A stretch of 64,000 nt of DNA from an uncultured Acidimicrobiia bacterium (GTDB taxonomy: Bacteria > Actinomycetota > Acidimicrobiia > IMCC26256 > JAENVU01), in assembly GCA_963765075.1 (NCBI GenBank), contig CAVXVA010000001.1, forward strand, positions 549,448 through 613,447. The letters are read 5' to 3'. The stretch's first letter is position 1; every line of letters starts with the position of its first letter. The position numbers and the translations under genes are program-made. The notes under the pieces were generated by a model. The model saw only the letters and a list, made by a program, of their open reading frames with translations. It made no database searches and was not told the origin of the DNA. Positions 1 to 64,000 of this stretch are shown here, one piece after another.

Positions 1-153
1 GCCGGTCACCGTCAAGGCTCGATCCCGGGCCAGGACCAGGGGCGCCCGGGCGGTTCCCACCGCGGCCAACCGGGCCCGGGCCTGAGCATCCCGGCGTGGG
101 AGATCCGCGTTCACCCCCGCGTGGACAGCCGCAGATGTTCCGACATCGGTCAC
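1..153 (-). CDS. possible 5' end of a CDS running off the window start (hypothetical)
   Basis: Open frame from GTG at 153 to the window edge (VTDVGTSAAVHAGVNADLPRRDAQARARLAAVGTARAPLVLARDRALTVTG). No Shine-Dalgarno and no recognisable motif. Confidence 0.2.
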   Translation of the reverse strand, partial: MTDVGTSAAVHAGVNADLPRRDAQARARLAAVGTARAPLVLARDRALTVTG

Positions 154-226
154 CCGTCGACTGTACCGAACATACGTTCGGTCCGCCACCCCGGTAGTGG
201 CCCGCCGGTATTACTCCCCGCACCAA

Positions 227-664
227 TCAGTCGGCGAGGTCCCGGGCGGAGGCGATGCGGGTGGGGCGCAAACGACACACCAGCTCGCCGGGGACACCAT
301 TGCGGTGTCCGTACTCCTCCGCGCGATCGGCGCCCATGTACCGGCCGCCGATCACCGTCGCCCAGTGCAGCAACTCGTCGGGATCGGCACTGAGTTCCAC
401 CGTGCCGGTCACGGTGACGAACGAGAACGGCGGGCGCTCGTCGTCGACGCAGAGCGCGGCGCGCGGATCTCGCCGCAACGTTCGGCCCTTCAGCGAATCC
501 TCATGCGTGTTGAACACGATGCTGGCGTCGTCGTCGACGACGAACCAGATCGGGGCAACGTGGGGGCTGCCGTCGAGGCGGGTCGTGGCGAGCTTGCCGG
601 TGTGCGGCGGATCCGACATGAGAAACGCCAGCACTTCGGCTTCGGACATCTGGTGGTAGGCCAT
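227..664 (-). CDS. pyridoxamine 5'-phosphate oxidase (PPOX) family / F420-dependent oxidoreductase-like protein
   Basis: 145-aa ORF with an ATG start. Pattern GKLATTRLDGSPHVAPIWFVVDDD...SLKGRTLRRDPRAALCVDDE is typical of the PPOX split-barrel family. Confidence 0.75.
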   Translation of the reverse strand: MAYHQMSEAEVLAFLMSDPPHTGKLATTRLDGSPHVAPIWFVVDDDASIVFNTHEDSLKGRTLRRDPRAALCVDDERPPFSFVTVTGTVELSADPDELLHWATVIGGRYMGADRAEEYGHRNGVPGELVCRLRPTRIASARDLAD

Positions 665-719
665 GCGGGCCTCAACCCAACCGGTGGCCGATTCCTTCCA
701 CCGGCAGTTGCCGTTCGGA

Positions 720-1091
720 TCAGCCCGAAGGGACGGTGAGATCGACCGGCGGCGGCGCCTCGAGCCCGCGGGCTTCGTAGGACCACCCCGCGTCGTCGCC
801 GTAGTACTCGAAGAGGTGCTCGATCAGGTACGTGGCCCGGGTTTCGAAGGTCGCCCAAAGATCGGCCGGGGCTTCGATCGTGACCGCGTTCGACGAGATC
901 GTGACGCTCAACGCGCCTTCCTCGATCAAGCGACCGGCGAGGACGTCGGGCGGGCGTTCGCCCTTGGACTTCGCCTCCTCGACCGTGGAGTACCGCTCGG
1001 TCTCCATCCCGGTCAGGGAGCGATTGAGGTCGAACAGACGCACCGCCGGCGATGCGCCCGGCCGTGACGTCACAGTGATCGGCTGGCCCAT
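720..1091 (-). CDS. hypothetical protein
   Basis: 123-aa ORF with balanced, protein-like composition and an ATG start. No family recognised with certainty. Confidence 0.55.
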   Translation of the reverse strand: MGQPITVTSRPGASPAVRLFDLNRSLTGMETERYSTVEEAKSKGERPPDVLAGRLIEEGALSVTISSNAVTIEAPADLWATFETRATYLIEHLFEYYGDDAGWSYEARGLEAPPPVDLTVPSG

Positions 1092-1138
1092 GGGCGCCGA
1101 GGATAGGTGACGCCAACCGACCGAGGAGGACCGAGCCC

Positions 1139-1804
1139 TCAGAACAGGCGGCCGGGAGCCGGCGCGAGGCCACCCCAGACGAGGTCGTCCATGAACACCC
1201 AGGAGCGACGGTGAATCGTCGTCGGCCCGTAGGCCCGCAGCGCGGCTTTGTGGACCGGCGCCGGGTACCCACGATTCGACTCGAAGCCGTAGGCCGGGAA
1301 GTGCTCGGCTTCGGCCTCCATCATCGTGTCCCGCTCGACCTTGGCGACACAGCTCGCGGCGGCAACCGCAAGGGACGTGGCATCACCCTTGATCACCGTC
1401 GTGACCCGAGACCCCATCCGCAGGTAGTCGTGATTGCCGTCGAGGATGACCCGATCGGGTTCGAAGCCCTGGGCCGCGAGCTGGCGCAGCGCTCGCTCCC
1501 CCGCCATTCGGAGCGCGGCGGTCATCCCCAGCACGTCGCACTCCTCGTGCGACGCGTGGCCGATGGCGAACGCTCGCGCCCAGGCCCGCACCCGCCGGGC
1601 CGCGACCGCCCGCTGTTCCGGCGTCAACATCTTCGAATCTCGGATCCCGCTGAGGTGCTCCGGCGCGGGGATCACCGCGGCCACGGTCACCGGGCCCGCC
1701 CATGCGCCGCGCCCGACTTCATCGATTCCGCACACCAACTGATCTCCGGCCTGCCAGCACCGGCGCTCCAACCGCAGGGTCGGGCGGGTGCGGGTCGAAG
1801 CCAT
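1139..1804 (-). CDS. rnhB: ribonuclease HII
   Basis: Contains GIDEVGRGAWAGPVTVAAV, DSKMLTPEQR and GYPAP..H motifs. ATG at 1804 is preferred over the upstream TTG at 1819. Confidence 0.9.
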   Translation of the reverse strand: MASTRTRPTLRLERRCWQAGDQLVCGIDEVGRGAWAGPVTVAAVIPAPEHLSGIRDSKMLTPEQRAVAARRVRAWARAFAIGHASHEECDVLGMTAALRMAGERALRQLAAQGFEPDRVILDGNHDYLRMGSRVTTVIKGDATSLAVAAASCVAKVERDTMMEAEAEHFPAYGFESNRGYPAPVHKAALRAYGPTTIHRRSWVFMDDLVWGGLAPAPGRLF

Positions 1805-1854
1805 GGCCGACCGTATCAAGGCAACCGTTCGGTCTGTCGGTTTACGATGCGCCC

Positions 1855-2058
1855 GTGGACGCCGGGACTCGGGTCGAAGTGCGATCGCGGTTCGATCAGA
1901 AATGGGCGCGGGGGTTCGAGATCGTCGAAGCCGTCGACACGCCCGATCCCGGGTATCGCGTCCGCCGTCGATCCGACGGCTCAGTGCTGCCGACGGTCTT
2001 CGTGCTCGACGACGTTCGCGAGGAGCGCCGCCGCACCAACAACATGTGGTGGGTGTAG
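1855..2058 (+). CDS. small hypothetical protein (about 67 aa)
   Basis: This is the C-terminal part of ORF 1702..2058 (..RVEVRSRFDQKWARGFEIVEAVDTPDPGYRVRRRSDGSVLPTVFVLDDVREE..) and looks protein-like. The 5' part overlaps rnhB, so the in-frame GTG at 1855 was chosen. The start is uncertain. Confidence 0.4.
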   Translation: MDAGTRVEVRSRFDQKWARGFEIVEAVDTPDPGYRVRRRSDGSVLPTVFVLDDVREERRRTNNMWWV

Positions 2059-2075
2059 CGCCCGACCCGAACCAG

Positions 2076-2366
2076 CTACTGGTCGCGCAGCGCTTCGATC
2101 AGCGTCTCGATCGGGATCGCCTGCATGGTCGTCGTCCGCATCGTGCCCCGTGCGGCCAACGCGATCGCGACCCGCGCCATCGCGGCCTCGTCGGGCGCTT
2201 CGATGATGTTCAAGAAATCCCACTGCCCCATCAACGCATACTGCGCGACCACTTTCAGACCCATGGACTCGACTTCGTCGGTCACTTCCCGCAGGCGGTC
2301 CGGCGTCTCACGCAGGGTCGCCCAACCACCGGGCCCCAACGTGCTCAACATCGCGTAGGTAGGCAC
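2076..2366 (-). CDS. GYD domain-containing protein
   Basis: 96 aa. MPTYAMLSTLGP...VVAQYALMGQWDFLNIIEAPDEAAMARVA matches the GYD family pattern. Confidence 0.75.
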   Translation of the reverse strand: MPTYAMLSTLGPGGWATLRETPDRLREVTDEVESMGLKVVAQYALMGQWDFLNIIEAPDEAAMARVAIALAARGTMRTTTMQAIPIETLIEALRDQ

Positions 2367-2375
2367 GGGCGGAGG

Positions 2376-3041
2376 TTACCCGGGTGGGTCGAGGCCGACC
2401 AACGAGGCGTGAACCTCGGCCAAGTTCTCGAACTCCGTGAACGGCATCCCGAACTGCGCGCACCACTGCGCCAGACCGTCCTTCGCGAAGACGACGTCGG
2501 CCAGCGCCGCGGCCTTGCGGTCACTCGTACCGTCTCCGACGAGCACCGTGACGAGACCCCGACGTTTCGCGTCCTTGATCGGCGCCTGCTTGCACGTCCC
2601 ACAGCTCGAACAGGCACAACACCGGTCCTCGTTCGGGAACTCCAGGGTGCCGGTGGTCCAATCGACCACGTTCGTGAGCACGGGGATCTCCAAGTCCCGC
2701 AGCCGATCGGCGATGTAGAAGCCGAACCCATCCGAGACGACCACCACCTCCGCCCCCGCCGCTCGGAGGTCCGTGATCAAGCGGCCGGCGTCGGGATCGA
2801 GCGGCACTTCGGCGGCGACCGCGCGCAGCTGCGCCTCGTCGTGAGGCAGCAGATCCCACTCGTCGAGCAGACACACGCGCGACCCGATCTCACCGGCGAG
2901 ATATTCGGCATCGACCTCACGCCAGCCGTCCCGGCCCAGGCGTTCCAAGAGGTGGACGCCGGTATCGGCCTCGCTGATCGTGCCGTCGTAGTCGAGGAAC
3001 ACCGCGGCCCGGGACAGATCGAGGTGCGCCATTCGGGGCAT
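2376..3041 (-). CDS. HAD-IB family phosphatase (MtnX-like)
   Basis: Only the last 221 codons of the 530-aa track ORF look coding. HAD motif I FLDYDGTIS, VVVSDGFGFY and GDGTSD are present, plus a CCACSSCGTCK Cys cluster. ATG at 3041. Confidence 0.7.
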   Translation of the reverse strand: MPRMAHLDLSRAAVFLDYDGTISEADTGVHLLERLGRDGWREVDAEYLAGEIGSRVCLLDEWDLLPHDEAQLRAVAAEVPLDPDAGRLITDLRAAGAEVVVVSDGFGFYIADRLRDLEIPVLTNVVDWTTGTLEFPNEDRCCACSSCGTCKQAPIKDAKRRGLVTVLVGDGTSDRKAAALADVVFAKDGLAQWCAQFGMPFTEFENLAEVHASLVGLDPPG

Positions 3042-3107
3042 CGTAGGTGAGGCGGTTCCCCGACCTGCCCAAATAGGGCACAATGGGCGGCCTACTGGGA
3101 GGTAGCC

Positions 3108-4562
3108 GTGACGATCGACCGCAGACAGTTCCTCAAGCGCGCCGGGATGACGGGCGGCGCGCTGGCCACCGTGTCGGCGTTGTCGGCGTGCAAGACGGTA
3201 TTCCCACTCGAATACCAGCCGGGCGCGGTCATGCTCGAGGGCGCGGCCGCCGATGCCGGCATCGACACCATCGTCATCGTGATGATGGAGAACCGCTCCT
3301 TCGATCACTGGCTCGGATGGCTCAGCAAGGACACCGCGTATCTCCAGGCCGGACGCAGTCGCTACGGCAAGCACTTCGACATCGACGCCGCGAACCAGCA
3401 GACCTACCCCGGCGCCAACGGACCCGAGTCCACCCAACACATGGTGGGATGGAACTACCTCTCGGACCCGTACCGCGGCTGTGACCAGTCCGACCCCAAT
3501 CACGGCTGGAACTCCGGCCGCGCCCAGCGCGATCTCGGTTTCATCGCGCCGACCGCCAACGACGACCTCCTCCCCCTCGGCTACTACGAAGGTGCGGATC
3601 TGCCGTTCACCCAGGAGTTCGTGCGCGCGTTCACGACCTTCGACAATTACCACTGCTCGATTCTCGGGCCCACGTACCCGAACCGCGAGTACCTCCACTC
3701 CGCACAGTCGGGCGGCAACAAGTCGAACTCGTTCCCGACCGGTCCCGACGGCTTCGAGTGGCCGACGATCTGGGACCGTCTGGGCGCGGCCAACGTTCCG
3801 GCCAAGTACTACTACTCCGACCTTCCGGTCTTGGCGTTGTGGGGTAGCCGCATGACGCCGCGCCTCAACCCGATCGCGAACTACTACGCCGACGCCGCCG
3901 CCGGCACCCTGCCCAATGTCGTGATGATCGATCCGATGTTCACGGGCGCCGGCCAGAACGACGACCACCCGCTGGCCGACGTGCGCGGCGGACAGGCGTT
4001 CCTGCGCGACGTGTTCAAGGCGTTCGTCGATTCACCACAATGGGAACGCGGCCTCTTCGTCGCGATGTACGACGAGTGGGGCGGGTTCTTCGATCACGTC
4101 CCGCCGGTGCACTTCCCCGACGACCGGGCGAACGCCAACGACGCCGACGACTTCTCCCAAGCCGGATTCCGCGTGCCGTGCGTGATGGCGTCACCGTTCG
4201 CACACCGGGGCCTCGTCGACCGGCGCGACTACGACCACACGTCGATCTTGCGGTTCCTCGAATGGCGTTTCCTCGGCGCACCGCCCGAAGGTCCGGGTGC
4301 CCCCGGCGACAGTTGGTACCTGACCCGGCGCGACCAGTACGCCTCCAACCTCGGCGCCAGCCTGTCGGCATCGATCATCGACACCGACGTCGGGTTCGAC
4401 CTCGACGGGATCTCGATCGCTCCGACCTCGCCGGCCTGCGGCGCGGGCGGAGTCGGCGGGTTGTCGACGATGGCCCGATCGGTGCTCGAAGCCGACGACC
4501 CCGCGTTCGACGAGGCCCGCTGGCTCACCTACCTCGACCGCACCCACATCAAGGTCGGATAG
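3108..4562 (+). CDS. Tat-exported phosphoesterase family protein (phospholipase C / acid phosphatase AcpA family), probable lipoprotein
   Basis: Twin-arginine signal MTIDRRQFLKRAG...ALSAC. IVIVMMENRSFDHWLGW and NDDHP motifs of the phosphoesterase family. GGGAGG Shine-Dalgarno 5 nt before GTG 3108. Confidence 0.85.
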   Translation: MTIDRRQFLKRAGMTGGALATVSALSACKTVFPLEYQPGAVMLEGAAADAGIDTIVIVMMENRSFDHWLGWLSKDTAYLQAGRSRYGKHFDIDAANQQTYPGANGPESTQHMVGWNYLSDPYRGCDQSDPNHGWNSGRAQRDLGFIAPTANDDLLPLGYYEGADLPFTQEFVRAFTTFDNYHCSILGPTYPNREYLHSAQSGGNKSNSFPTGPDGFEWPTIWDRLGAANVPAKYYYSDLPVLALWGSRMTPRLNPIANYYADAAAGTLPNVVMIDPMFTGAGQNDDHPLADVRGGQAFLRDVFKAFVDSPQWERGLFVAMYDEWGGFFDHVPPVHFPDDRANANDADDFSQAGFRVPCVMASPFAHRGLVDRRDYDHTSILRFLEWRFLGAPPEGPGAPGDSWYLTRRDQYASNLGASLSASIIDTDVGFDLDGISIAPTSPACGAGGVGGLSTMARSVLEADDPAFDEARWLTYLDRTHIKVG

Positions 4563-4579
4563 CCAAATCCCTCAAGCGA

Positions 4580-4611
4580 ACGACCGGCGGGCTTCATTGC
4601 CCGCCGGTCGT
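4580..4611. terminator. bidirectional stem-loop between convergent genes
   Basis: Perfect 13-bp stem ACGACCGGCGGGC / GCCCGCCGGTCGT with loop TTCATT, lying between the phosphoesterase stop (4562) and the amt stop (4637). Confidence 0.6.
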
Positions 4612-4636
4612 GTCGCGTTCAGTCGATACTGGGGGG

Positions 4637-6220
4637 TTACCGACCGATGGTTGGATCCGGTGACGGTCCGCCCGACATCACCATCTCGGTTCCATCTGCG
4701 CCGACGATGTCCAGTTCGTTGACCTGGAGGTTGTCGTAGGCGAGCACACCCATCTCGGGAATGTCGAGACCCTGGATCTCGTCTTCGGCCTTGGACCGGA
4801 TGCCACCCTTCATCAACTTGTTCTGGATCGTGAAGAAGGAGAAGGCGAGACCGAAGATCACGGTGCAGATCACCAGAGCACCGACCGCCTGCGCTCCGAG
4901 CTGACGGATGCCGATCTCGAAGTCGTAGAGCAACCCGGTGACCCCCTTGCCCGAGGTGGCCGCGACGCCCTTCGTGGTGAGGTTCCAGCCGGCGCCGTAA
5001 TTCCCGTTCGAAAAGATCCCGACGCACAGGACTCCGAAGAGCCCGCCGACGCCGTGGACCGCGATGGCCCCGACCGGGTCGTCGATACCACGACGCTCGA
5101 CGAAGAACACGACCTCGATGATGAGGATCGCCGCGAGCCCACCGATCACGGCCGCCGCCCACGGGTCCACGAAGGCACACGGTGCCGTGATGGCCACCAA
5201 GCCGGCGAGCATTCCGTTCACGAGCATGCCCGGGTCGGGCTTGCCCATGCGCTTCATGACGTAGAACATCGCCACCGTGGCGCCGAACGCCGCCGCGATT
5301 GCGGTGTTGGCCGCCACGACTGCGAACTGGACGTCGGTGGCCGAGAAGGTCGACGCGGCGTTGAAGCCGAACCAACCGAACAACAGGATGAAACACCCGA
5401 GCATCGCCATGGGGATGTTGTGTGCCCCCAGCGCGCGCGGCTTGCCGTCGGCGCCGAACCTGCCGATGCGGGGTCCGAGCACGATTGCGCCCGCCAACGC
5501 CGCGGCGCCACCCACCGCGTGCACCACGCCGGATCCGGCGAAGTCCACATACCCGAGCCCGAGCTCCATGCTGTTGCCGAGCTGGCTCAGCCAGCCGCCG
5601 CCCCAGGTCCAGGCGCCGAACAACGGGTAGTAGATCGATCCGCAGAACAAACCCCAACCCACGAACGCCTTCCAGTTCCAGCGTTCTGCCATCGAACCGG
5701 TGGGGATCGTGGCGACGGTGTCCATGAAGGCCACCATGTAGAGGAAGAACGCCGCCACCGGGGCGATGTTCTTGACGTCGTGCAGGTTCGTCAGCGCGAA
5801 GCCGCCGTGCCACAGGAACGTCCAACTCCCGCTCCCGACGAGCGGTCCACCGGTTGCCGAGTCAAGCCCGAAGTATCCGGGGTAGCTGAACCCGCCGAAC
5901 ATCAGGCCGTAGCCGACGAAGAAGAAGCCGACGAAGCCCAGCCCGAAAATCGCGAAGTTCGTCGAGACCACGTGCGCGGCGTGTTTCGCCCGACAGAAAC
6001 CGGTCTCCACCAAGGCGAATCCGGCTTGCATGAAGATCACGAGGAGGGCCCCGATCACCACCCACAGCATGTTCAGGCTGACCGCGACATCACTCGGTGC
6101 GGGCGACGGAGCGTCGTACACCGGCTTGACGTCGGCGCCGAACGCCGGTCCGGCGAACGCCATCACGATGGCTGTGACCATGATGACGGCATAGATCAAC
6201 CGCTTGAGCTTGGAGCTCAC
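4637..6220 (-). CDS. amt: ammonium transporter (Amt family) with an acidic C-terminal extension
   Basis: LWVVIGALLVIFMQAGFALVETG, AVHGVGG and multiple TM segments. GGGAGG Shine-Dalgarno 6 nt before GTG at 6220, giving an MSSKLKRL.. signal-like N-terminus. The track start at 6250 is less likely. Confidence 0.9.
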   Translation of the reverse strand: MSSKLKRLIYAVIMVTAIVMAFAGPAFGADVKPVYDAPSPAPSDVAVSLNMLWVVIGALLVIFMQAGFALVETGFCRAKHAAHVVSTNFAIFGLGFVGFFFVGYGLMFGGFSYPGYFGLDSATGGPLVGSGSWTFLWHGGFALTNLHDVKNIAPVAAFFLYMVAFMDTVATIPTGSMAERWNWKAFVGWGLFCGSIYYPLFGAWTWGGGWLSQLGNSMELGLGYVDFAGSGVVHAVGGAAALAGAIVLGPRIGRFGADGKPRALGAHNIPMAMLGCFILLFGWFGFNAASTFSATDVQFAVVAANTAIAAAFGATVAMFYVMKRMGKPDPGMLVNGMLAGLVAITAPCAFVDPWAAAVIGGLAAILIIEVVFFVERRGIDDPVGAIAVHGVGGLFGVLCVGIFSNGNYGAGWNLTTKGVAATSGKGVTGLLYDFEIGIRQLGAQAVGALVICTVIFGLAFSFFTIQNKLMKGGIRSKAEDEIQGLDIPEMGVLAYDNLQVNELDIVGADGTEMVMSGGPSPDPTIGR

Positions 6221-6411
6221 CTGATTCCTCCCAAAGTAAGGTGCGACCACGCGAGCTCCGTTGCTGCGCCACCGCGGATTCGAACGACGAGGTGACGCTA
6301 CGGACGCGGTGTTTCCGGTCCGGTCTCCCCCGTGTGAACCGAACGCGACCGGTATCTGACGACAACGTGACCATCGTCCGCGTTCGCGCCCGATCCGAAC
6401 TGGAGGACCCG

Positions 6412-7159
6412 ATGGCCCGCATCCTCATGCCGCTCCCCGACGATGGCTTCGACGTCACCGAGGTGGCGGTGCCGTGGCGACTCCTCACCGACGCCGGTCA
6501 TGAAGTGGTCATCGCGACCGAAGCGGGCGCGGTGCCGACCGCCGACCCGTTGCTGCTCACCGGCGTCGTCTTCGGCCAGCTCGGCGCGGCCGCAGAACCG
6601 ATCGCGTTCTACCGCGAGTTCGAACGCAGCCCCGAGCGGAAGGCGCCGCAGCGCGTGGTCGGATCTCGACGTCGCCGAGTTCGATGGGCTCCTGCTCCCC
6701 GGCGGGCACGCGCCGGCCATGCGCCAATACCTCGGGAGCACCAACCTCCAGACCCAGGTCGCGCGGTTCTGGGCGCTCGACCGGCCGGTCGCCGCAATCT
6801 GTCACGGCGTGCTGGTCCTCGCCCGCGCCACCGACGCCAACGGTGTGAGCGTGCTGGCCCAATCCCGAACCACCTGCCTGCCGAAGTACATGGAACGCAG
6901 CGCGTTCCTCGCGACCGCCTGGCGGCGCGGCCGCTACTACCGCACCTATCCCGCGTACGTGGAGGACGAGGTGCGGGCGGCGCTGGCGGACCCGCAGGTT
7001 CAGTTCGAACGCGGCCCGCTCGAGCTCCGGCGGCGGGGCACCGCGACCGACGACACCCCGGCGTTCGTCGTCGAAGACGGGCGTTACGTCAGCGCTCGGT
7101 GGCCCGGCGATGCGTATCTCTTCGCCCGACGGTTCGCCGTACAGTTCTCGGATGGCTGA
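6412..7159 (+). pseudogene. DJ-1/PfpI-type (class I glutamine amidotransferase-like) protein; frame broken once near 6650
   Basis: The N-terminus MARILMPLPDDGFDVTEVAVPW.. is in frame 1. The remainder (..AWSDLDVAEFDGLLLPGGHAPAMRQYL..AAICHG..) is in frame 2. GGAGGA Shine-Dalgarno before ATG 6412. Confidence 0.75.
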
Positions 7160-9889
7160 ACCCACGACGGTCGCAATCGTTCCGCACACGCACTGGGACC
7201 GCGAGTGGTACTCGCCGTTCCAGACGTTCCGCATCCGGCTCGTCAAGCTCCTCGACGAGCTGCTGCCACTGCTCGAACACGATCTCGCGTACCGCGCGGT
7301 TCCTGCTCGACGGCCAGACCGCCGTCCTCGACGACTACCTCGAGATCCGGCCCGAGGCGGCGGAAGCGCTGACCCGGCTCGCCGCGAGCAACCGCTTGTC
7401 GATCGGTCCGTGGATGATCCTGATGGACGAGTTCATGGTGTCCGGCGAGACGATCGTTCGCGACCTCCAGATGGGGATCCACCGCGCCACCGAGTTCGGC
7501 GGCCCCATGGAGGTGGGTTATCTCCCCGACATGTTCGGTCATGTCGCGCAGATGCCCCAGATCCTGCGCGCCGCCGGTCTCGACCACGCGGTGGTGTGGC
7601 GGGGCGTTCCTTCGGCCGTGACCCAGGGCGCGTTCTGGTGGGAGGCCCCCGATGGCAGCCGGGTGCGCGCCGAGTATCTCTACGGCTCGTACTCCAACGG
7701 TCGGGATCTTCCCGACGACGCCAAGCAACTCATCGGGCGGGCCCGCAGCTACGAGCACGAGATCGGCGACGCCCGCATCCCCGGCAGCGGCCTGCTGCTC
7801 ATGAACGGCACCGATCACCAGATGCCCCAGCCGTGGCTCGGGCGCGTCGTCGGCGAAGCGAACGCGGTCCAGGACGACTACCGATTCGTGGTGACGTCAC
7901 TTCCCGAGTATCTCGCCGACCAACCGGTCGACGGGCTCAACACGTGGCAGGGCGAACTCCGATCCGGCGCCCGCGCCAACGTCTTGATGGGCGTGGCATC
8001 GAATCGCGTCGACGTCCATCAGGTGTGCGCGGCGGCCGAGCGGGCGATCGAACGACGCGCCGAGCCCGTGTCGGCACTGTTCCTCGCGCCCGACCGTTAC
8101 CCCGACCGCCTCCTCGACGCGGCCTGGAAACTGCTCGTCCTCAACAGCGCCCACGATTCCTCGTGCGCGTGCAGCGCCGACGAAGTCGTGGACGCGGTCA
8201 CGGTTCGCTACGAGGAGGCGCGCCAGATCGGGGACGGCCTCACCCGCGACGCACTCGGCACGCTCGGATCCGAGATCGACGTGCCGGCGGGCACGACCGT
8301 CGTCGTCAACCCCACGGCCGACGACCGAGGGGGCCTCGTCCGCTTCCCCGTGCCGGGCGAAGGTCCGGTCCACCTGGTCGCCCACGACGATGGGACTGCG
8401 GTCCCGGCCCAGGTCGTGGCCGCGCTCGGCGGTCTCGGGTTCTCGACCACCGTCACGCCGGATCAGACCTCGCAGCTGACCGACATGATGCGCGGCCCGG
8501 AACTCGCAGGAACTCGCGTCGGGAGCTACGACCTCGACCAGTCCGCCGACCCGATCACCCTGACCTGTGTCGGCGCCGGTCCGGGCGAAGCGGTCGTCGA
8601 CCTCGACGACCTCAAGGACGAACTGATCGCCCTCGGTGATGCGGGCCGCACGATCGCGGTGCGGGTCATGCGTGCCCCCACGCGCGACGTCATCGCGAGG
8701 GTGGCCTCCATCCCCGGTTTCGGATGGCGATCCTTCACCGCGGTCGACGGGCCCGGTCCCGACACCGCACTGCGCGCCGACGAGCACTCGCTGGCCAACG
8801 AGTTCCTCGAGGTCGACGTCGATCACCAGACCGGTACGTACACGATCACCACCGTCGACGGGACGGTCGCGTCCGGCCTGGGCCGGCTGGTCGAGGGCGG
8901 CGACGGCGGCGATACGTACAACTACTCACCGCCCACCAACGACGTCGTCATCGACCGCCCCGAGGCGGTGACCGTCACGCTGCACGAGCACGGCTCGGTC
9001 CGCGCCCAGCTCCGGGTCGTCACCTGGTACCGCTGGCCTCAGCACGCGGTCGGCAACGAGCGCGCCTGCAGCCGCCGCAGCGACGAGCAGATCCTCACGG
9101 AGGTGACCACCACCCTCGAACTCCGCGCCGGCGAACCGTTCCTCCGCGTGCGCACGGAGTTCGACCACCGGTGTCGTGATCATCGAATCCGAGTCCACTT
9201 CCCACTCCCACACCCGGTGACCCAGTCCCACGCCGAGTGCGCCTTTGCGGTCGTTGCTCGAGACCTCACCACCGAGGGTGGACCGCACGAAGCCCCGCTT
9301 CCCACCTTCGTATCCCGCCGCTTCGTCGACGCGTCCGATGGCAACCAGGGCGTTGCGCTGATCCACGATGGGCTGCTGGAGTACGAGATCGTCGAGCACG
9401 GCACCGAACTCGCACTCACCCTGTTGCGGGCCACCGGGTATCTCTCCCGATCCGAAATCGCCCTGCGCCCGAACCCGGCCGGCCCGCTCGATCCGCTCGA
9501 AGGACCCCAACTCCAAGGGCCGCACGCAGTCGAGTATTCGGTCATGCCCCATGCCGGGACCTGGCAGGACGCCGGCCTCTACGGCATCGCCGACGAAGTG
9601 CTCGTGCCGTTGGAGCGGGTCCGGGCCGGTGGCCACGGCGTCCGCGAACCGACCGGCCGCCCCCTCGCCGTCCGGGGGGCCATCACGTCGGCGGTGCGCC
9701 GAGAAGCCGGCATGATCTCGCTCCGGGTCTTCAACCCCACTGTCTCGTCGACCCTCGTCGAGATCGAGATCGACGGGCGCGCCCGCGCGCGGCTGGCTGG
9801 TCGACCTTCGGGGCCGCCCGCATTCACGCGTCGAGGGGAGCTTCGAACTCCGGGCCGGCGGGATCGCCACGGTGCGACTGGACTCCTGA
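7152..9889 (+). pseudogene. GH38 alpha-mannosidase; frame broken near 7295 and 9780
   Basis: MAEPTTVAIVPHTHWDREWY (frame 3), then FLLDGQTAVLDDYLE...LPDMFGH..NGTDH... (frame 1), then PARGWLVDLRGRP..FELRAGGIATVRLDS* (frame 2). The start overlaps the DJ-1-like stop by 8 nt. Confidence 0.85.
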
Positions 9890-9909
9890 GGACCGGGCCC
9901 GCCCGCGGG

Positions 9910-11041
9910 TCAGTTCGAGACCGGACGCAACAGGGTTTCACCGGTCGCGGCAGTGCTGGACCACCCCGGCGCCATCACCGGCACCCGGATCTCACACGGT
10001 CCGGTGGAGTCGCGCACCTCCCACAACAAGGCGGCGTTCTCCCCGTGCCAACGCAGCGCGAACGACATCGAGCCGTGCCGGCTCGGCGCGTCATGCACCT
10101 CGAGGTCGATCCCGGGCTCGGGCGCGTCGTGGAGGAGTTCGAATCCGGCGTCGGTCTCGCGCACGAGACCGGCTCGGGTCCGGAGCAACAATCCGGCGGG
10201 CCCGGCGTCGTCGGCGAGGCCGACTCGGCGCCGGGCTTGGCGCCGTTCCCGGACGGACATGCCGTGCCACGCGTACTCGGCGGCCTCGTCGCACCCCCAG
10301 TCCTCGAGCGCGGCGGCCACGGCCGGCGTCGGGTCGAGCGTCAGCAGCACCTGACTCCGCGCCACGTCGATCGGCTCGACCATGTCCGACGGCCCGGTGA
10401 CCCGCATGCCCCGGTCCAGGTGGACGCTGCCAACCTCGCGCGACCGCATCAGCACCCGGCACCTGGGCGAGGTCCAGACCCGTCGGCACGACATCGCCGC
10501 TCACGATCCCGATCCGCAGCCGGTTGCGGTGGCTGAGTGGGAACAACAGTGCGGCGCGTAGATCCCCGGACTCGGACCGTCGAGCCTCGAAGCGGCCCGT
10601 CTCGGCGCCGCACTGTTCCGGTGCGAACGCCACATCGGTGACGTCCCACCGCGGCGGCGGGAACGGCACGACGAGCGCCACCCGGCCGTCGATCAGCACA
10701 TGGTTGCCGTCGAGTGCGATCGAGGTCGCGCCGGTGACGACGAAGGTCACGATGAACGCCGCGGGCGAGTCGTTCTCGATCTCGGTGATGACGACATCAC
10801 CCGGGCCGGCGATTGCGTACACGCGCTGGACCGCGTCGCCACTCGGGACGCGCACCCGAGTCTCGGCCACCGGCGCACCGCCGAGCGCAGTCTGGCGCAC
10901 GGCGGGCTCCCGACTCGGGACCCGCCACCGGTCGTCGGCACCGATCCACCAGTCGAGCGTCCAGTGCTCGCCGGCCACCGAGATCGACCCCCGAGGGTCG
11001 AGGACGACGCGGCCGTTTCCCCCAATGGCTCCGAGGATCAC
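9910..11041 (-). pseudogene. conserved hypothetical protein (about 375 aa); frame broken near 10440
   Basis: Two protein-like ORFs (10091..11041 and 9910..10494) join at ..PGADAVAR / EVGSVHLDRG... No family recognised. Confidence 0.5.
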
Positions 11042-12048
11042 TGGGGATTCCGCAGTTCCGGCTTCGCTTCTCGCAGCATCAGCGCGGGAACGATGTCGGC
11101 CACCGGCACACCCTCGTACAACACCGCGCCGACCTGTTCGGCGATCGGCATCTCCACGCCGTGGCGCGCGGCCAGTTCCAACACCGCCTGCGTGCTCTTG
11201 ACGCCCTCGGCCACCATCTTCATCTCGGCGACGATCTCCTCCAGCGTGCGGCCCTGACCCAGCGCGACGCCGACGGTACGGTTCCGGCTCTTCTCGCTCG
11301 TACAGGTCGCCACCAGATCGCCCATGCCCGCCAACCCCGAGAAGGTCATCGGGTCGCCGCCGAGTGCCGTCCCGAGCCGCGCCAGTTCTGCCAGCCCCCG
11401 GGTGATCAGCGCGGCCTTGGTGTTGTCGCCGTAGCCCAGTCCGTGCGCGATCCCCGCGGCGAGCGCGATCACGTTCTTCAGCGCCCCCGCGCTCTCACAC
11501 CCGATGACGTCCGGGTTGGTGTACACGCGGAACGTGGCGGTCATGAACAACGCTTGGAGTTCGGTGGCCGCGGTCGGGTCGGTCACGGCGACCACCGACG
11601 CCGTCGGCTGACCCATCGCGACCTCCTGAGCCAGGTTCGGTCCGGTCAGTACCCCGATCCGGTCGCGCCGGTGGCTCCCGAGCACGTCGGCAACGACCTC
11701 GGTCATCCGGTACAGCGTGCCTTGTTCCACGCCCTTGGAGAGGCTGAGAATCGGCACGTCATCACCGATGGCGGGGCGGGCTGCCTCCAGCACGGACCGG
11801 AATCCGTGCGACGGCACGCCCATGACGACCACGTCGGCGCCCGAGCACGCAACGGCGAGGTCCGCGGTCGCGTGGAGCGAGTCGGGCAACGTGATGCCAG
11901 GGAGGTACTCCGGATTGGTGTGGTCGCGGTTCACCCGCGCGGCCACCCGGTCGTCCCGAGCCCACAACACCGCGTCGGCGTTGGCGGCCGCGATCGCACC
12001 GACTGCGGTCCCCCACGATCCGGCACCGACCACGGCAATCCGCGTCAT
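11038..12048 (-). CDS. gpsA: NAD(P)H-dependent glycerol-3-phosphate dehydrogenase
   Basis: MTRIAVVGAGSWGTA..., GPNLAQEV and ALKNVIALAAG motifs. ATG at 12048 overlaps the plsC stop (ATGA). Confidence 0.9.
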   Translation of the reverse strand: MTRIAVVGAGSWGTAVGAIAAANADAVLWARDDRVAARVNRDHTNPEYLPGITLPDSLHATADLAVACSGADVVVMGVPSHGFRSVLEAARPAIGDDVPILSLSKGVEQGTLYRMTEVVADVLGSHRRDRIGVLTGPNLAQEVAMGQPTASVVAVTDPTAATELQALFMTATFRVYTNPDVIGCESAGALKNVIALAAGIAHGLGYGDNTKAALITRGLAELARLGTALGGDPMTFSGLAGMGDLVATCTSEKSRNRTVGVALGQGRTLEEIVAEMKMVAEGVKSTQAVLELAARHGVEMPIAEQVGAVLYEGVPVADIVPALMLREAKPELRNPQ

Positions 12049-12746
12049 CGACAACTCCTCAGGACTGCGGTCTCGGACCCTCGCACCCACCAGTCACCTT
12101 CACCCGGCTGCGGGTGCTGCGGATACGCCGCCCGCGCTCGGCCGACCTGCCGGCAGATGGCCTCCATGATGCGGTCGGTCGCGAGGGCGACATCGTCGGC
12201 CGGATCGATGGTGATCGGCGGACCGAAGGCCGCGGCCTCGGCAATTCCCCACCGCCACCGCGGCTTGCGGCCCTTGAACATCATGCGATGGAGCCCCCAG
12301 AGCCCGACCGGCACGACGGGCACACCGGTGGCCGCCGCCAGGCGAGCCGTTCCCGTCTTGCCCATCATCGGCTCGAGGTCGAGCGAGATCGTGCCCTCGG
12401 GGAACACCGTGACGCACCGACCCGCACGCAACGACTCTTCCGCGGCGACGAGCGATCCCGCCGCGTCACTGCTCCCACGGCTGACCGGGATCATCCCGCA
12501 ACCGATGAGGATCTGGCGGAGGAGCGGCTTCGCGAACAGCTCCTCCTTCGTGAGGAAACGAGTCCGCCGTCCCCGCTTGGTGGCGAGGTATCCCAGCGCA
12601 ATCGGGTCGAGATACGAGATGTGATTCGAGGCGAGGATGACAGCACCCGAGGTCGGAAGGTGCTCGACACCCTCGACCGTCCAGCGGATCCCGAAGTGCA
12701 TCGGTGGGTAGAGCACCGCTCGCACCACATCAAAAACTGGGTCCAC
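12045..12746 (-). CDS. plsC: 1-acyl-sn-glycerol-3-phosphate acyltransferase
   Basis: Acyltransferase motifs ASNHISYLD and VFPEGT. GTG start at 12746. Confidence 0.85.
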   Translation of the reverse strand: MDPVFDVVRAVLYPPMHFGIRWTVEGVEHLPTSGAVILASNHISYLDPIALGYLATKRGRRTRFLTKEELFAKPLLRQILIGCGMIPVSRGSSDAAGSLVAAEESLRAGRCVTVFPEGTISLDLEPMMGKTGTARLAAATGVPVVPVGLWGLHRMMFKGRKPRWRWGIAEAAAFGPPITIDPADDVALATDRIMEAICRQVGRARAAYPQHPQPGEGDWWVRGSETAVLRSCR

Positions 12747-12769
12747 GGGCCGGTAGCATACGCAGCCCC

Positions 12770-13357
12770 ATGCAGCCCGTCCCCGGTCTCGAGCCTCGCG
12801 CGGGCGTCGTTATCCCGATTCGTGCATTTCGATCGGGCAAAGTCCGACTGGCCGATGTGCTCACCAACACCGAGCGCGCCGAGCTCGCCGAAGCGATGGC
12901 GGACCGAGTGGTGCTCGCGGCCGGCAACCTCCCGATCGTCGTCGTGTCCTCCGCGCCGGAAGTTCGCAGCTGGGCCGCCGCTCACTCCATCGAATGCCTC
13001 GACGACGTCAACCGTGGCCTCGACGGCGCGGCCCGCGCCGGGCTCGATCACCATCGCCGGAGGGGTCGCCAACGCGTCATCGTCGCGCACGCCGATCTGC
13101 CCCGGGCCAAACCCGGATCGCTCGAATGGTTCGACCGCTCGGAGCCGGCCATCGTGACGATCGTCCCGTGCCACCGCGACGACGGCACCCCCGTGTTCTC
13201 GGTTCCCGTGCACGCGGATTCACTGTTCGCCTACGGTCCCGGTTCCGCGCGCCGTCACGCGGCGCGGGCCCGGGCGGCGGACCTTGCCGTCCGGGTCGTG
13301 CGCGACGCATCCCTCGGCTTCGATGTCGACCTCCCTGAGGATCTCGCCCAGTCATGA
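12770..13357 (+). CDS. cofC: 2-phospho-L-lactate (phosphoenolpyruvate) guanylyltransferase, F420 biosynthesis
   Basis: VVIPIRAFRSGKVRLA, GLDGAA and VAHADLP patterns of CofC/FbiD. The position next to gpsA matches mycobacterial synteny. Confidence 0.7.
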   Translation: MQPVPGLEPRAGVVIPIRAFRSGKVRLADVLTNTERAELAEAMADRVVLAAGNLPIVVVSSAPEVRSWAAAHSIECLDDVNRGLDGAARAGLDHHRRRGRQRVIVAHADLPRAKPGSLEWFDRSEPAIVTIVPCHRDDGTPVFSVPVHADSLFAYGPGSARRHAARARAADLAVRVVRDASLGFDVDLPEDLAQS

Positions 13358-14088
13358 CCACTTCGATTTCGCCGACGCCCCTGCCGACGCCGGAGCGTGT
13401 CCTGGCCATCGGCGCGCATCCTGACGACATCGAGTTCGGCTGCGGAGGGACCCTCGCGAAATGGGCCGCCGCCGGCGCCGACATCCACTTCCTCGTCCTC
13501 ACCGATGGATCGAAGGGAACTTGGGACGTCGGCGACGACCTCTCGGTGCTCGTGCACACCCGACGCGCCGAAGCGCGCGAGGCCGCACGCACTCTCGGGA
13601 ACGGGACGGTCCACTTCGGCGACTTCGTCGACGGCGAACTCGAGAGTGATGAGGCTGGCCGGCTCGTAGTGTGCCGAACGATCCGCGAAGTCCGGCCCGA
13701 CGTCGTCGTCGGCCACGACCCGTGGAAGCGGTATCGCCTGCACCCAGATCATCGTCACGCCGGTTGGATCACCGTCGACGGGCTCGTCGCCGCGCGCGAC
13801 CCCCACTTCTTTCCCGGCATCGGCGGACACCACCATCGACCGGAGCTCTTGTTGCTGTTCGAGGCCGACGATCCCAACCACGTCGAGCCGATCGACGAGA
13901 CGATCGCCACGAAGGTCGCCGCACTTCTCTGCCACCGCAGTCAGTGGCTCTCGACCATGGACATCGATCCCGCGGCCGGCGACCAACCCGGCGAACATGC
14001 GGCCTTCGCCCGCCGAGTTGCCGAGCGGGCCCGCGTGTCCGGGTCGACCCAGCTCGGCGAAGAATTCCGCCTGCTGCGGGATCTCTAG
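13354..14088 (+). CDS. PIG-L family deacetylase (LmbE-like)
   Basis: VLAIGAHPDDIEFGCGGTLAKW and HPDHRHAG motifs. The start overlaps the cofC stop by 4 nt. Confidence 0.85.
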   Translation: MTTSISPTPLPTPERVLAIGAHPDDIEFGCGGTLAKWAAAGADIHFLVLTDGSKGTWDVGDDLSVLVHTRRAEAREAARTLGNGTVHFGDFVDGELESDEAGRLVVCRTIREVRPDVVVGHDPWKRYRLHPDHRHAGWITVDGLVAARDPHFFPGIGGHHHRPELLLLFEADDPNHVEPIDETIATKVAALLCHRSQWLSTMDIDPAAGDQPGEHAAFARRVAERARVSGSTQLGEEFRLLRDL

Positions 14089-14115
14089 CTCGCGCCCGAT
14101 CTTCGAGCAACGAAA

Positions 14116-14144
14116 AGCGGGGGAGGCCATCGGCCTCCCCCGCT
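14116..14144. terminator. bidirectional stem-loop between convergent genes
   Basis: Perfect 13-bp stem AGCGGGGGAGGCC / GGCCTCCCCCGCT with a 3-nt loop, preceded by AAAA. It lies between the PIG-L stop and the histone-like gene stop. Confidence 0.65.
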
Positions 14145-14161
14145 CTAGGACGTTGCCGTCG

Positions 14162-14548
14162 TTACTTGCGCTTCTTCGCTGCCTTGCGCTTCGCCGGAGC
14201 CTTCTTGGCGGCCTTCTTGGTCGCCTTCCGCTTCGCGGGAGCCTTCTTGGCAGCAGCCTTCCGCTTCGCGGGGGCCTTCTTCTTCGCAGCCTTCTTGACC
14301 GCCTTCTTCTTGGCGGCCTTCTTCACGGTCTTCTTGGCTGCGGCCTTCTTCGTGGCCTTCCGCTTCGCGGGAGCCTTCTTGGCAGCAGCCTTCCGCTTCG
14401 CGGGAGCCTTCTTCTTCGCAGCCTTCTTGGCCGGAGCCTTCTTCTTCGCTGCAGCCTTCCGCTTCGCGGGGGCCTTCTTCGCTGCCTTGCGCTTCGCGGG
14501 AGCCTTCTTGGCCGCCGCCTTACGCGTGCTTCGCTTTGCTGGAGGCAT
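14162..14548 (-). CDS. Lys/Ala-rich histone H1-like (HupB-tail-like) DNA-binding protein without an HU domain
   Basis: 128 aa: MPPAKRSTRKAAAKKAPAKRKAAKKAPAKRKAAAKKKAP.., consisting only of PAKRKAA/AKKA repeats. AAGGTGG Shine-Dalgarno before ATG 14548. The upstream 42 codons of the track ORF are not protein-like. Confidence 0.8.
   Translation of the reverse strand: MPPAKRSTRKAAAKKAPAKRKAAKKAPAKRKAAAKKKAPAKKAAKKKAPAKRKAAAKKAPAKRKATKKAAAKKTVKKAAKKKAVKKAAKKKAPAKRKAAAKKAPAKRKATKKAAKKAPAKRKAAKKRK
14223..14429. repeat. 75-bp direct repeat (74/75 identical) inside the histone-like gene
   Basis: 14223..14297 and 14355..14429 differ at one base (GCGGGGGCC vs GCGGGAGCC). Shorter GCCTTCTT / CCGCTTCGCGGG units recur through the whole gene. 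Confidence 0.9.
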
Positions 14549-15183
14549 GGTCACCACCTTCTGTCGGTGTCTACTGGGCACGAGGCGAAACCGAACCCCA
14601 GTACATGCTCGTTCGCCTCGGTGACGCGGCGGACCTGACGGGCACGGAGTGCACTTCAGGAAAACATCCACCACGATCTTCGTGCGTGTGCGCGCTGTTC
14701 ATCTCCTCAACAACTCGCACAACACAATCTTTGTCGACGAGCGTCACTGAACCGCGCATTTCCGCCGCCACTCGTCATTCAAGAAACCATGGAAACGTAT
14801 TCGGGACGCAACGTCAAGCATTTCCTTTCGTCGCGCGCACGCGCGCGACCGCGACTTCCATCGCGTATCGCATCGTGGCAACACGTCGTCGCGTCGACTG
14901 CGCGCACGCACAGCCACGCGCGCGACACGCAGCGTCAACCGAAGGCATGCATTTCTCGACGATTGTTCACGCGCAGTGAGAACCGAGATGACGCGCGTCA
15001 CGATCAACGACCGACCGCGACGCGACGCGCGGCTTGCACGCGTCGGCGCGAACGCGGAAGAAAATTTCTTTCGGCCTCCACGTCGCGCGCGTGTCACATC
15101 CGGTGCAACGCGCGCGGCGAACCCACGACAACGAGTGACGATGCGCGGGTGCAGCCCGGACACAACCAAGCCCGGACACAACG
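14549..15183. other. 630-bp ORF-free, locally lower-GC region with repeated CG-palindromic motifs (5'UTR/promoter of the histone-like gene, possible ncRNA or binding-site array)
   Basis: - CACGCGCGCGAC occurs at 14838 and 14915, and its exact reverse complement at 15082.
- Perfect palindrome TGACGCGCGTCA at 14989..15000.
- A 9-bp-arm inverted repeat at 14830..14849.
- ATTTC(C/T)TTCG boxes precede the CG blocks.
- A 9-bp-stem hairpin at 14581..14620.
- Three tandem AAGCCCGG(A/G)AC units with a 16-nt period at 15153..15194. Confidence 0.6.
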
Positions 15184-15208
15184 AAGCCCGGGACGAAGTC
15201 CCGGGCTT
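15184..15208 (-). terminator. stem-loop immediately 3' of tRNA-Glu
   Basis: Perfect 11-bp stem AAGCCCGGGAC / GTCCCGGGCTT with a 3-nt loop, 3 nt after the tRNA CCA end. It is followed on the minus strand by CGUUGUGU, a weak U tract. Confidence 0.5.
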
Positions 15209-15211
15209 GGT

Positions 15212-15287
15212 TGGCAGCCCCGAGCAGATTCGAACTGCCGTTACCGCCTTGAGAGGGCGGCGTCCTAGGCCACTAGACGACGGGGCC
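15212..15287 (-). tRNA. tRNA-Glu (anticodon CTC)
   Basis: The reverse complement GGCCCCGTCGTCTAGTGGCCTAGGACGCCGCCCTCTCAAGGCGGTAACGGCAGTTCGAATCTGCTCGGGGCTGCCA folds as a cloverleaf. Anticodon stem CCGCC/GGCGG with loop CTCTCAA. CCA is encoded. Confidence 0.9.
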
Positions 15288-15314
15288 AGACTGCGCCGAG
15301 AAGATTTCCTCGGT

Positions 15315-15389
15315 TGGCTCGGGGGGGAGGACTCGAACCCCCAAAGACAGGACCAGAACCTGTTGTGTTGCCGATTACACCACCCCCGA
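15315..15389 (-). tRNA. tRNA-Gln (anticodon CTG)
   Basis: Reverse complement TCGGGGGTGGTGTAATCGGCAACACAACAGGTTCTGGTCCTGTCTTTGGGGGTTCGAGTCCTCCCCCCCGAGCCA. Anticodon stem ACAGG/CCTGT with loop TTCTGGT, and a TTCGAGT T-loop. gltX followed by tRNA-Gln and tRNA-Glu is a common actinobacterial order. Confidence 0.9.
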
Positions 15390-15460
15390 ATGGGAGCGGC
15401 CATCATAGCCGTTGGGCGCCGGAAACCCGATTCGAAGTCTTCGGGGCCCGAGGGTCGAGG

Positions 15461-16879
15461 TCAACCCAGCCGGAGCCGGGCGGCCTGCAGGCGTGCGACC
15501 GAGACCTCGCGACCCAGCAACTCGATGGAATCGAAGAGCGGGAGTCCGGCGGCGCGTCCCTCGATCGCGGCGTACAGCAACTTCATGACCTTGCCCGGCT
15601 TCAGACCCAACTCGGTGATCGCGGCGCGCATCTCACCGATGGCGTCGACGTTCCAATCGCAGCCGGTCACGTGACCGATCACCGCATCGAGGACCGCGGC
15701 CGGTTGGTCCACCGTCGAGACCTGGCTCCAGACGTCGTCCGCCACCGCGAACGCATCACCCGCGAAGAGGAACGCCAGCTGATCGGCCAGGGACACCAGT
15801 GTGCTGGCCCGCTCCTGACCGACCGTCACCCCTGCAACCAAGATGCGTTCGTCGAATCCGTCGCCGTACCGCTCGACCGCGAACGGTCGCACCCGTTCGA
15901 CCAACTCGGCGAGCGAGAGGCGACGAATCCATTCACCGTTCATCCATTCGAGCTTCTTGTCGTCGAAGATCGCCGCCGAGTGGGTCACCCGCTCCAGCGT
16001 GAACGCCGCGACGACATCGGCCGCCGTCATCACTTCGCGGTCGTCGTCGGGTGCCCAGCCGAGCAAGGACAGGTAGTTGAACAGCGCCTCCGCCAAGATG
16101 CCGCGGGCGCGGAAGTCCTCGACGGCCACGGCACCGTGGCGCTTCGACAACTTCGCGCGGTCCGCCTGGAGGATCAGCGGCAGGTGCGCGTACACCGGGG
16201 CTTCGATTCCGCCGAGCGCGCGCCGGATCGCAAGGACTCGGTGCGTCGTATCGATGAGGTCCTCGCCGCGGATGACGTGGGTGATCCCCATCGCCAGATC
16301 GTCGACGGCGTTCGCGAGGAAGAACAGCGGTGAACCGTCGGAACGAACAATCACGAAGTCCGAGATCGTCGACCACTCCACGGCGACCTCACCGCGCACC
16401 GCGTCGGTGAACACGCTCCGACCGGTATCGGGAGTCCGAAATCGCACGGTCCGGGGCCGGCCGTCGGCGGCCAGGGCCGCCCGCTGATCGGCCGTGAGGT
16501 CGCGACCACGACCGTCGTACCCTGGAGGGAGACCGGCCGCTTTGCGTTCGGCATTCATAACTTCGAGTTCCTCGGGCGTATCGAAGCACTCGTACGCGTC
16601 GCCGCTGGCCAACAACCGGTCGGCGGCCGCGAGGTACTCCGAGATTCGCTGTGACTGGCGCCACGGTGTCTCGTCCCAGTCGAGGCCGAGCCAACGGAGC
16701 GTGGCGCCGATCGCGTCAACCCACTCCTCGCGCGTGCGCGACGAGTCGGTGTCTTCGATACGGATCAGAAACGTGCCGTCGGCGTGGCGCGCATACAGCC
16801 AGTTGAACAGCGCAGTCCGCGCACTCCCAACGTGCAGCTCGCCCGTAGGCGCGGGCGAGAACCGGACTCGGACACTCAT
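15461..16879 (-). CDS. gltX: glutamate--tRNA ligase
   Basis: RFSPAPTGELHVGSARTALFNW (HIGH-type), IRIEDTD and KLSKRHG (KMSKS-type) motifs. 472 aa. Confidence 0.95.
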   Translation of the reverse strand: MSVRVRFSPAPTGELHVGSARTALFNWLYARHADGTFLIRIEDTDSSRTREEWVDAIGATLRWLGLDWDETPWRQSQRISEYLAAADRLLASGDAYECFDTPEELEVMNAERKAAGLPPGYDGRGRDLTADQRAALAADGRPRTVRFRTPDTGRSVFTDAVRGEVAVEWSTISDFVIVRSDGSPLFFLANAVDDLAMGITHVIRGEDLIDTTHRVLAIRRALGGIEAPVYAHLPLILQADRAKLSKRHGAVAVEDFRARGILAEALFNYLSLLGWAPDDDREVMTAADVVAAFTLERVTHSAAIFDDKKLEWMNGEWIRRLSLAELVERVRPFAVERYGDGFDERILVAGVTVGQERASTLVSLADQLAFLFAGDAFAVADDVWSQVSTVDQPAAVLDAVIGHVTGCDWNVDAIGEMRAAITELGLKPGKVMKLLYAAIEGRAAGLPLFDSIELLGREVSVARLQAARLRLG

Positions 16880-16925
16880 GACGCGGGTTCCTTCCTCAAC
16901 AGGTCACCCGGCCACCGTGACCCGG

Positions 16926-17489
16926 TCAGGCCGACGGCGCCGCGTGGGGAATCTCAGCGGCTCGACCATGAGCCATCAGGCTACGGACCCGGCTCAGGTG
17001 TTCGGGGAGTTCGGTGACCGGGAGCCGGAGCAACGATGCGCTGACCGTGTCGGCAATGGCGCGCCGGACGACGTAGTCATGACTCGCGCCGCGCACCACT
17101 CCGGGCCGCCAGGTGCGAACCTCCGCCGGCGCGGGACCGGCATAGCCGAGGAGTTCCACCGCAAAGTCCACGTCGAGCTTCGTAGGTGCGCGCCCGAGGG
17201 TCGCGGCCCGTTTCATCGCCAACTCGGCGACAATCGCGACGGCATCCTCGACGTGCTCGCCCGGCTCGAGTCGAAAGCGGTCCCGGGCCCGGTTCGCCAG
17301 GGTGAGTGCGAAGCCGTTACTCGGACCCGGTGAACCGACCAGCGCACCCACCGGGCGTCGCGCGATGGCGTCACCCGGGCGGTCCGCTTGCCAACTGCGC
17401 GCGGCGGGCATGTGGACGCCCGGCGCAAAGTTCTGCTTCTGACGCGGGCGTTCGTCGCGAGGGGTGGGTACGTACGGATCGGTAGGCAC
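16926..17489 (-). CDS. hypothetical protein
   Basis: 187-aa ORF with protein-like composition, lying between gltX and cimA. No family recognised. Confidence 0.55.
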   Translation of the reverse strand: MPTDPYVPTPRDERPRQKQNFAPGVHMPAARSWQADRPGDAIARRPVGALVGSPGPSNGFALTLANRARDRFRLEPGEHVEDAVAIVAELAMKRAATLGRAPTKLDVDFAVELLGYAGPAPAEVRTWRPGVVRGASHDYVVRRAIADTVSASLLRLPVTELPEHLSRVRSLMAHGRAAEIPHAAPSA

Positions 17490-17498
17490 GGGTGATGG

Positions 17499-19136
17499 TT
17501 ACCCTCGGGCCTCGGCGCGAAGCAAGCCATAGACGATCGAATCCGACAGCGCCTGCCAACTCGCTTCGATGATGTTCTCACTCACGCCGATCGTGGTCCA
17601 CGACTGCTCGCCGTCGGTGCTGTCGAGCAGGACCCGAGTGATCGCACCCGTTCCCTTCTGCGTGTCGAGGACGCGCACCTTGTAATCAGTGAGGTGAAGG
17701 CGATCGAGCGCCGGATACCGACCGGCCAAGGCCCGGCGCAGTGCCCGGTCGAGCGCGTTGACCGGACCGTTCCCCTCTTCCGTGGCGATCAGGCGCTCGT
17801 CACCGACCCAGACCTTGATCGTGGCCTCGGTCAAGACGCCATCCGGGGCCTCGCCCGGGTGGGTGGTCGGGCTGGCGTCGTCGGTGATCACCCGAAACGC
17901 CTCGGCCCGGAACCACGTGGGCTCCCAGCCGCTCGCCCGGCGCATGAGCAACTCCAGCGACGCATCCGCTACTTCGAAGTGGTACCCCTCGTGCTCGAGA
18001 TGCTTCAGCGTGTCGACCACTCGGTTGATCGTCGGTCCGTCGAGGTCAAGACCGAGTTCCTTGGCCTTGAGTTGGATCGTCGATTTCCCGGCGAGTTCGG
18101 ACATCACGAACCGGGTGCCGTTTCCGACCGTGTCGGGCGGCACGTGTTCGTACGCGTCCGGGCGCTTCACGATTGCGCTGACGTGCAACCCGGCCTTGTG
18201 CGCGAACGCCGACGAGCCGACGTAGGCCGCCTGCGGGTTCAACGCCATGTTGACGAGTTCGGCGACATGATGCGCGACGGGAGTCAGTCGCTCCATGCGC
18301 TCGGGCGGCAGCGTCTCGATCCCCATCTTGAGCGTCAGGTTCGGGATGATCGTCGTCAGGTTGCAGTTGCCCGTGCGCTCGCCGTAGCCGTTGATCGTGC
18401 CCTGCACCTGGGTCGCGCCGCCGAGCACACCGGCCAGCGCGTTGGCGACACCACATCCCGTGTCGTCGTGGAGGTGAACGCCCACACTCACGTCGGCCCC
18501 GAAGTACTCGACGACCGACCGCACCGTGGCTTCGACCTCGTGCGGCAGACTGCCGCCGTTGGTGTCGCAGAGGACCAGCGAATCAACTCCGGCCTGTACC
18601 GCGCCTTCGAGCACCCGCAAGCTGAACTCGGGATTGCGTTTGAACCCGTCGAAGAAGTGCTCCGCGTCGAACAACACCTCCCGGCCGAGCGATTTGAGGT
18701 AGTCGACGGAGTCCGCGACCATGAGCACGCCTTCGTCGAGCGTGGTGTCGAGGGTCTCCAACACGTGGTAGTCCCAGCACTTGCCCACGATGCAGACCGC
18801 GGTGGTGTTGGCCTCCACGAGGTGACGCAACGTGTCGTCCGAGTCGACCTTGCCCTTGACCCGTCGGGTCATGCCAAACGCGACCAGCTTGGAATGCTCG
18901 AGCACGAGTTCGTGCTGGGCGCGCTGGAACAGTTCGTTGTCCTTCGGGTTCGCGCCCGGCCAGCCCGCCTCGATGTAGTCCACGCCGAGCCAATCGAGCT
19001 GCTCCGCGATTCGCAACTTGTCGTCGACCGTGAGGGAAATGCCTTCGAGTTGGGAACCGTCCCGCAGCGTCGTGTCGTAGATCTCGACGCGTGCCGGCAA
19101 TCCCGCAACCCGCGCGTGTGGCTCAGTCGTCGACAT
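17499..19136 (-). CDS. cimA: citramalate synthase (LeuA/CimA family, CimA-type)
   Basis: IYDTTLRDGSQLEGISLTVDDKLRIAEQLD, HLHDDTGCGVANALAG, and a LeuA-dimer-type C-terminus (..EGNGPVNALDRALRRAL..TDYKVRVLD..). ATG at 19136; the upstream 21 codons of the track ORF are unlikely. Overlaps the ilvE stop by 14 nt. Confidence 0.8.
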   Translation of the reverse strand: MSTTEPHARVAGLPARVEIYDTTLRDGSQLEGISLTVDDKLRIAEQLDWLGVDYIEAGWPGANPKDNELFQRAQHELVLEHSKLVAFGMTRRVKGKVDSDDTLRHLVEANTTAVCIVGKCWDYHVLETLDTTLDEGVLMVADSVDYLKSLGREVLFDAEHFFDGFKRNPEFSLRVLEGAVQAGVDSLVLCDTNGGSLPHEVEATVRSVVEYFGADVSVGVHLHDDTGCGVANALAGVLGGATQVQGTINGYGERTGNCNLTTIIPNLTLKMGIETLPPERMERLTPVAHHVAELVNMALNPQAAYVGSSAFAHKAGLHVSAIVKRPDAYEHVPPDTVGNGTRFVMSELAGKSTIQLKAKELGLDLDGPTINRVVDTLKHLEHEGYHFEVADASLELLMRRASGWEPTWFRAEAFRVITDDASPTTHPGEAPDGVLTEATIKVWVGDERLIATEEGNGPVNALDRALRRALAGRYPALDRLHLTDYKVRVLDTQKGTGAITRVLLDSTDGEQSWTTIGVSENIIEASWQALSDSIVYGLLRAEARG

Positions 19137-20043
19137 GTTCACACCAGCTCTGATAGGCCTCGACCTGACCGCGCACCGCTCGCGCGTACTCGGCGGCAAT
19201 CACCTGAGTACTCGGACCGGGGCACGGAATCACACGGTCGTCGACCGAGTTGACCGCGCTCACCTCGGCGGCGGTTCCACAGACGAACATCTCCTCCGCG
19301 ATGTACAGATCGCTCCGGGTGAGGTTGTCGACCCGCACCTCGATCCCCTTGTCTCGCGCGATCGTCATCACCGAACTCTGGGTAATGCCTTCGAGCGCGC
19401 CGGCGGAGGTCGGTGGCGTGAGCAACACTCCGTTGCGAGCCACGAAGATGTTCTCGCCGGTGCACTCGCTGACGTGACCGTCGAGACTCAACATGATCGC
19501 TTCGTCGTATCCGGCCTTGAGCGCTTCGACCTTGGCCAGCGACGAGTTGACGTAGTTGCCGGTCGTCTTCGATGCCGGTGGCATCACGTTGTGATCGTGG
19601 CGGGCCCACGAACTGATCTTCATGCGCACACCCCGGGTCACGGCGTCGTCGCCGAGGTAGGCGCCCCACGGCCAACAGGCCACCGAGACGTCGACCGTGC
19701 ACGGCAGCGTGTTGAGTCCCATTTCGCCGTAGCCGTAGTACGCAATCGGCCGCACGTAACAACTCGGAAGCCCCGAGGCCCGCACGGTGTCCTTGCAGGC
19801 CTGGACGATCTCGTCGACGGAGTACGGGATCTCCATCATCATGATCTTGGCGGAGTCGAAGAGTCGTTCGATGTGCTCGGTCAGGCGGAAGATCGCCGGG
19901 CCGCGGTCGGTTTCGTACGCGCGGATGCCTTCGAACACCCCGGTGCCGTAATGCAGCGTGTGGGTGAGGACATGGATCTTGGCGTCGTCCCAATCGACGA
20001 GGCGACCGTTCATCCAGATCTGCTTGGTGGCTTCGATCGGCAT
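19123..20043 (-). CDS. ilvE: branched-chain amino acid aminotransferase
   Basis: 306 aa. IWMNGRLVDWDDAKIHVLTHTLHYGTGVFEGIRAY.. and the class IV aminotransferase pattern. Confidence 0.9.
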   Translation of the reverse strand: MPIEATKQIWMNGRLVDWDDAKIHVLTHTLHYGTGVFEGIRAYETDRGPAIFRLTEHIERLFDSAKIMMMEIPYSVDEIVQACKDTVRASGLPSCYVRPIAYYGYGEMGLNTLPCTVDVSVACWPWGAYLGDDAVTRGVRMKISSWARHDHNVMPPASKTTGNYVNSSLAKVEALKAGYDEAIMLSLDGHVSECTGENIFVARNGVLLTPPTSAGALEGITQSSVMTIARDKGIEVRVDNLTRSDLYIAEEMFVCGTAAEVSAVNSVDDRVIPCPGPSTQVIAAEYARAVRGQVEAYQSWCEHVDD

Positions 20044-20045
20044 GG

Positions 20046-21038
20046 CTACACCCTTTCCGCGATACGTGAGCCGACCTCAGACGTCGAGCCCGTGATGTCG
20101 TCCGACGTGCGGACTGCTTCGTGAATTCGCGTTGCCGCGTCGGTCTCGCCGAGGAACTCGAGCATCATCGCTGCGCTGATGATCGCGGCGCGAGGGTCGG
20201 CAACTCCGGTGCCCGCGATGTCGGGGGCCGAACCGTGGACCGGTTCGAACAGCGACGGTCCGGTGCGGGCGGGATTCAGGTTGCCCGACGCGGCCCGGCC
20301 GATGCCGCCACCGATCGCCCCACCGAGATCGGTGAGGATGTCGCCGAACAAGTTGTCGGTCACGATGACGTCGTACTTCTCCGGACGCTGCACGAAGTGG
20401 ATGCACGCCGCGTCGATGTGGTCGTACCCGGTGGTGACCGCGGGGTACTCCGCCGCAACGATGTCGAACGTGCGCTGCCACAGATCGCCGGCGAAGGTCA
20501 GAACATTCGTCTTGTGCACCAGGTGCACGCGGCGAGCCTCGCGACTCTGGGCGAGATCGAACGCATACCGGATACACCGTTCGACGCCCATCCGCGTGTT
20601 GACCGATCCCTGCGTTGCGATCTCGTGGGGGGTGTCCTTCCGGAGAAACCCGCCCTCGCCGGCGTAGCTGCCCTCGGTGTTCTCCCGGATCACGATCATG
20701 TCGACGCCGTGATTGAGCGCGCTCGGCGGCGCGAGGAACGGCCGGTGGTTGATATACAGATCGAGCGCGAATCTCATCTTCAGGAGAAGACCGCGCTCCA
20801 AGACGCCGGGCGGCACCTCAGGGGTCCCGACCGCACCCAGGAGTATTGCGTCGAGGGTGGCCAACTCCGCGAGCACGTCGTCGGGCAACACGTCGCCCGT
20901 TGCGAGGTATCGAGTACCGCCCAGGTCGTACGGGACCGGTTCGTAGGCCACTCCGGTCGCGTCGACGACCTTGAGCGCCTCGGCCACGACCTCCGGGCCG
21001 ATCCCGTCACCGCCGATGATCCCGATCCGATGGGCCAC
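20046..21038 (-). CDS. leuB: 3-isopropylmalate dehydrogenase
   Basis: HRIGIIGGDGIGPEV and NLFGDILTDLGG motifs. AAGGAG Shine-Dalgarno 7 nt before GTG 21038. The upstream 120 codons of the 453-aa track ORF are not protein-like. Confidence 0.9.
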   Translation of the reverse strand: MAHRIGIIGGDGIGPEVVAEALKVVDATGVAYEPVPYDLGGTRYLATGDVLPDDVLAELATLDAILLGAVGTPEVPPGVLERGLLLKMRFALDLYINHRPFLAPPSALNHGVDMIVIRENTEGSYAGEGGFLRKDTPHEIATQGSVNTRMGVERCIRYAFDLAQSREARRVHLVHKTNVLTFAGDLWQRTFDIVAAEYPAVTTGYDHIDAACIHFVQRPEKYDVIVTDNLFGDILTDLGGAIGGGIGRAASGNLNPARTGPSLFEPVHGSAPDIAGTGVADPRAAIISAAMMLEFLGETDAATRIHEAVRTSDDITGSTSEVGSRIAERV

Positions 21039-21102
21039 GCCCGCACTCCTTGCTCTGAGATCCGATGGGATCCGCTCCAGTCGGCGGGGACCCCTGACAA
21101 CG

Positions 21103-21127
21103 AAAAACCGCCCACCGAAGTGGACGG
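21103..21127 (-). terminator. intrinsic terminator in the leuB-ilvE-cimA leader (attenuator)
   Basis: Minus-strand RNA CCGUCCAC-UUCG-GUGGGCGG (8-bp stem, UUCG tetraloop) followed by UUUUUCGUUG, ending 64 nt upstream of the leuB start. No upstream co-oriented gene exists that it could be terminating. Confidence 0.7.
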
Positions 21128-21156
21128 TTGAACGCGAACGCCGATGCGGCGCCCGC

Positions 21157-21189
21157 CTACGAAATAATGGTGACGAACGAGGTGAACAT
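21157..21189 (-). promoter_or_regulatory. candidate leader peptide MFTSFVTIIS upstream of leuB-ilvE-cimA
   Basis: ATG TTC ACC TCG TTC GTC ACC ATT ATT TCG TAG, with Val and two consecutive rare ATT Ile codons just before the stop. It lies 30 nt upstream of the terminator. TATCCT (a TANNNT -10-like hexamer) ends 9 nt before the ATG, so the transcript may be leaderless. No Shine-Dalgarno. Confidence 0.4.
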
Positions 21190-21324
21190 GCTGGGCGGAG
21201 GATAGCAGGCTCACCCCGAGGCCTCCCTGGGATACACGGAGGGCAGAACGTCCAACTCCCCCGAGACGTGGCGGTCGTTCCCGGCCGCGCCGACGAACCG
21301 GCCCGACTCTGGCAGGATTCGCCG

Positions 21325-22044
21325 ATGCGCCCCTTACCTCGTTGCTCATCCCGATCCGAATCCGGTGGCATCAGCACGATCCTGATTTCGATCGTCGTCC
21401 TCGTCATCGCCGCCGGTGGCGCCGCCTACTGGTTCCTGATTCGCGAAGACGCGAAACCCAAGCCGAAGATCACCAACACCAAGGTCGTGGCCGGTAGCTC
21501 GATCGACGGCGGGTGGAAGATCTCCACCACCACGCCCGACGCCACCTTCGTGCAGTACCGAATCGGCGAGACGTTCGCGAGCGGCCTCGTCGAGAGCACG
21601 GCGACCGGGAAGTCGACCGAGGTCACGGGTTCGTTGACCGTGAACGGTTCCGAGGTCAGCGACATCACCGTCACCGCCAACCTCGCCGCACTGACGTCGG
21701 ACAAGTCGTTCCGCGACACTGCGCTGAAGACCCGCGGGCTCGAGACCGACACGTTCAAGGATGCGACCTTTACGGCCACCGCACCGGTGACGCTGCCCAA
21801 TGCGCCCGCCACCGGTGCGACGGTCTCGGTCGACGTCACGGGCGACCTCACACTGCACGGCGTCACGAAGACCGTGACGATCCCCTTGCAGGGCCGGTGG
21901 GACGGCAAGCAGATCCAAGTGATCGGCGAACTGGACATCACGCTGGCCGACTACGGGATCACTCCCCCGAGCGGCGGTCCGATCGCCAGTATCAACGATT
22001 CGGGCACTTTGGAACTCCAGCTCACCTTCGACAAGGCCAGCTGA
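21325..22044 (+). CDS. YceI family protein with an N-terminal membrane anchor
   Basis: TM segment ISTILISIVVLVIAAGGAAYWFL, then ...GSLTVNGSEVSDITVTANLAALTSDKSFRDTALK..LTLHGVTKTVTIPL.. typical of YceI. The first in-frame ATG is 21325. Confidence 0.8.
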   Translation: MRPLPRCSSRSESGGISTILISIVVLVIAAGGAAYWFLIREDAKPKPKITNTKVVAGSSIDGGWKISTTTPDATFVQYRIGETFASGLVESTATGKSTEVTGSLTVNGSEVSDITVTANLAALTSDKSFRDTALKTRGLETDTFKDATFTATAPVTLPNAPATGATVSVDVTGDLTLHGVTKTVTIPLQGRWDGKQIQVIGELDITLADYGITPPSGGPIASINDSGTLELQLTFDKAS

Positions 22045-22072
22045 GCCGCGACCTGCGGGTACCCTCCCCCGG

Positions 22073-22546
22073 ATGGAACCATCTCAGTTCTCCGCCACCA
22101 CCCACGAGCGGCTGGTGTCCGAACTCGGACACCGGAGTGGTCCACTGCGCCTCGAGATCGCGGAACGGATCGAGCGGGCGCGTGAGTTGGGTGACCTCAA
22201 GGAGAACGCCGACTACGACGCGGCCAAGAACGAGCAAGGCCTCAACGAGGCCCGCGTCCGTCAGCTCGAAGCAATGCTCCGCTACGCCGTCATCGTCGAC
22301 GGCCCGAGCGGCGACATCGTGGAAGCCGGCGTCATCGTCGAGATCCGCATCAGCGGCGACGACGAGACGCAGTCGTACCTGATCGGCTCCATCGAAGAGC
22401 GCAACGACACCTACGAGGTGCTCTCCACGAGTTCGCCGCTCGGTCAGGCGCTCATCGGCAAGCAGCTCGGCGACGCGGCAACCTACGAGACGCCCCGCAA
22501 GGCCACCCTCGAGGTCGAGATCGTGTCGATCCGACCACTCGCCTAA
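22073..22546 (+). CDS. greA: transcription elongation factor GreA
   Basis: 157 aa. ARELGDLKENADYDAAKNEQG and SPLGQALIGK motifs. Confidence 0.9.
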   Translation: MEPSQFSATTHERLVSELGHRSGPLRLEIAERIERARELGDLKENADYDAAKNEQGLNEARVRQLEAMLRYAVIVDGPSGDIVEAGVIVEIRISGDDETQSYLIGSIEERNDTYEVLSTSSPLGQALIGKQLGDAATYETPRKATLEVEIVSIRPLA

Positions 22547-22547
22547 T

Positions 22548-25233
22548 CTAACCCCCGACGAGCCGACCGAACCGGCCGCGACCGCGCACTTCCCCACTGA
22601 CCGCCGCTCGGATTGCTTGCTTCTGTTCGCGTCCGAGTTTGGCCCCGTCACGATCGGTCAGCGAGAAGCGGTCGATGGCCTGACCGTCGACCGTGTCGAA
22701 CTGGGCGGCATGCACGCTCACCCCGGCGATGCTCAACGCGGCGGCAATCGTCGACAACAACCCTGGTTGGTCGAGGTGTCGAATCTCGCAGATCGTGTAC
22801 CAAGGAGACCCCGCATCGTCGAAGGCGATCTCGGTCTCCGTCAACGCCTCGGACTCGACCCGCTCTCCGAGCCGACGGCTGATCTCGGCGCCGAGCTCGT
22901 CGGGACTCGGCACGACACTCCCCGGACGCGGCTCGACGTCGAAGGATTCGAGTGCACCCCCGTCACCCCAGGTCGCGACCTGCGCGCGCACGACGTCGAG
23001 TTCACGTTCGGCGAAGGCACCGGTCACGGCGGCGAGGATTCCCGGCTGGTCCCGCGTCGCGACGTCGATCACGACACCGCCATCCGGGCGGGCACCGATC
23101 GCGACTCGCACCTCTCGCCGCTCGGGTCGAGGCTCGATCAACCGGGCCGTGGCCACCACTCGTTCAGGGAGTTCGGCCAGGAGATACGACCGGGGCGCAT
23201 GGCGGATGCGATCGGCGAGCGCGGCATCGGCACCGGCGAACCGAATTGCGGTGTCGCGACGGTGAGTGAACTCGCTCGGTTCGTTGCGGTCGCCCATGTC
23301 TTCGACCGCGCTCAGCACCCGGCCGAGCAGCGTATCGAGTCGTTCCCGAGCCGCCGGTTCGAGTGGCCCTTCGGCGAGGTCCAACAGGTAGAGCCCACGG
23401 ACGCGCTCCAGTTCGCCGAGATGGGTCGCCAACGACAGTACCGATGACTCACCGAGCCCGTTGGCCCGTTCGGCGCTCCCGCGCATCAGCCCGCGATCGC
23501 CCGTCAGCGCCAGGAGCCCGTCGTGATCGTCGGCCGGAAGTTCGAGGCGGTTCGCCAGCGACGCCACCAACTCCACGGGCGGATGCTCCCCGGTGAGGTC
23601 GGCGACCAACGCGGCGAGGACCAGCAACTCCGCGATTCTCGAGGCGTTCGGCGACCGCCGCGGCCCGGCGATCGTGCCGGATGCTGTGCTGCAGCGCGTC
23701 GACCGCATCGAACCGCACCACTTGGGTCGGGTCGCTGAGTTCCGGGTCCCGGTGCCAACGATCGACGGCCTCGGCGACCTCGGGGAGGGAACGCACCAGC
23801 ACGCCGGACGTGTCGAGAAAGCGCCAACCACGATCGTTGCCGCGCATCAGCACCTCGACGAGCCGCTCGGTGGCCTCGCCACCCCACGAGATGGGCGCAC
23901 CGCGGCCCAACCAGTCGAGCAACTTCGGCCCCGGTCGCGCGCCGCTCGACACCAGAAGCGCGGCGTCGAGCGCGAGCACGGTCTGCAACTCGGCCGGCGG
24001 CGTCGCCGCCAGATCGACCACCCCGTCATCGACCCACAGCCAACCCGAGGCCGGCATCGGGTCGACGGTCTCCGGCGGCATCGTGTTGGCCAGTGTGCGT
24101 AGCCGGAATCGGAGCAACGGGGGTGCCAAGAGGGTCGTGATCAGCACCACCAGCACCAGCGCGGCGTACAGGTCGCGATCCAACACGCCCTGGCTCAACC
24201 CGATAGTCGCGAAGATCAGGCCGACCTCACCGCGCGGGATCATCCCGAAACCGATCGTGATCTTGTCGCCCGGCGAACCGAACACTGCGAGCGACGACGC
24301 CATCTTGGTCAGGAAGGCCACGACAACGAGGACACCGGCGATCCCGAGCACCTTGGGGTCGACGAAGCGCTCGACCTCAGCCACGATCCCGATTTGCAGG
24401 AAGAACACCGGCACGAAGAGGTGGCCGACGGGTGTGAGCTCCCGTGCGATCCGGTCGCGGGCCTCGGACCGAGACAACGCGAGCCCAGCGACGAATGCAC
24501 CGACGATGGGGGCCAACTTCGCGAGGTGCGCCAACTCCGCGAACGCCAACGCGAACGCCAACGCCAACGCCACCAACGTGCCCGCCGACCGGGAGTGCTT
24601 CTGAATCTCGCGGAAGAGGAACACTCCGAGCCGGCCACCGAGCACCGTCGTCACCACGAGGAACCCGACGGCGAGCAGGATCGTGGAGATCACCGTCGCG
24701 GCCGACACCGAGCCGTCGCCGACCATCCGGACGACGATGGTCAGCAGGACGAGACCGAGGACATCGTCGGTAACTGCTGCACCCATGACCGTGCGCGCTT
24801 CCACCGACGACAGGACGCCGAGGTCGCCAAAGACGCGGGCCGTGATTCCCACACTCGTGGCCGACAACGCCGCACCGAGGAACAGCGCCGTGTTCGAGTC
24901 GTATCCGAGTGCCAACCCGGCGCTGTACCCGAGGATCAGCGGTAACACCACGCCGAGGACTGCGACCGAGACCGACGCCCGCCCCACCGCCGCAAGATCC
25001 TTGATGTCCATCTCCATACCGACCTGAAGCAGCAGCAGGATGACGCCGAGCTCGGCCAGCACTTCGAGCGTGCTGTTCGTCGACACCAGACCGAACAGCG
25101 AGGGCCCGATCAAGACACCGGCGACGATCTCGCCGACCACGGCGGGCACGCCGATCCGCTCGGCGATCTCGGCCGCGATCTTGGCCGCGACCAGAATGAT
25201 CAGGACGTCGCGCAAGACCTCGGTCGCGCTCAC
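22548..25233 (-). pseudogene. cation:proton antiporter (CPA2/Kef-type) fused to a GlnD-like HD-like + 2xACT module; frame broken once near 23640
   Basis: N-terminal 395 aa: Na+/H+-exchanger-type membrane domain (..GVPAVVGEIVAGVLIGPS..). The same ORF continues without a stop into a soluble region (..LVRSLPEVAEAVDRWHRDPELSDPTQVVRFDAVDAL..). After the frame break come two ACT-like domains (..DVATRDQPGILAAVTGAFAERELDVVRAQV.. and ..IRHLDQPGLLSTIAAALSIAGVSVHAAQF..). GTG start at 25233. Confidence 0.7.
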
Positions 25234-25718
25234 GGAGTTCGGTCCACGGACTGGAGCAGGTAGCCCCGCGATCGGACCGTACGCACCTCGAGCCCGAGCG
25301 TCGCGATCCGTCGCCGCAGCCGCACCATGTGCACATCGAGTGCGTTCCGAGACGGCAAGCCGTCCGGCCAGGCCCGTTTCCGGAGGATGTCACGACCGGC
25401 CACGGCCCCGTACTTCTCGATCAATGGCTCCGCCAGCGCCCGCTCGACCGGCGAGAGCGACACCCAGCTCCCCCGGAACCACAGCAAGCCGTCGTCATCG
25501 ACCGTCGGGCGGTCCGTGTCCGACCGGGCGACCAACGCGGTGAGTCGGGCTCGCATGTCTTGGTCGTCGGCCGGGAGTCGGATCCAGTCTTCGAGCGGAT
25601 CGCGACACTCCGGGGGTGAGGTCCCGGGTTCTACGAGGAGCAATCGGGGCCGAGCCCCCGCCTCGAGTTCGACTCGTCGCGACGATTCTTCCGGCCAGCG
25701 CAGGAGCACCACATCCAT
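25230..25718 (-). CDS. OmpR/PhoB-type winged-helix DNA-binding protein lacking a canonical receiver domain
   Basis: The C-terminus LSPVERALAEPLIEKYGAVAGRDILRKRAWPDGLPSRNALDVHMVRLRRRIATLGLEVRTVRSRGYLL matches the Trans_reg_C pattern. The N-terminal 70 aa lack the DD..D..K receiver residues. Start taken at MDVVLLRW (25718). The stop overlaps the antiporter start by 4 nt. Confidence 0.6.
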   Translation of the reverse strand: MDVVLLRWPEESSRRVELEAGARPRLLLVEPGTSPPECRDPLEDWIRLPADDQDMRARLTALVARSDTDRPTVDDDGLLWFRGSWVSLSPVERALAEPLIEKYGAVAGRDILRKRAWPDGLPSRNALDVHMVRLRRRIATLGLEVRTVRSRGYLLQSVDRTP

Positions 25719-25881
25719 GGGCAGCACGGTACGGTCGCGGCGTTTCCGGCATGTTTCGAGCCGGTGAAGGGTCTCCGTCCCCACCCGCCAACCGGCGGGC
25801 GGCGGATTTCGACGGGGTACCCAACGAAGCCGACCCGTATGCTGACCGACTCCGAACCGGACTCGAGGAGACATCGTCGGT

Positions 25882-27286
<1,405 letters not shown>

Positions 27287-27287
<1 letters not shown>

Positions 27288-27886
27288 TGCAGGCCGTACG
27301 CGAAATCGTGGCGCGGGGTATCCCGCTCGACCGCTCCGACGTCGACACCGACCAGATCATCCCGTCCGATTGGCTCAAGCGAGTCGAGCGCACGGGATTC
27401 GGCGAGGGGCTCTTCTCCGAGTGGCGGCAACGGTCCGACTTCGTCCTGAACCAGGATCGCTACGCCGACGCCCACATTCTGGTCGCCGGCCCCAACTTCG
27501 GTACCGGTTCGTCCCGCGAGCACGCGGTGTGGGCGCTCCAGGATTACGGATTCCAGGCGGTGATCTCGTCACGGTTCGCCGACATCTTTCGGAACAACGC
27601 CCTCAAAGGCGGCCTCGTCCCCGTCACCGTGCCCGAACCGGTCGTGCGGACCATCATGGCGGCCATCGACGACGACGCGTCGACCGAGATCGTCGTCGAC
27701 GTCGTCAATCGACGCGTCGCGGTTCCGGCGATCGACTTGGACGAGCCGTTCGAACTCGACGACTACACCCAGCACCGGCTGCTCGAAGGTCTCGACGACA
27801 TCGGAATCACCGAATCCCACGGCTCGGACATCACTACCTTCGAAGCGACCCGTCCGGCGTATCTACCGGCCGCCCCCGTCGCCTAA
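27287..27886 (+). CDS. leuD: 3-isopropylmalate dehydratase small subunit
   Basis: ATG overlaps the leuC TGA (TGATG). [20 protein letters not shown] and [17 protein letters not shown] motifs. Confidence 0.9.
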
Positions 27887-27895
27887 GCCGCGCGA

Positions 27896-28744
27896 CTACC
27901 GGGACAGCACGTACGTCACGATCGCGGCGTTGTAGAGCGCGTGGGTCACGATGCCGGGCCCGAGCCGTTTGAACGAGTAGCGCAGGATCCCCAACATCGC
28001 ACCCAGCGGTGCGATCAGCAGGAACACCCCAAGGTTGCCGCGAGCATCCGTCGGTCCGAGATGTACGAGGCCGAACAGCACGGCTTGCAGGATGATGCCG
28101 ATCGCGGCACCCCAGCGGCTCACCAGACCGCTCATCAGCAACCCGCGAAAGAAGAGTTCCTCGACGATCGGCGCGCCGATCACCGCGATGATCACGATGA
28201 TGATCGTCGTCAGGGAGCTCCGCCGGAGTGGTTCCATCAGGCTCTCGCGATGCGGTTCGATGCCGATCGACTTCAGGGCGCGCGCGATGTTGCCCACCCC
28301 GATGAGCGCGGCCACCGCGAACCCGAGCCCGAGCGCGAGGTCGATCCACCGAACGGTGAACCCCAGGTCGTGGAGCGAGCCGCTCCCGCGTCGGCGAACC
28401 GCCACCACACAGGCCACCACGAGCGGTATCCAGAGACCGAGTTGCACGGCGAGGGTGAGCCACGGGCTCGTCCGATCGACGCCGATCAGCCGCTCGAGCA
28501 CGAAGTACACGATGAGCGACCCGACCACCCCACCAATGGCACCGAGCAGCGCGATCCAGCCGGCCCGAATCGGCCGACTCTGATCTTCCACCGTTCGGAC
28601 GGGCACAGACGCACCCGCCGCGTTCGTCGCGACCAGGGGCTGATGGTCGGTGTATCCCGACCATTGACTGCCGTCCCACCAGCGCCAGTTGGCGACGCGC
28701 CACGGATCGGCGTACCAGCCCGCGGGCGGTGACGGCATCGTCAT
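27896..28744 (-). CDS. CPBP family intramembrane glutamic endopeptidase (CAAX/Abi) with an N-terminal DUF2510-like GWY..W motif
   Basis: PAGWYADPW..WRWWDGSQW, then several TM segments with EELFFRGLL, FGLVH and HALYN motifs. ATG at 28744; the Arg-rich upstream 66 codons of the track ORF are unlikely. Confidence 0.8.
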   Translation of the reverse strand: MTMPSPPAGWYADPWRVANWRWWDGSQWSGYTDHQPLVATNAAGASVPVRTVEDQSRPIRAGWIALLGAIGGVVGSLIVYFVLERLIGVDRTSPWLTLAVQLGLWIPLVVACVVAVRRRGSGSLHDLGFTVRWIDLALGLGFAVAALIGVGNIARALKSIGIEPHRESLMEPLRRSSLTTIIIVIIAVIGAPIVEELFFRGLLMSGLVSRWGAAIGIILQAVLFGLVHLGPTDARGNLGVFLLIAPLGAMLGILRYSFKRLGPGIVTHALYNAAIVTYVLSR

Positions 28745-28788
28745 CGCGTGGATCCTGTCACTCCCTCGCCGGACGCGAGGCGATCCGG

Positions 28789-28917
28789 TCAGCCGGCGAG
28801 TTGTTCGACCGCGCGCTCGCGGTAGAGCACCTCGTCCACGGCGACGCCGAGTTCGACGGCGAGTTCCCGGGTCTGATCCCGGTCGAAGAGATACGTGAGA
28901 AAGTCGTGGTAGTCCAT
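28789..28917 (-). CDS. small hypothetical protein (42 aa)
   Basis: MDYHDFLTYLFDRDQTRELAVELGVAVDEVLYRERAVEQLAG. GGGAGG Shine-Dalgarno 7 nt before the ATG. It ends 44 nt upstream of the CPBP protease start. Confidence 0.55.
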   Translation of the reverse strand: MDYHDFLTYLFDRDQTRELAVELGVAVDEVLYRERAVEQLAG

Positions 28918-29003
28918 GTGATTGCCTCCCGTTGGTTTCCAATACCCATCACAGGTATCGGACCGGGTCGGCCGAAAACTTGAACGATTTCCCTCCACCT
29001 CCC

Positions 29004-29051
29004 AGCGTTTGGCGCGTGGTGATCGTCCGAGCACCACGAAATGCCAATCGC
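29004..29051. repeat. diverged copy of the ~50-nt hairpin repeat also present twice at 62738..62866
   Basis: AGCGTTTGGC (29004..29013) ... GAGCACCAC ... GCCAATCGC (29043..29051). The 12-mer CCAGCGTTTGGC is identical to 62742..62753. Arm spacing (48 nt) and loop core match the 62.7-kb copies. Confidence 0.5.
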
Positions 29052-29062
29052 ACCCGAGCCCG

Positions 29063-29713
29063 TCAGGGTTTGGTGCCGGCGAGAAGCGCCAGTTCACGCC
29101 ACTTCCAGTGGCAATCGACGCTGGCGAAACCGATCGCTTGCAGCCAGGCCAACTGATCCGACACCAGCGCAAGTTGGTTGGACGGATCATCCCGTTCGGG
29201 GGTGGTCCCGATGGCCGCAAGAAACTCGTCGTGGAGGCTCGGCGTCACCGAGGCGACGTGCTCCAGGTTCAGGAACACGCCCCCCGGGCCCAACCGGTCG
29301 AACACCTCGCGGTACAGCGCCTGTTTCCGCGCGTCGGCGAGGTGGTGGATCGCGAAACTGCTCACGACCAGATCGAAGGTGCCCCAACCCACCGGGAGCG
29401 GGTCGTCGAGGTCGTGCCGCACGACCTCCACGAACTCGTCGGCCGCGAAGCGGGCCTCGGCCCGCCCGAGCATCTCCTCCGCGAAGTCACAGGCAACTCC
29501 GCGCGCGGCCGGTCGCAGGTCGCGGAGCAACCCCATGAGAATCCCGTCGCCGGTGCCGAGGTCGAGCACCCGACCGACCTCGGCGGGAACGAACTCGGCC
29601 AGGACCGCCATGCCCTCGGCCCGGAACGGGATCGAATCGCGATGGGCGAGATAGGCGCGCGCGTGTTGGGCCTCGATCCACCGGTTGGTCGAAGCCGCGC
29701 TGACGTCGGTCAT
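29063..29713 (-). CDS. class I SAM-dependent methyltransferase
   Basis: VLDLGTGDGIL motif I and ..FDLVVSSFAIHHL... The ATG at 29713 overlaps the leuA stop (ATGA). Only the last 216 codons of the 576-aa track ORF are protein-like. Confidence 0.8.
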   Translation of the reverse strand: MTDVSAASTNRWIEAQHARAYLAHRDSIPFRAEGMAVLAEFVPAEVGRVLDLGTGDGILMGLLRDLRPAARGVACDFAEEMLGRAEARFAADEFVEVVRHDLDDPLPVGWGTFDLVVSSFAIHHLADARKQALYREVFDRLGPGGVFLNLEHVASVTPSLHDEFLAAIGTTPERDDPSNQLALVSDQLAWLQAIGFASVDCHWKWRELALLAGTKP

Positions 29714-31251
29714 GGCCCGACAACGCGTTCGCGCACCTCGGCTCGGTCGCGCAGGCGCACGATCTTGTTCACCGCCGCGAGGTAGGCCCGCGCCGATGCC
29801 TCGACGACGTCGGTGGAGACACCGCGACCGCTGGCTCGCACCCCATCGGCGTCGAGCTGCACCACGACATCGCCGAGCGCGTCGCCGCCGCTCGTCACCG
29901 ACGAGACGTGGAACTCGTTGACCGTTCCGTGGACTCCGGTTGCCTCCGCGATCGCGGCGATCGCGGCGTCGATCATCCCGTTGCCTTCGCCGTGCCCTTC
30001 GACCTTGGTGTCGCCGTCGGTGAGGACCACGTCGGCACTCGGCATCGCGGACGAGCCACCACGGAACTCGAAGCTCGCGATCGCGAATCGATGCACCATC
30101 CCCGTGCCGAGTTCCTCGGCGACGATGGCTTCCAGGTCGGCTTCGGTGATCTGCACCTTGCGGTCGGCGAGTTCCTTGAATCGCACGAACGCCTGGTTCA
30201 AGGCATCGCCCTGCAGGTGCAGGCCGATCTTCTCCATCGAGTCCGAGAACGCATGACGACCCGAGTGTTTGCCCAGCACGATCTGGGCCGCCTCCTGGCC
30301 CACCGAACCGGCGTCCATGATCTCGTAGGTCTCGGGGTCCTCCAGGACACCGTGCTGGTGGATGCCCGCCTCGTGCGCGAACGCGTTGCGGCCGACGATC
30401 GCCTTGTTGAACTGCACCGGGTAGCCGGTGAGGCGCGAGACCATGCGCGACGCCCGCGACAGCTCCTCGGTCTTGATGTTGGTTTCGAGGCCTTCGAAGT
30501 AGTCCGAGCGCGTGCGGATCGCCATCACGACTTCCTCGAGCGCGGCGTTCCCGGCCCGTTCGCCGAGGCCGTTGATCGCACACTCGACCTGGCGGGCACC
30601 GTTGGCCACACCGGCCAGCGAGTTCGCCACCGCGAGACCCAGATCGTTGTGACAGTGCGTCGACACGACGTAGTCGCCCTGCACCGTGTCGATCACGTAC
30701 GCGATCAGCTTGCCGAAGTCTTCCGGCAAGCCGAACCCGACCGTGTCGGGGATGTTCAGCGTGGTCGCGCCGTTGTCGACGGCGATCTGACACACCTCCA
30801 CCATGAACTCAGGATCGGACCGGAACGCGTCTTCGGGCGAGTACTCGATGTCGGCGGTGTAGGACTTCGCCCGGGCGACACCGGCCGCCACCTCGGCCTT
30901 GACTTGGTCGCGCGTCATCCGCAGCTTCTTGCGCATGTGGATCTCGGACGTGGCGATGAAGACGTGGATCCGATTGCGCTCGGCGTGGCGGACGGCTTCC
31001 CAGGCCCGGTCGATGTCCTTGAAGCCGGTGCGCGACAGGCCGGCGATGATCGGGCCCTTGACCGACTTCGCGATCGCTTCGACCGCTTCGAAGTCGCCGT
31101 CGCTCGCGATCGGGAATCCGGCCTCGATGATGTCGACGCCCAGGCGCGCGAGCTGGTCTGCGATCTCGAGCTTTTCGCCCACGTCCAGCGCGATTCCCGG
31201 CGACTGTTCGCCGTCCCGCAGTGTCGTATCGAAGATCAGCACCCTGTCCAT
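29710..31251 (-). CDS. leuA: 2-isopropylmalate synthase
   Basis: [19 protein letters not shown].., [27 protein letters not shown], and a LeuA allosteric C-terminal domain. ATG at 31251. Confidence 0.9.
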
Positions 31252-31305
31252 CGGGGGTTCCTCTCTGATGGGGTGGTTCGGGTCGGGGATGGTTCGGAAT
31301 TTCGG

Positions 31306-31332
31306 CAAACAAAAACCCTCCCGGCCCGGAGG
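31306..31332 (-). terminator. intrinsic terminator of the leuA leader (attenuator)
   Basis: Minus-strand RNA CCUCC-GGGCCG-GGAGG(G) followed by UUUUUGUUUG, about 55 nt before the leuA ATG. An upstream CCCUC (31338..31342) can pair with the same 3' arm, giving an alternative structure. Confidence 0.65.
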
Positions 31333-31375
31333 CACGAGAGGGTGAACGACGAGCGACCACGAGGGGCGCTCGCCC

Positions 31376-31417
31376 CTAGGTAAGGAGCAGGTTCTGGATA
31401 CGCGTCGCCATTGACAT
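31376..31417 (-). promoter_or_regulatory. leucine leader peptide MSMATRIQNLLLT
   Basis: ATG TCA ATG GCG ACG CGT ATC CAG AAC CTG CTC CTT ACC TAG, with three consecutive Leu codons. The stop codon lies inside the GC hairpin AGGGGCG-CT-CGCCCCT (31362..31377). Confidence 0.7.
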
Positions 31418-31427
31418 AGGAGCGTGG

Positions 31428-31456
31428 ATTCTCGCACAGTTCGCTACCAGGGTCAA
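31428..31456 (-). promoter_or_regulatory. candidate sigma-70-type promoter of the leuA leader
   Basis: Minus strand TTGACC (31456..31451), a 17-nt spacer, then GAGAAT (31433..31428). The leader ATG follows 10 nt later, so the transcript is near-leaderless. Confidence 0.45.
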
Positions 31457-31490
31457 TGCTTTTTCGGTCCAGCCGTGCGAAACTGCCGGC

Positions 31491-31835
31491 ATGAGCAGGT
31501 TGGTGCGCCGAGGAGCGATCGCCGCCGCGTTTGCCGGCATGGCGTACGCGGCCTGGCGTTTCCTCGAAGCGCGCAAGCCCGACACCGGCGGCCTGACCTT
31601 CCAGGCCCAGCCCTTCCCGCTGCCGCCCAAGCCGATTCCGATCACCCTCGGCTCGCCCACGGCCGCACCGGACGCGAGCGGGGACTGTCCGCCCACGCAT
31701 CCGATCAAGGGCAAGCGCAGCTCGGGCATCTACCACCAGCCCGGAGGGTTCGCGTACGAGCGCACGCATGCGGACTGTTGTTACCGCGACACGACCGCCG
31801 CCGAAGACGACGGTCTGCGCGCAGCCAAACGCTGA
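31491..31835 (+). CDS. membrane-anchored protein with a C-terminal 'sunset'-type domain
   Basis: N-terminal hydrophobic segment [15 protein letters not shown]. The C-terminus [49 protein letters not shown] matches the IKGN..S.IYH.PG...Y..T....CF.....A...G.R..KR pattern. Confidence 0.65.
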
Positions 31836-31926
31836 GCGAGAAGGTGCGGGACGATTCTTCCTTTCGCACGAGCGGTGGCCTACCCTGCCCCGCTTCACGA
31901 CCGCGTACACAAACCTAGGGACACTT

Positions 31927-32320
31927 ATGAAAGACATGCTCAACGACTTCAAGAAGTTCATCATGAAGGGCAACGTGCTCGACCTCGCGGTCGCTGTGAT
32001 CATCGGCGGCGCGTTCGGGCTGCTGATCGCGAGCATGGTCAACGACATCATCATGCCGATCATCGGAGCGATCGTCGGCAAACCGAGTTTCTACGGATCT
32101 GACGTTGGAGATCGGTGACGGCGTCGTCCGCTACGGCAGCTTCCTGACCGTGCTGGTGAACTTCCTCATCATCGCGTTCGTGCTGTTCCTGATCATCAGG
32201 CGTTCGAGAAGATGCAGAGCATGCGCGGCACGAAGGAAGAACAGGCCGAGCCGCTCACCGTCGAGGGCGAGATCCTCGCGGAGATCCGCGACCTGCTGAA
32301 GCACGCAGCGCTCCGCCTGA
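31927..32320 (+). pseudogene. mscL: large-conductance mechanosensitive channel; frame broken near 32095 and 32198; 3' end unresolved
   Basis: [48 protein letters not shown] (frame 1), ..[31 protein letters not shown] (frame 2), then AFEKMQSMRGTKEEQAEP..EILAEIRDLLK (frame 1). As written, the last frame has no stop until 32439, which is inside serA on the other strand. The end coordinate is therefore approximate. Confidence 0.8.
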
Positions 32321-32326
32321 TCGGAC

Positions 32327-33929
32327 TCAGCCGAGTTCGATGGCCTTGGCGTCGAGTGATGCCGTCCTCGGCGCGCAACGCGTCGAGGACGGTGTCGGTG
32401 GCCGGGGTCGAGGTCGACAGGGCCATGAGCGCGGCCTGACCGGAGTCGGTCCGGCCGACGACCATGTCGTCGATGTTGATCGACGCGTCGCCGAGAATCA
32501 TCCCGACCTTGCCGATGATCCCGGGCACATCCGAGTTGCGCACCACGAGCATGTGCGCCGACGGCGGCACGTCGATCACGTGGTCGTCGATCCCGACGAT
32601 GCGCGAGTGAGCCCTGCTTGCCGTAGAGCGTGCCGGCCACGTGGGTGGCTCGGCCGCCGTAGCTCCCGCGGAGCTCCACCAGGTTCACGTAGTCGTGGGT
32701 GGCCGCAAGCTTCGATTCCTTGACCTCCAGCCCGCGCGAGGCCGCGATGGCGGGGGCATTCACGAAGCTCACCGGCTCGTCGACCACCGGGCCGAGCACG
32801 CCCTTCAGTGCCGCCAGGGTGAGCACCTTGCAGTCGTAGTCGGCGATCTGGCCTTCGTAGGACACTTCGAGCGTGTCGACGACTCCCCCGGCCAGGCCCG
32901 TGAACAGCCGGCCCAAGCGCTCGACCAGCGGCAGGAACGGCGCCACGGTCGCGTTCGCCTCGCTCGCGGCGAGGTTGACCGCGAACGGCACGAACTCGCC
33001 CGCGAGCCCGAGCACCACCATCTCCGCGATCGTCTGGCCGGCCTTGTCCTGCGCCTCACTGGTGGACGCACCGAGGTGCGGAGTGACGACGACGTTCTCC
33101 AGCGCGAACAGCGGCGACTCGGTGGTCGGCTCGATGGCGAACACGTCGATCGCCGCGCCGCCGAGCGGACCGTGAGCCAAAGCGTCGGCCAGCGCGGCTT
33201 CGTCGATGATGCCGCCGCGGGCGGTGTTGACGATGCGCAGGCCCGGCTTGGCGTGGGCCAGCAGCTCGGCGTCGAACAACCCGATGGTCTCGGGCGTCTT
33301 CGGCAGGTGGATCGTGAGGAAGTCGGCGGACTCGACCAGCACGCCGAGATCGGGTTGCAGCTCGACACCGAGCTGGCGGGCCCGCTCCGCGCTGACGTAC
33401 GGGTCGTAGGCGACCAGACGCATCCCGAACGCGAGACACCGCTGCGCGACGAGCACGCCGACGCGGCCGAGCCCGACGACGCCCAACGTCTTGCCGTGCA
33501 GCTCGACGCCGGTCCAGCGCGAGCGGTTCCACTTGCCGGCCTTGAGGTCGCGATCGGCCTGCGGGATGTTGCGCGCCTGCGCGAGCAGCAGCGCGACGGT
33601 CTGCTCGGCCGCCGAGATCACGTTCGACTGCGGTGCGTTCACCACCATGACGCCCCGCTCGGTCGCGGCGGCGACATCGACGTTGTCGAGGCCGATCCCG
33701 GCCCGGCCGACCACGACGAGGTCGGTCCCGGCCGCGAGCACCTCGGCGGTGACCTGGGTCGCGCTGCGGATGACAAGGCCGCCGCGCCCGGGACCGCGGC
33801 GATCAGCTCTTCGGGCGAGAGTCCGAGCTGGACGTCGACCTCGAGCCCGGCGGCGCGCATGTGGTCGAGGCCGCGCTCGGCGAGTTCTTCGGTGACCAGA
33901 ACACGATTGCTCAACTGCACACTCCTCAT
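32327..33929 (-). pseudogene. serA: D-3-phosphoglycerate dehydrogenase; frame broken near 33772, 32610 and 32350
   Basis: N-terminus ..VLVTEELAERGLDHMRAAGLEVDV... The core GRAGIGLDNVDVAAATERGVMVVNAP..GKTLGVVGLGRVGVLVAQR..TPHLGAST.. is in a second frame. The ACT domain ..VPGIIGKVGMILGDASINIDDMVVGR.. is in a third frame. The last codons DAKAIELG* are in a fourth reading. Confidence 0.9.
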
Positions 33930-35134
33930 TCAGGCCGAGAAACTCGGCGATGCGACGGATCCCGACTTCGAGGTCGTCGTCGCCGAGCGCGAAGGACAAG
34001 CGGGCGTACCCCGGCGCGCCGAACGCTTCACCGGGAACGATCGCGACCTTGGCGACATCGAGCAGCACCTCGGCGAGTTCGAGCGTGGTCGTGACCATCC
34101 GGCCACCGAGCTCGCGACCGAGGACGCCTTCGAAACTCGGGAAGCAGTAGAACGCGCCTTGAGGCTCGAGGCAGACGACGCCGGGGATCGCGCTCAACAT
34201 CGAGTGCATCAGGCGTGCCCCGCCGCGCGAACGCATCCCGCATCATCGCGACCGCGTCGAGATCGCCCGTACACCGCGGCGAGCGCGGCCCGCTGGGACA
34301 CGTTGGCGACGTTCGACGTCGAGTGCGACTGCAGGTTCGTCGCCGCGGCGATGACGTCTTCGGGTCCGATCATCCACCCGACGCGCCAGCCGGTCATCGC
34401 GTAGGTCTTGGCGACGCCGTTCAGCACCACGCAGGTATCGGCGAGCGCCGGCACGACCGCGGGCATCGACGTGAAGACGTGCTCGCCGTAGGTGAGGTGC
34501 TCGTAGATCTCGTCGGTCACGACCCAGATGCCGTGCTCGACCGCCCACTTCCCGATCGCCTCGACCTCGCTTCGGGGGATAGACCGCGCCCGTCGGGTTC
34601 GACGGCGACACGAACAGCAGCACCTTGGTGTTCGGCGTGCGCGCCGCCTCGAGTTGATCGACCGTGACCCGAAATCCGGTCGCGGCCGTGGTGGGCAGCA
34701 CGACCTCCTGACCGCCCGCCAGCGCGATCGCCTCGGGGTAGGTCGTCCAGTACGGCGCCGGCAACAACACCTCGTCGCCCGGGTCGAGCAGCGCCTGGAA
34801 CGTGTTGTAGACCGCGTGCTTCCCGCCGTTGGTGACGAGCACCTGGCTCGGGATCACCCCGTAGCCGGAGTCCCGCGCGGTCTTGTCGGCAATCGCGCGA
34901 CGCAGCTCGGGCAGGCCGGCCGTGGGTGAGTACCGATGGTTGACCGGGTTCCGACACGCTTCGGCGGCCGCCTCGACGATGTGCGGCCGGAGTCGGGAAG
35001 TCGGGTTCACCGGCGCCGAACCCGATGACGGGCTCCCCCGCGGCCTTGAGCGCCTTGGCCTTGGCATCGACCGCGAGGGTCGCGGACTCGGCAATGGCGG
35101 CGATTCGGCGGGAAACTCGGTTGTCCTGGCTCAC
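33930..35134 (-). pseudogene. class I pyridoxal-phosphate-dependent (aspartate-type) aminotransferase; at least 4 frame breaks (~34988, ~34572, ~34265, ~34215) and no in-frame stop
   Basis: Pieces in four frames join into ..[40 protein letters not shown] | [43 protein letters not shown] | [42 protein letters not shown].. | [15 protein letters not shown] | [30 protein letters not shown]... GTG start at 35134. The likely stop is TGA 33932..33930, which is 1 nt out of the final frame. Confidence 0.85.
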
Positions 35135-35236
35135 CCGGCCATCGTGACACGCGAGGCACCCGTGTGCCGGACCGAAAAGCGACGGCGGTCCGGCGCCCCG
35201 AGGCCCGGCCAACCCCGCCACTAGCCTTGTGGTCGC

Positions 35237-36700
35237 ATGACGTTCGTCCGCCGGGCCCGGCGCCGCCGCCTGTTCCTCGCCGCGGTCCTGGGCGCGATCG
35301 CGGCGTTCCCGGCCACGACATTCCCGGTAACTCCCGCCGGCGCCGCGCCGAACACCCAGCCCCCGGCGGCCTACATCGTCGTCGACGCCGACACCGGCAA
35401 GGTGCTCGCGGCCCAGAACGAGCACGAGCCTCACCTCACCGCGTCGACCATCAAAGTGTTCACCGCGTTGGTCGCCCTCGAACACCGACCGGTGGACGCG
35501 CCGGTCCTCGTCAGCAACTTGGCGGCGGGCCAACCCGCGTCGAAGATCGACATGAAGGAAGGCAGTACCTGGACGCTCGACCAGGCCCTCCACTCTCTCC
35601 TCATCATCTCGGCCAACGATGCGGCCTACGCCATCGCCGAATCCACCGGCGGGGATCTCGCCGGTTTCGAGCGGATGGCCAACGCGACCGCGAAGCGACT
35701 CGGGATGCGCAGACACCAGCTTCCACGACCCGGCCGGACTCGACGGCGCCGAGGGCTTCGAGGGCGGCACCCGATCGAGCACGTACGACCTCGCCATCGT
35801 GGCCCGCAACGCGTTGACGTGTCCCCGCCATTGCCGATACCGCCGCGCCGACTCACGTACGAGTTCACCGACCCCTCCGGTGCCGGTCGGCGTCTCGTCA
35901 ATCACAACCGCGGGTTCCTCACCACCTATCCCGGTGCGATCGGGTTCAAGACCGGATACACCAAGCAGGCCGGTCGGACCCTGATCACCGCCGCACGGCG
36001 AGACGGTCGCACCCTGATCGCCGTCGTGATGAACACTTGGGACGACACCGGATGGTCGGGCTTCCTGCTCGACCAGGCGTTCGCGGGCACCGGTCCGGCT
36101 CCGACCGCGTCGCCGGCCCAGCTCCCACCCGTGCGCACCGTTCCCTACGACGCTCGCACGGCGCAGTTCTCGGCCGTGCCGGCGGCCTTCGCCGCGGCGT
36201 TGTCGTCGGTCGGGCTGGCCCTCCCGGCCCCGAGCCCGACCTTGGCCGCGAGCACCCCGGCATCGACGGCGCCCACCACCACGCCCACCACGGCCCCACC
36301 CACCGAGGCCGACGTCACGCCCGCCGCGGTGGGGTCCAGCGCGGCCGGGGTGCCGACCACCGTGGCGACGAGCACCACCGACGGCTGGAGCTGGGGCACC
36401 TTCGCCCGCACCGTCGGACTCGTCCTGTTGGGGCTGCTCATCGTGGTCGTGATCCTTCGGCGCCGCGCGGTCAAGCGACAGCGGGCCCGCCGGATCGAAC
36501 GACTCAAGGCGCATCGTGAAGCCCGCCGGCGGGGCATGATCGACATCATCGAAGCCGACGACACGGATATGCCGCGTGGTCCCGGCGGGCACCAGCCACC
36601 ACGTCTCGGCGAGCCGCCGTCATCCGAACGAGCGCCGTATCCAGCGAGCCGCACGACCCCGCGACCCGGCGTCCCACCGAGATCGGAACCCCTGACATGA
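35237..36700 (+). pseudogene. D-alanyl-D-alanine carboxypeptidase (peptidase S11) with a C-terminal Pro/Thr linker, TM anchor and charged tail; 3 frame breaks (~35707, ~35817, ~35848)
   Basis: Signal peptide, SxxK motif [15 protein letters not shown] (LIISANDAA) and KTGYT. The stretch between 35707 and 35848 reads [25 protein letters not shown] and then VPAIADTAA in the other two frames, before returning to the main frame at LTYEFTDP. Confidence 0.85.
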
Positions 36701-37541
36701 GTTCATCGTCGGACGCGTCGGCACCCCACGATCCGGCGGCGCCCGAGGTGCTCTACGACGTGGCCGGTCACGTCGCCACGATCACTCTCAACCGTCCGCA
36801 CCGACGCAACGCGATCTCGGTGCGGATGCTCGTCGAGCTGACCGAGGTCATCGAACGGATCGAGCGCGACCGCGGGGTTCGGGTCGCGATCCTCACCGGC
36901 GCCGGGGCCGGCTTCTGCTCCGGTCTCGACATCAAGGACGCGATGGCCGGCACGGGCATCGGTGGCGGCGGCAACGTCAGCCCCGGCGGTGGGGGCGGCC
37001 TGAGCCGAACCACCGACCTGCCCACGATCGCGCTCCACGAGATGAACACCCCGGTGATCGCTGCCCTCAACGGCGCGGCGGCCGGATACGGCTTCGACCT
37101 CGCGCTCGGGCTGTGACCTTCGCCTCGCGGCCGAGTCGGCGCGTCTGCTTCCCGGTTTCGCCAAACGCGCAATCGTGCCCGAGAGTGGCGGCACGTGGTA
37201 TCTCCCGCGGCTGGTCGGGCTGGGCGAAGGCCGCCGAGATCGCCTACCTCGGGCGAGACCTCACCGCCGCCGAATCCAAGGAACTCGGTCTCGTCAACGA
37301 CGTGGTGGCCGACGACGCACTCATGGCGGTCGCCAACGATTGGGCCGGCGAGATCGCGGCGAACGCCCCGCTGGCGGTGCAATCGATCAAGCGGCTGTTC
37401 CGCGCCGGCATGAACGAAGACTTCCGCACCCACTCCGAGCACGTGTTGCTCCAGCTCGGTTCACTGATGCGCACGCAGGACTTCCAGGAAGGCCTGCTCA
37501 GCTTCATGGAGCGCCGCGCCCCCGACTTCACCGGGAGCTAG
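36697..37541 (+). pseudogene. enoyl-CoA hydratase/isomerase family protein; frame broken near 37108 and 37215
   Basis: VATITLNRPHRRNA..LTGAGAGFCSGLD..AALNGAAAGYGFDLALG (frame 1), CDLRLAAESARLLPGFAKRAIVPESGGTWYLPRLVG (frame 2), then WAKAAEIAYLGRDLTAAESKELGLVN... (frame 3). The start overlaps the carboxypeptidase stop (ATGA). Confidence 0.85.
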
Positions 37542-37553
37542 CGGGCGAGCGAG

Positions 37554-38727
37554 CTACGCGACGGCTTCGTCGCCGGTGGGATCCCAGTTGGCGAGATCGG
37601 CGAGGCGGGGATCGTTGGAGAAGACCTCGACGATCGGCCGATCGAGTTGCAAGCGCCGCTGGATCACCCGCACGTCGTTCTCTTCGTTCCACAACGACAG
37701 CATCACCGCGACCCCCATCTCGCCGGCACGGGCGGTGCGACCGGATCGGTGGATATACGCCTTGTGATCCTCGGGCGGGTCGTAGTGCACCACCACATCG
37801 ACGCCGTCGACGTGGATGCCGCGCGCCGCAACGTCGGTCGCGACGAGGACCGGCAGCTTGCCGTCGGAGAAGTCGGCGAGGGCGCGTTCGCGGGCGGCCT
37901 GGCGCAGGTCGCCGTGGATCGCGCCGGCCTTGATCCGCTCGCGCATCAGCTGCTCGACGACCTTGTCGGCCCCGCGCTTGGTGCGACAGAAGATCAGCGT
38001 GCGATCGACCGACCGGGAGATCGCCGCGGCGACCTTGACCTTGTCCATCTGGTGCACCAGGAAAAAGTGGTGATGCATCACGATCGACGGTCTCTTCTTT
38101 GGACTCGACCTCGTGCGACACCGGATCGGTGAGGTACCGATCGACCAGGCGATCGATCCCGCGGTCGAGCGTGGCCGAGAAGAGCATCGTCTGGTGGACG
38201 CCCTGCACGCGGTGGAGGATCTTCTGCACCTGGGGCAGGAATCCCATGTCGGCCATGCGATCGGCCTCGTCGAGCACCAAGACCTTCACCGCCGCGAACG
38301 ACAGTTCGCCGCGCTCCATGAGGTCGATCAACCGACCCGGGGTGCCGATCAGCACATCGAGCCCCCGTTGGAGCGCTTCGACCTGGGGGTCCATTCCCAC
38401 GCCGCCGTAGAACGCGGCGACGCTGAGCCCGAGCGTCTTGCCCAGGGGCTCCAGCACCTCCCGCACCTGGTTCGCGAGCTCGCGGGTGGGCACGAGCACC
38501 AGACCGTGGGGCTCGCGTGGCGCGGCCTTCTGAACCCGGTCGAGCAATGGCAGACCGAACGCCAGCGTCTTGCCGGACCCGGTCTTGGCCTTCCCCAACA
38601 CGTCACGGCCCGCGAGGGCGTCGGCAATGGTGAGGGCTTGAATTGCGAAGGGCTCGTTGATGCCCTGGGCGCCAAGCGCGTCGGCGAGAGGGGCCGAGAC
38701 GCCGAGATCGGCGAACGTCGAAGTCAT
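37554..38727 (-). pseudogene. DEAD-box ATP-dependent RNA helicase; frame broken near 38085
   Basis: Q motif FADLGV..PFAIQ, AKTGSGKT, PTRELA, DEAD (VLDEADRM) and SAT in one frame. ..LIFCRTKRGADK..IHGDLRQAARERAL..VATDVAARGIHV..HRSGRTARAG.. lie in the second frame. ATG at 38727. Confidence 0.9.
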
Positions 38728-38867
38728 GTTTCGCTTTCGATTCGGGGCTCTCATTCTATGCGGCCGGCGAGCCAGCGCGCCCGATCAGCCCAATTCGGGC
38801 CTCGCGGGCGCTGAGCCCCTCCTGAACCGGGCACGGGTGGCCGGCTCCGGCGTGGCAGCATCGGTCC

Positions 38868-39551
38868 ATGCGGGTCCTCGTGGTCGAAGACGAAACCAAC
38901 ATCGCCGACGCACTGGCGACCGGCCTGCGAGCGGAGGGGTTCGACGTCGATGTCGTGAACAACGGCGACGACGGCCTCTGGCGGGCCCGGGAGACGGCCT
39001 ACGCGGCGATCATCCTCGACATCCTGCTGCCCGGGATGAACGGATTCCGTATCTGTCGGACCTTGCGCGCCGAGGGCGTCTGGACGCCGATCCTGATGCT
39101 CACCGCCAAGGACGGAGAACTCGACGAGGCCGAGGCCCTCGATACCGGCGCCGACGACTTCCTCTCCAAGCCGTTTTCGTTCGTCGTCCTCGTCGCCCGC
39201 CTGCGCGCACTTCTCCGGCGCGGCGCGGCCCCCCGCCCGGCGGTGCTCCAAGTCGGTTCACTCACCCTGGATCCCGCGTCGCGCGAGTGCCACCGCGGCG
39301 AGACCGGCATCGAGCTGACGGCCCGCGAGTACGCGCTGTTGGAGCTGTTGATGCGTCGTTCCGACGCGATCGTGTCGAAGGCGGTCCTGATCGACGAGGT
39401 CTGGGGACCGGACTTTCCCGGCGACCCGAACATCGTCGAGGTCTACATCGGCTACGTGCGCCGCAAGATCGACGCGCCCTTCGGGCTCCAGACGATCCTC
39501 ACCGTCCGCGGCGCGGGCTACCGGCTGATCGCGGACCCGACGGACACCTGA
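38868..39551 (+). CDS. OmpR-family two-component response regulator
   Basis: MRVLVVEDE..ILDILLPGMNG..MLTAKD receiver domain plus a winged-helix C-terminus ..LTAREYALLELLMRR..VEVYIGYVRRKI..VRGAGYRL. Intact. Confidence 0.9.
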   Translation: MRVLVVEDETNIADALATGLRAEGFDVDVVNNGDDGLWRARETAYAAIILDILLPGMNGFRICRTLRAEGVWTPILMLTAKDGELDEAEALDTGADDFLSKPFSFVVLVARLRALLRRGAAPRPAVLQVGSLTLDPASRECHRGETGIELTAREYALLELLMRRSDAIVSKAVLIDEVWGPDFPGDPNIVEVYIGYVRRKIDAPFGLQTILTVRGAGYRLIADPTDT

Positions 39552-41027
39552 TGACCTCGGCGCGCCGCGCGTCGTGGGGCACGGTCCGAGTTCGAGTCAC
39601 GGCGGCGGCGACGTTGGTCGTGACCTTCGCCCTCATCGTCTCGTCGTGGTTCGTGGTGCGAGCCGTGCGCACCTCGCTGCGGGAAGACCTCCGGACCGAG
39701 AGCGCGCTCGCCCTCGCCGACGCGCTGAAACGGTTCGAGAACCGCGGGCCGTCGAACCCGTTGCCCGTGCCGAGCCCGTCCGGCTTCGTGATCGTCGCGG
39801 TCGAGCGTGACGGCACCATCCGCGACGGATCCCCCGGGCTCACCGCCCGCACGTGGGCGCAGTTCGTCGGCCGATCGTCCCAGGATCCGGCCATCGTGGG
39901 GCGCACCGGTCGGCCCTTCCCCCAGGCCATCGCGGGGGAACAGCACATCTGGTTCGTCGCCGGCCGGATCTTCAACTTCGTGCCGGTGGTGATCGATCGA
40001 CGACCGGGCTACCTCGTGGCCGCGGGCACCCAGGCCACGATCGACAGCTCGGTCAAGACGGTCACGAGTGCGCTGACCTGGACGGTGCCGGGGCTCATCC
40101 TGTTCATGGGTGTGGTCGCGTGGGCCGTCACCGGTCGCGCACTCCGACCAGTCGAGAAGATCCGCCGAGACGTGGCCGAGATCTCCGCGTCGAGCATCGG
40201 CCAGCGGGTCTATGAACCCCGCGCCCGGGACGAAGTCGGCCGGCTCGCCCGCACGATGAACCAAATGCTCGACCGCCTCCACGACTCGTCGACCCGCCAA
40301 CGCCAGTTCGTCTCCGATGCCTCGCACGAACTCCGCTCACCGGTCGCCGCCATTCGCGCCACCGGCGAGGTCGCGCTCAGCCACCCCGACACCGCCGAAT
40401 GGCCCGCCGTGGTCGAACGCATCCTCACCGAGGACGCCCGCATGGAGCGCATCGTCGGTGATCTCCTCGACCTCGCCCGGTCCGACGAAGTGGGAGTGCC
40501 CACCACCATCGTCGACCTCGACGACATCGTGTTCGACGAAGCCAGCCAGATCCGCCGGCCCGGCGTCGTGCTCAATACCGACCACGTCTCCGCGGGCCGA
40601 GTCCGCGGCAGCCGAGAACAACTCACTCGCATCGTCCGCAACCTGCTTGGACAACGCGACCCGCCACGCGCAGTCGAAGGTGCGAGTGACGTTGAGCTCC
40701 TCCGACGCGGTGTACCTCACCGTCGAGGACGACGGCCCCGGCATCCCAGCCGACCAGCGGGAAGCCGTCTTCGAGCGGTTCACCCGCCTCGACGAAGGCC
40801 GCGCCCGCGACGCCGGCGGCCTCGGCCTCGGCCTCGCGATGGTCCGGGCCAACGCAGAACACCACGGCGGCTCCGTCGCCATCCTCGACTCAACCGACCC
40901 CGAGTACCCCGGAGCTCGTTTGGTCGTCCGGCTCCCGTTACCGGACGAAGCGTCTGAGCTACCAGGGCATGGCGGTGCCGCCGTTGGGCCGGAGGATCTG
41001 ACCGGTCATGAACGACGCGCGCTCTGA
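39551..41027 (+). pseudogene. sensor histidine kinase (HAMP-HisKA-HATPase); frame broken near 40647
   Basis: The ATG overlaps the response-regulator stop (TGATG). TM, periplasmic segment, TM, then H-box FVSDASHELRSPVAAI. After the break come the N-box LLDNATRHA and ..LTVEDDGPGIP..FERFTR..GGLGLGLAMV... As written, the 3' end overlaps the convergent SDR gene by 69 nt. Confidence 0.85.
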
Positions 41028-41756
41028 GACGAGGAACAGGATTGAGTCGGCGACGTCCTGCGCCGAGCCCACTCGCTTGAGTGGCGCCATCGCACCGAAG
41101 CGTTGCCGGTACTTCTCGAGCCGCTCGGGGTCCACGTTGCCATCGGCGTCGACGAAGTTGTGGCGCGAGAAGTTGGTCTCGATCACACCGGGGGCCAAAG
41201 CGTTCACTCGGATCCCCAACGGACCGGCCTCACAGGCCAGGGTCTTGGTCAACATCGCGACGGCGGCCTTGGTCATGCCGTAACACGCGAGCGTCGGTGC
41301 CGGTGTGTCGATCGCGCCGGAGGACACGTTGATGATGTTGCCCGAACCCTGGTCGCCCATCACCCGCAGCGCGGCCTGGCATCCGTAGAACACACTCTTG
41401 AGGTTGATCGCGAGGATGCGCTCGAACTCGTCGTCCGAGCACTCGGCGATCATCCGGTTGTGCGGGACGCCGGCGATGTTGCCCACGATGTCGACCCGCC
41501 CGAACTCGGCCTTCGCACCATCGATCAGTGCGTCGACCTCGGACCGCTGGGTCACGTCGGTGCGCTGGGCACGTGCGGTTCCGCCCGCGGCGGCGATCTC
41601 GGCCACGGTGGCGTTGGCGGCGTCGAGGTCGATGTCGCCACCCACCACCGAGGCACCGGCCTGCGCCAGCGTGATCGCCGTCGCCTTGCCGATGCCACTC
41701 CCGGCGCCGGTCAACACTGCAACCTGTCCTGCAAGATCGAATCCGCTGACGGCCAT
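40959..41756 (-). CDS. SDR family oxidoreductase
   Basis: TGAGSGIGKA, NIAG and SSGA..Y..TKAA motifs. GGAGGG Shine-Dalgarno 6 nt before the second ATG (41756). The rest of the 531-aa track ORF is not protein-like. Confidence 0.85.
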   Translation of the reverse strand: MAVSGFDLAGQVAVLTGAGSGIGKATAITLAQAGASVVGGDIDLDAANATVAEIAAAGGTARAQRTDVTQRSEVDALIDGAKAEFGRVDIVGNIAGVPHNRMIAECSDDEFERILAINLKSVFYGCQAALRVMGDQGSGNIINVSSGAIDTPAPTLACYGMTKAAVAMLTKTLACEAGPLGIRVNALAPGVIETNFSRHNFVDADGNVDPERLEKYRQRFGAMAPLKRVGSAQDVADSILFLVSERASFMTGQILRPNGGTAMPW

Positions 41757-41838
41757 CGTCATCCCTCCGTTGAGTCGACGCCGGACACTACTCACCCGCT
41801 CGGGCCCGGTGGCCCAGCCGATATTGTGCGATTTCCCC

Positions 41839-42549
41839 ATGGCCGAGTTTTCCGTCGCGAGTTTCAACCTGCACTGGGGGGTCGACATGCGCGGGCATTC
41901 GTTCGACGTGGTCGGCGCGGCCCAGGCGATCGACGCCGACGTGCTGGTCCTCCCCGAGTCGTGGCGGCCAGGCACCGGGCCCGCGGTGATCGATGAGGTC
42001 GCCCGGGTCACCGGGGGGACCTTGCACGAGGTTCCGTTCATGTCGGATCGCAACCCGGCCAAGCCTCGCCATCTTCGCGTCGGGCCGGGGCCGGCGGGCA
42101 CGTGCGGACTCGCGATCGTCTCGCGACTCCCGGTGCGGTCGGCGACCAACGTGCCGGTCCCCAAGGCGCCGGGTGACGTGATCGAGCAACGCCAGGCGAT
42201 CATCCTCGAGGTCGACGTCGGCGACACCCCCGTCGCCATTGCGGGCATCCATGCGTCGCATCGGTTGTGGGGATCACTCCCCCAGCTCCGCGCCCTCGAT
42301 GGTGCACTCGCGGAGCGCCCGGCCCCATCGGTCATCGCGGGCGATTGCAACATGTGGGGACCGCCGATCGCCGCCACGCTGCGGAGCCGACGCCGCGCGG
42401 TGCGCGGGCGGACCTGGCCGGCCTGGCGACCGCACAGCCAGATCGACCACATCTGGGTCGACGACCGGTTCGACGTGGTCGACGCCGCGGTGGGCCCGAA
42501 CGTCGGGTCCGACCATCGGTGGGTCCGCGCCGCGCTGCGCGTGAGGTAG
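41839..42549 (+). CDS. endonuclease/exonuclease/phosphatase (EEP) family protein
   Basis: [14 protein letters not shown].., VLVLPE, GDCNMW and SDHRWV motifs. ATG at 41839. Confidence 0.8.
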
Positions 42550-42577
42550 AACACCTCGATCGTTCGAGGAGGACAGC

Positions 42578-43664
42578 ATGGCGCACGAAGTTCGCGGGGT
42601 CGTGGCCCGCGGCAAGGGGCAACCGGTCACGATCGAAACCATCGTGGTGCCCGATCCCGGCCCGGGTGAAGCACTGATCGACGTGCAGGCCTGTGGGGTC
42701 TGTCACACCGACCTCCACTACCGGGAGGGCGCGATCAACGACGAGTTTCCGTTCCTGCTCGGGCACGAGGCCGCCGGTGTGGTGTCGGCGGTCGGCCCCG
42801 ATGTGAGCTCGGTCGGGCCGGGTGATTTCGTGGTCCTCAATTGGCGGGCCGTGTGCGGCGAGTGCCGGTCGTGTCGCCGGGGCAAGCCGTGGTACTGCTT
42901 CAACACCCACAACGCGACCCAGCCGATGACCCTGGCGGACGGTCAGCCGCTGACCCCAGCCCTCGGGATCGGGGCCTTCGCGGAGAAGACGCTCGTCGCC
43001 GCCGGCCAGGCCACCAAGGTCAACCCGGCGGCGAGCCCGGCCGCGGCCGGGCTCCTCGGCTGTGGCGTGATGGCCGGCCTCGGCGCCGCGATGCACACCG
43101 GTGAGGTCCAGCCCGGTGATTCGGTCGCAGTGTTCGGATGCGGCGGAGTGGGCAACGCGGCGATCGTCGGGGCGCGCCTGGCCGGGGCCGCCACCGTGAT
43201 CGCCATCGACCTCGATCCCAAGAAGCTCGAGTTGGCACACGCAGTTCGGCGCGACCCACACCGTCGACGCGAGCGCGGGCGATGTGGTGGAGGCGGTCCG
43301 TGCCCTCACCGACGGCAACGGCGCCGACGTGTGCATCGAGGCGGTCGGGCGGCCCGAGGTCATGCAGCAGGCCTTCTTCGCCCGGGACCTCGCGGGCACG
43401 TTGGTGCAGGTGGGGGTGCCCGACCCGTCGATGACCATCGAACTCCCGATGATCGAGTTCTTCGGCCGTGGCGGTGCGCTCAAGCCCAGTTGGTACGGCG
43501 ACTGTCTGCCGAGCCGCGACTTCCCGATGCTGATCGACCTCTACCTTCAGGGTCGCCTCCCGCTCGACGACTTCGTCACCGAGACCATCTCGCTCGACGC
43601 GGTCGAGGATGCGTTCCACAAGATGGAACGGGGCGAAGTGCTGCGTTCCGTGGTGGTCCTGTGA
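42578..43664 (+). pseudogene. class III zinc alcohol dehydrogenase (S-(hydroxymethyl)mycothiol/glutathione dehydrogenase type); frame broken near 43245
   Basis: [33 protein letters not shown] and [12 protein letters not shown] in frame 2. [35 protein letters not shown].... follows in frame 3. GAGGAGG Shine-Dalgarno before ATG 42578. Confidence 0.85.
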
Positions 43665-44257
43665 GCCGGCTCGATCACGTCGTCACCCACGGCACGTTCT
43701 CGATCGATGGCGAGGACTTCGAGGTCGACAACAACATCTGGATCATCGGCGACGACCACGAGTGCATCGTGATCGATGCCGCGCACGAGGCGGCGCCGAT
43801 CGTCGCGGGCGTCGACGGCCGCCGCGTGGTGATGGTCGTCTGTACCCACGGCCACAACGATCACATCAACGTTGCCGGGGTAGTCGCCGACGCGGTGGGC
43901 GCGCCGATCGCGATCCATCCGGACGACCGCATGCTCTGGGATGTCGTCCATCCCGGCCGCGCACCCGACCAGGCCATTGCCGATGGCGACACGTTCCGCG
44001 TCGGCGGCACCACCCTCCGGGCGCTGCACACGCCGGGACATTCACCCGGCGGGGTCAGCCTCTACGACGAAGCGGGCGGGCAGGTCTTCTCCGGCGACAC
44101 GTTGTTCAAGGGCGGACCCGGCGCCACCGGCCGTTCGTTCTCCGACTACGACACGATCATGGCGTCGATCCGGACGCGGTTGTTCACGCTGCCCGCCGAG
44201 ACCGTGGTCCACACCGGTCACGGTGACGACACGACGATCGGTCAGGAAGCCGAGTAA
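43661..44257 (+). CDS. MBL-fold metallo-hydrolase
   Basis: The GTG overlaps the ADH stop (GTGA). THGHNDH motif and ..TPGHSPGG... The ADH + MBL pair mirrors the mycobacterial mscR-downstream arrangement. Confidence 0.8.
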
Positions 44258-45693
44258 CCGTCGTTGCGGACGCCGACGTACCCGCCGTTGTACGAGCCCA
44301 ATCCCCGCCAGCGGTCGAACGGCGCGTATCCGAGATTGCGAGGGGCGGGTGCCGCGCCGTAGCGGTGGATGCCCCCGAACCCGTCGAGCACGGCGTAGCC
44401 GTCTCCGCCCGGGGTAATGACGATGTCGCGGGCGATGTCGAACCCGAAGGCCGGTGAGCCCAGCTTGGCGGCCGTTCCGAACTTCCAGACGGTGCCGAAG
44501 CCGTCGAGCACGACCGCGCCCTTCCCGTCGAGTGTGACCGCCAGCGACCGGGCGATATCCCAGCCCGACCAGTAGGGGCCCACGCCGGGCACGCGTCTCG
44601 CGGTCCCCGCCACATGGATGCCACCGAACCCGTCGAGGAGGTAATAGCCCGCGCCATCGGGCGTGAGGACGATGCTGCGGGCGATGTCGAACCCGAAGTA
44701 CGGGCCCCGCACGTTGCGCAGCGGCCCGGTCGCGGCCGAGCCGAACAGATGGACGCCGCCCATCCCGTCGAGCACCACGTACCCGTTCCCGTCGGGCGTC
44801 GAGACGATGTCGCGGGCGATGTCCCAGGGGAATCTGGCCGAGCCGTGATTCACCGCGCTCCCGACCGACCGGACCGAACCATCACCGTTCAGCAGCCAGT
44901 AGCCACCAGTGGTCGGGGCGACCGCGCGACCGCCGTGGCGAATCGCGAGCGGACAGTCACGCGCTTCGCCGGCACCGAACGCGAGCCGGTCCGGCGGGCA
45001 GTCGCCGTTGAGTCCGTTGAAGACCAGCATCCGGTTGTACATCTTGAGCACTTCGGTGCCGTAGGTCGGGGCGCTCGCCCACTTGCCGGGACCACCCATC
45101 TGGTTCCAGGTGGGGGCGGTGCCCTTGGCGAAGAAGTGGTCGTAGTTGTAGATACCCAGGGCGGCGTCGAGCACACCGTTACGAAGGCCGTACCACTCGA
45201 GGACCGGCGGGTTCGACAGGGTCGCGGCGCGCGAGGTCGGATCCGCGAAGTTCTTCAGGTGTTGGATCTGAGCCCGAACACCGAGTCGCGCCGACGGGAA
45301 CTGGCGACCCGAGTTGCACGAGTCGCAGGCGCCCATGCCCGCGTAGTTGAAGTTCGACGGTTTGACGATGCTGCCCACGAACCCGAGGTACCCCGTCTCG
45401 AGAATCGACTGGGCGAAGGCGATGTCACCGCGGACGCCTTCGCGCAGCCCCTCTTCGAGGTAGTAGCTCGCGAACTCGTCGATCGAGACCGGTAGCGCCG
45501 GCGTCTTCCCGGTGGCCCGGTACCAGTTGGCCAGTTGTGTCGCATTCAGACGGATCGGACCCATCACGGGAACCCCGGCCGACACGGCGCCGGCCGGCGT
45601 GGCCGATTCGAGCACGGGTGAGATGCCGACGACCCCCGTGGTGACGACGGCGCTCACGATCAGGACACGGAGGAAGCTGGTGGCGGTACGCAT
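44242..45693 (-). CDS. secreted glucosaminidase-domain peptidoglycan hydrolase with a C-terminal 5-6 bladed repeat (beta-propeller-like) domain
   Basis: Signal peptide [17 protein letters not shown]... [21 protein letters not shown] glucosaminidase-like core. Then repeats of about 43 aa with the pattern (F/W)DIAR(D/S)IV.TPDG.GY.VLDG.GG.H. AAGGAA Shine-Dalgarno before ATG 45693. Confidence 0.75.
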
Positions 45694-45767
45694 TGCATTC
45701 CTTATCGGGGAGTCAGGCCCACCAGTTGAGCACGCATCGTGACCATCGCGTCGGATCCGACTCACCG

Positions 45768-46358
45768 TCAGTGGCCCGAGGCATCCTCGATACCGCTGGA
45801 AACATGGACGGACACCGCATACCGGCCACCATCGAACTCCGCGCCGGCCCAGGTGGCGTAGCGCTCGGACACCTCGAGGCCGGCCGCGCCGGCGCAGCGA
45901 TCGAACGCGTCGAGCGCCGCCGGGGATTCGACCTGAAAGCCGGAAATCAGTCGCCCACCCACCCCGAGATGGCGAGCGAGGTTGGCCAGCACCGCGGATT
46001 CGGTCCCCGGGGCGAGAAAGATCATGACGTTGCCGGCCGCGACCACGACATCGAACGAGCGAGCGAGGTCGACCGTCACGAGATCGGCGTGGTGCCACTC
46101 GATCGCGGGTGCGCGCTCACGCGCGTGGGCGACGAATCCGGCATCGAGATCTACACCGACGACATCGATCCCCCGTCGGTGCAGTTCGCGAGCGACCCGC
46201 CCGGTTCCACAACCCGCGTCGAGGACACTCGCCGGCGCGTACCGCATGACGAAGTCGGCCTCACCGTGGGGGTTCTCGCCCGATGTCACGAGATCGTTCC
46301 ACCGAGCGTCGTAGTCGGCCGCCGAAGGTCGGTCTTCGCCGGCCCAGCGCGTCGTCAC
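45768..46358 (-). CDS. class I SAM-dependent methyltransferase
   Basis: VLDAGCGTGRVA motif I and DVVVAAGNVM. GTG start 2 nt after the GT-C gene stop. Confidence 0.8.
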   Translation of the reverse strand: MTTRWAGEDRPSAADYDARWNDLVTSGENPHGEADFVMRYAPASVLDAGCGTGRVARELHRRGIDVVGVDLDAGFVAHARERAPAIEWHHADLVTVDLARSFDVVVAAGNVMIFLAPGTESAVLANLARHLGVGGRLISGFQVESPAALDAFDRCAGAAGLEVSERYATWAGAEFDGGRYAVSVHVSSGIEDASGH

Positions 46359-46360
46359 GA

Positions 46361-47914
46361 TCAGGCCGCGGAACGAGGCCGGGTCGGGCGCGCCGACGGT
46401 GGCGACGCGAGCCGGGTCGGCGGGTTGCGTTCGTAGACCACGATGCCGTCGATCTCGCGCACTCGTCGGTAGGAATGGTTCACGTAGGCGCTGAACTCCG
46501 GAAGCGACGACATCGGGTGGTACTGCGATCCGCGGATCGCCGCCGGCGTCGAGTCCAGGATGTAGCGCGGCGCGCGAATCCGCAGATCCTCCATCAACAT
46601 GATGCGCGCACCCGGCGTCGGGGCGTCGGCTTCTGCGTCACCGGGCGGGCGTCCGCCCCAGTCGCCGAGGTAGAACCCGCTCGACAGGAACCGCGTGGCC
46701 GGACGCGCGCCGGAGGCCCAGTAGATCTCCGGCAAATGGCCCCAGACGAAGACCCGGTCGGTCGGACGCAAGCGGTGTTCGAGGAACGTGCTCACCCGCT
46801 GATACTTCGGTTCGTCACCCCACGGCCGGAACAGGAAGCCGACTGCCGCGAACCCACAAGCAGTCACGAGCGATGCCGCAACGGTGCGGCGAGCCCACAC
46901 GGCGGGCCGCTTCGCCAGGGCGCCGGCACTGATCAGGCACAGAGGCGGGAGCAGTTGCAGGTAGTAGTGCCCGAAGAATCGAAACCCGACCGCGACCGAC
47001 AACGCGGCGGACAGCAACCAGATCCAAAGGTCGGTGTCGGTCCCCTGCGCGCGGTGGCGCCAGGCGGTCGGCACCGTCCAGAGGATCGGGAGATTGCAGG
47101 CGATGAACGCGAACGTCATCACGGCGAACAATCCCGCGACGTAGGCCGACACCGAACCCAGGCCGAAGTACGAGCCGTTGCCGGCCACCGCCCAGAACAC
47201 GAGATCCCCGGGGCCGACCAACAGCGCCGCGATCAGGAGCGGCAGGGCAAAGGCCAGCAGCCCGCGGCGAACGCCGCCGGGCGATCGACGCTTCCAGAGG
47301 AGGTAGCCGACGGGCAGCAGGGTGGCGGCGCCCGTCTGTTTCGCCAAGGTCGCAACCGCCACCGCGAACCCCGCGCCGCGGGGCCGGTCGCGCGCGGCCA
47401 AGACCACTGCGGCGGTCATCGCGGGCAGCATGAACACTTCGAAGTTGGCCGCTTGCCCGTCCTGGGGAGCAAACGCGACGGATGCCCCCACGAACAGCAG
47501 CGCCGCGATCCAACCGGCCGACTCACCCCACCGGCGGCGCGCCTCGGAGGCCAGCAACAGCGCGGTGAAGGCCACGGCCAACATCGCCACGACGCGGACG
47601 GACCAGAGCGCCGAACTGCCGACCACCGCGAACGTGGCCGCGTAGAGGTACGGCACCAACGGCGGCTTGCGATCGGTGGCCTCCTGGTAGAGCGAACCGC
47701 CGTCGCGGATGACCTGGGCCTGGGTCGCCAGGAACGTCTCATCGGAGTTGAACACGTCGACAAAGAAGGCGGGGAGCCGGAGCGCGAACGTCAGGAGCAG
47801 CACGGTCACGACCAACGGCCACCGGCGCCGGGGCGAGAGCGCGTCGGGCCGGAGATCCGGTGCAGCAGTTGTGAGGTCGGAGGTCACCGTCGCCCTTCGC
47901 GGCCGGTCGATCAC
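46361..47914 (-). CDS. GT-C fold glycosyltransferase (ArnT / PMT_2, GT39/GT83-like)
   Basis: 517 aa, polytopic. An early loop SDETFLATQAQVIRDGGSLYQEATDRKPPLVPYLY resembles the ArnT/PMT first periplasmic loop. Soluble C-terminal 130 aa. Confidence 0.75.
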   Translation of the reverse strand: MIDRPRRATVTSDLTTAAPDLRPDALSPRRRWPLVVTVLLLTFALRLPAFFVDVFNSDETFLATQAQVIRDGGSLYQEATDRKPPLVPYLYAATFAVVGSSALWSVRVVAMLAVAFTALLLASEARRRWGESAGWIAALLFVGASVAFAPQDGQAANFEVFMLPAMTAAVVLAARDRPRGAGFAVAVATLAKQTGAATLLPVGYLLWKRRSPGGVRRGLLAFALPLLIAALLVGPGDLVFWAVAGNGSYFGLGSVSAYVAGLFAVMTFAFIACNLPILWTVPTAWRHRAQGTDTDLWIWLLSAALSVAVGFRFFGHYYLQLLPPLCLISAGALAKRPAVWARRTVAASLVTACGFAAVGFLFRPWGDEPKYQRVSTFLEHRLRPTDRVFVWGHLPEIYWASGARPATRFLSSGFYLGDWGGRPPGDAEADAPTPGARIMLMEDLRIRAPRYILDSTPAAIRGSQYHPMSSLPEFSAYVNHSYRRVREIDGIVVYERNPPTRLASPPSARPTRPRSAA

Positions 47915-48004
47915 GATCGGAGGAGAACTCTAGGCCGACCGTCCTCACCGGTCGCGGCGCAGCGCCGCATCGGTGGGTCGGTCGGATGGCATGATCGAGC
48001 CTTC

Positions 48005-50275
48005 ATGGCTCTCCGTCGGCGGACTGTCGCCTCCGCGCTCCTCGTCCTGGTCGGGCTGGGCGGCCCCCTCAGCCCCGCACTGGCCCGACCGGCTGCGGCG
48101 GCGGACCAACGCCCGGCGGCGGCCCGGAGCCTGTTGATCATCAGCCTCCCCGCCACCGCCTGGATCGATCTGCGCGACGACCGGCCACCGAACCTGACGT
48201 CGATCTTGCGATCGAGCGCGATCGCGAACCTCGCCACCCGATCGGTGCGATCGCGTACCGAACCGGGCGTCGGCTACCTGGCGTTCGGCACCGGGACGCG
48301 CTCATTGGCCGGCGCGGACTCCGCCGGGGAGAACCTCGCGCCCACCGAGACCTTGGCCGGGCAGCGAGCGACCTCGGTGTTCCAGACCCGCACCGGTGAT
48401 CGGATGGTTCGTGGCATCGGCGCGATGAACTGGCCCAGCATCGTGACCCAGAATCTCGACACGTCCTACGAGGCTGAGCCGGGAGCACTGGGCCAGGCTC
48501 TGCGCGACCGTTCGATCGGGCGCCGAGTCATCGCCAACGCCGACGAGCAGGATCGCACCGGCACGGTGTTCCATCGCGAGGCGGCGCTGACGTTGATGGA
48601 CACCACCGGCCGGGTCCCGGGCCGGGTCACGAAGTTGCTCGTCGCCGATCCGGCCGCGCCCTACGGGGTGCGGCTCGATGCCGATGCGGTCATGAACGCG
48701 TTTCCCGCCGACTTCGGCACGCGCCGTCAGGTGGTCATGGTCGAGGCGTCGGACCTCGCGCGCGCCGACTCGATCCGGCCGATGGCCACGCCCGAACAAC
48801 GAAGCGTCCTGCACTCCCAGGCGCTCGCGACCACCGACGCGCTCGTGGGCCGACTCCTCGAGCGGGTCGACCTGACCCGTGACGCGGTGGTCATCGTTGC
48901 GCCGTATCACAGCGGCCGCGTCCGCACCCTGACCGTCGCCGCCATCCACGCGCCCGGAATCGATCCGGGCACCCTGGAATCTGCGACCACGCGCCGCGCC
49001 GGGTTCGTCCAGATCGTGGATCTTGCGCCCACGGTGCTCGATCTGCTGGGTCAGGAACGGCCCGAATCCATGGAAGGTCGACCCGCGCGATTCATTTCCG
49101 ACGACGAGACCTACCGGGACCGGGTGGACTGGCTGGTCCGGCTCGACCGCGCCGCCCAGTTCCGCGACGCGACGATCGGCAAGGCCACGGCCACGCTGGT
49201 CACGACCACGATCGTGCTGGTCGTGATCACCATCCTCGGATTCCAGTGGTACCGCCGGCGGTGGTTCATCGTGGCCATGCGCGCCGCGTCCCTCACGTTC
49301 CTCGCGTGGGTGCTGGCGACGTTCGTGGCGGGCGCGCTGCCGATCTTTCGTTGGGGCACCGGGCCCTATTTCCTCATCGTCACCGCCATCGCGATCGGCA
49401 TTGCGGCCGCGGCCACCGTGCTGGGTCGGGGCCATCCGATCGATCCGATCTTGATCGTCCTCGGGGCCGTCATCGCCCTGCACCTCGGCGATCTCGTGAC
49501 CGGCGCGCACCTCGAGCTCAACACGGTGTTCGGCTATTCACCCACCGTCGGGATCCGGCTCGCCGGCATCGGAAACCCGGGCTCGGCCCAGCTCAGCGCG
49601 GCCGCCTTGCTCTTCGTTGCGCTGCTCCCCGCCCGGGTCTCGGAACGCCGGAACTGGATGGGCCATCTGATCCTGATCGTCACGTTCGTCATCGTGGGTG
49701 CGCCGATGTTCGGGCAGGACTTCGGTGGCGCGCTGACCCTGGGCCCGACGCTCGCCGTGTGGTGGTGGTTGCGTTCGGGCCGGACGGTTCGGGTCCGCAC
49801 CGTCGCGATGATCGTGGGGATCCTCGCCGCGTCCGGGCTGATCGTCGGGCTCGTCGATCTCACCCGACCGTCGAACCAACGCACCCACATCGGGCGGCTC
49901 TTCGAACGGATTGGCGACCACGGGATCGGTGAACTCTTCGGCGTGGTAGGGCGCAAGGCGTCGCTCATGATCGGGACCTTCTCGAACACGGCGTGGGTGT
50001 TGCTCGTGATCAGCGTGCTGGTCTGGCTCGTGCTCGCGAGTCGGCGGAGCGATGTGCTCGAACGGATCCTGACCTGGATTCCGTCACTCCGACCCGGGCT
50101 CATTTGCTTCGCGATCCTGGTCGGGCTCGGTACCGCGTTGAACGACTCGGGGGTCCAGGTCACCGGCATCATGCTCACGACGTTGCTGTGCGTGCTCGTG
50201 GGACTCGGCTCCCACGTGGTCGAGCCGGAGCCGGCTACCGAGGCTGCACCAGAGCTCGCGCGTTCTCCCGCATGA
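48005..50275 (+). CDS. large membrane protein: N-terminal exported alkaline-phosphatase-superfamily-like domain + C-terminal polytopic membrane domain
   Basis: Signal-like MALRRRTVASALLVLVGLGGPLSPALA. LLIISLPATAWIDL, VMVEASDL and QIVDLAPTVLDLLG resemble AP/sulfatase-fold strands. After about residue 385 there are 10 or more hydrophobic segments. The first 570 codons of the 1330-aa track ORF are antisense to the GT-C gene and were rejected. Confidence 0.65.
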   Translation: MALRRRTVASALLVLVGLGGPLSPALARPAAAADQRPAAARSLLIISLPATAWIDLRDDRPPNLTSILRSSAIANLATRSVRSRTEPGVGYLAFGTGTRSLAGADSAGENLAPTETLAGQRATSVFQTRTGDRMVRGIGAMNWPSIVTQNLDTSYEAEPGALGQALRDRSIGRRVIANADEQDRTGTVFHREAALTLMDTTGRVPGRVTKLLVADPAAPYGVRLDADAVMNAFPADFGTRRQVVMVEASDLARADSIRPMATPEQRSVLHSQALATTDALVGRLLERVDLTRDAVVIVAPYHSGRVRTLTVAAIHAPGIDPGTLESATTRRAGFVQIVDLAPTVLDLLGQERPESMEGRPARFISDDETYRDRVDWLVRLDRAAQFRDATIGKATATLVTTTIVLVVITILGFQWYRRRWFIVAMRAASLTFLAWVLATFVAGALPIFRWGTGPYFLIVTAIAIGIAAAATVLGRGHPIDPILIVLGAVIALHLGDLVTGAHLELNTVFGYSPTVGIRLAGIGNPGSAQLSAAALLFVALLPARVSERRNWMGHLILIVTFVIVGAPMFGQDFGGALTLGPTLAVWWWLRSGRTVRVRTVAMIVGILAASGLIVGLVDLTRPSNQRTHIGRLFERIGDHGIGELFGVVGRKASLMIGTFSNTAWVLLVISVLVWLVLASRRSDVLERILTWIPSLRPGLICFAILVGLGTALNDSGVQVTGIMLTTLLCVLVGLGSHVVEPEPATEAAPELARSPA

Positions 50276-51410
50276 TCAGACGGATCTCGGCATCGTCGAA
50301 CCCGGCGAGATCGTTCACGAAAGCCGCCGGATCGGCGAGCCCTTCCGCGTGCGGGTAATCCGAGCCGAACACGATCCGCTCGGCACCGATCGACTCCCGG
50401 AGTTCGATGAGATCGTCCTCGTAGTAGGGCGAGACCCACACGTGATCGCGGAGTTGTTGCACCGGATCCCCGCCCGCGAACGCGCCGGGCGCCTGTTTGA
50501 ACGACTTCGCCATCTTGCGGACGAGCGTCGGCACCCACTCGCTCCCCGACTCGATGGTCGCGACCCGCACCCGCGGGTGGCGGGCGAAGACACCGTGACA
50601 GATCAGCGCAGCGATCGTGTCGTAGATCGGGCGATCGGCCGAGGTGATGTTGGTGAACGGGTGATGACGGAAGGCTTCCATCTCCCCCTGCTCTCCCCAC
50701 TCCTCGGCGTAACGGTGATACCCCGCCTCCCCCGAGTGATACGCGACGAGCGTCCCGGCTTCGGCCAACCGCGCCCAGAACGGGTCATAGACCGAGTCGC
50801 CGGGTGAGCGGAATCCCGACGGGGCCTGCACCGGACCCGCGCGCATCACGATCACGCGTGCACCGCGTTCGAGCACCCAATCGAGTTCGGCGACGGCGCG
50901 GGCGGGATCCAGCAACGTGAAGTAGGGCGCGGCGAAGATCCGATCGGCGTAGTCGAACTGCCAATCGTCGTGGAGCCACTCGTTGAACGCATGGAAGGCG
51001 CGGTGGGCCGCGTCGGGGTCGTGGACCAACGCCTGTTCCATCCCGACCCCCAGCGTCGGGAACATCAAGCACCCTTCCATGTTCTGCGCGTCCATCACCT
51101 CGATGCGGGCGGCGGGATCGCGGTACGCCGGGCTGATGGGATCGAGTTCGCCGAACGCGGCACGAATGTCGTCACCGGCCTGCTGGCCCCGGAAGTACGC
51201 GTCGAGCGCCCCCGGCTTCGCCACGGGATCGAACGTGGGGTTCGGGATGAACCGGTTGATCCGACCGGCCACCATCAGCCGCTGCTTCCCGTTGAGCTCG
51301 GCCCACTGCATGGTCCGTTTGGCCATGGCCGGGTCGATGTGGCGCGTGAAGGCGTCCGTGGCCTCGTAGTAGTGGTTGTCGGCGTCGAAGAGTTGGTAGT
51401 CGAGCGTCAT
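50235..51410 (-). CDS. amidohydrolase family protein (amidohydrolase_2 / ACMSD-like)
   Basis: MTLDYQLFDADNHYYE.. and ..IVFGSDYPHAEG.. motifs. ATG at 51410. The 3' end overlaps the convergent membrane-protein gene by 41 nt. Confidence 0.8.
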   Translation of the reverse strand: MTLDYQLFDADNHYYEATDAFTRHIDPAMAKRTMQWAELNGKQRLMVAGRINRFIPNPTFDPVAKPGALDAYFRGQQAGDDIRAAFGELDPISPAYRDPAARIEVMDAQNMEGCLMFPTLGVGMEQALVHDPDAAHRAFHAFNEWLHDDWQFDYADRIFAAPYFTLLDPARAVAELDWVLERGARVIVMRAGPVQAPSGFRSPGDSVYDPFWARLAEAGTLVAYHSGEAGYHRYAEEWGEQGEMEAFRHHPFTNITSADRPIYDTIAALICHGVFARHPRVRVATIESGSEWVPTLVRKMAKSFKQAPGAFAGGDPVQQLRDHVWVSPYYEDDLIELRESIGAERIVFGSDYPHAEGLADPAAFVNDLAGFDDAEIRLIMRENARALVQPR

Positions 51411-51447
51411 GACGCCGACGGTAGCCCGCACGCTGCCGGGCGCAGCC

Positions 51448-52659
51448 TCAGATGGTGGCGTGGTCGGTGAGCCACGCGAGCATCTCGACGTAGATGTCGA
51501 GGATCCGATCGCCGTAGTGGTCGGCCGTCGCCCAGGTGTGGGTCAAGCCGTTCCAGGTCGGCACTCGGCCCTTCAGGAAGTGGGTATCGAGCTTGGCGTA
51601 CACCGGCGGCGGGTTCAGCTGCGCGTTCTTCAGGTTGGCGTCGGCGTAGACCCGCAGCAGCTGCATCTGCGCCCGCACGCCGACCTGTGCGCTCGGGAAC
51701 CCGCTGCCGGTCGCGCAACTGTCACACGCGTTGATGCCGGCGAAGTTGTTGTCGACCGGCGTCAGCTGGCCACCGTCGGGGAAGTAGAACGCGCCAGTTT
51801 CGAGGATCGATTGGGCAAAGGCGATGTCGCCGCGCACCTGGGCGGCCTGGCCCTCCTCGATGAAGTACTGGGCCAATGTGGCCATCGGCACCGTGATGCG
51901 GGCGCTGCGGCGATGGGTGGCACTGAACCAACTCGCGAGCTCACTCGGCCCGATGATCGAGCGGCTCATGATCGGCGTGTTCACGCCCGCCGCGATCGAT
52001 TGCCAACGCGACAACCAGAACCGCGCCCGAGACACTCCGGCCTGGAGCTCGTTGATCCGGCCCTCCCGCTTCGGGATCTCCGCCTGGAGGGTTTCTCCGA
52101 GTTGATGCAACCGCACGTGCTCGTCGCCGGCATCGCGAGCCGCTCGTTCCGCCTCGCGCCGGACTTTGAGCGCCTGCTTGAGGGCCTTGGTCTGGCGGGC
52201 GCCGACTTCGCTGATGAGCTTCTGGCGGTACCCGAACTCGCTCACCGAACGCGATTCGATCAACGAGGCGACACCCGCGGGCCGGCTTGCACCGCGATAG
52301 AACGCGGCGGCCAACGAAGCCACGTCGTCCCGCGCCCGGCGGGCGTCGCGCTGAGCATCGAGTTCGGCCTGGGCCAAGCGATCGGCCTCCGCCAGCGCGG
52401 CATCTTCGGCGCGGCGGGTCGTGATCAACCGTTGCATCGTGGTTGCCCGGGCCGTGGTCTCCGTCGTGATCTCGGCGGTCCGCGAGTCCACCAGTGCCGA
52501 CAACGAGGTGATGCGTTCGGCGGGACTCCGGCCGGCGGCGGGCGCAACCGGACGCGCCGCCGATGCGACCGGGGTCAGAAGGCCGAGCGCGAGTGCACCT
52601 ACCAGGGCGAACGTCGCGCCGACGGAGCAAGTTCGTCGCACGGGAGCAGTCATCGACAT
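51448..52659 (-). CDS. secreted coiled-coil + glucosaminidase-domain peptidoglycan hydrolase (paralogue of the 44242..45693 catalytic domain)
   Basis: Signal peptide ..ALALGLLTPVASA. An Ala/Arg/Glu-rich coiled-coil of about 200 aa. Then [47 protein letters not shown], closely parallel to [44 protein letters not shown] in the other gene. Confidence 0.75.
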   Translation of the reverse strand: MSMTAPVRRTCSVGATFALVGALALGLLTPVASAARPVAPAAGRSPAERITSLSALVDSRTAEITTETTARATTMQRLITTRRAEDAALAEADRLAQAELDAQRDARRARDDVASLAAAFYRGASRPAGVASLIESRSVSEFGYRQKLISEVGARQTKALKQALKVRREAERAARDAGDEHVRLHQLGETLQAEIPKREGRINELQAGVSRARFWLSRWQSIAAGVNTPIMSRSIIGPSELASWFSATHRRSARITVPMATLAQYFIEEGQAAQVRGDIAFAQSILETGAFYFPDGGQLTPVDNNFAGINACDSCATGSGFPSAQVGVRAQMQLLRVYADANLKNAQLNPPPVYAKLDTHFLKGRVPTWNGLTHTWATADHYGDRILDIYVEMLAWLTDHATI

Positions 52660-52801
52660 GGGGACCAGGGATCTTCACACAGCTGCCTGCTCCGCACCGC
52701 GCGGCTGCAGATTTCCGTTCAAGATCTTCCGGGCATAGTGCCGAAACCTCTCATAGCTCCCCGATCTGTGTATCCGTCATTTCACGCTCACGAGGGCCCT
52801 T

Positions 52802-54136
52802 TTGTTCATCTTCTTCCTGCAATTGCGCGACACGTTTCATGGTGGACGGCTGTACGTCTTCAGCATCCTGGTCGCACTCACCTGGGCCCTGTGGGCGATC
52901 AAAGTCCACCTCTCTCGGAACTACCGACCGTGGGTGGGTGACTACGCGACCACCGCATCGGTGATCATCCCCGTGGTGGACGAACCCGTCGGGCTCTTCC
53001 ACGAAGTGCTCGACCACATCACCGAGCAGTCTCCGCATCAGGTGATCGTGGTGATCAACGGCCCTCGCAACGAGAAGCTCGAGAAGGTCTGCGACAACTA
53101 TCCGGGAGTCCAGTGGATCTGGACGACGACCCCGGGGAAGCGCAATGCCATCCGCGAAGGCCTCGAGGTGTGTACCGGTGAGATCGTCGTCCTCGTCGAC
53201 AGCGACACGATCTGGACGACCGACACGCTCCGCGAACTGGTCAAGCCCTTCGCCGATCCGATCGTCGGCGGGGTCACGACCAATCAACGCATCATCGATC
53301 CGGAGCGCAACGTCCTGACTCGTTGGGCCGACTGGCTCGAGAACGTGCGGGTTCAGTACTCGATGCCGGCGATGAGCGTTCTCGGCCAGGTCGGGTGTCT
53401 GCCCGGTCGCACGATCGCGTTTCGGCATGCGGTGCTCGCCGACGCGATGCCGGCGTTCCTCGGTCAGCGCTTCCTCGGGATCTTCCTCGAGGTCAGCGAC
53501 GACCGGACGTTGACCAACCTCTGCCTCAAGCAGGGGTACCACGCGGTCTACCAATCGACGAGTCGGGTCTACACCGACGCGCCGGTCGGGATGCGCAAGA
53601 TGGCCAAACAACAGATGCGGTGGTCGCGCGGCAGCCAGTACAACACCTTGCGGATGTTGCCCTGGATGATGCGCAACACTCCGACGCTCGCGTTGTTCTA
53701 CGTGGCCGATATCGTGACGCCGTTCCTCTGGCTCGCCACGGTGACGGGCGTGATCGTCCGCCTGCTCCTCGGTGAGAACGTCAACTTCTACGAGGGCATC
53801 ACGTTCGGCTACGGCGCCGTGGTCGGGACCGTGCTCATCGTGACGCTGACGCTGCTGGCCATGTGGCTGTCGGCCTACATCCGCCAGGCCCGCCACTTCG
53901 AGGACCACCCGCAGGACCTGTGGTTGTTGCCCGCGTTCACGTTGCTCAACACGTTCATGCTCATGCCGATCCGCATCTGGGGATTCATGCGGATGGCCCG
54001 CAACGACGGCTGGGGCACCCGGGCCAACGCGTTCAGCGGCGATCGTCAAGCCAAGCGCCGAGTCAACCCGCTCGGCGCCGTTCCGTACATCCTCGGCGCA
54101 AGCCTCTTCCTTGCAGGAGTTGCCTACCATGGCTAG
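52802..54136 (+). CDS. processive family-2 glycosyltransferase, hyaluronan-synthase / NodC / chitin-synthase-like
   Basis: VLVDSDT, VSDDRTLTNLCLKQGYHAVYQSTSRVYTDAP and KQQMRWSRGS run parallel to the class I HAS blocks (DSDT, GDDRxLTN, YQST..C.TDVP, QQxRWxKS). TM segments at both ends. TTG start with GAGGG 5 nt upstream. Confidence 0.8.
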   Translation: MFIFFLQLRDTFHGGRLYVFSILVALTWALWAIKVHLSRNYRPWVGDYATTASVIIPVVDEPVGLFHEVLDHITEQSPHQVIVVINGPRNEKLEKVCDNYPGVQWIWTTTPGKRNAIREGLEVCTGEIVVLVDSDTIWTTDTLRELVKPFADPIVGGVTTNQRIIDPERNVLTRWADWLENVRVQYSMPAMSVLGQVGCLPGRTIAFRHAVLADAMPAFLGQRFLGIFLEVSDDRTLTNLCLKQGYHAVYQSTSRVYTDAPVGMRKMAKQQMRWSRGSQYNTLRMLPWMMRNTPTLALFYVADIVTPFLWLATVTGVIVRLLLGENVNFYEGITFGYGAVVGTVLIVTLTLLAMWLSAYIRQARHFEDHPQDLWLLPAFTLLNTFMLMPIRIWGFMRMARNDGWGTRANAFSGDRQAKRRVNPLGAVPYILGASLFLAGVAYHG

Positions 54137-55658
54137 CCCTCGACAACTCAAGGTGATGGGCACCTTGCTCGCCGGCATCGGGGTCTTCGTCTACACCTCG
54201 CCGGCGGCACCGAACCCCGACACCCTCAGCGCTGCGCCCGTGAGCAGCCGGGTCGGCGCGGGCGAACTCGGTCCGGCTGCGGCGAGCCGCGCCGAGAACG
54301 CGCGCCAGAACGCACGACCCGAGGCGTCAACGAACAAGGACGCGCTCGACGGCGGCAGCACCCGGGCCGATGGTGGGGCCAAGACGACGCCGGCGACCGC
54401 CGTCGCTCGCCCGGGTACGTTGGGCGTCGCGGGGCGACGTGCACCGGCCTCCCGCGCCACGACCACGACGACCGCGCCCGTCGGGGTGACGCCCCCACGG
54501 TGCAGCAGCTTCCGCTGGCAACAAGACGCGCAGGCCGCGTACGTGGCCGACCTGTCCGACCCGTACGGGTTGGACGGGCCGCCCGGCGCATTCGACGACG
54601 ACGGCATCGCTTGCTCGCTCCTCCCGGTCGATCCGGCGCGACCACCGTCGACGCCCTCCGGCGCGAAACCACCCGCGCCACCCAAGCCCGAAGGCCTGCC
54701 CGAAACCCCGACGTTGACCCAGCTGCTCGCGCCGGTCGACAACTACTACGGCGTGTCGACGCCTCAGGCGCCGTACGACTGGAAGGACTTCCAGATCTTC
54801 TCGGCCGCGGCGAAGAAACTGCCGAGCATGGTCGAGTTCTTCCAGGGATGGGACCGGGAGTTCGCGGCCACCGAAATCACCGAGACCTGGCGGCGCGGTG
54901 CCCTGCCACTGATCTCGTGGGAGCCCCGGCCGACGGTGCAGCCGGTCGGCCCCGACAGCGACAACACTGCCGAACCCGGGTACACGCTCGCATCGATCAT
55001 CGACGGCACCCACGACGACTACATCGACCGGTACGCGGTCGCGGTTCGGGACCTGGGTCTCCCGGTGGCCATTCGCTTCGCCCATGAGATGAACGGCAAC
55101 TGGTTCCCGTGGAGCGAAGAACGCAACGGCAACCGTCGCGGCGAGTTCGTGCAGGCGTGGCGCCACGTGCACGACCGGTTCACCACGATCGGCGCCACGA
55201 ATGCCATCTGGGTCTGGAGCCCGAACGTGATCACCGCCCGGCCCGGCGTGCGGCTCGCGCCGCTCTACCCCGGCGACCACTACGTGGACTGGATGGGGAT
55301 GGTCGGCTACTACCGCCGCGTGTATCTCGACGACGCCGGAGGGCCCAAGGCACCGACGTTCGACAACACCTACGGCGGCACGTTGGCCGAGCTCCGGGCG
55401 ACGGCGCTGAAGCCCATCGTGATCACCGAACTCGGAGCCACCGAGGTCGGCGGGAACAAGCCCGCCTGGATTCGCAGCCTGTTCCAAGGTCTCGCCGACA
55501 ACCCGGACGTGATCGGCTTCGTGTGGTTCAACCACAGTGTGAACGGCAACGACTGGCGGATCGAGTCCTCGGTCGCGGCGGCCGGAGCGTTCTCGGACAA
55601 CGTCACCCACCCGAGGTATCGGGAAGGCAAGATCCGGCCACCCAAACCCGGCACCTGA
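54129..55658 (+). CDS. membrane-anchored GH26-like glycoside hydrolase with an Excalibur-type Ca-binding module
   Basis: The ATG overlaps the GT2 stop by 8 nt. TM segment, low-complexity linker, then CSSFRWQQDAQAAYVADLSDPYGLDGPPGAFDDDGIAC (Excalibur-like). Catalytic domain with RFAHEMNGNWFPW and ITELGATE, which are GH26-type acid/base and nucleophile contexts. Confidence 0.7.
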   Translation: MASPRQLKVMGTLLAGIGVFVYTSPAAPNPDTLSAAPVSSRVGAGELGPAAASRAENARQNARPEASTNKDALDGGSTRADGGAKTTPATAVARPGTLGVAGRRAPASRATTTTTAPVGVTPPRCSSFRWQQDAQAAYVADLSDPYGLDGPPGAFDDDGIACSLLPVDPARPPSTPSGAKPPAPPKPEGLPETPTLTQLLAPVDNYYGVSTPQAPYDWKDFQIFSAAAKKLPSMVEFFQGWDREFAATEITETWRRGALPLISWEPRPTVQPVGPDSDNTAEPGYTLASIIDGTHDDYIDRYAVAVRDLGLPVAIRFAHEMNGNWFPWSEERNGNRRGEFVQAWRHVHDRFTTIGATNAIWVWSPNVITARPGVRLAPLYPGDHYVDWMGMVGYYRRVYLDDAGGPKAPTFDNTYGGTLAELRATALKPIVITELGATEVGGNKPAWIRSLFQGLADNPDVIGFVWFNHSVNGNDWRIESSVAAAGAFSDNVTHPRYREGKIRPPKPGT

Positions 55659-55693
55659 TCTCGCGCGCAGGACACCTCTCGTAGTCTCGGGCG

Positions 55694-56842
55694 ATGCGCG
55701 AACGATTCCCCGGCATCCACCGTGACTGGGCTCGCTTCGACGGGCCGGCCGGCACCCAGATGGTCGATACCGCGATCGACGCGATGGCGGAGTTCCTGCG
55801 CTCGGGTGACAACGCGAACGGGCACGGCGTGTTCGCGGCGTCGACAGTGAGTACCGATCTGGTCGCGCGCGCCCGCGCCCGTGTCGGTCGGCTCCTCGGC
55901 GCCGATGCCGAGGGCATCGCGTTCGGCGCCAACATGACGACGCTGACCTTCGCGTTCACCCGGGCCCTTTCCCGCACGCTCGGGCCCGGTGACGAAGTCA
56001 TCGGCACCCGGCTGGATCACGATGCGAACGTCACGCCGTGGGCACTCGCATGCCGGGACGTCGGCGCGGACCACCATCTCGTGTCGTTCGATCCGACCAC
56101 CGGTCGGCTGGATCCCGATGCCGTCATCGACCGCATCGGACCGCGCACGCGGTGGATCGCGATCACGGCCGCATCGAACGCGCTCGGGACCGTGCCCGAC
56201 GTCGCGGCCGTCGTTGCGGGCGCCCACGCGCGCGGCGTTCGGGTCTTCGTCGACGGTGTTCACCTGGTCCCGCACGCCGCGGTCGACCTGGCGACCATGG
56301 GCAGCGACGTCTTCGTCACGTCTCCGTACAAGTGGTACGGACCCCATTCGGGCCTCATGTGGATCGCGCCCGATCTGCGCGACGCGATCGAGCCGTACAA
56401 GGTGCGGCCGGCCTCGGATCAGGCGCCCGAGCGCTGGGAGACCGGCACGCTCTCGTTCGAGAACATCGCGGCCATCGATGCCGCCGCCGGATTCCTCCTC
56501 GACACGGGTCTGGAACGCGTCGCGGCCGTCGAATCCGAACACTTCGCCGTGCTGCTCGAAGGGCTGCTCGCCCACCCGGCGGTCACCGTGCTCGGGCCCC
56601 ACGACCTGGTCGACCGAACGCCGACCGTCTCGTTCACCGTCGCCGGCCACCATCCCGATGCCGTCGCCGCCCACCTGGCCGCCCACCGGATCGCGGTCTG
56701 GAGCGGCAACTACTACGCGGTCGAGACCATGGCGGCGCTGGGTCTTACCGAAACCGGCGCGATCCGGGCGGGACTCTCCCTGTACACCGACGCCGACGAC
56801 GTTGCCCGGCTGCTGGAAGCACTCTCCGTCCTCACCAGCTGA
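55694..56842 (+). CDS. class V aminotransferase, cysteine desulfurase-like protein
   Basis: 382 aa. ..RFDGPAGTQMV.., ..ITAASNALGTVPDV.. and SPYKWYGPH (lysine in the SxYK context). Confidence 0.75.
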   Translation: MRERFPGIHRDWARFDGPAGTQMVDTAIDAMAEFLRSGDNANGHGVFAASTVSTDLVARARARVGRLLGADAEGIAFGANMTTLTFAFTRALSRTLGPGDEVIGTRLDHDANVTPWALACRDVGADHHLVSFDPTTGRLDPDAVIDRIGPRTRWIAITAASNALGTVPDVAAVVAGAHARGVRVFVDGVHLVPHAAVDLATMGSDVFVTSPYKWYGPHSGLMWIAPDLRDAIEPYKVRPASDQAPERWETGTLSFENIAAIDAAAGFLLDTGLERVAAVESEHFAVLLEGLLAHPAVTVLGPHDLVDRTPTVSFTVAGHHPDAVAAHLAAHRIAVWSGNYYAVETMAALGLTETGAIRAGLSLYTDADDVARLLEALSVLTS

Positions 56843-56902
56843 GCGCGCCGCCTGCGGGCCGGTCCGACCGTCGCGGATCGGAATCGGCTAGACACGTCGA
56901 CC

Positions 56903-57637
56903 GTGCCCGCTGTCGCCTGGATCGTCATCAGTGTTCTCACCCTCGCGCTGCTCGGCGCGGCCATCGGTTGGATCCTCAACTCCGGCGCCCGACGCGATCT
57001 CGCTACCGCCCTCGCGACCGAACAGAACGCCCACGCCGAGACCACCAAGACCAGCGAACATCTCGAGACCCGGATGCGCACGCTGCGCAACGAACTCAAC
57101 GAGGCCCACCAGACCAACGCGGAACTGACCCAGCGGATCGGTCGAGGCAACCCTGCCGACGGTCGCGCCCTCGGCCTGTGGGCGTTGGAGCGGCACCGCC
57201 AGGCCCGCGTGGCCGGTACTCCCCTTTTGGGCGTCGCCATCGGACCGGGCATGGAACTCGCCGCCGGTCTGACCGAGGCCATCCGGGTCGAACTCGAAGT
57301 GCTCCGCGAAGACGTCGGGACCCACGGGGAACTCACCGAGGTCGATCTCGGCGACGCCCTGACTCCCACCACCGCACTCGCCGTCCTCCGGGTCGTCCAG
57401 GAACTCGCGGCGGTCTTCGCCAAGCGGGCCGACGAACTCGAGGTGGTCCTCGGCCACGATGCCGACGCGCACCTCGTCACCGTGGCCGCCCTCGGCTGGA
57501 CCGACCCCCCGCCGAACCTCGCGGTGTTCGAGTCGGGCGTGGCCGCGCTCGGCGGCACACTCGAGGTCCAGGCCGATCCGGAGCGCGCCGACACTCTCCT
57601 GGCCATCGTTCGGCTCGATGCACCACCCAACCCCTAG
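56903..57637 (+). CDS. membrane-anchored coiled-coil protein, function unknown
   Basis: GTG start. N-terminal TM VAWIVISVLTLALLGAAIGWIL, a coiled-coil (..TRMRTLRNELNEAHQTNAELTQ..) and a soluble C-terminal domain. Confidence 0.55.
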   Translation: MPAVAWIVISVLTLALLGAAIGWILNSGARRDLATALATEQNAHAETTKTSEHLETRMRTLRNELNEAHQTNAELTQRIGRGNPADGRALGLWALERHRQARVAGTPLLGVAIGPGMELAAGLTEAIRVELEVLREDVGTHGELTEVDLGDALTPTTALAVLRVVQELAAVFAKRADELEVVLGHDADAHLVTVAALGWTDPPPNLAVFESGVAALGGTLEVQADPERADTLLAIVRLDAPPNP

Positions 57638-57645
57638 GAGACGTC

Positions 57646-58548
57646 ATGGCGAAGGGCGTGCGCGACGAAGTCGAAGCCCTGATCGCTCGCTATCGAGTCA
57701 CGGACCCGAAGCAGTTCCGGCTCGCCGATCACGAGCCCGGGTCGACCGACGGCATCAAGAACAAGGCGGCGGCCCGGACGAGGCTCGCCGCGGGCGTGGA
57801 ATTGCTGACCGATCTTCAGAGCCGGCTGGCTGCGCAACAGACCACCGGGGTCCTCGTGGTCCTGCAGGCAATGGACGCCGCGGGCAAAGACGGTGTGGTC
57901 CGCCACGTGATGAGCGGGCTCAATCCCCAGGGCGTGCGCGTGACCTCGTTCAAGGCGCCGTCGACCCTGGAACTCGCGCATCACTTCCTGTGGCGCACCA
58001 CCCTCGCACTCCCCGAGCGGGGCGAGATCGGGATCTTCAACCGGTCCCACTACGAGGAGGTCCTCGCGGTGCGCGTCCACCCGGAGTTCCTCGATCGCCA
58101 ACACCTTCCGCCGACCGCGACCATGGGCGGGCTCTGGAAGCGGCGCTTCCGCGAGATCAACGAGTGGGAACGCATGCTCGTCGACAACGGCTTCTCGATC
58201 GTGAAGATCTTCCTGCACCTCTCGAAGGGTGAACAGCGCAATCGATTGCTGTCGCGCATCGATGAGCCGGCGAAGAACTGGAAGTTCTCAACGTTCGATG
58301 TTCAGGAACGATCCCATTGGGATGCGTACCAGCACGCCTACGAAGACATGATCCGGCATACGAGCACGAAGACCGCGCCGTGGTACGTGGTGCCGGCGGA
58401 TCAGAAGTGGTTCAGCCGCCTCGTGGTCGCCGGCGCGCTCAGCGCCACCTTGCTCGACCTGGATCCGCAGTACCCCCACATCACTGAGGCCCAGCGCGAG
58501 GAACTCGCGCTGGCCCGCACCCTCCTCGCAGCTGACACCAGTACCTAG
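57646..58548 (+). CDS. polyphosphate kinase 2 (PPK2) family protein
   Basis: VLQAMDAAGKDG (Walker A-like), FNRSHYE and ..WYVVPADQKW... AGGAG Shine-Dalgarno 6 nt before ATG 57646. Only the last 300 codons of the 836-aa track ORF are coding. Confidence 0.85.
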   Translation: MAKGVRDEVEALIARYRVTDPKQFRLADHEPGSTDGIKNKAAARTRLAAGVELLTDLQSRLAAQQTTGVLVVLQAMDAAGKDGVVRHVMSGLNPQGVRVTSFKAPSTLELAHHFLWRTTLALPERGEIGIFNRSHYEEVLAVRVHPEFLDRQHLPPTATMGGLWKRRFREINEWERMLVDNGFSIVKIFLHLSKGEQRNRLLSRIDEPAKNWKFSTFDVQERSHWDAYQHAYEDMIRHTSTKTAPWYVVPADQKWFSRLVVAGALSATLLDLDPQYPHITEAQREELALARTLLAADTST

Positions 58549-58569
58549 CTCCGGCGCGCTGGTTCGGCG

Positions 58570-58740
58570 TCAGGCGGCGAGGGGTGCCGCGATCAATTCA
58601 GACATCGCGATCCGCTCCGCGAGGTGCTCGATCTGCACTCTCGACGCTTCCCGGGCTCGGAGTACTTCGTTCACGTTCTCGAGTGCACCCGAAGCACCGT
58701 TACGGCGGATCCATGTCGTCACTGCGTGGAAGGAAGGCAT
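58570..58740 (-). CDS. small hypothetical protein (56 aa)
   Basis: MPSFHAVTTWIRRNGASGALENVNEVLRAREASRVQIEHLAERIAMSELIAAPLAA. AAGGAG Shine-Dalgarno 5 nt before the ATG. Third-position GC (about 70% by hand count) is lower than in neighbouring genes. Confidence 0.45.
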   Translation of the reverse strand: MPSFHAVTTWIRRNGASGALENVNEVLRAREASRVQIEHLAERIAMSELIAAPLAA

Positions 58741-58878
58741 CGGATCTCCTTTCGTCCACGTCATCATGCGCAACCGACATTGCCGGGCCATCACCGGAAA
58801 TCGTCGGCGACATCAACAGGAGATGACATTCAACTGACGTCGCCCCGATTCGCCCGAGTCGGTCCGTGGGCGACGAGA

Positions 58879-60204
58879 TCACCCGTGACAGTGCTTGGTC
58901 TTCCGGCCGCTGCCGCACGGACACGGATCGTTCCGGCCGGCCGTCGCGAACACCGTCATCACCTCGCCGGCGTGCCCACCCCGCCGGATCGCGTCCACCA
59001 TGAGCTTCATGACCCCATCGATGTGGGTGAAGAAGGCGAGGTACCCGGCGCACAGGTGGTTGAGCCCAGCCTCTCCCGTCGCCGTGCGCTGAACCCGGTT
59101 CTTCGGACACTCACCCCGGCATGCGAACAGGACCGCGCACTCCCGACACTGGGCGGGAAGCGAATCCCGTTTCGCAGTGCCGAACTCGCGCTGCGCGGGT
59201 GCGGCGAGGAGGTCGACCATGTGGGTGTCCATGATGTTGCCCAGGAGGTGGCCGGGATCGACGAAGTGATCGCACGAGTAGAGGTCGCCGTTGTGTTCGA
59301 GTGCGACCGCGTTGCCACAGGTCTCCCCGAAGATGCACAACGCGGCCGGTGCGCCGTACCAGGAGGCCAACGCCGCGTCGAACATCTGGACGAACACGTC
59401 GCCGACGTCGTGACGCACCCACTCGTCGAACACGGTGACCAGGAACCGACCCCAGGCCTCCGGGTCGACCGAACGAGCCGTGAGTTCCAGACTCGTCTCG
59501 TCGACGCGTTCGACGATGGGGATGAACTGTACGAACGATGCACCGAGTTGGTCGCGGAAGTAGCGATACACGTCGAGCGGCGCGGCTTGATTCGCGGCAT
59601 GCACCGTGCAGAGGACGTTCCACTCGACGCCCGCTCGCTTCAGGCGTTCCAACCCGGCCAGCACTCGATCGGAACTGGGCCGACCCTGTTTGTCGACGCG
59701 GTACTCGTCATGAAGCGCGGGCGGGCCGTCGATGCTGATCCCGACGAGGAATCGCTTCTCCCGCAGGAAATCACACCATTCGTCGGTCAGCAGGGTGCCG
59801 TTGGTCTGGATCGTGTGATGCAGGGTGCGCGCAGGACCCGCGCATTCCTCGGCGAACGCCACCGCCCGGCGGAAGAAGTCGACGCCCATGAGTGTCGGTT
59901 CGCCGCCCTGCCAGGCAATCGTGATCTCGGAGCCCACCTGCGATTCGATGATCTGGCGGATGTAGGTCTCCATCACCGGCTCCGCCATGCGGAACCGGTC
60001 GCCCGGGTACAACGACTCCTTCTCCAGGAAGAAGCAATAGGAACAGTCCAGGTTGCAGATCGGCCCGGTCGGTTTCGCCAAGACGTGAAACTGCGGCGGC
60101 GCGCTCAACGGTCTCGGGTCGGGCGGTCTCGGGTCAGGCGGTCTCGGGTGGGGAAGGCGCGGTGGTCCACCGCGGGGCCCGAGCTCGATCGGCACATCCA
60201 CCAT
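58879..60204 (-). CDS. radical SAM/SPASM anaerobic sulfatase-maturase-like enzyme with a C-terminal SEC-C motif
   Basis: CNLDCSYCFF (CX3CX2C), GGEPTL, CGNAVALEHNGDLYSCDHFV, CRECAVLFACRGECPKNR, and the tail NDPCPCGSGRKTKHCHG. The start is ambiguous between ATG 60204 and TTG 60108 (MSAPPQFHVLAKP..). TTG is favoured, because the intervening tandem repeats would otherwise use three rare AGA codons. Confidence 0.8.
   Translation of the reverse strand: MVDVPIELGPRGGPPRLPHPRPPDPRPPDPRPLSAPPQFHVLAKPTGPICNLDCSYCFFLEKESLYPGDRFRMAEPVMETYIRQIIESQVGSEITIAWQGGEPTLMGVDFFRRAVAFAEECAGPARTLHHTIQTNGTLLTDEWCDFLREKRFLVGISIDGPPALHDEYRVDKQGRPSSDRVLAGLERLKRAGVEWNVLCTVHAANQAAPLDVYRYFRDQLGASFVQFIPIVERVDETSLELTARSVDPEAWGRFLVTVFDEWVRHDVGDVFVQMFDAALASWYGAPAALCIFGETCGNAVALEHNGDLYSCDHFVDPGHLLGNIMDTHMVDLLAAPAQREFGTAKRDSLPAQCRECAVLFACRGECPKNRVQRTATGEAGLNHLCAGYLAFFTHIDGVMKLMVDAIRRGGHAGEVMTVFATAGRNDPCPCGSGRKTKHCHG
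60109..60153. repeat. 15-bp tandem repeat x3
   Basis: CGGTCTCGGGTC-GGG / CGGTCTCGGGTC-AGG / CGGTCTCGGGTG-GGG. On the minus strand the array abuts the TTG candidate start of the radical SAM gene. Confidence 0.9.
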
Positions 60205-60215
60205 TGCGACCGACT

Positions 60216-61130
60216 TTAGGTGGGTCCCGTCCGGCGGAGGTCGGCGGGATACCGGTCGATCCCCTCCGGGATCCGGTCCGCGAACGTGAAGATCATGGTC
60301 TGGGTGCCGTAGGCGACCAGCCCCGTGTCGGGATCCCACAACTCGATCTCCACCGAGGCGTACCCGTCGCCCGCTCGGCGCGCGAAGTTGCGCATCAGGA
60401 TCCACTCCGAACGCGCCACCCCGGTGATGTGCACCGTGAGGTCGGCGCTCGGCCCGTACCAGGGATAGCCGTGGTCGGGACCCATGCGCTCGGCCACCGC
60501 GCCGGGCATCGTGTCGCAGAGACACACCAGCGCGAGCGGATCGATCGAGCCGTCGTCGAGACGGGGCACCTCGTCGAAGCGTTGGAAGGTTTGGCGCTCG
60601 CTGCTCTCGGGGTCGTAGTGCTCCCACGGCGGATGCCCGACGACCGGCCGACCTTCGATGTGATGCTCCCAGATCGGGAAGGGTCCGTCGTCGAACTCGA
60701 ACTCCACCCCGTCGGGCACGCCATCACGAAACCGCGGCAGGGTCTGCGGGTCGGGGAAGTCAGGGGGCGTCAGATCGGTGAACTCGAACCCGGGCCGCGG
60801 CGCGCCGAAGACCGCGATCGCGGTCAGGCCCGCCGGGCGGCCGGGCGTGGTGGTGGTCGCGAGGGCCTGGGCCACCGACCGGCCTTGGCGCAAGACCGTC
60901 ACGTCGATGTCGGCCCGGCCCGATTCGACGGGCGCGGCGAACACACAGGACACCGATCGCAACGGCATGTCGACGTCGCCGAGCGCGTGACTCATGGCCC
61001 GGACCGTGGCGGCCAACGAGATGCCCCCCTGAGGAACGTTGGGCGCGGCCCAGGTGGGGGCGAGGTCGGCGGTGTACCGCCCCGAGGTCTCGGTCTCGAC
61101 GACCGCGGTGTCTCGCTGGAACGAACTCAT
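60216..61130 (-). CDS. acyl-CoA thioesterase (TesB-like double hot-dog family)
   Basis: 304 aa. MSSFQRDTAVVETETSGRYTADL..PQGGISLAATVRAM.. and a second hot-dog half ..LTVHITGVARSEWILMRNFARRAGDGYASVEIELWD... Only the last 304 codons of the 420-aa track ORF are coding. Confidence 0.65.
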   Translation of the reverse strand: MSSFQRDTAVVETETSGRYTADLAPTWAAPNVPQGGISLAATVRAMSHALGDVDMPLRSVSCVFAAPVESGRADIDVTVLRQGRSVAQALATTTTPGRPAGLTAIAVFGAPRPGFEFTDLTPPDFPDPQTLPRFRDGVPDGVEFEFDDGPFPIWEHHIEGRPVVGHPPWEHYDPESSERQTFQRFDEVPRLDDGSIDPLALVCLCDTMPGAVAERMGPDHGYPWYGPSADLTVHITGVARSEWILMRNFARRAGDGYASVEIELWDPDTGLVAYGTQTMIFTFADRIPEGIDRYPADLRRTGPT

Positions 61131-61302
61131 CCCGTGAGCCTGACCGCACCGACGCGGGCGATGCCAGTGGTTTTCACCCTCGCGGCCCGAGACCGGTCCG
61201 CTCAGGCGTCGATGAGGTACGCCTCCACTGCGAGAAGCGTCCGAAGGCCAAGTAAAAAGCGTGGGGAACCGAAATCCCTGGACGTCACGACGAGGTGGAC
61301 CG

Positions 61303-62694
61303 ATGATCGAGACCGTGCAGCAGCTCGCGCAGGATTTCTGGGCCGCGCTCGGCGGCGACTCGCGCCGTGCGAGTTCGGTGCAGGTCGATGGCCGGGGATC
61401 ACTCCCCTCGACCTTCCCCGTGACCGAGCTGGCAACTGCGTCGATCGGCGCGACCGCCCTCGCGGCCGCCGAGTTCATCGACGCCGATCACCCACCGGCC
61501 GTCACCGTTGATCGGGCGGCCGCCTCCCACTGGTTCGCGACGTCGATCGCACCCGTCGGCTGGGCCATTCCCGGACCGTGGGACGACCTCGCCGGCGACT
61601 ACTCCACGGCCGACGGTTGGATTCGCCTGCATACCAACGCGCCCCACCATCGCGCCGCGGCGCTGTCGGCCCTGGACTGCGCGGCCGACCGGGACGCGGT
61701 CGCGCGCACCGTACGCGCGTGGACCGCGACCGCACTCGAGACCGCGGTCGTCGACGCGGGAGGCGCGGCCGCCGCGATGCGCACACTCGAGGAGTGGCGC
61801 GCTCATCCGCAGGGTCGAGCCGTCGCCGCCGAACCCATCGTCGCGTGGACCACCGGGAGCGCCACACCGGTCGTCCCGGCCGTGCCAGCCGCCGGCCCGC
61901 CACCGGCCGACCGGCCACTCGCCGGCGTGCGGGTGCTCGACCTCACCCGCGTCCTCGCCGGTCCGGTCGCTACGCGATTCCTCGCCGGGTTGGGGGCCGA
62001 CGTCCTTCGGATCGATCCCCCCGTGTGGGACGAACCCGGTGTCGTTCCCGACGTCACCCTCGGCAAGCGCTGCGCACGTCTCGACCTGACCCAACCCGCC
62101 GACGCCGAGCAGTTCCGCAGGCTCCTCGCCGCCGCCGACGTGCTGGTCCACGGCTACCGCCCCGACGCGTTGGCCGGCCTCGGCTTCGAGACTGCTCGCC
62201 TCCACGCGATCCGACCCGGTCTGATCGACATTGCCCTCGACGCGTACGGCTGGTCGGGCCCGTGGGCCGGTCGGCGGGGGTTCGACAGTCTGGTCCAGAT
62301 GAGTGCCGGGATCGCCGACGCGGGCCAACGCGGGGCCAACGTCGATCGGCCGACCCCACTGCCCGTGCAGGCACTCGACCATGCCACGGGGTACCTCATG
62401 GCGGCCGCGGCACTGCGCGGGCTCACGGTTCGCCGGAGCACGGGCGTCGGTGCGACCGCACGCGTGTCCCTCGCCCGCACCGCGCTTGCACTCGTCGACG
62501 CACGCATCACTCCCGCGCCCCGCGACGCGCCACTCGGCGCGCCACTCGACGCGCCGGTCTATGCGCCCGAGATCGAGGCCACGCCGTGGGGGCCGGCACA
62601 CCGCTTGGTCTCGCCGTGCACGATCGCCGGTGTACGGATCGGGTGGGATCGACCCGCCACCAACCTCGGGTCCGACCCCGCCCGGTGGGACTGA
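61303..62694 (+). CDS. CoA-transferase family III (CaiB/BaiF) protein with an N-terminal extension
   Basis: PLAGVRVLDLTRVLAGPVATRFLAGLGADVLRIDPP and ..GFDSLVQMSAG.. motifs. GAGGTGG Shine-Dalgarno before ATG 61303. Confidence 0.8.
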   Translation: MIETVQQLAQDFWAALGGDSRRASSVQVDGRGSLPSTFPVTELATASIGATALAAAEFIDADHPPAVTVDRAAASHWFATSIAPVGWAIPGPWDDLAGDYSTADGWIRLHTNAPHHRAAALSALDCAADRDAVARTVRAWTATALETAVVDAGGAAAAMRTLEEWRAHPQGRAVAAEPIVAWTTGSATPVVPAVPAAGPPPADRPLAGVRVLDLTRVLAGPVATRFLAGLGADVLRIDPPVWDEPGVVPDVTLGKRCARLDLTQPADAEQFRRLLAAADVLVHGYRPDALAGLGFETARLHAIRPGLIDIALDAYGWSGPWAGRRGFDSLVQMSAGIADAGQRGANVDRPTPLPVQALDHATGYLMAAAALRGLTVRRSTGVGATARVSLARTALALVDARITPAPRDAPLGAPLDAPVYAPEIEATPWGPAHRLVSPCTIAGVRIGWDRPATNLGSDPARWD

Positions 62695-62737
62695 TCTCTG
62701 GTCTCCACCCCCCGCCCCACTCGACGCGAGGCGACCC

Positions 62738-62866
62738 ACCGCCAGCGTTTGGCATCTCATGGCGCGGAGCGAACCACCAGCCGCCAAACGCTTCGAGGTC
62801 GACCGACCCAGCCGCAGCGATTGGCGGTTCATGGCGCGGAGCGAACCACCAGCCGCCAAACGCTTG
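62738..62866. repeat. two tandem copies (72-nt period) of a ~50-nt hairpin element; the inner 37 nt are identical
   Basis: TCATGGCGCGGAGCGAACCACCAGCCGCCAAACGCTT occurs at 62757..62793 and 62829..62865. Each copy is flanked 5' by the complementary arm (AGCGTTTGGC at 62744, GCGATTGGCGG at 62817), giving 10-12-bp stems around loops of about 25-30 nt. A third diverged copy is at 29004..29051. Confidence 0.85.
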
Positions 62867-62922
62867 AGAGTGGGATGGGCCGGTACGCTCCGCGCCGCCG
62901 CACATCGAGCCGAGGAGCAGCC

Positions 62923-63384
62923 ATGAGTGACGTCATCTACCCGCACGCCGAGGTCGAAGCCGCGTTCGCCGAGTTCATCGCGGTCGGCGATTCGGGCGAC
63001 TGGAGCAAATGGGCGGACCTCCACTCGGAGGACTGCGTCTGGGTCGAGCACCACTTCGGCACCATCGTGGGCCGCGAAGCAATCCGGGCAAAGATCACCG
63101 AGCTCATGGCGCCGGTGCCCATGATGCAGTTCCCGGTCGAGTGGCACGTGATCGACGGCAACCGGGTGGTGTTCCTCCCGTGGCAGGTCTTCCCCGACCC
63201 GGCCGGTGGCGACGCGGTCTACCGCTTCGCGTGCGTGACGATCCTCGAGTATGCCGGCAACGGTCTCTGGTCACGCCAGGAAGACATCTACAACCCGACC
63301 GAGGGCGAAGCCGTAGTCATGGCATGGATCGGTGCCGGCGGCCAGATTGCGGGCGACCCGAGCGCGATCGGCCTCGACGGCTAA
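62923..63384 (+). CDS. SnoaL-like / NTF2-fold protein
   Basis: 153 aa. MSDVIYPHAEVEAAFAEFIAVGDSGDWSKWADLHSEDCVWVEHHFG... GAGGAG Shine-Dalgarno 6 nt before ATG 62923. Confidence 0.65.
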   Translation: MSDVIYPHAEVEAAFAEFIAVGDSGDWSKWADLHSEDCVWVEHHFGTIVGREAIRAKITELMAPVPMMQFPVEWHVIDGNRVVFLPWQVFPDPAGGDAVYRFACVTILEYAGNGLWSRQEDIYNPTEGEAVVMAWIGAGGQIAGDPSAIGLDG

Positions 63385-63406
63385 CTCGCGATTCGGCCGC
63401 GCCCGG

Positions 63407-64000
63407 TTACACGTGGGAATCGAGCCAATCGATGAGATCCTCGGTGACCTCGGCGCGGTTGGTCTCGTTGAACACCTCGTGGCGGGCGTCGAGGTAGCAG
63501 AGGTAGGTCACGTCGTCGACGCCGACTTCGCGGTAGGCCGCCATGAGCTGATGTCCGCGGGTCTCGCCACCCACCGGGTCGACGGAACCGTTGATGATCA
63601 GGATCGGCAGCGTCGCCGGAACTGCCTCGGTGGGCGGTCCGGCCAGCGTCGCCATCTCGTCGTACGGAAAGTCGGCCGGGAATCCACACCAGGGGTCGGC
63701 GACGTACTTCGCGACTTCGGCCGCGTCGCGGCTCAACCAATCACTCGGCGTCGCCGCGGGTTCGAAGTCGGCGTTGAACGCGGCCATATCGGCGAACGGC
63801 GGCACCAAGATGGTCGTGCCGGTGAGCACCAGCGCGTCGAGTTCGTCGCCCCAGCGCTGGACGAACTTCTGCGCGAGGAACGAACCCCAGCTGTGGCCGA
63901 GGAGCACCAACGGCAGCTCGGGATACTCCGCGGCAATGTGTTCGGTGACTGCATGCACCGCGTCGAGGGTGCCTTCCATCCCCCGAGGACCGAGTGGCCC
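63407..64000 (-). CDS. alpha/beta hydrolase (lysophospholipase/monoacylglycerol-lipase-like), 5' end outside the window
   Basis: Nucleophile elbow LLGHSWGS, C-terminal ..INGSVDPV.. and ..DARHEVFNE... The frame stays open to the window edge. Confidence 0.75.
   Translation of the reverse strand, partial: GPLGPRGMEGTLDAVHAVTEHIAAEYPELPLVLLGHSWGSFLAQKFVQRWGDELDALVLTGTTILVPPFADMAAFNADFEPAATPSDWLSRDAAEVAKYVADPWCGFPADFPYDEMATLAGPPTEAVPATLPILIINGSVDPVGGETRGHQLMAAYREVGVDDVTYLCYLDARHEVFNETNRAEVTEDLIDWLDSHV

Follow-up and report, generated by a model that had tools for sequence, protein, structure and literature searches.

A hyaluronan-synthase-like glycosyltransferase gene that overlaps a GH26 gene: a conserved pair in Actinomycetota and candidate exopolysaccharide synthesis and trimming module

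Introduction

Synthase-dependent polysaccharide systems are few and well catalogued, and comprise those for cellulose, PNAG, Pel, alginate and hyaluronan. Class I hyaluronan synthases (HASs) make [GlcA-beta1,3-GlcNAc-beta1,4]n from UDP-GlcA and UDP-GlcNAc. In Streptococcus pneumoniae type 3, a single HAS-related GT2, Cps3S, produces an alternating beta-1,3/beta-1,4 polymer of Glc and GlcA (cellobiuronic acid), and its gene adjoins that of a UDP-glucose dehydrogenase (Cps3D). On the degradative side, lichenase (EC 3.2.1.73) acts on mixed-linkage glucan and hydrolyses those beta-1,4 bonds that neighbour a beta-1,3 bond, while BcsZ, CslZ and PgaB have trimming roles in other synthase systems analogous to the one proposed below. 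The conserved motifs of HAS are DxDT, GDDR, which holds the catalytic base, QxxRW and the WGT(R/S) gating loop, of which WGTRG/WGTSGRK is required for activity (PMC11750622).

Here we describe a GT2 gene and an overlapping GH26 gene from an uncultured Acidimicrobiia bacterium, found in a stretch of 64,000 nucleotides (the window). Our literature search returned no published description of this GT2-GH26 family.

Results

A GT2 gene overlaps a GH26 gene

The locus comprises the following features.

51448..52659, minus strand: divergent neighbour, 403 aa, secreted or anchored, with a C-terminal glucosaminidase domain (Pfam PF01832)
52660..52801, no strand: divergent intergenic region, 142 bp, between the peptidoglycan-hydrolase gene and the GT2 gene
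52802..54136, plus strand: GT2 open reading frame (444 aa), membrane-embedded, HAS/NodC-type synthase, processive by prediction
54129..54136, plus strand: 8-nt overlap ATGGCTAG, holding the GH26 start codon and the GT2 stop codon
54129..55658, plus strand: GH26 protein (509 aa), type-II membrane-anchored (Pfam GH26)

The GT2 gene begins at a TTG codon with GAGGG on its 5' side, and the resulting N-terminus, MF(I/V)F(F/L)LQLRDT, is that of the homologues. The GH26 gene starts with ATG, and GCAGGAG lies 8 nt upstream. The stop/start overlap given in a preliminary description of this DNA is read directly from the letters, and its length is identical in Catellatospora, Georgenia, Curtobacterium and Kitasatospora. 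Judged by this arrangement, the overlap is predicted to couple translation of the two genes.

The synthase is HAS-like in mechanism and architecture

Four Pfam families score above their cutoffs on the 444-aa protein (PF13641, 85.4 bits, cutoff 27; PF00535, 58.6, cutoff 23.3; PF13632, 57.3, cutoff 27; PF13506, 43.4, cutoff 21.7), which makes it a member of glycosyltransferase family 2 (GT-A, inverting). Its features are as follows, all on the plus strand.

52844..52915, plus strand: N-terminal transmembrane helix, aa 15-38 (hydropathy; helix 19-40 in the AF2 model)
53198..53209, plus strand: DSDT (DxD metal/UDP-binding motif), aa 133-136, shared with XlHAS1, CvHAS and NodC
53495..53518, plus strand: SDDRTLTN, aa 232-239, counterpart of the catalytic-base GDDR motif of HAS, invariant in the family
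53609..53623, plus strand: QQMRW (QxxRW acceptor-positioning motif), aa 270-274, aligned to HAS QQTRW
54011..54022, plus strand: WGTR gating-loop motif, aa 404-407, invariant in 50 GT2 homologues

The preliminary description had matched three blocks with HAS and NodC, and all three are present: VLVDSDT (aa 130-136), a GDDR-like segment within SDDRTLTN...YQSTSRVYTDAP (aa 232-261) and KQQMRWSRGS (aa 269-278). Across the same 50 homologues D133, S134, D135 and T136 are invariant, as are Q270, Q271, R273 and W274, and SDDRTLTN aligns to GDDRHLTN of XlHAS1 and GDDRRLTN of CvHAS. The WGTR motif is also carried by HasA of pXO1. The AF2 model (pLDDT 84.9) has low confidence in the loop at 405-416, whose counterpart is likewise not resolved in apo HAS. 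A plain string look-up for GLYG gave no hit in the protein sequence. Hydropathy places hydrophobic helices at aa 15-38, 294-325, 331-363 and 423-442, in line with the terminal helices noted earlier.

Profile and fold comparisons agree on the nearest relatives. The family profile scores pXO1 HasA at 134 bits, NodC at 108, E. coli PgaC at 58 and E. coli BcsA at only 3; against the PDB it scores CvHAS at 82 bits over positions 55-410 and Chs1 at 19 bits, and the best sequence matches of the GT2 itself are XlHAS1 and CvHAS. Foldseek with the AF2 model returns HASs as all of the top 13 PDB hits (TM about 0.65), with a complete HAS-like helix bundle matched across about 470 alignment columns. The kinship with HAS and NodC proposed earlier is therefore borne out by HMM and by fold. 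Identity is 26-27% to pXO1 HasA and, in structural alignment, 17-19% to XlHAS1 and CvHAS, with HAS and NodC together spanning 17-27%; pXO1 HasA is itself ~52% identical to streptococcal HASs (review). In a crude NJ tree the family forms a separate sister clade beside HAS, and 'HAS-like' accordingly denotes mechanism and architecture, not membership of HAS.

A BcsA- or PgaC-type assignment was considered and rejected: the CelA model gives 15.9 bits (cutoff 699) and the PgaC model 57 (cutoff 422).

The partner is an anchored, Lic26A-like GH26 protein

The second protein carries these features.

54153..54209, plus strand: N-terminal membrane/signal anchor, aa 9-27 (hydropathy 1.5-1.6; model helix 4-23)
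54501..54614, plus strand: Cys-bounded 38-aa loop CSSFRWQQDAQAAYVADLSDPYGLDGPPGAFDDDGIAC, Excalibur-like at the level of motif resemblance
54741..55613, plus strand: GH26 (beta/alpha)8 catalytic domain, about aa 205-495, Lic26A-like (phmmer, Foldseek)
55086..55088, plus strand: E320, predicted acid/base (HEMNGNW), invariant, aligned to Lic26A HEANGDW
55428..55430, plus strand: E434, predicted nucleophile (ITELG), invariant, aligned to Lic26A IIAEFA

Pfam GH26 matches the window protein (53.3 bits, cutoff 20.2) and all 47 homologues sampled from 700. The earlier assignment to clan GH-A thus stands, with HEMNGNWFPW and ITELG present and both catalytic Glu, which in this family lie on barrel strands 4 and 7, invariant; the corresponding HEANGDW and IIAEFA segments hold the acid/base and nucleophile of Lic26A. 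The membrane anchor likewise stands as a single N-terminal hydrophobic helix, preceded by R5 and K8, and an N-terminal hydrophobic segment is present in 47 of the 47 homologues. The Excalibur claim stands at the level of motif resemblance. An Excalibur domain has a Cys-bounded loop with DxDxDGxxC; the protein has exactly two Cys, C125 and C162, the loop between them ends in DDDGIAC, and at least 17 of the 47 homologues keep it; but Pfam Excalibur (PF05901) matches neither the whole window protein nor the isolated segment, even at E<=10. The model matches weakly in 2 of the 47 homologues (best E 6.8e-4), and Excalibur is listed as 'faint' in one record.

In phmmer the closest match is CtLic26A (3.5e-29), and in Foldseek it is 2bv9 (E 2.6e-22, TM 0.83-0.86, 27% identity), with the barrel modelled at pLDDT above 90. 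Mannanases (4e-9 or weaker in phmmer) and beta-1,3-xylanases trail behind, the next family in Foldseek being at 2.6e-13 or weaker. Both comparisons put the domain with the lichenase Lic26A and not with the mannanases. Some relatives of the window GH26 adjoin GT4 genes and have no GT2 beside them.

The pair is conserved and its surroundings are not

The GT2 and GH26 genes are adjacent in about 84 of the 86 loci examined, which span Acidimicrobiia, Micromonospora, Cellulomonas, Georgenia, Streptacidiphilus, Kitasatospora and one Curtobacterium plasmid; the pair is conserved across two actinobacterial classes, as the earlier proposal of a gene pair implied. GH26 lies directly 3' of GT2 in each locus with enough sequence (L014, L037 and L057 are incomplete, and in L064 the GH26 gene is on the opposite strand). 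The only families common to 84-86 of the 86 loci are GT2 and GH26, apart from alternate-frame or antisense artefacts, and the surroundings are otherwise unrelated. Relatives occur in at least 456 species genomes, and the module is restricted largely to Actinomycetota. In the window's clade there are nearby genes for GT-C enzymes of the PMT_2 family, whose sugar donors are lipid-linked; in Micromonosporaceae such genes stand directly upstream of the pair. No partner of the BcsB, PgaD, PilZ or c-di-GMP type was seen with the pair.

Upstream, the intergenic region of 142 bp has 59% GC against 68% for the window, as had been described, and presumably contains a promoter; it gave no Rfam match, and a sigma-70 consensus site was not found in it. 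The divergent gene beyond it had been called a coiled-coil peptidoglycan hydrolase. Its glucosaminidase domain (PF01832, 40.4 bits, cutoff 30.2) fits that name, as does a region at aa 56-215 that is rich in A/R/E/L, nearly free of Pro and heptad-like in periodicity by a crude test. The adjacency is limited to the window's clade: the 20 close Acidimicrobiia loci show this synteny, and the other 65 lack the gene.

A UDP-glucose dehydrogenase recurs beside the pair outside the window's clade

Outside the window's clade, 20 of 65 loci have a UDP-glucose 6-dehydrogenase gene adjoining the pair, in both Acidimicrobiia and Actinomycetes, and on the Curtobacterium plasmid pTCL this gene overlaps the GH26 gene. 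The linked enzymes score 337-434 bits on TuaD/AglM models against 129-186 on those for UDP-ManNAc dehydrogenase, the same pattern that the genuine pXO1 HasB gives as a control. The 64-kb window contains no such gene, and none of the 20 closest loci has one beside the pair, so a GlcA content is unsupported for the window's lineage. Members with and without a linked dehydrogenase are 55-60% identical, and their catalytic and channel motifs are all invariant.

Discussion

What would this pair make, and how? The explanation that we consider rather probable is a translationally coupled, self-contained module of a processive GT2 synthase-exporter and its cognate extracytoplasmic GH26 endo-hydrolase, for which an acidic, GlcA-containing glycan of alternating beta-1,3 and beta-1,4 linkages would be the likeliest product. 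The GT2 would act as a processive synthase of one membrane-embedded subunit, in the manner of class I HAS and NodC. Its cytoplasmic GT-A domain would use UDP-sugars (DSDT, SDDR, QQxRW), its WGTR gating loop would close on the nucleotide and its own transmembrane channel would extrude the nascent chain. The GH26 protein, held by its single N-terminal helix, would expose its linker, disulfide-bounded Ca-type loop and retaining (beta/alpha)8 domain to the exterior and may make endo cuts in the polymer as it emerges, to release it, to control its length or to clear stalled chains. The sequences and models establish the domain identities, motifs, topology and fold relatives, and the locus survey the conservation of the pair; processivity and this trimming role, like the chemistry of the polymer, are what we infer from them.

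An acidic GlcA glycan with beta-1,3/beta-1,4 linkages is proposed because Lic26A cleaves beta-1,4 bonds after beta-1,3 bonds and because the dehydrogenase recurs in the operon; by analogy, the product is possibly hyaluronan-like or cellobiuronan-like. The preliminary description held that the polymer could not be inferred; a dehydrogenase that is often the third gene of the operon in other lineages gives at least some hint of it. The chemistry is least certain in the window's clade, where no dehydrogenase gene is linked to the pair. From the CAZy family activities, we know of no GH26 that acts on uronic-acid polymers. A broader reading, which we regard as tentative and somewhat unlikely, is that many soil and water Actinomycetota (Cellulomonas, Micromonospora, Georgenia, Kitasatospora and uncultured Acidimicrobiia among them) make an unrecognised acidic GlcA polymer, hyaluronan-like or cellobiuronan-like with alternating beta-1,3/beta-1,4 linkages, through a new synthase-exporter family whose partner is the first GH26 to cleave a uronic polysaccharide.

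An alternative for the window's clade is a neutral beta-glycan (mixed-linkage beta-1,3/1,4-glucan, another beta-glucan or beta-mannan), made without uronic acid and trimmed by a lichenase- or mannanase-type GH26. In its favour, the window and its 20 closest loci have no dehydrogenase, about two thirds of the loci outside the clade also have none linked, and the nearest relative of the hydrolase is a true lichenase that acts on neutral glucan. However, members with and without the linked dehydrogenase have the same invariant motifs, which points to a single class of product. The genome could also carry a dehydrogenase gene at another site, and BcsA, the cellulose synthase among the references compared, scores far below HasA and NodC. 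We judge a neutral product unlikely.

That the GT2 makes GlcNAc chains, as a NodC/CHS-type synthase of chitin or chito-oligosaccharides, might be read from its best NCBIfam match, the NodC model TIGR04242 (97.3 bits, full length), from a weak Pfam Chitin_synth_2 match and from the CLPG(R) segment, which may correspond to the LPGC segment of chitin synthases. The NodC model, however, has an equivalog cutoff of 550 bits, far above the score reached, and the match does not discriminate, since the genuine HasA used as a control also has this model on top (205 bits). Moreover, the partner is a GH26 and neither a NodB-type deacetylase nor a chitinase (GH18/19), and the recurrent accessory gene encodes a UDP-glucose dehydrogenase; a chitin-type product is very improbable. 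Also very improbable is a non-processive GT2 that loads single sugars on a lipid carrier (as GtrB, DPM synthase and PcManGT do) beside an unrelated, catabolic GH26: PcManGT (6yv7) is significant by sequence and fold and PMT_2 genes lie near loci of the window's clade and directly upstream in Micromonosporaceae, but the PcManGT match is limited to the GT-A domain (aa 47-186), the GT2 has QxxRW, WGTR and the complete HAS-like helix bundle, and a near-universal overlapping GH26 in unrelated contexts is hard to ascribe to chance.

A further synthase-dependent system of the preferred kind, a coupled synthase-exporter and hydrolase, would fill a gap in actinobacterial cell-surface and biofilm biology, because the module is largely restricted to this phylum, is widespread within it and occurs on one plasmid or more. 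The system would offer a compact cassette of two or three genes with which to make a HAS-type polymer, and the substrate range of GH26 could widen; if the polymer does contain GlcA, the partner would represent a new GH26 specificity and a new bacterial 'hyaluronidase-like' trimming enzyme. Cultured hosts exist (Cellulomonas fimi, Micromonospora, Georgenia and Curtobacterium sp. TC1), so the question is directly testable.

Comparison with known systems

Class I HASs are the closest relatives of the GT2 by sequence and fold, and share with it the single GT2 polypeptide (about 400-450 aa for the bacterial enzymes), a lone membrane helix at the N-terminus with several more at the C-terminus, DxDT, (G/S)DDR, QxxRW and the WGTR gating loop, and the acceptor Cys (C199, equivalent to XlHAS1 C307). 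They differ in having GDDR for SDDR and C(I/V)(S/G)GPL for CLPGRT, and their IFH1 acceptor/channel residues are not kept. XlHAS1 holds GlcNAc and GlcA through the acceptor collar and channel residues R287, Y288, F292, R296, C307, W382 and S385 (PMC11750622). C199 and W274 of this set are kept in the GT2 and S385 becomes G277, whereas the collar residues R287, Y288, F292 and R296 align to L179, E180, V184 and M188, in an alignment that is uncertain near aa 188-198, where pLDDT is low. The replaced collar together with CLPGRT indicates that acceptor/channel chemistry differs from that of HAS. At the operon level, many GT2 relatives have a UDP-glucose dehydrogenase as has operons have hasB, although the window locus has none, and the one has operon examined, that of Bacillus pXO1 (hasA-galU-UGDH), has no hydrolase, whereas GH26 is obligate for the GT2 family.

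NodC is alike in size and topology, shares DSDT and has QQLRW, and ranks second by profile score. It differs in having GEDR where the GT2 has SDDR, a pattern scan did not find WGTR at its gating-loop position, and nodABC operons encode a deacetylase, not a GH26. CelH Lic26A of C. thermocellum is closest to the GH26 domain by sequence and fold, with both catalytic Glu motifs kept; it is a single module of a secreted cellulosomal degrader of plant glucan, whereas in the window protein a membrane anchor, a Pro/Ala/Thr linker and the Cys-bounded loop precede the domain, and its gene is coupled to that of a synthase.

The type 3 system of Cps3S and Cps3D has no GH26 partner. Its resemblance to the GT2 module, by description only, may serve as a lead, and the automatic annotation of JGI names one homologue (P0087) 'cellobiuronic acid synthase'. 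The pairs BcsA/BcsZ (GH8) and PgaC/PgaB, viewed in E. coli loci, and CslA/CslZ of Streptomyces (GH6) differ in synthase clade (BcsA, 3 bits; PgaC, 58 bits) and in hydrolase family, which is GH26 in the window pair, but they have in common with it a membrane GT2 and an extracytoplasmic, product-specific hydrolase that are encoded together.

Gene organization of the GT2-GH26 pair

The two overlapping genes of the pair, and the gene divergent from them, are as follows.
51448-52659, - strand: divergent neighbour with a glucosaminidase domain (Pfam) and a helical, heptad-like N-terminal region
52802-54136, + strand: GT2 gene, 444 aa, TTG start with GAGGG upstream
54129-55658, + strand: GH26 gene, ATG overlapping the GT2 stop within ATGGCTAG, with GCAGGAG 8 nt upstream

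The preliminary description of this locus is confirmed in its ORFs, motifs, overlap and Pfam domains. The peptide blocks that it quoted for the two proteins can all be read in the translated sequences, the 8-nt gene overlap is correct, and the lower-GC intergenic region has the reported size of 142 bp, with 59% GC compared with 68% for the window. The start of the GT2 is well placed because its N-terminus, MFIFFLQLRDT, agrees with the N-termini of all homologues. A long ORF antisense to the GT2 (52751-54178, - strand) was dismissed as the usual high-GC artefact. An Rfam scan of the 5' region for riboswitches (e.g., c-di-GMP) returned no element, and a scan of positions 52500-55900 found neither a sigma-70 consensus promoter nor an intrinsic terminator.

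The synthase is related to hyaluronan synthases

Four Pfam GT2 families score above threshold on the synthase, and its sole strong sequence matches among solved structures are hyaluronan synthases (HAS), namely XlHAS1 (2e-13) and CvHAS (1e-11). A GT2 family profile built from 13 sequences matches CvHAS with 82 bits over profile positions 55-410, compared with 19 bits for yeast chitin synthase in the same search, and cellulose synthase is absent from the matches of this profile among solved structures. Annotated reference genes were also fetched and scored with the family profile, which gave 134 bits for Bacillus anthracis pXO1 HasA, 108 bits for Rhizobium NodC, 58 bits for E. coli PgaC and 3 bits for E. 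coli BcsA. An AlphaFold2 model of the GT2 (50 homologues as input; pLDDT 84.9, pTM 0.84) was compared with the PDB using Foldseek, and the first 13 matches are all HAS (TM about 0.65), followed by an archaeal mannosyltransferase, BcsA and Chs1. The best NCBIfam model is NodC, at 97 bits against a cutoff of 550. This match cannot separate HAS from NodC, since genuine HasA, scored as a control, also has NodC as its best model (205 bits), and it is uninformative because NCBIfam holds no HasA HMM.

The motifs DSDT, SDDRTLTN, QQxRW and WGTR are invariant across 50 GT2 homologues. In HAS, the DSDT-type motif forms the metal/UDP site, the DDR segment belongs to the catalytic-base helix, QxxRW supplies the acceptor-positioning tryptophan, and WGTR lies in a gating loop, which closes over UDP (PMC11750622). 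Just two segments of the GT2 model have low confidence, the WGTR loop (aa 405-416) among them; in apo structures of HAS, the corresponding loop is not resolved. However, identity between HAS and the GT2 family is 17-27%, the family does not retain four acceptor and channel residues of HAS (R287, Y288, F292 and R296), and the C(I/V)(S/G)GPL segment of HAS is replaced by CLPGRT. A neighbour-joining tree places the family in a separate clade that is sister to HAS plus NodC; this tree is crude, with few references (Cps3S, Tts, streptococcal HasA and CslA not among them) and no bootstrap. Judged by its sequence, the GT2 family is not HAS. On the profile and fold matches and the shared motifs, it resembles HAS in architecture and catalytic cycle; the chemistry of its substrate and channel may differ.

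The hydrolase is of the Lic26A type

Pfam GH26 matches the protein encoded at 54129-55658 (+ strand); NCBIfam assigns it no family. By sequence, the C. thermocellum CelH enzyme Lic26A, a beta-1,3-1,4-glucanase, is far ahead at 3.5e-29, whereas mannanases score 4e-9 or weaker and a beta-1,3-xylanase 3e-6. In an AlphaFold2 model with pLDDT above 90 throughout the barrel, the Lic26A domain is present in each of the first seven PDB matches (six are entries of Lic26A itself, the other is the fusion construct 6zpl_C; E about 1e-22, TM 0.83-0.86), and the next subgroup follows at 2.6e-13. Both predicted catalytic residues, E320 (HEMNGNW) and E434 (ITELG), are invariant, and in the alignment they fall on HEANGDW and IIAEFA of Lic26A, the segments with its two catalytic glutamates.

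At the N-terminus, R5 and K8 precede a single hydrophobic helix, after which comes an Ala/Pro/Thr-rich linker modelled with low confidence. The only two cysteines of the protein flank a 38-aa loop that ends in DDDGIAC and is kept in distant lineages. The preliminary description assigned this loop to the Excalibur type. The Cys-bounded DDDGIAC loop is present, but Pfam Excalibur matches neither the N-terminal 220 aa nor the isolated loop, and it matches weakly in 2 of 47 GH26 relatives; the loop is best called Excalibur-like, its membership unproven. This putative disulfide-bounded loop and the N-in anchor point to an extracytoplasmic catalytic domain.

The pair is conserved and mobile

Relatives of the GT2 number more than 1,400 in the protein collection and are encoded by at least 456 species genomes; among their JGI automatic names are many 'hyaluronan synthase' and one 'cellobiuronic acid synthase'. 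The best 80 loci come from Acidimicrobiia, Microthrixaceae, Micromonospora, Actinocatenispora, Cellulomonas (C. fimi and C. biazotea among them), Georgenia, Streptacidiphilus, Nocardioidaceae and others, and a GH26 gene lies 3' of the GT2 in each one with enough downstream sequence. All-against-all ORF clustering of 86 loci yields GT2 and GH26 as the only protein families common to 84-86 of them. The remaining widespread clusters are apparently alternate-frame or antisense ORFs of these same genes, and a search for conserved neighbours beyond these gave only unrelated housekeeping genes in local synteny (CoA-transferase, EamA, M20 peptidase, SelO and histidine kinase). Since the pair is kept while its surroundings differ, it makes up an autonomous module, one that has been carried from one genomic context to another. 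The module is plasmid-borne in at least one case, pTCL of Curtobacterium sp. TC1 (L086, NZ_CP081962.1, 164 kb), a cultured host isolated from alfalfa seed.
L086 9001-13572: GT2, GH26 and UDP-glucose dehydrogenase, three overlapping genes
HTTM and DUF5819 genes lie near the module on this plasmid.

In a reciprocal check from three GH26 relatives, two lie downstream of a GT2 (Kitasatospora and Schumannella). The third, at locus L092, lies among GH26 paralogues and GT4 genes without a GT2, which shows that this GH26 subgroup also occurs apart from the HAS-like synthase. At this locus (5304-9677), three GH26 paralogues of the same subgroup stand in a row beside fragmented GT4 genes. In Kitasatospora sp. 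(L091, 4689-9930), the GT2 and GH26 genes again overlap by 8 nt, and the block around them also contains another GH26 gene, in convergent orientation, and the genes of two proteins without a Pfam match on record. This block sits between PRK-family kinase and GATase/SIS (GlmS-type) genes and a PGM_PMM (phosphohexomutase) gene; its nearness to sugar-metabolism genes could have arisen by chance, through housekeeping synteny. Proteins 58% and 52% identical to those of the window are encoded as a pair on a contig that carries the label 'Candidatus Melainabacteria' (L060, 2220-4839); either this contig is actinobacterial and was misbinned, or the pair has been transferred beyond the phylum.

How far does the module extend in this window? 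Protein-level identity at the module locus reaches 97% in another Acidimicrobiia metagenome-assembled genome (L003). Envelope-type genes upstream of the module span 44242-50275, and synteny of the following with the pair is confined to the close Acidimicrobiia clade.
44242-46098, - strand: second glucosaminidase-domain protein
46361-47914, - strand: PMT_2 GT-C glycosyltransferase
48035-50275, + strand: 746-aa polytopic membrane protein
The 746-aa protein has a large soluble N-terminal part and at least 9 hydrophobic segments in a crude hydropathy scan, and it belongs to no Pfam or NCBIfam family. An amidohydrolase gene is the fourth with this distribution, which the divergent glucosaminidase gene shares. 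The peptidoglycan-hydrolase neighbour of the preliminary description is indeed divergent, with a glucosaminidase domain and a helical heptad-like region, but its adjacency is limited to this clade. Together these neighbours resemble a cell-envelope island restricted to the clade; they may be linked to the module in function, although wider conservation does not support this. With synteny in just the close clade, the peptidoglycan hydrolase, amidohydrolase, PMT_2 enzyme and 746-aa protein were excluded from the core module. The downstream cysteine-desulfurase-like gene (55694-56842) was rejected as a member because its spacing to the GH26 gene varies among close relatives.

Two other ORFs of the window have domain combinations of note.
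42578-44257, + strand: single ORF with alcohol-dehydrogenase GroES-like and metallo-beta-lactamase domains, a fusion, or else two genes that the ORF listing ran together
58879-60627, - strand: radical SAM/SPASM protein with a C-terminal SEC-C zinc-binding motif, a layout like that of anaerobic sulfatase maturases plus an unusual C-terminal tag

Accessory genes and the polymer

The proposed combination of a synthase and a hydrolase is supported and sharpened by these results, with a HAS/NodC-clade synthase, a Lic26A-type GH26 and a conserved pair. The module is a predicted HAS/NodC-clade synthase-exporter with an obligate, putatively membrane-anchored Lic26A-type GH26, elsewhere often with a UDP-glucose dehydrogenase as well. 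A 2023 review with a list of candidate HASs names none from actinobacteria, and we found no published description of the GT2-GH26 pair in a search that most subscription journals lay outside, such that absence is not proof.

A nucleotide-sugar dehydrogenase is the commonest accessory gene, adjoining the pair in 20 of the 65 loci that do not belong to the window's clade. Both actinobacterial classes have examples, and the arrangement takes several forms; on pTCL the start of the dehydrogenase gene overlaps the GH26 stop. Models for UDP-glucose 6-dehydrogenase give these proteins about twice the score of models for UDP-ManNAc dehydrogenase, and authentic pXO1 HasB has the same score pattern. In Georgenia, Nocardioidaceae and Lapillicoccus (L083 14288-16417; L073; L074), the module has a linked gene for an Acyl_transf_3/SGNH (OatA-type) O-acetyltransferase, which suggests O-acetylation of the polymer in some lineages. 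Accessory genes in Micromonosporaceae encode a PMT_2 GT-C enzyme and a GH39.

The main question is which polymer the module makes, and this is directly testable in cultured hosts. The polymer assignment below is weakest for this window, which is without a linked dehydrogenase: no UDP-glucose dehydrogenase lies anywhere in its 64 kb, nor next to the pair at any of the 20 closest loci. The locus is a widespread uncharacterised actinobacterial variant of a synthase-dependent polysaccharide system. Where a dehydrogenase adjoins the pair, the arrangement is that of has operons (pXO1 was examined), in which a gene for UDP-GlcA supply accompanies the HAS-type synthase; the pneumococcal type 3 cps3D-cps3S locus has the same layout. 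Both hyaluronan and the type 3 polymer have alternating beta-1,3 and beta-1,4 bonds. Lic26A cuts a beta-1,4 bond with a 3-substituted sugar at -1, a backbone geometry found in both polymers. From the agreement of operon layout with Lic26A specificity, we infer that the product would probably be an alternating beta-1,3/beta-1,4 polymer that contains GlcA.
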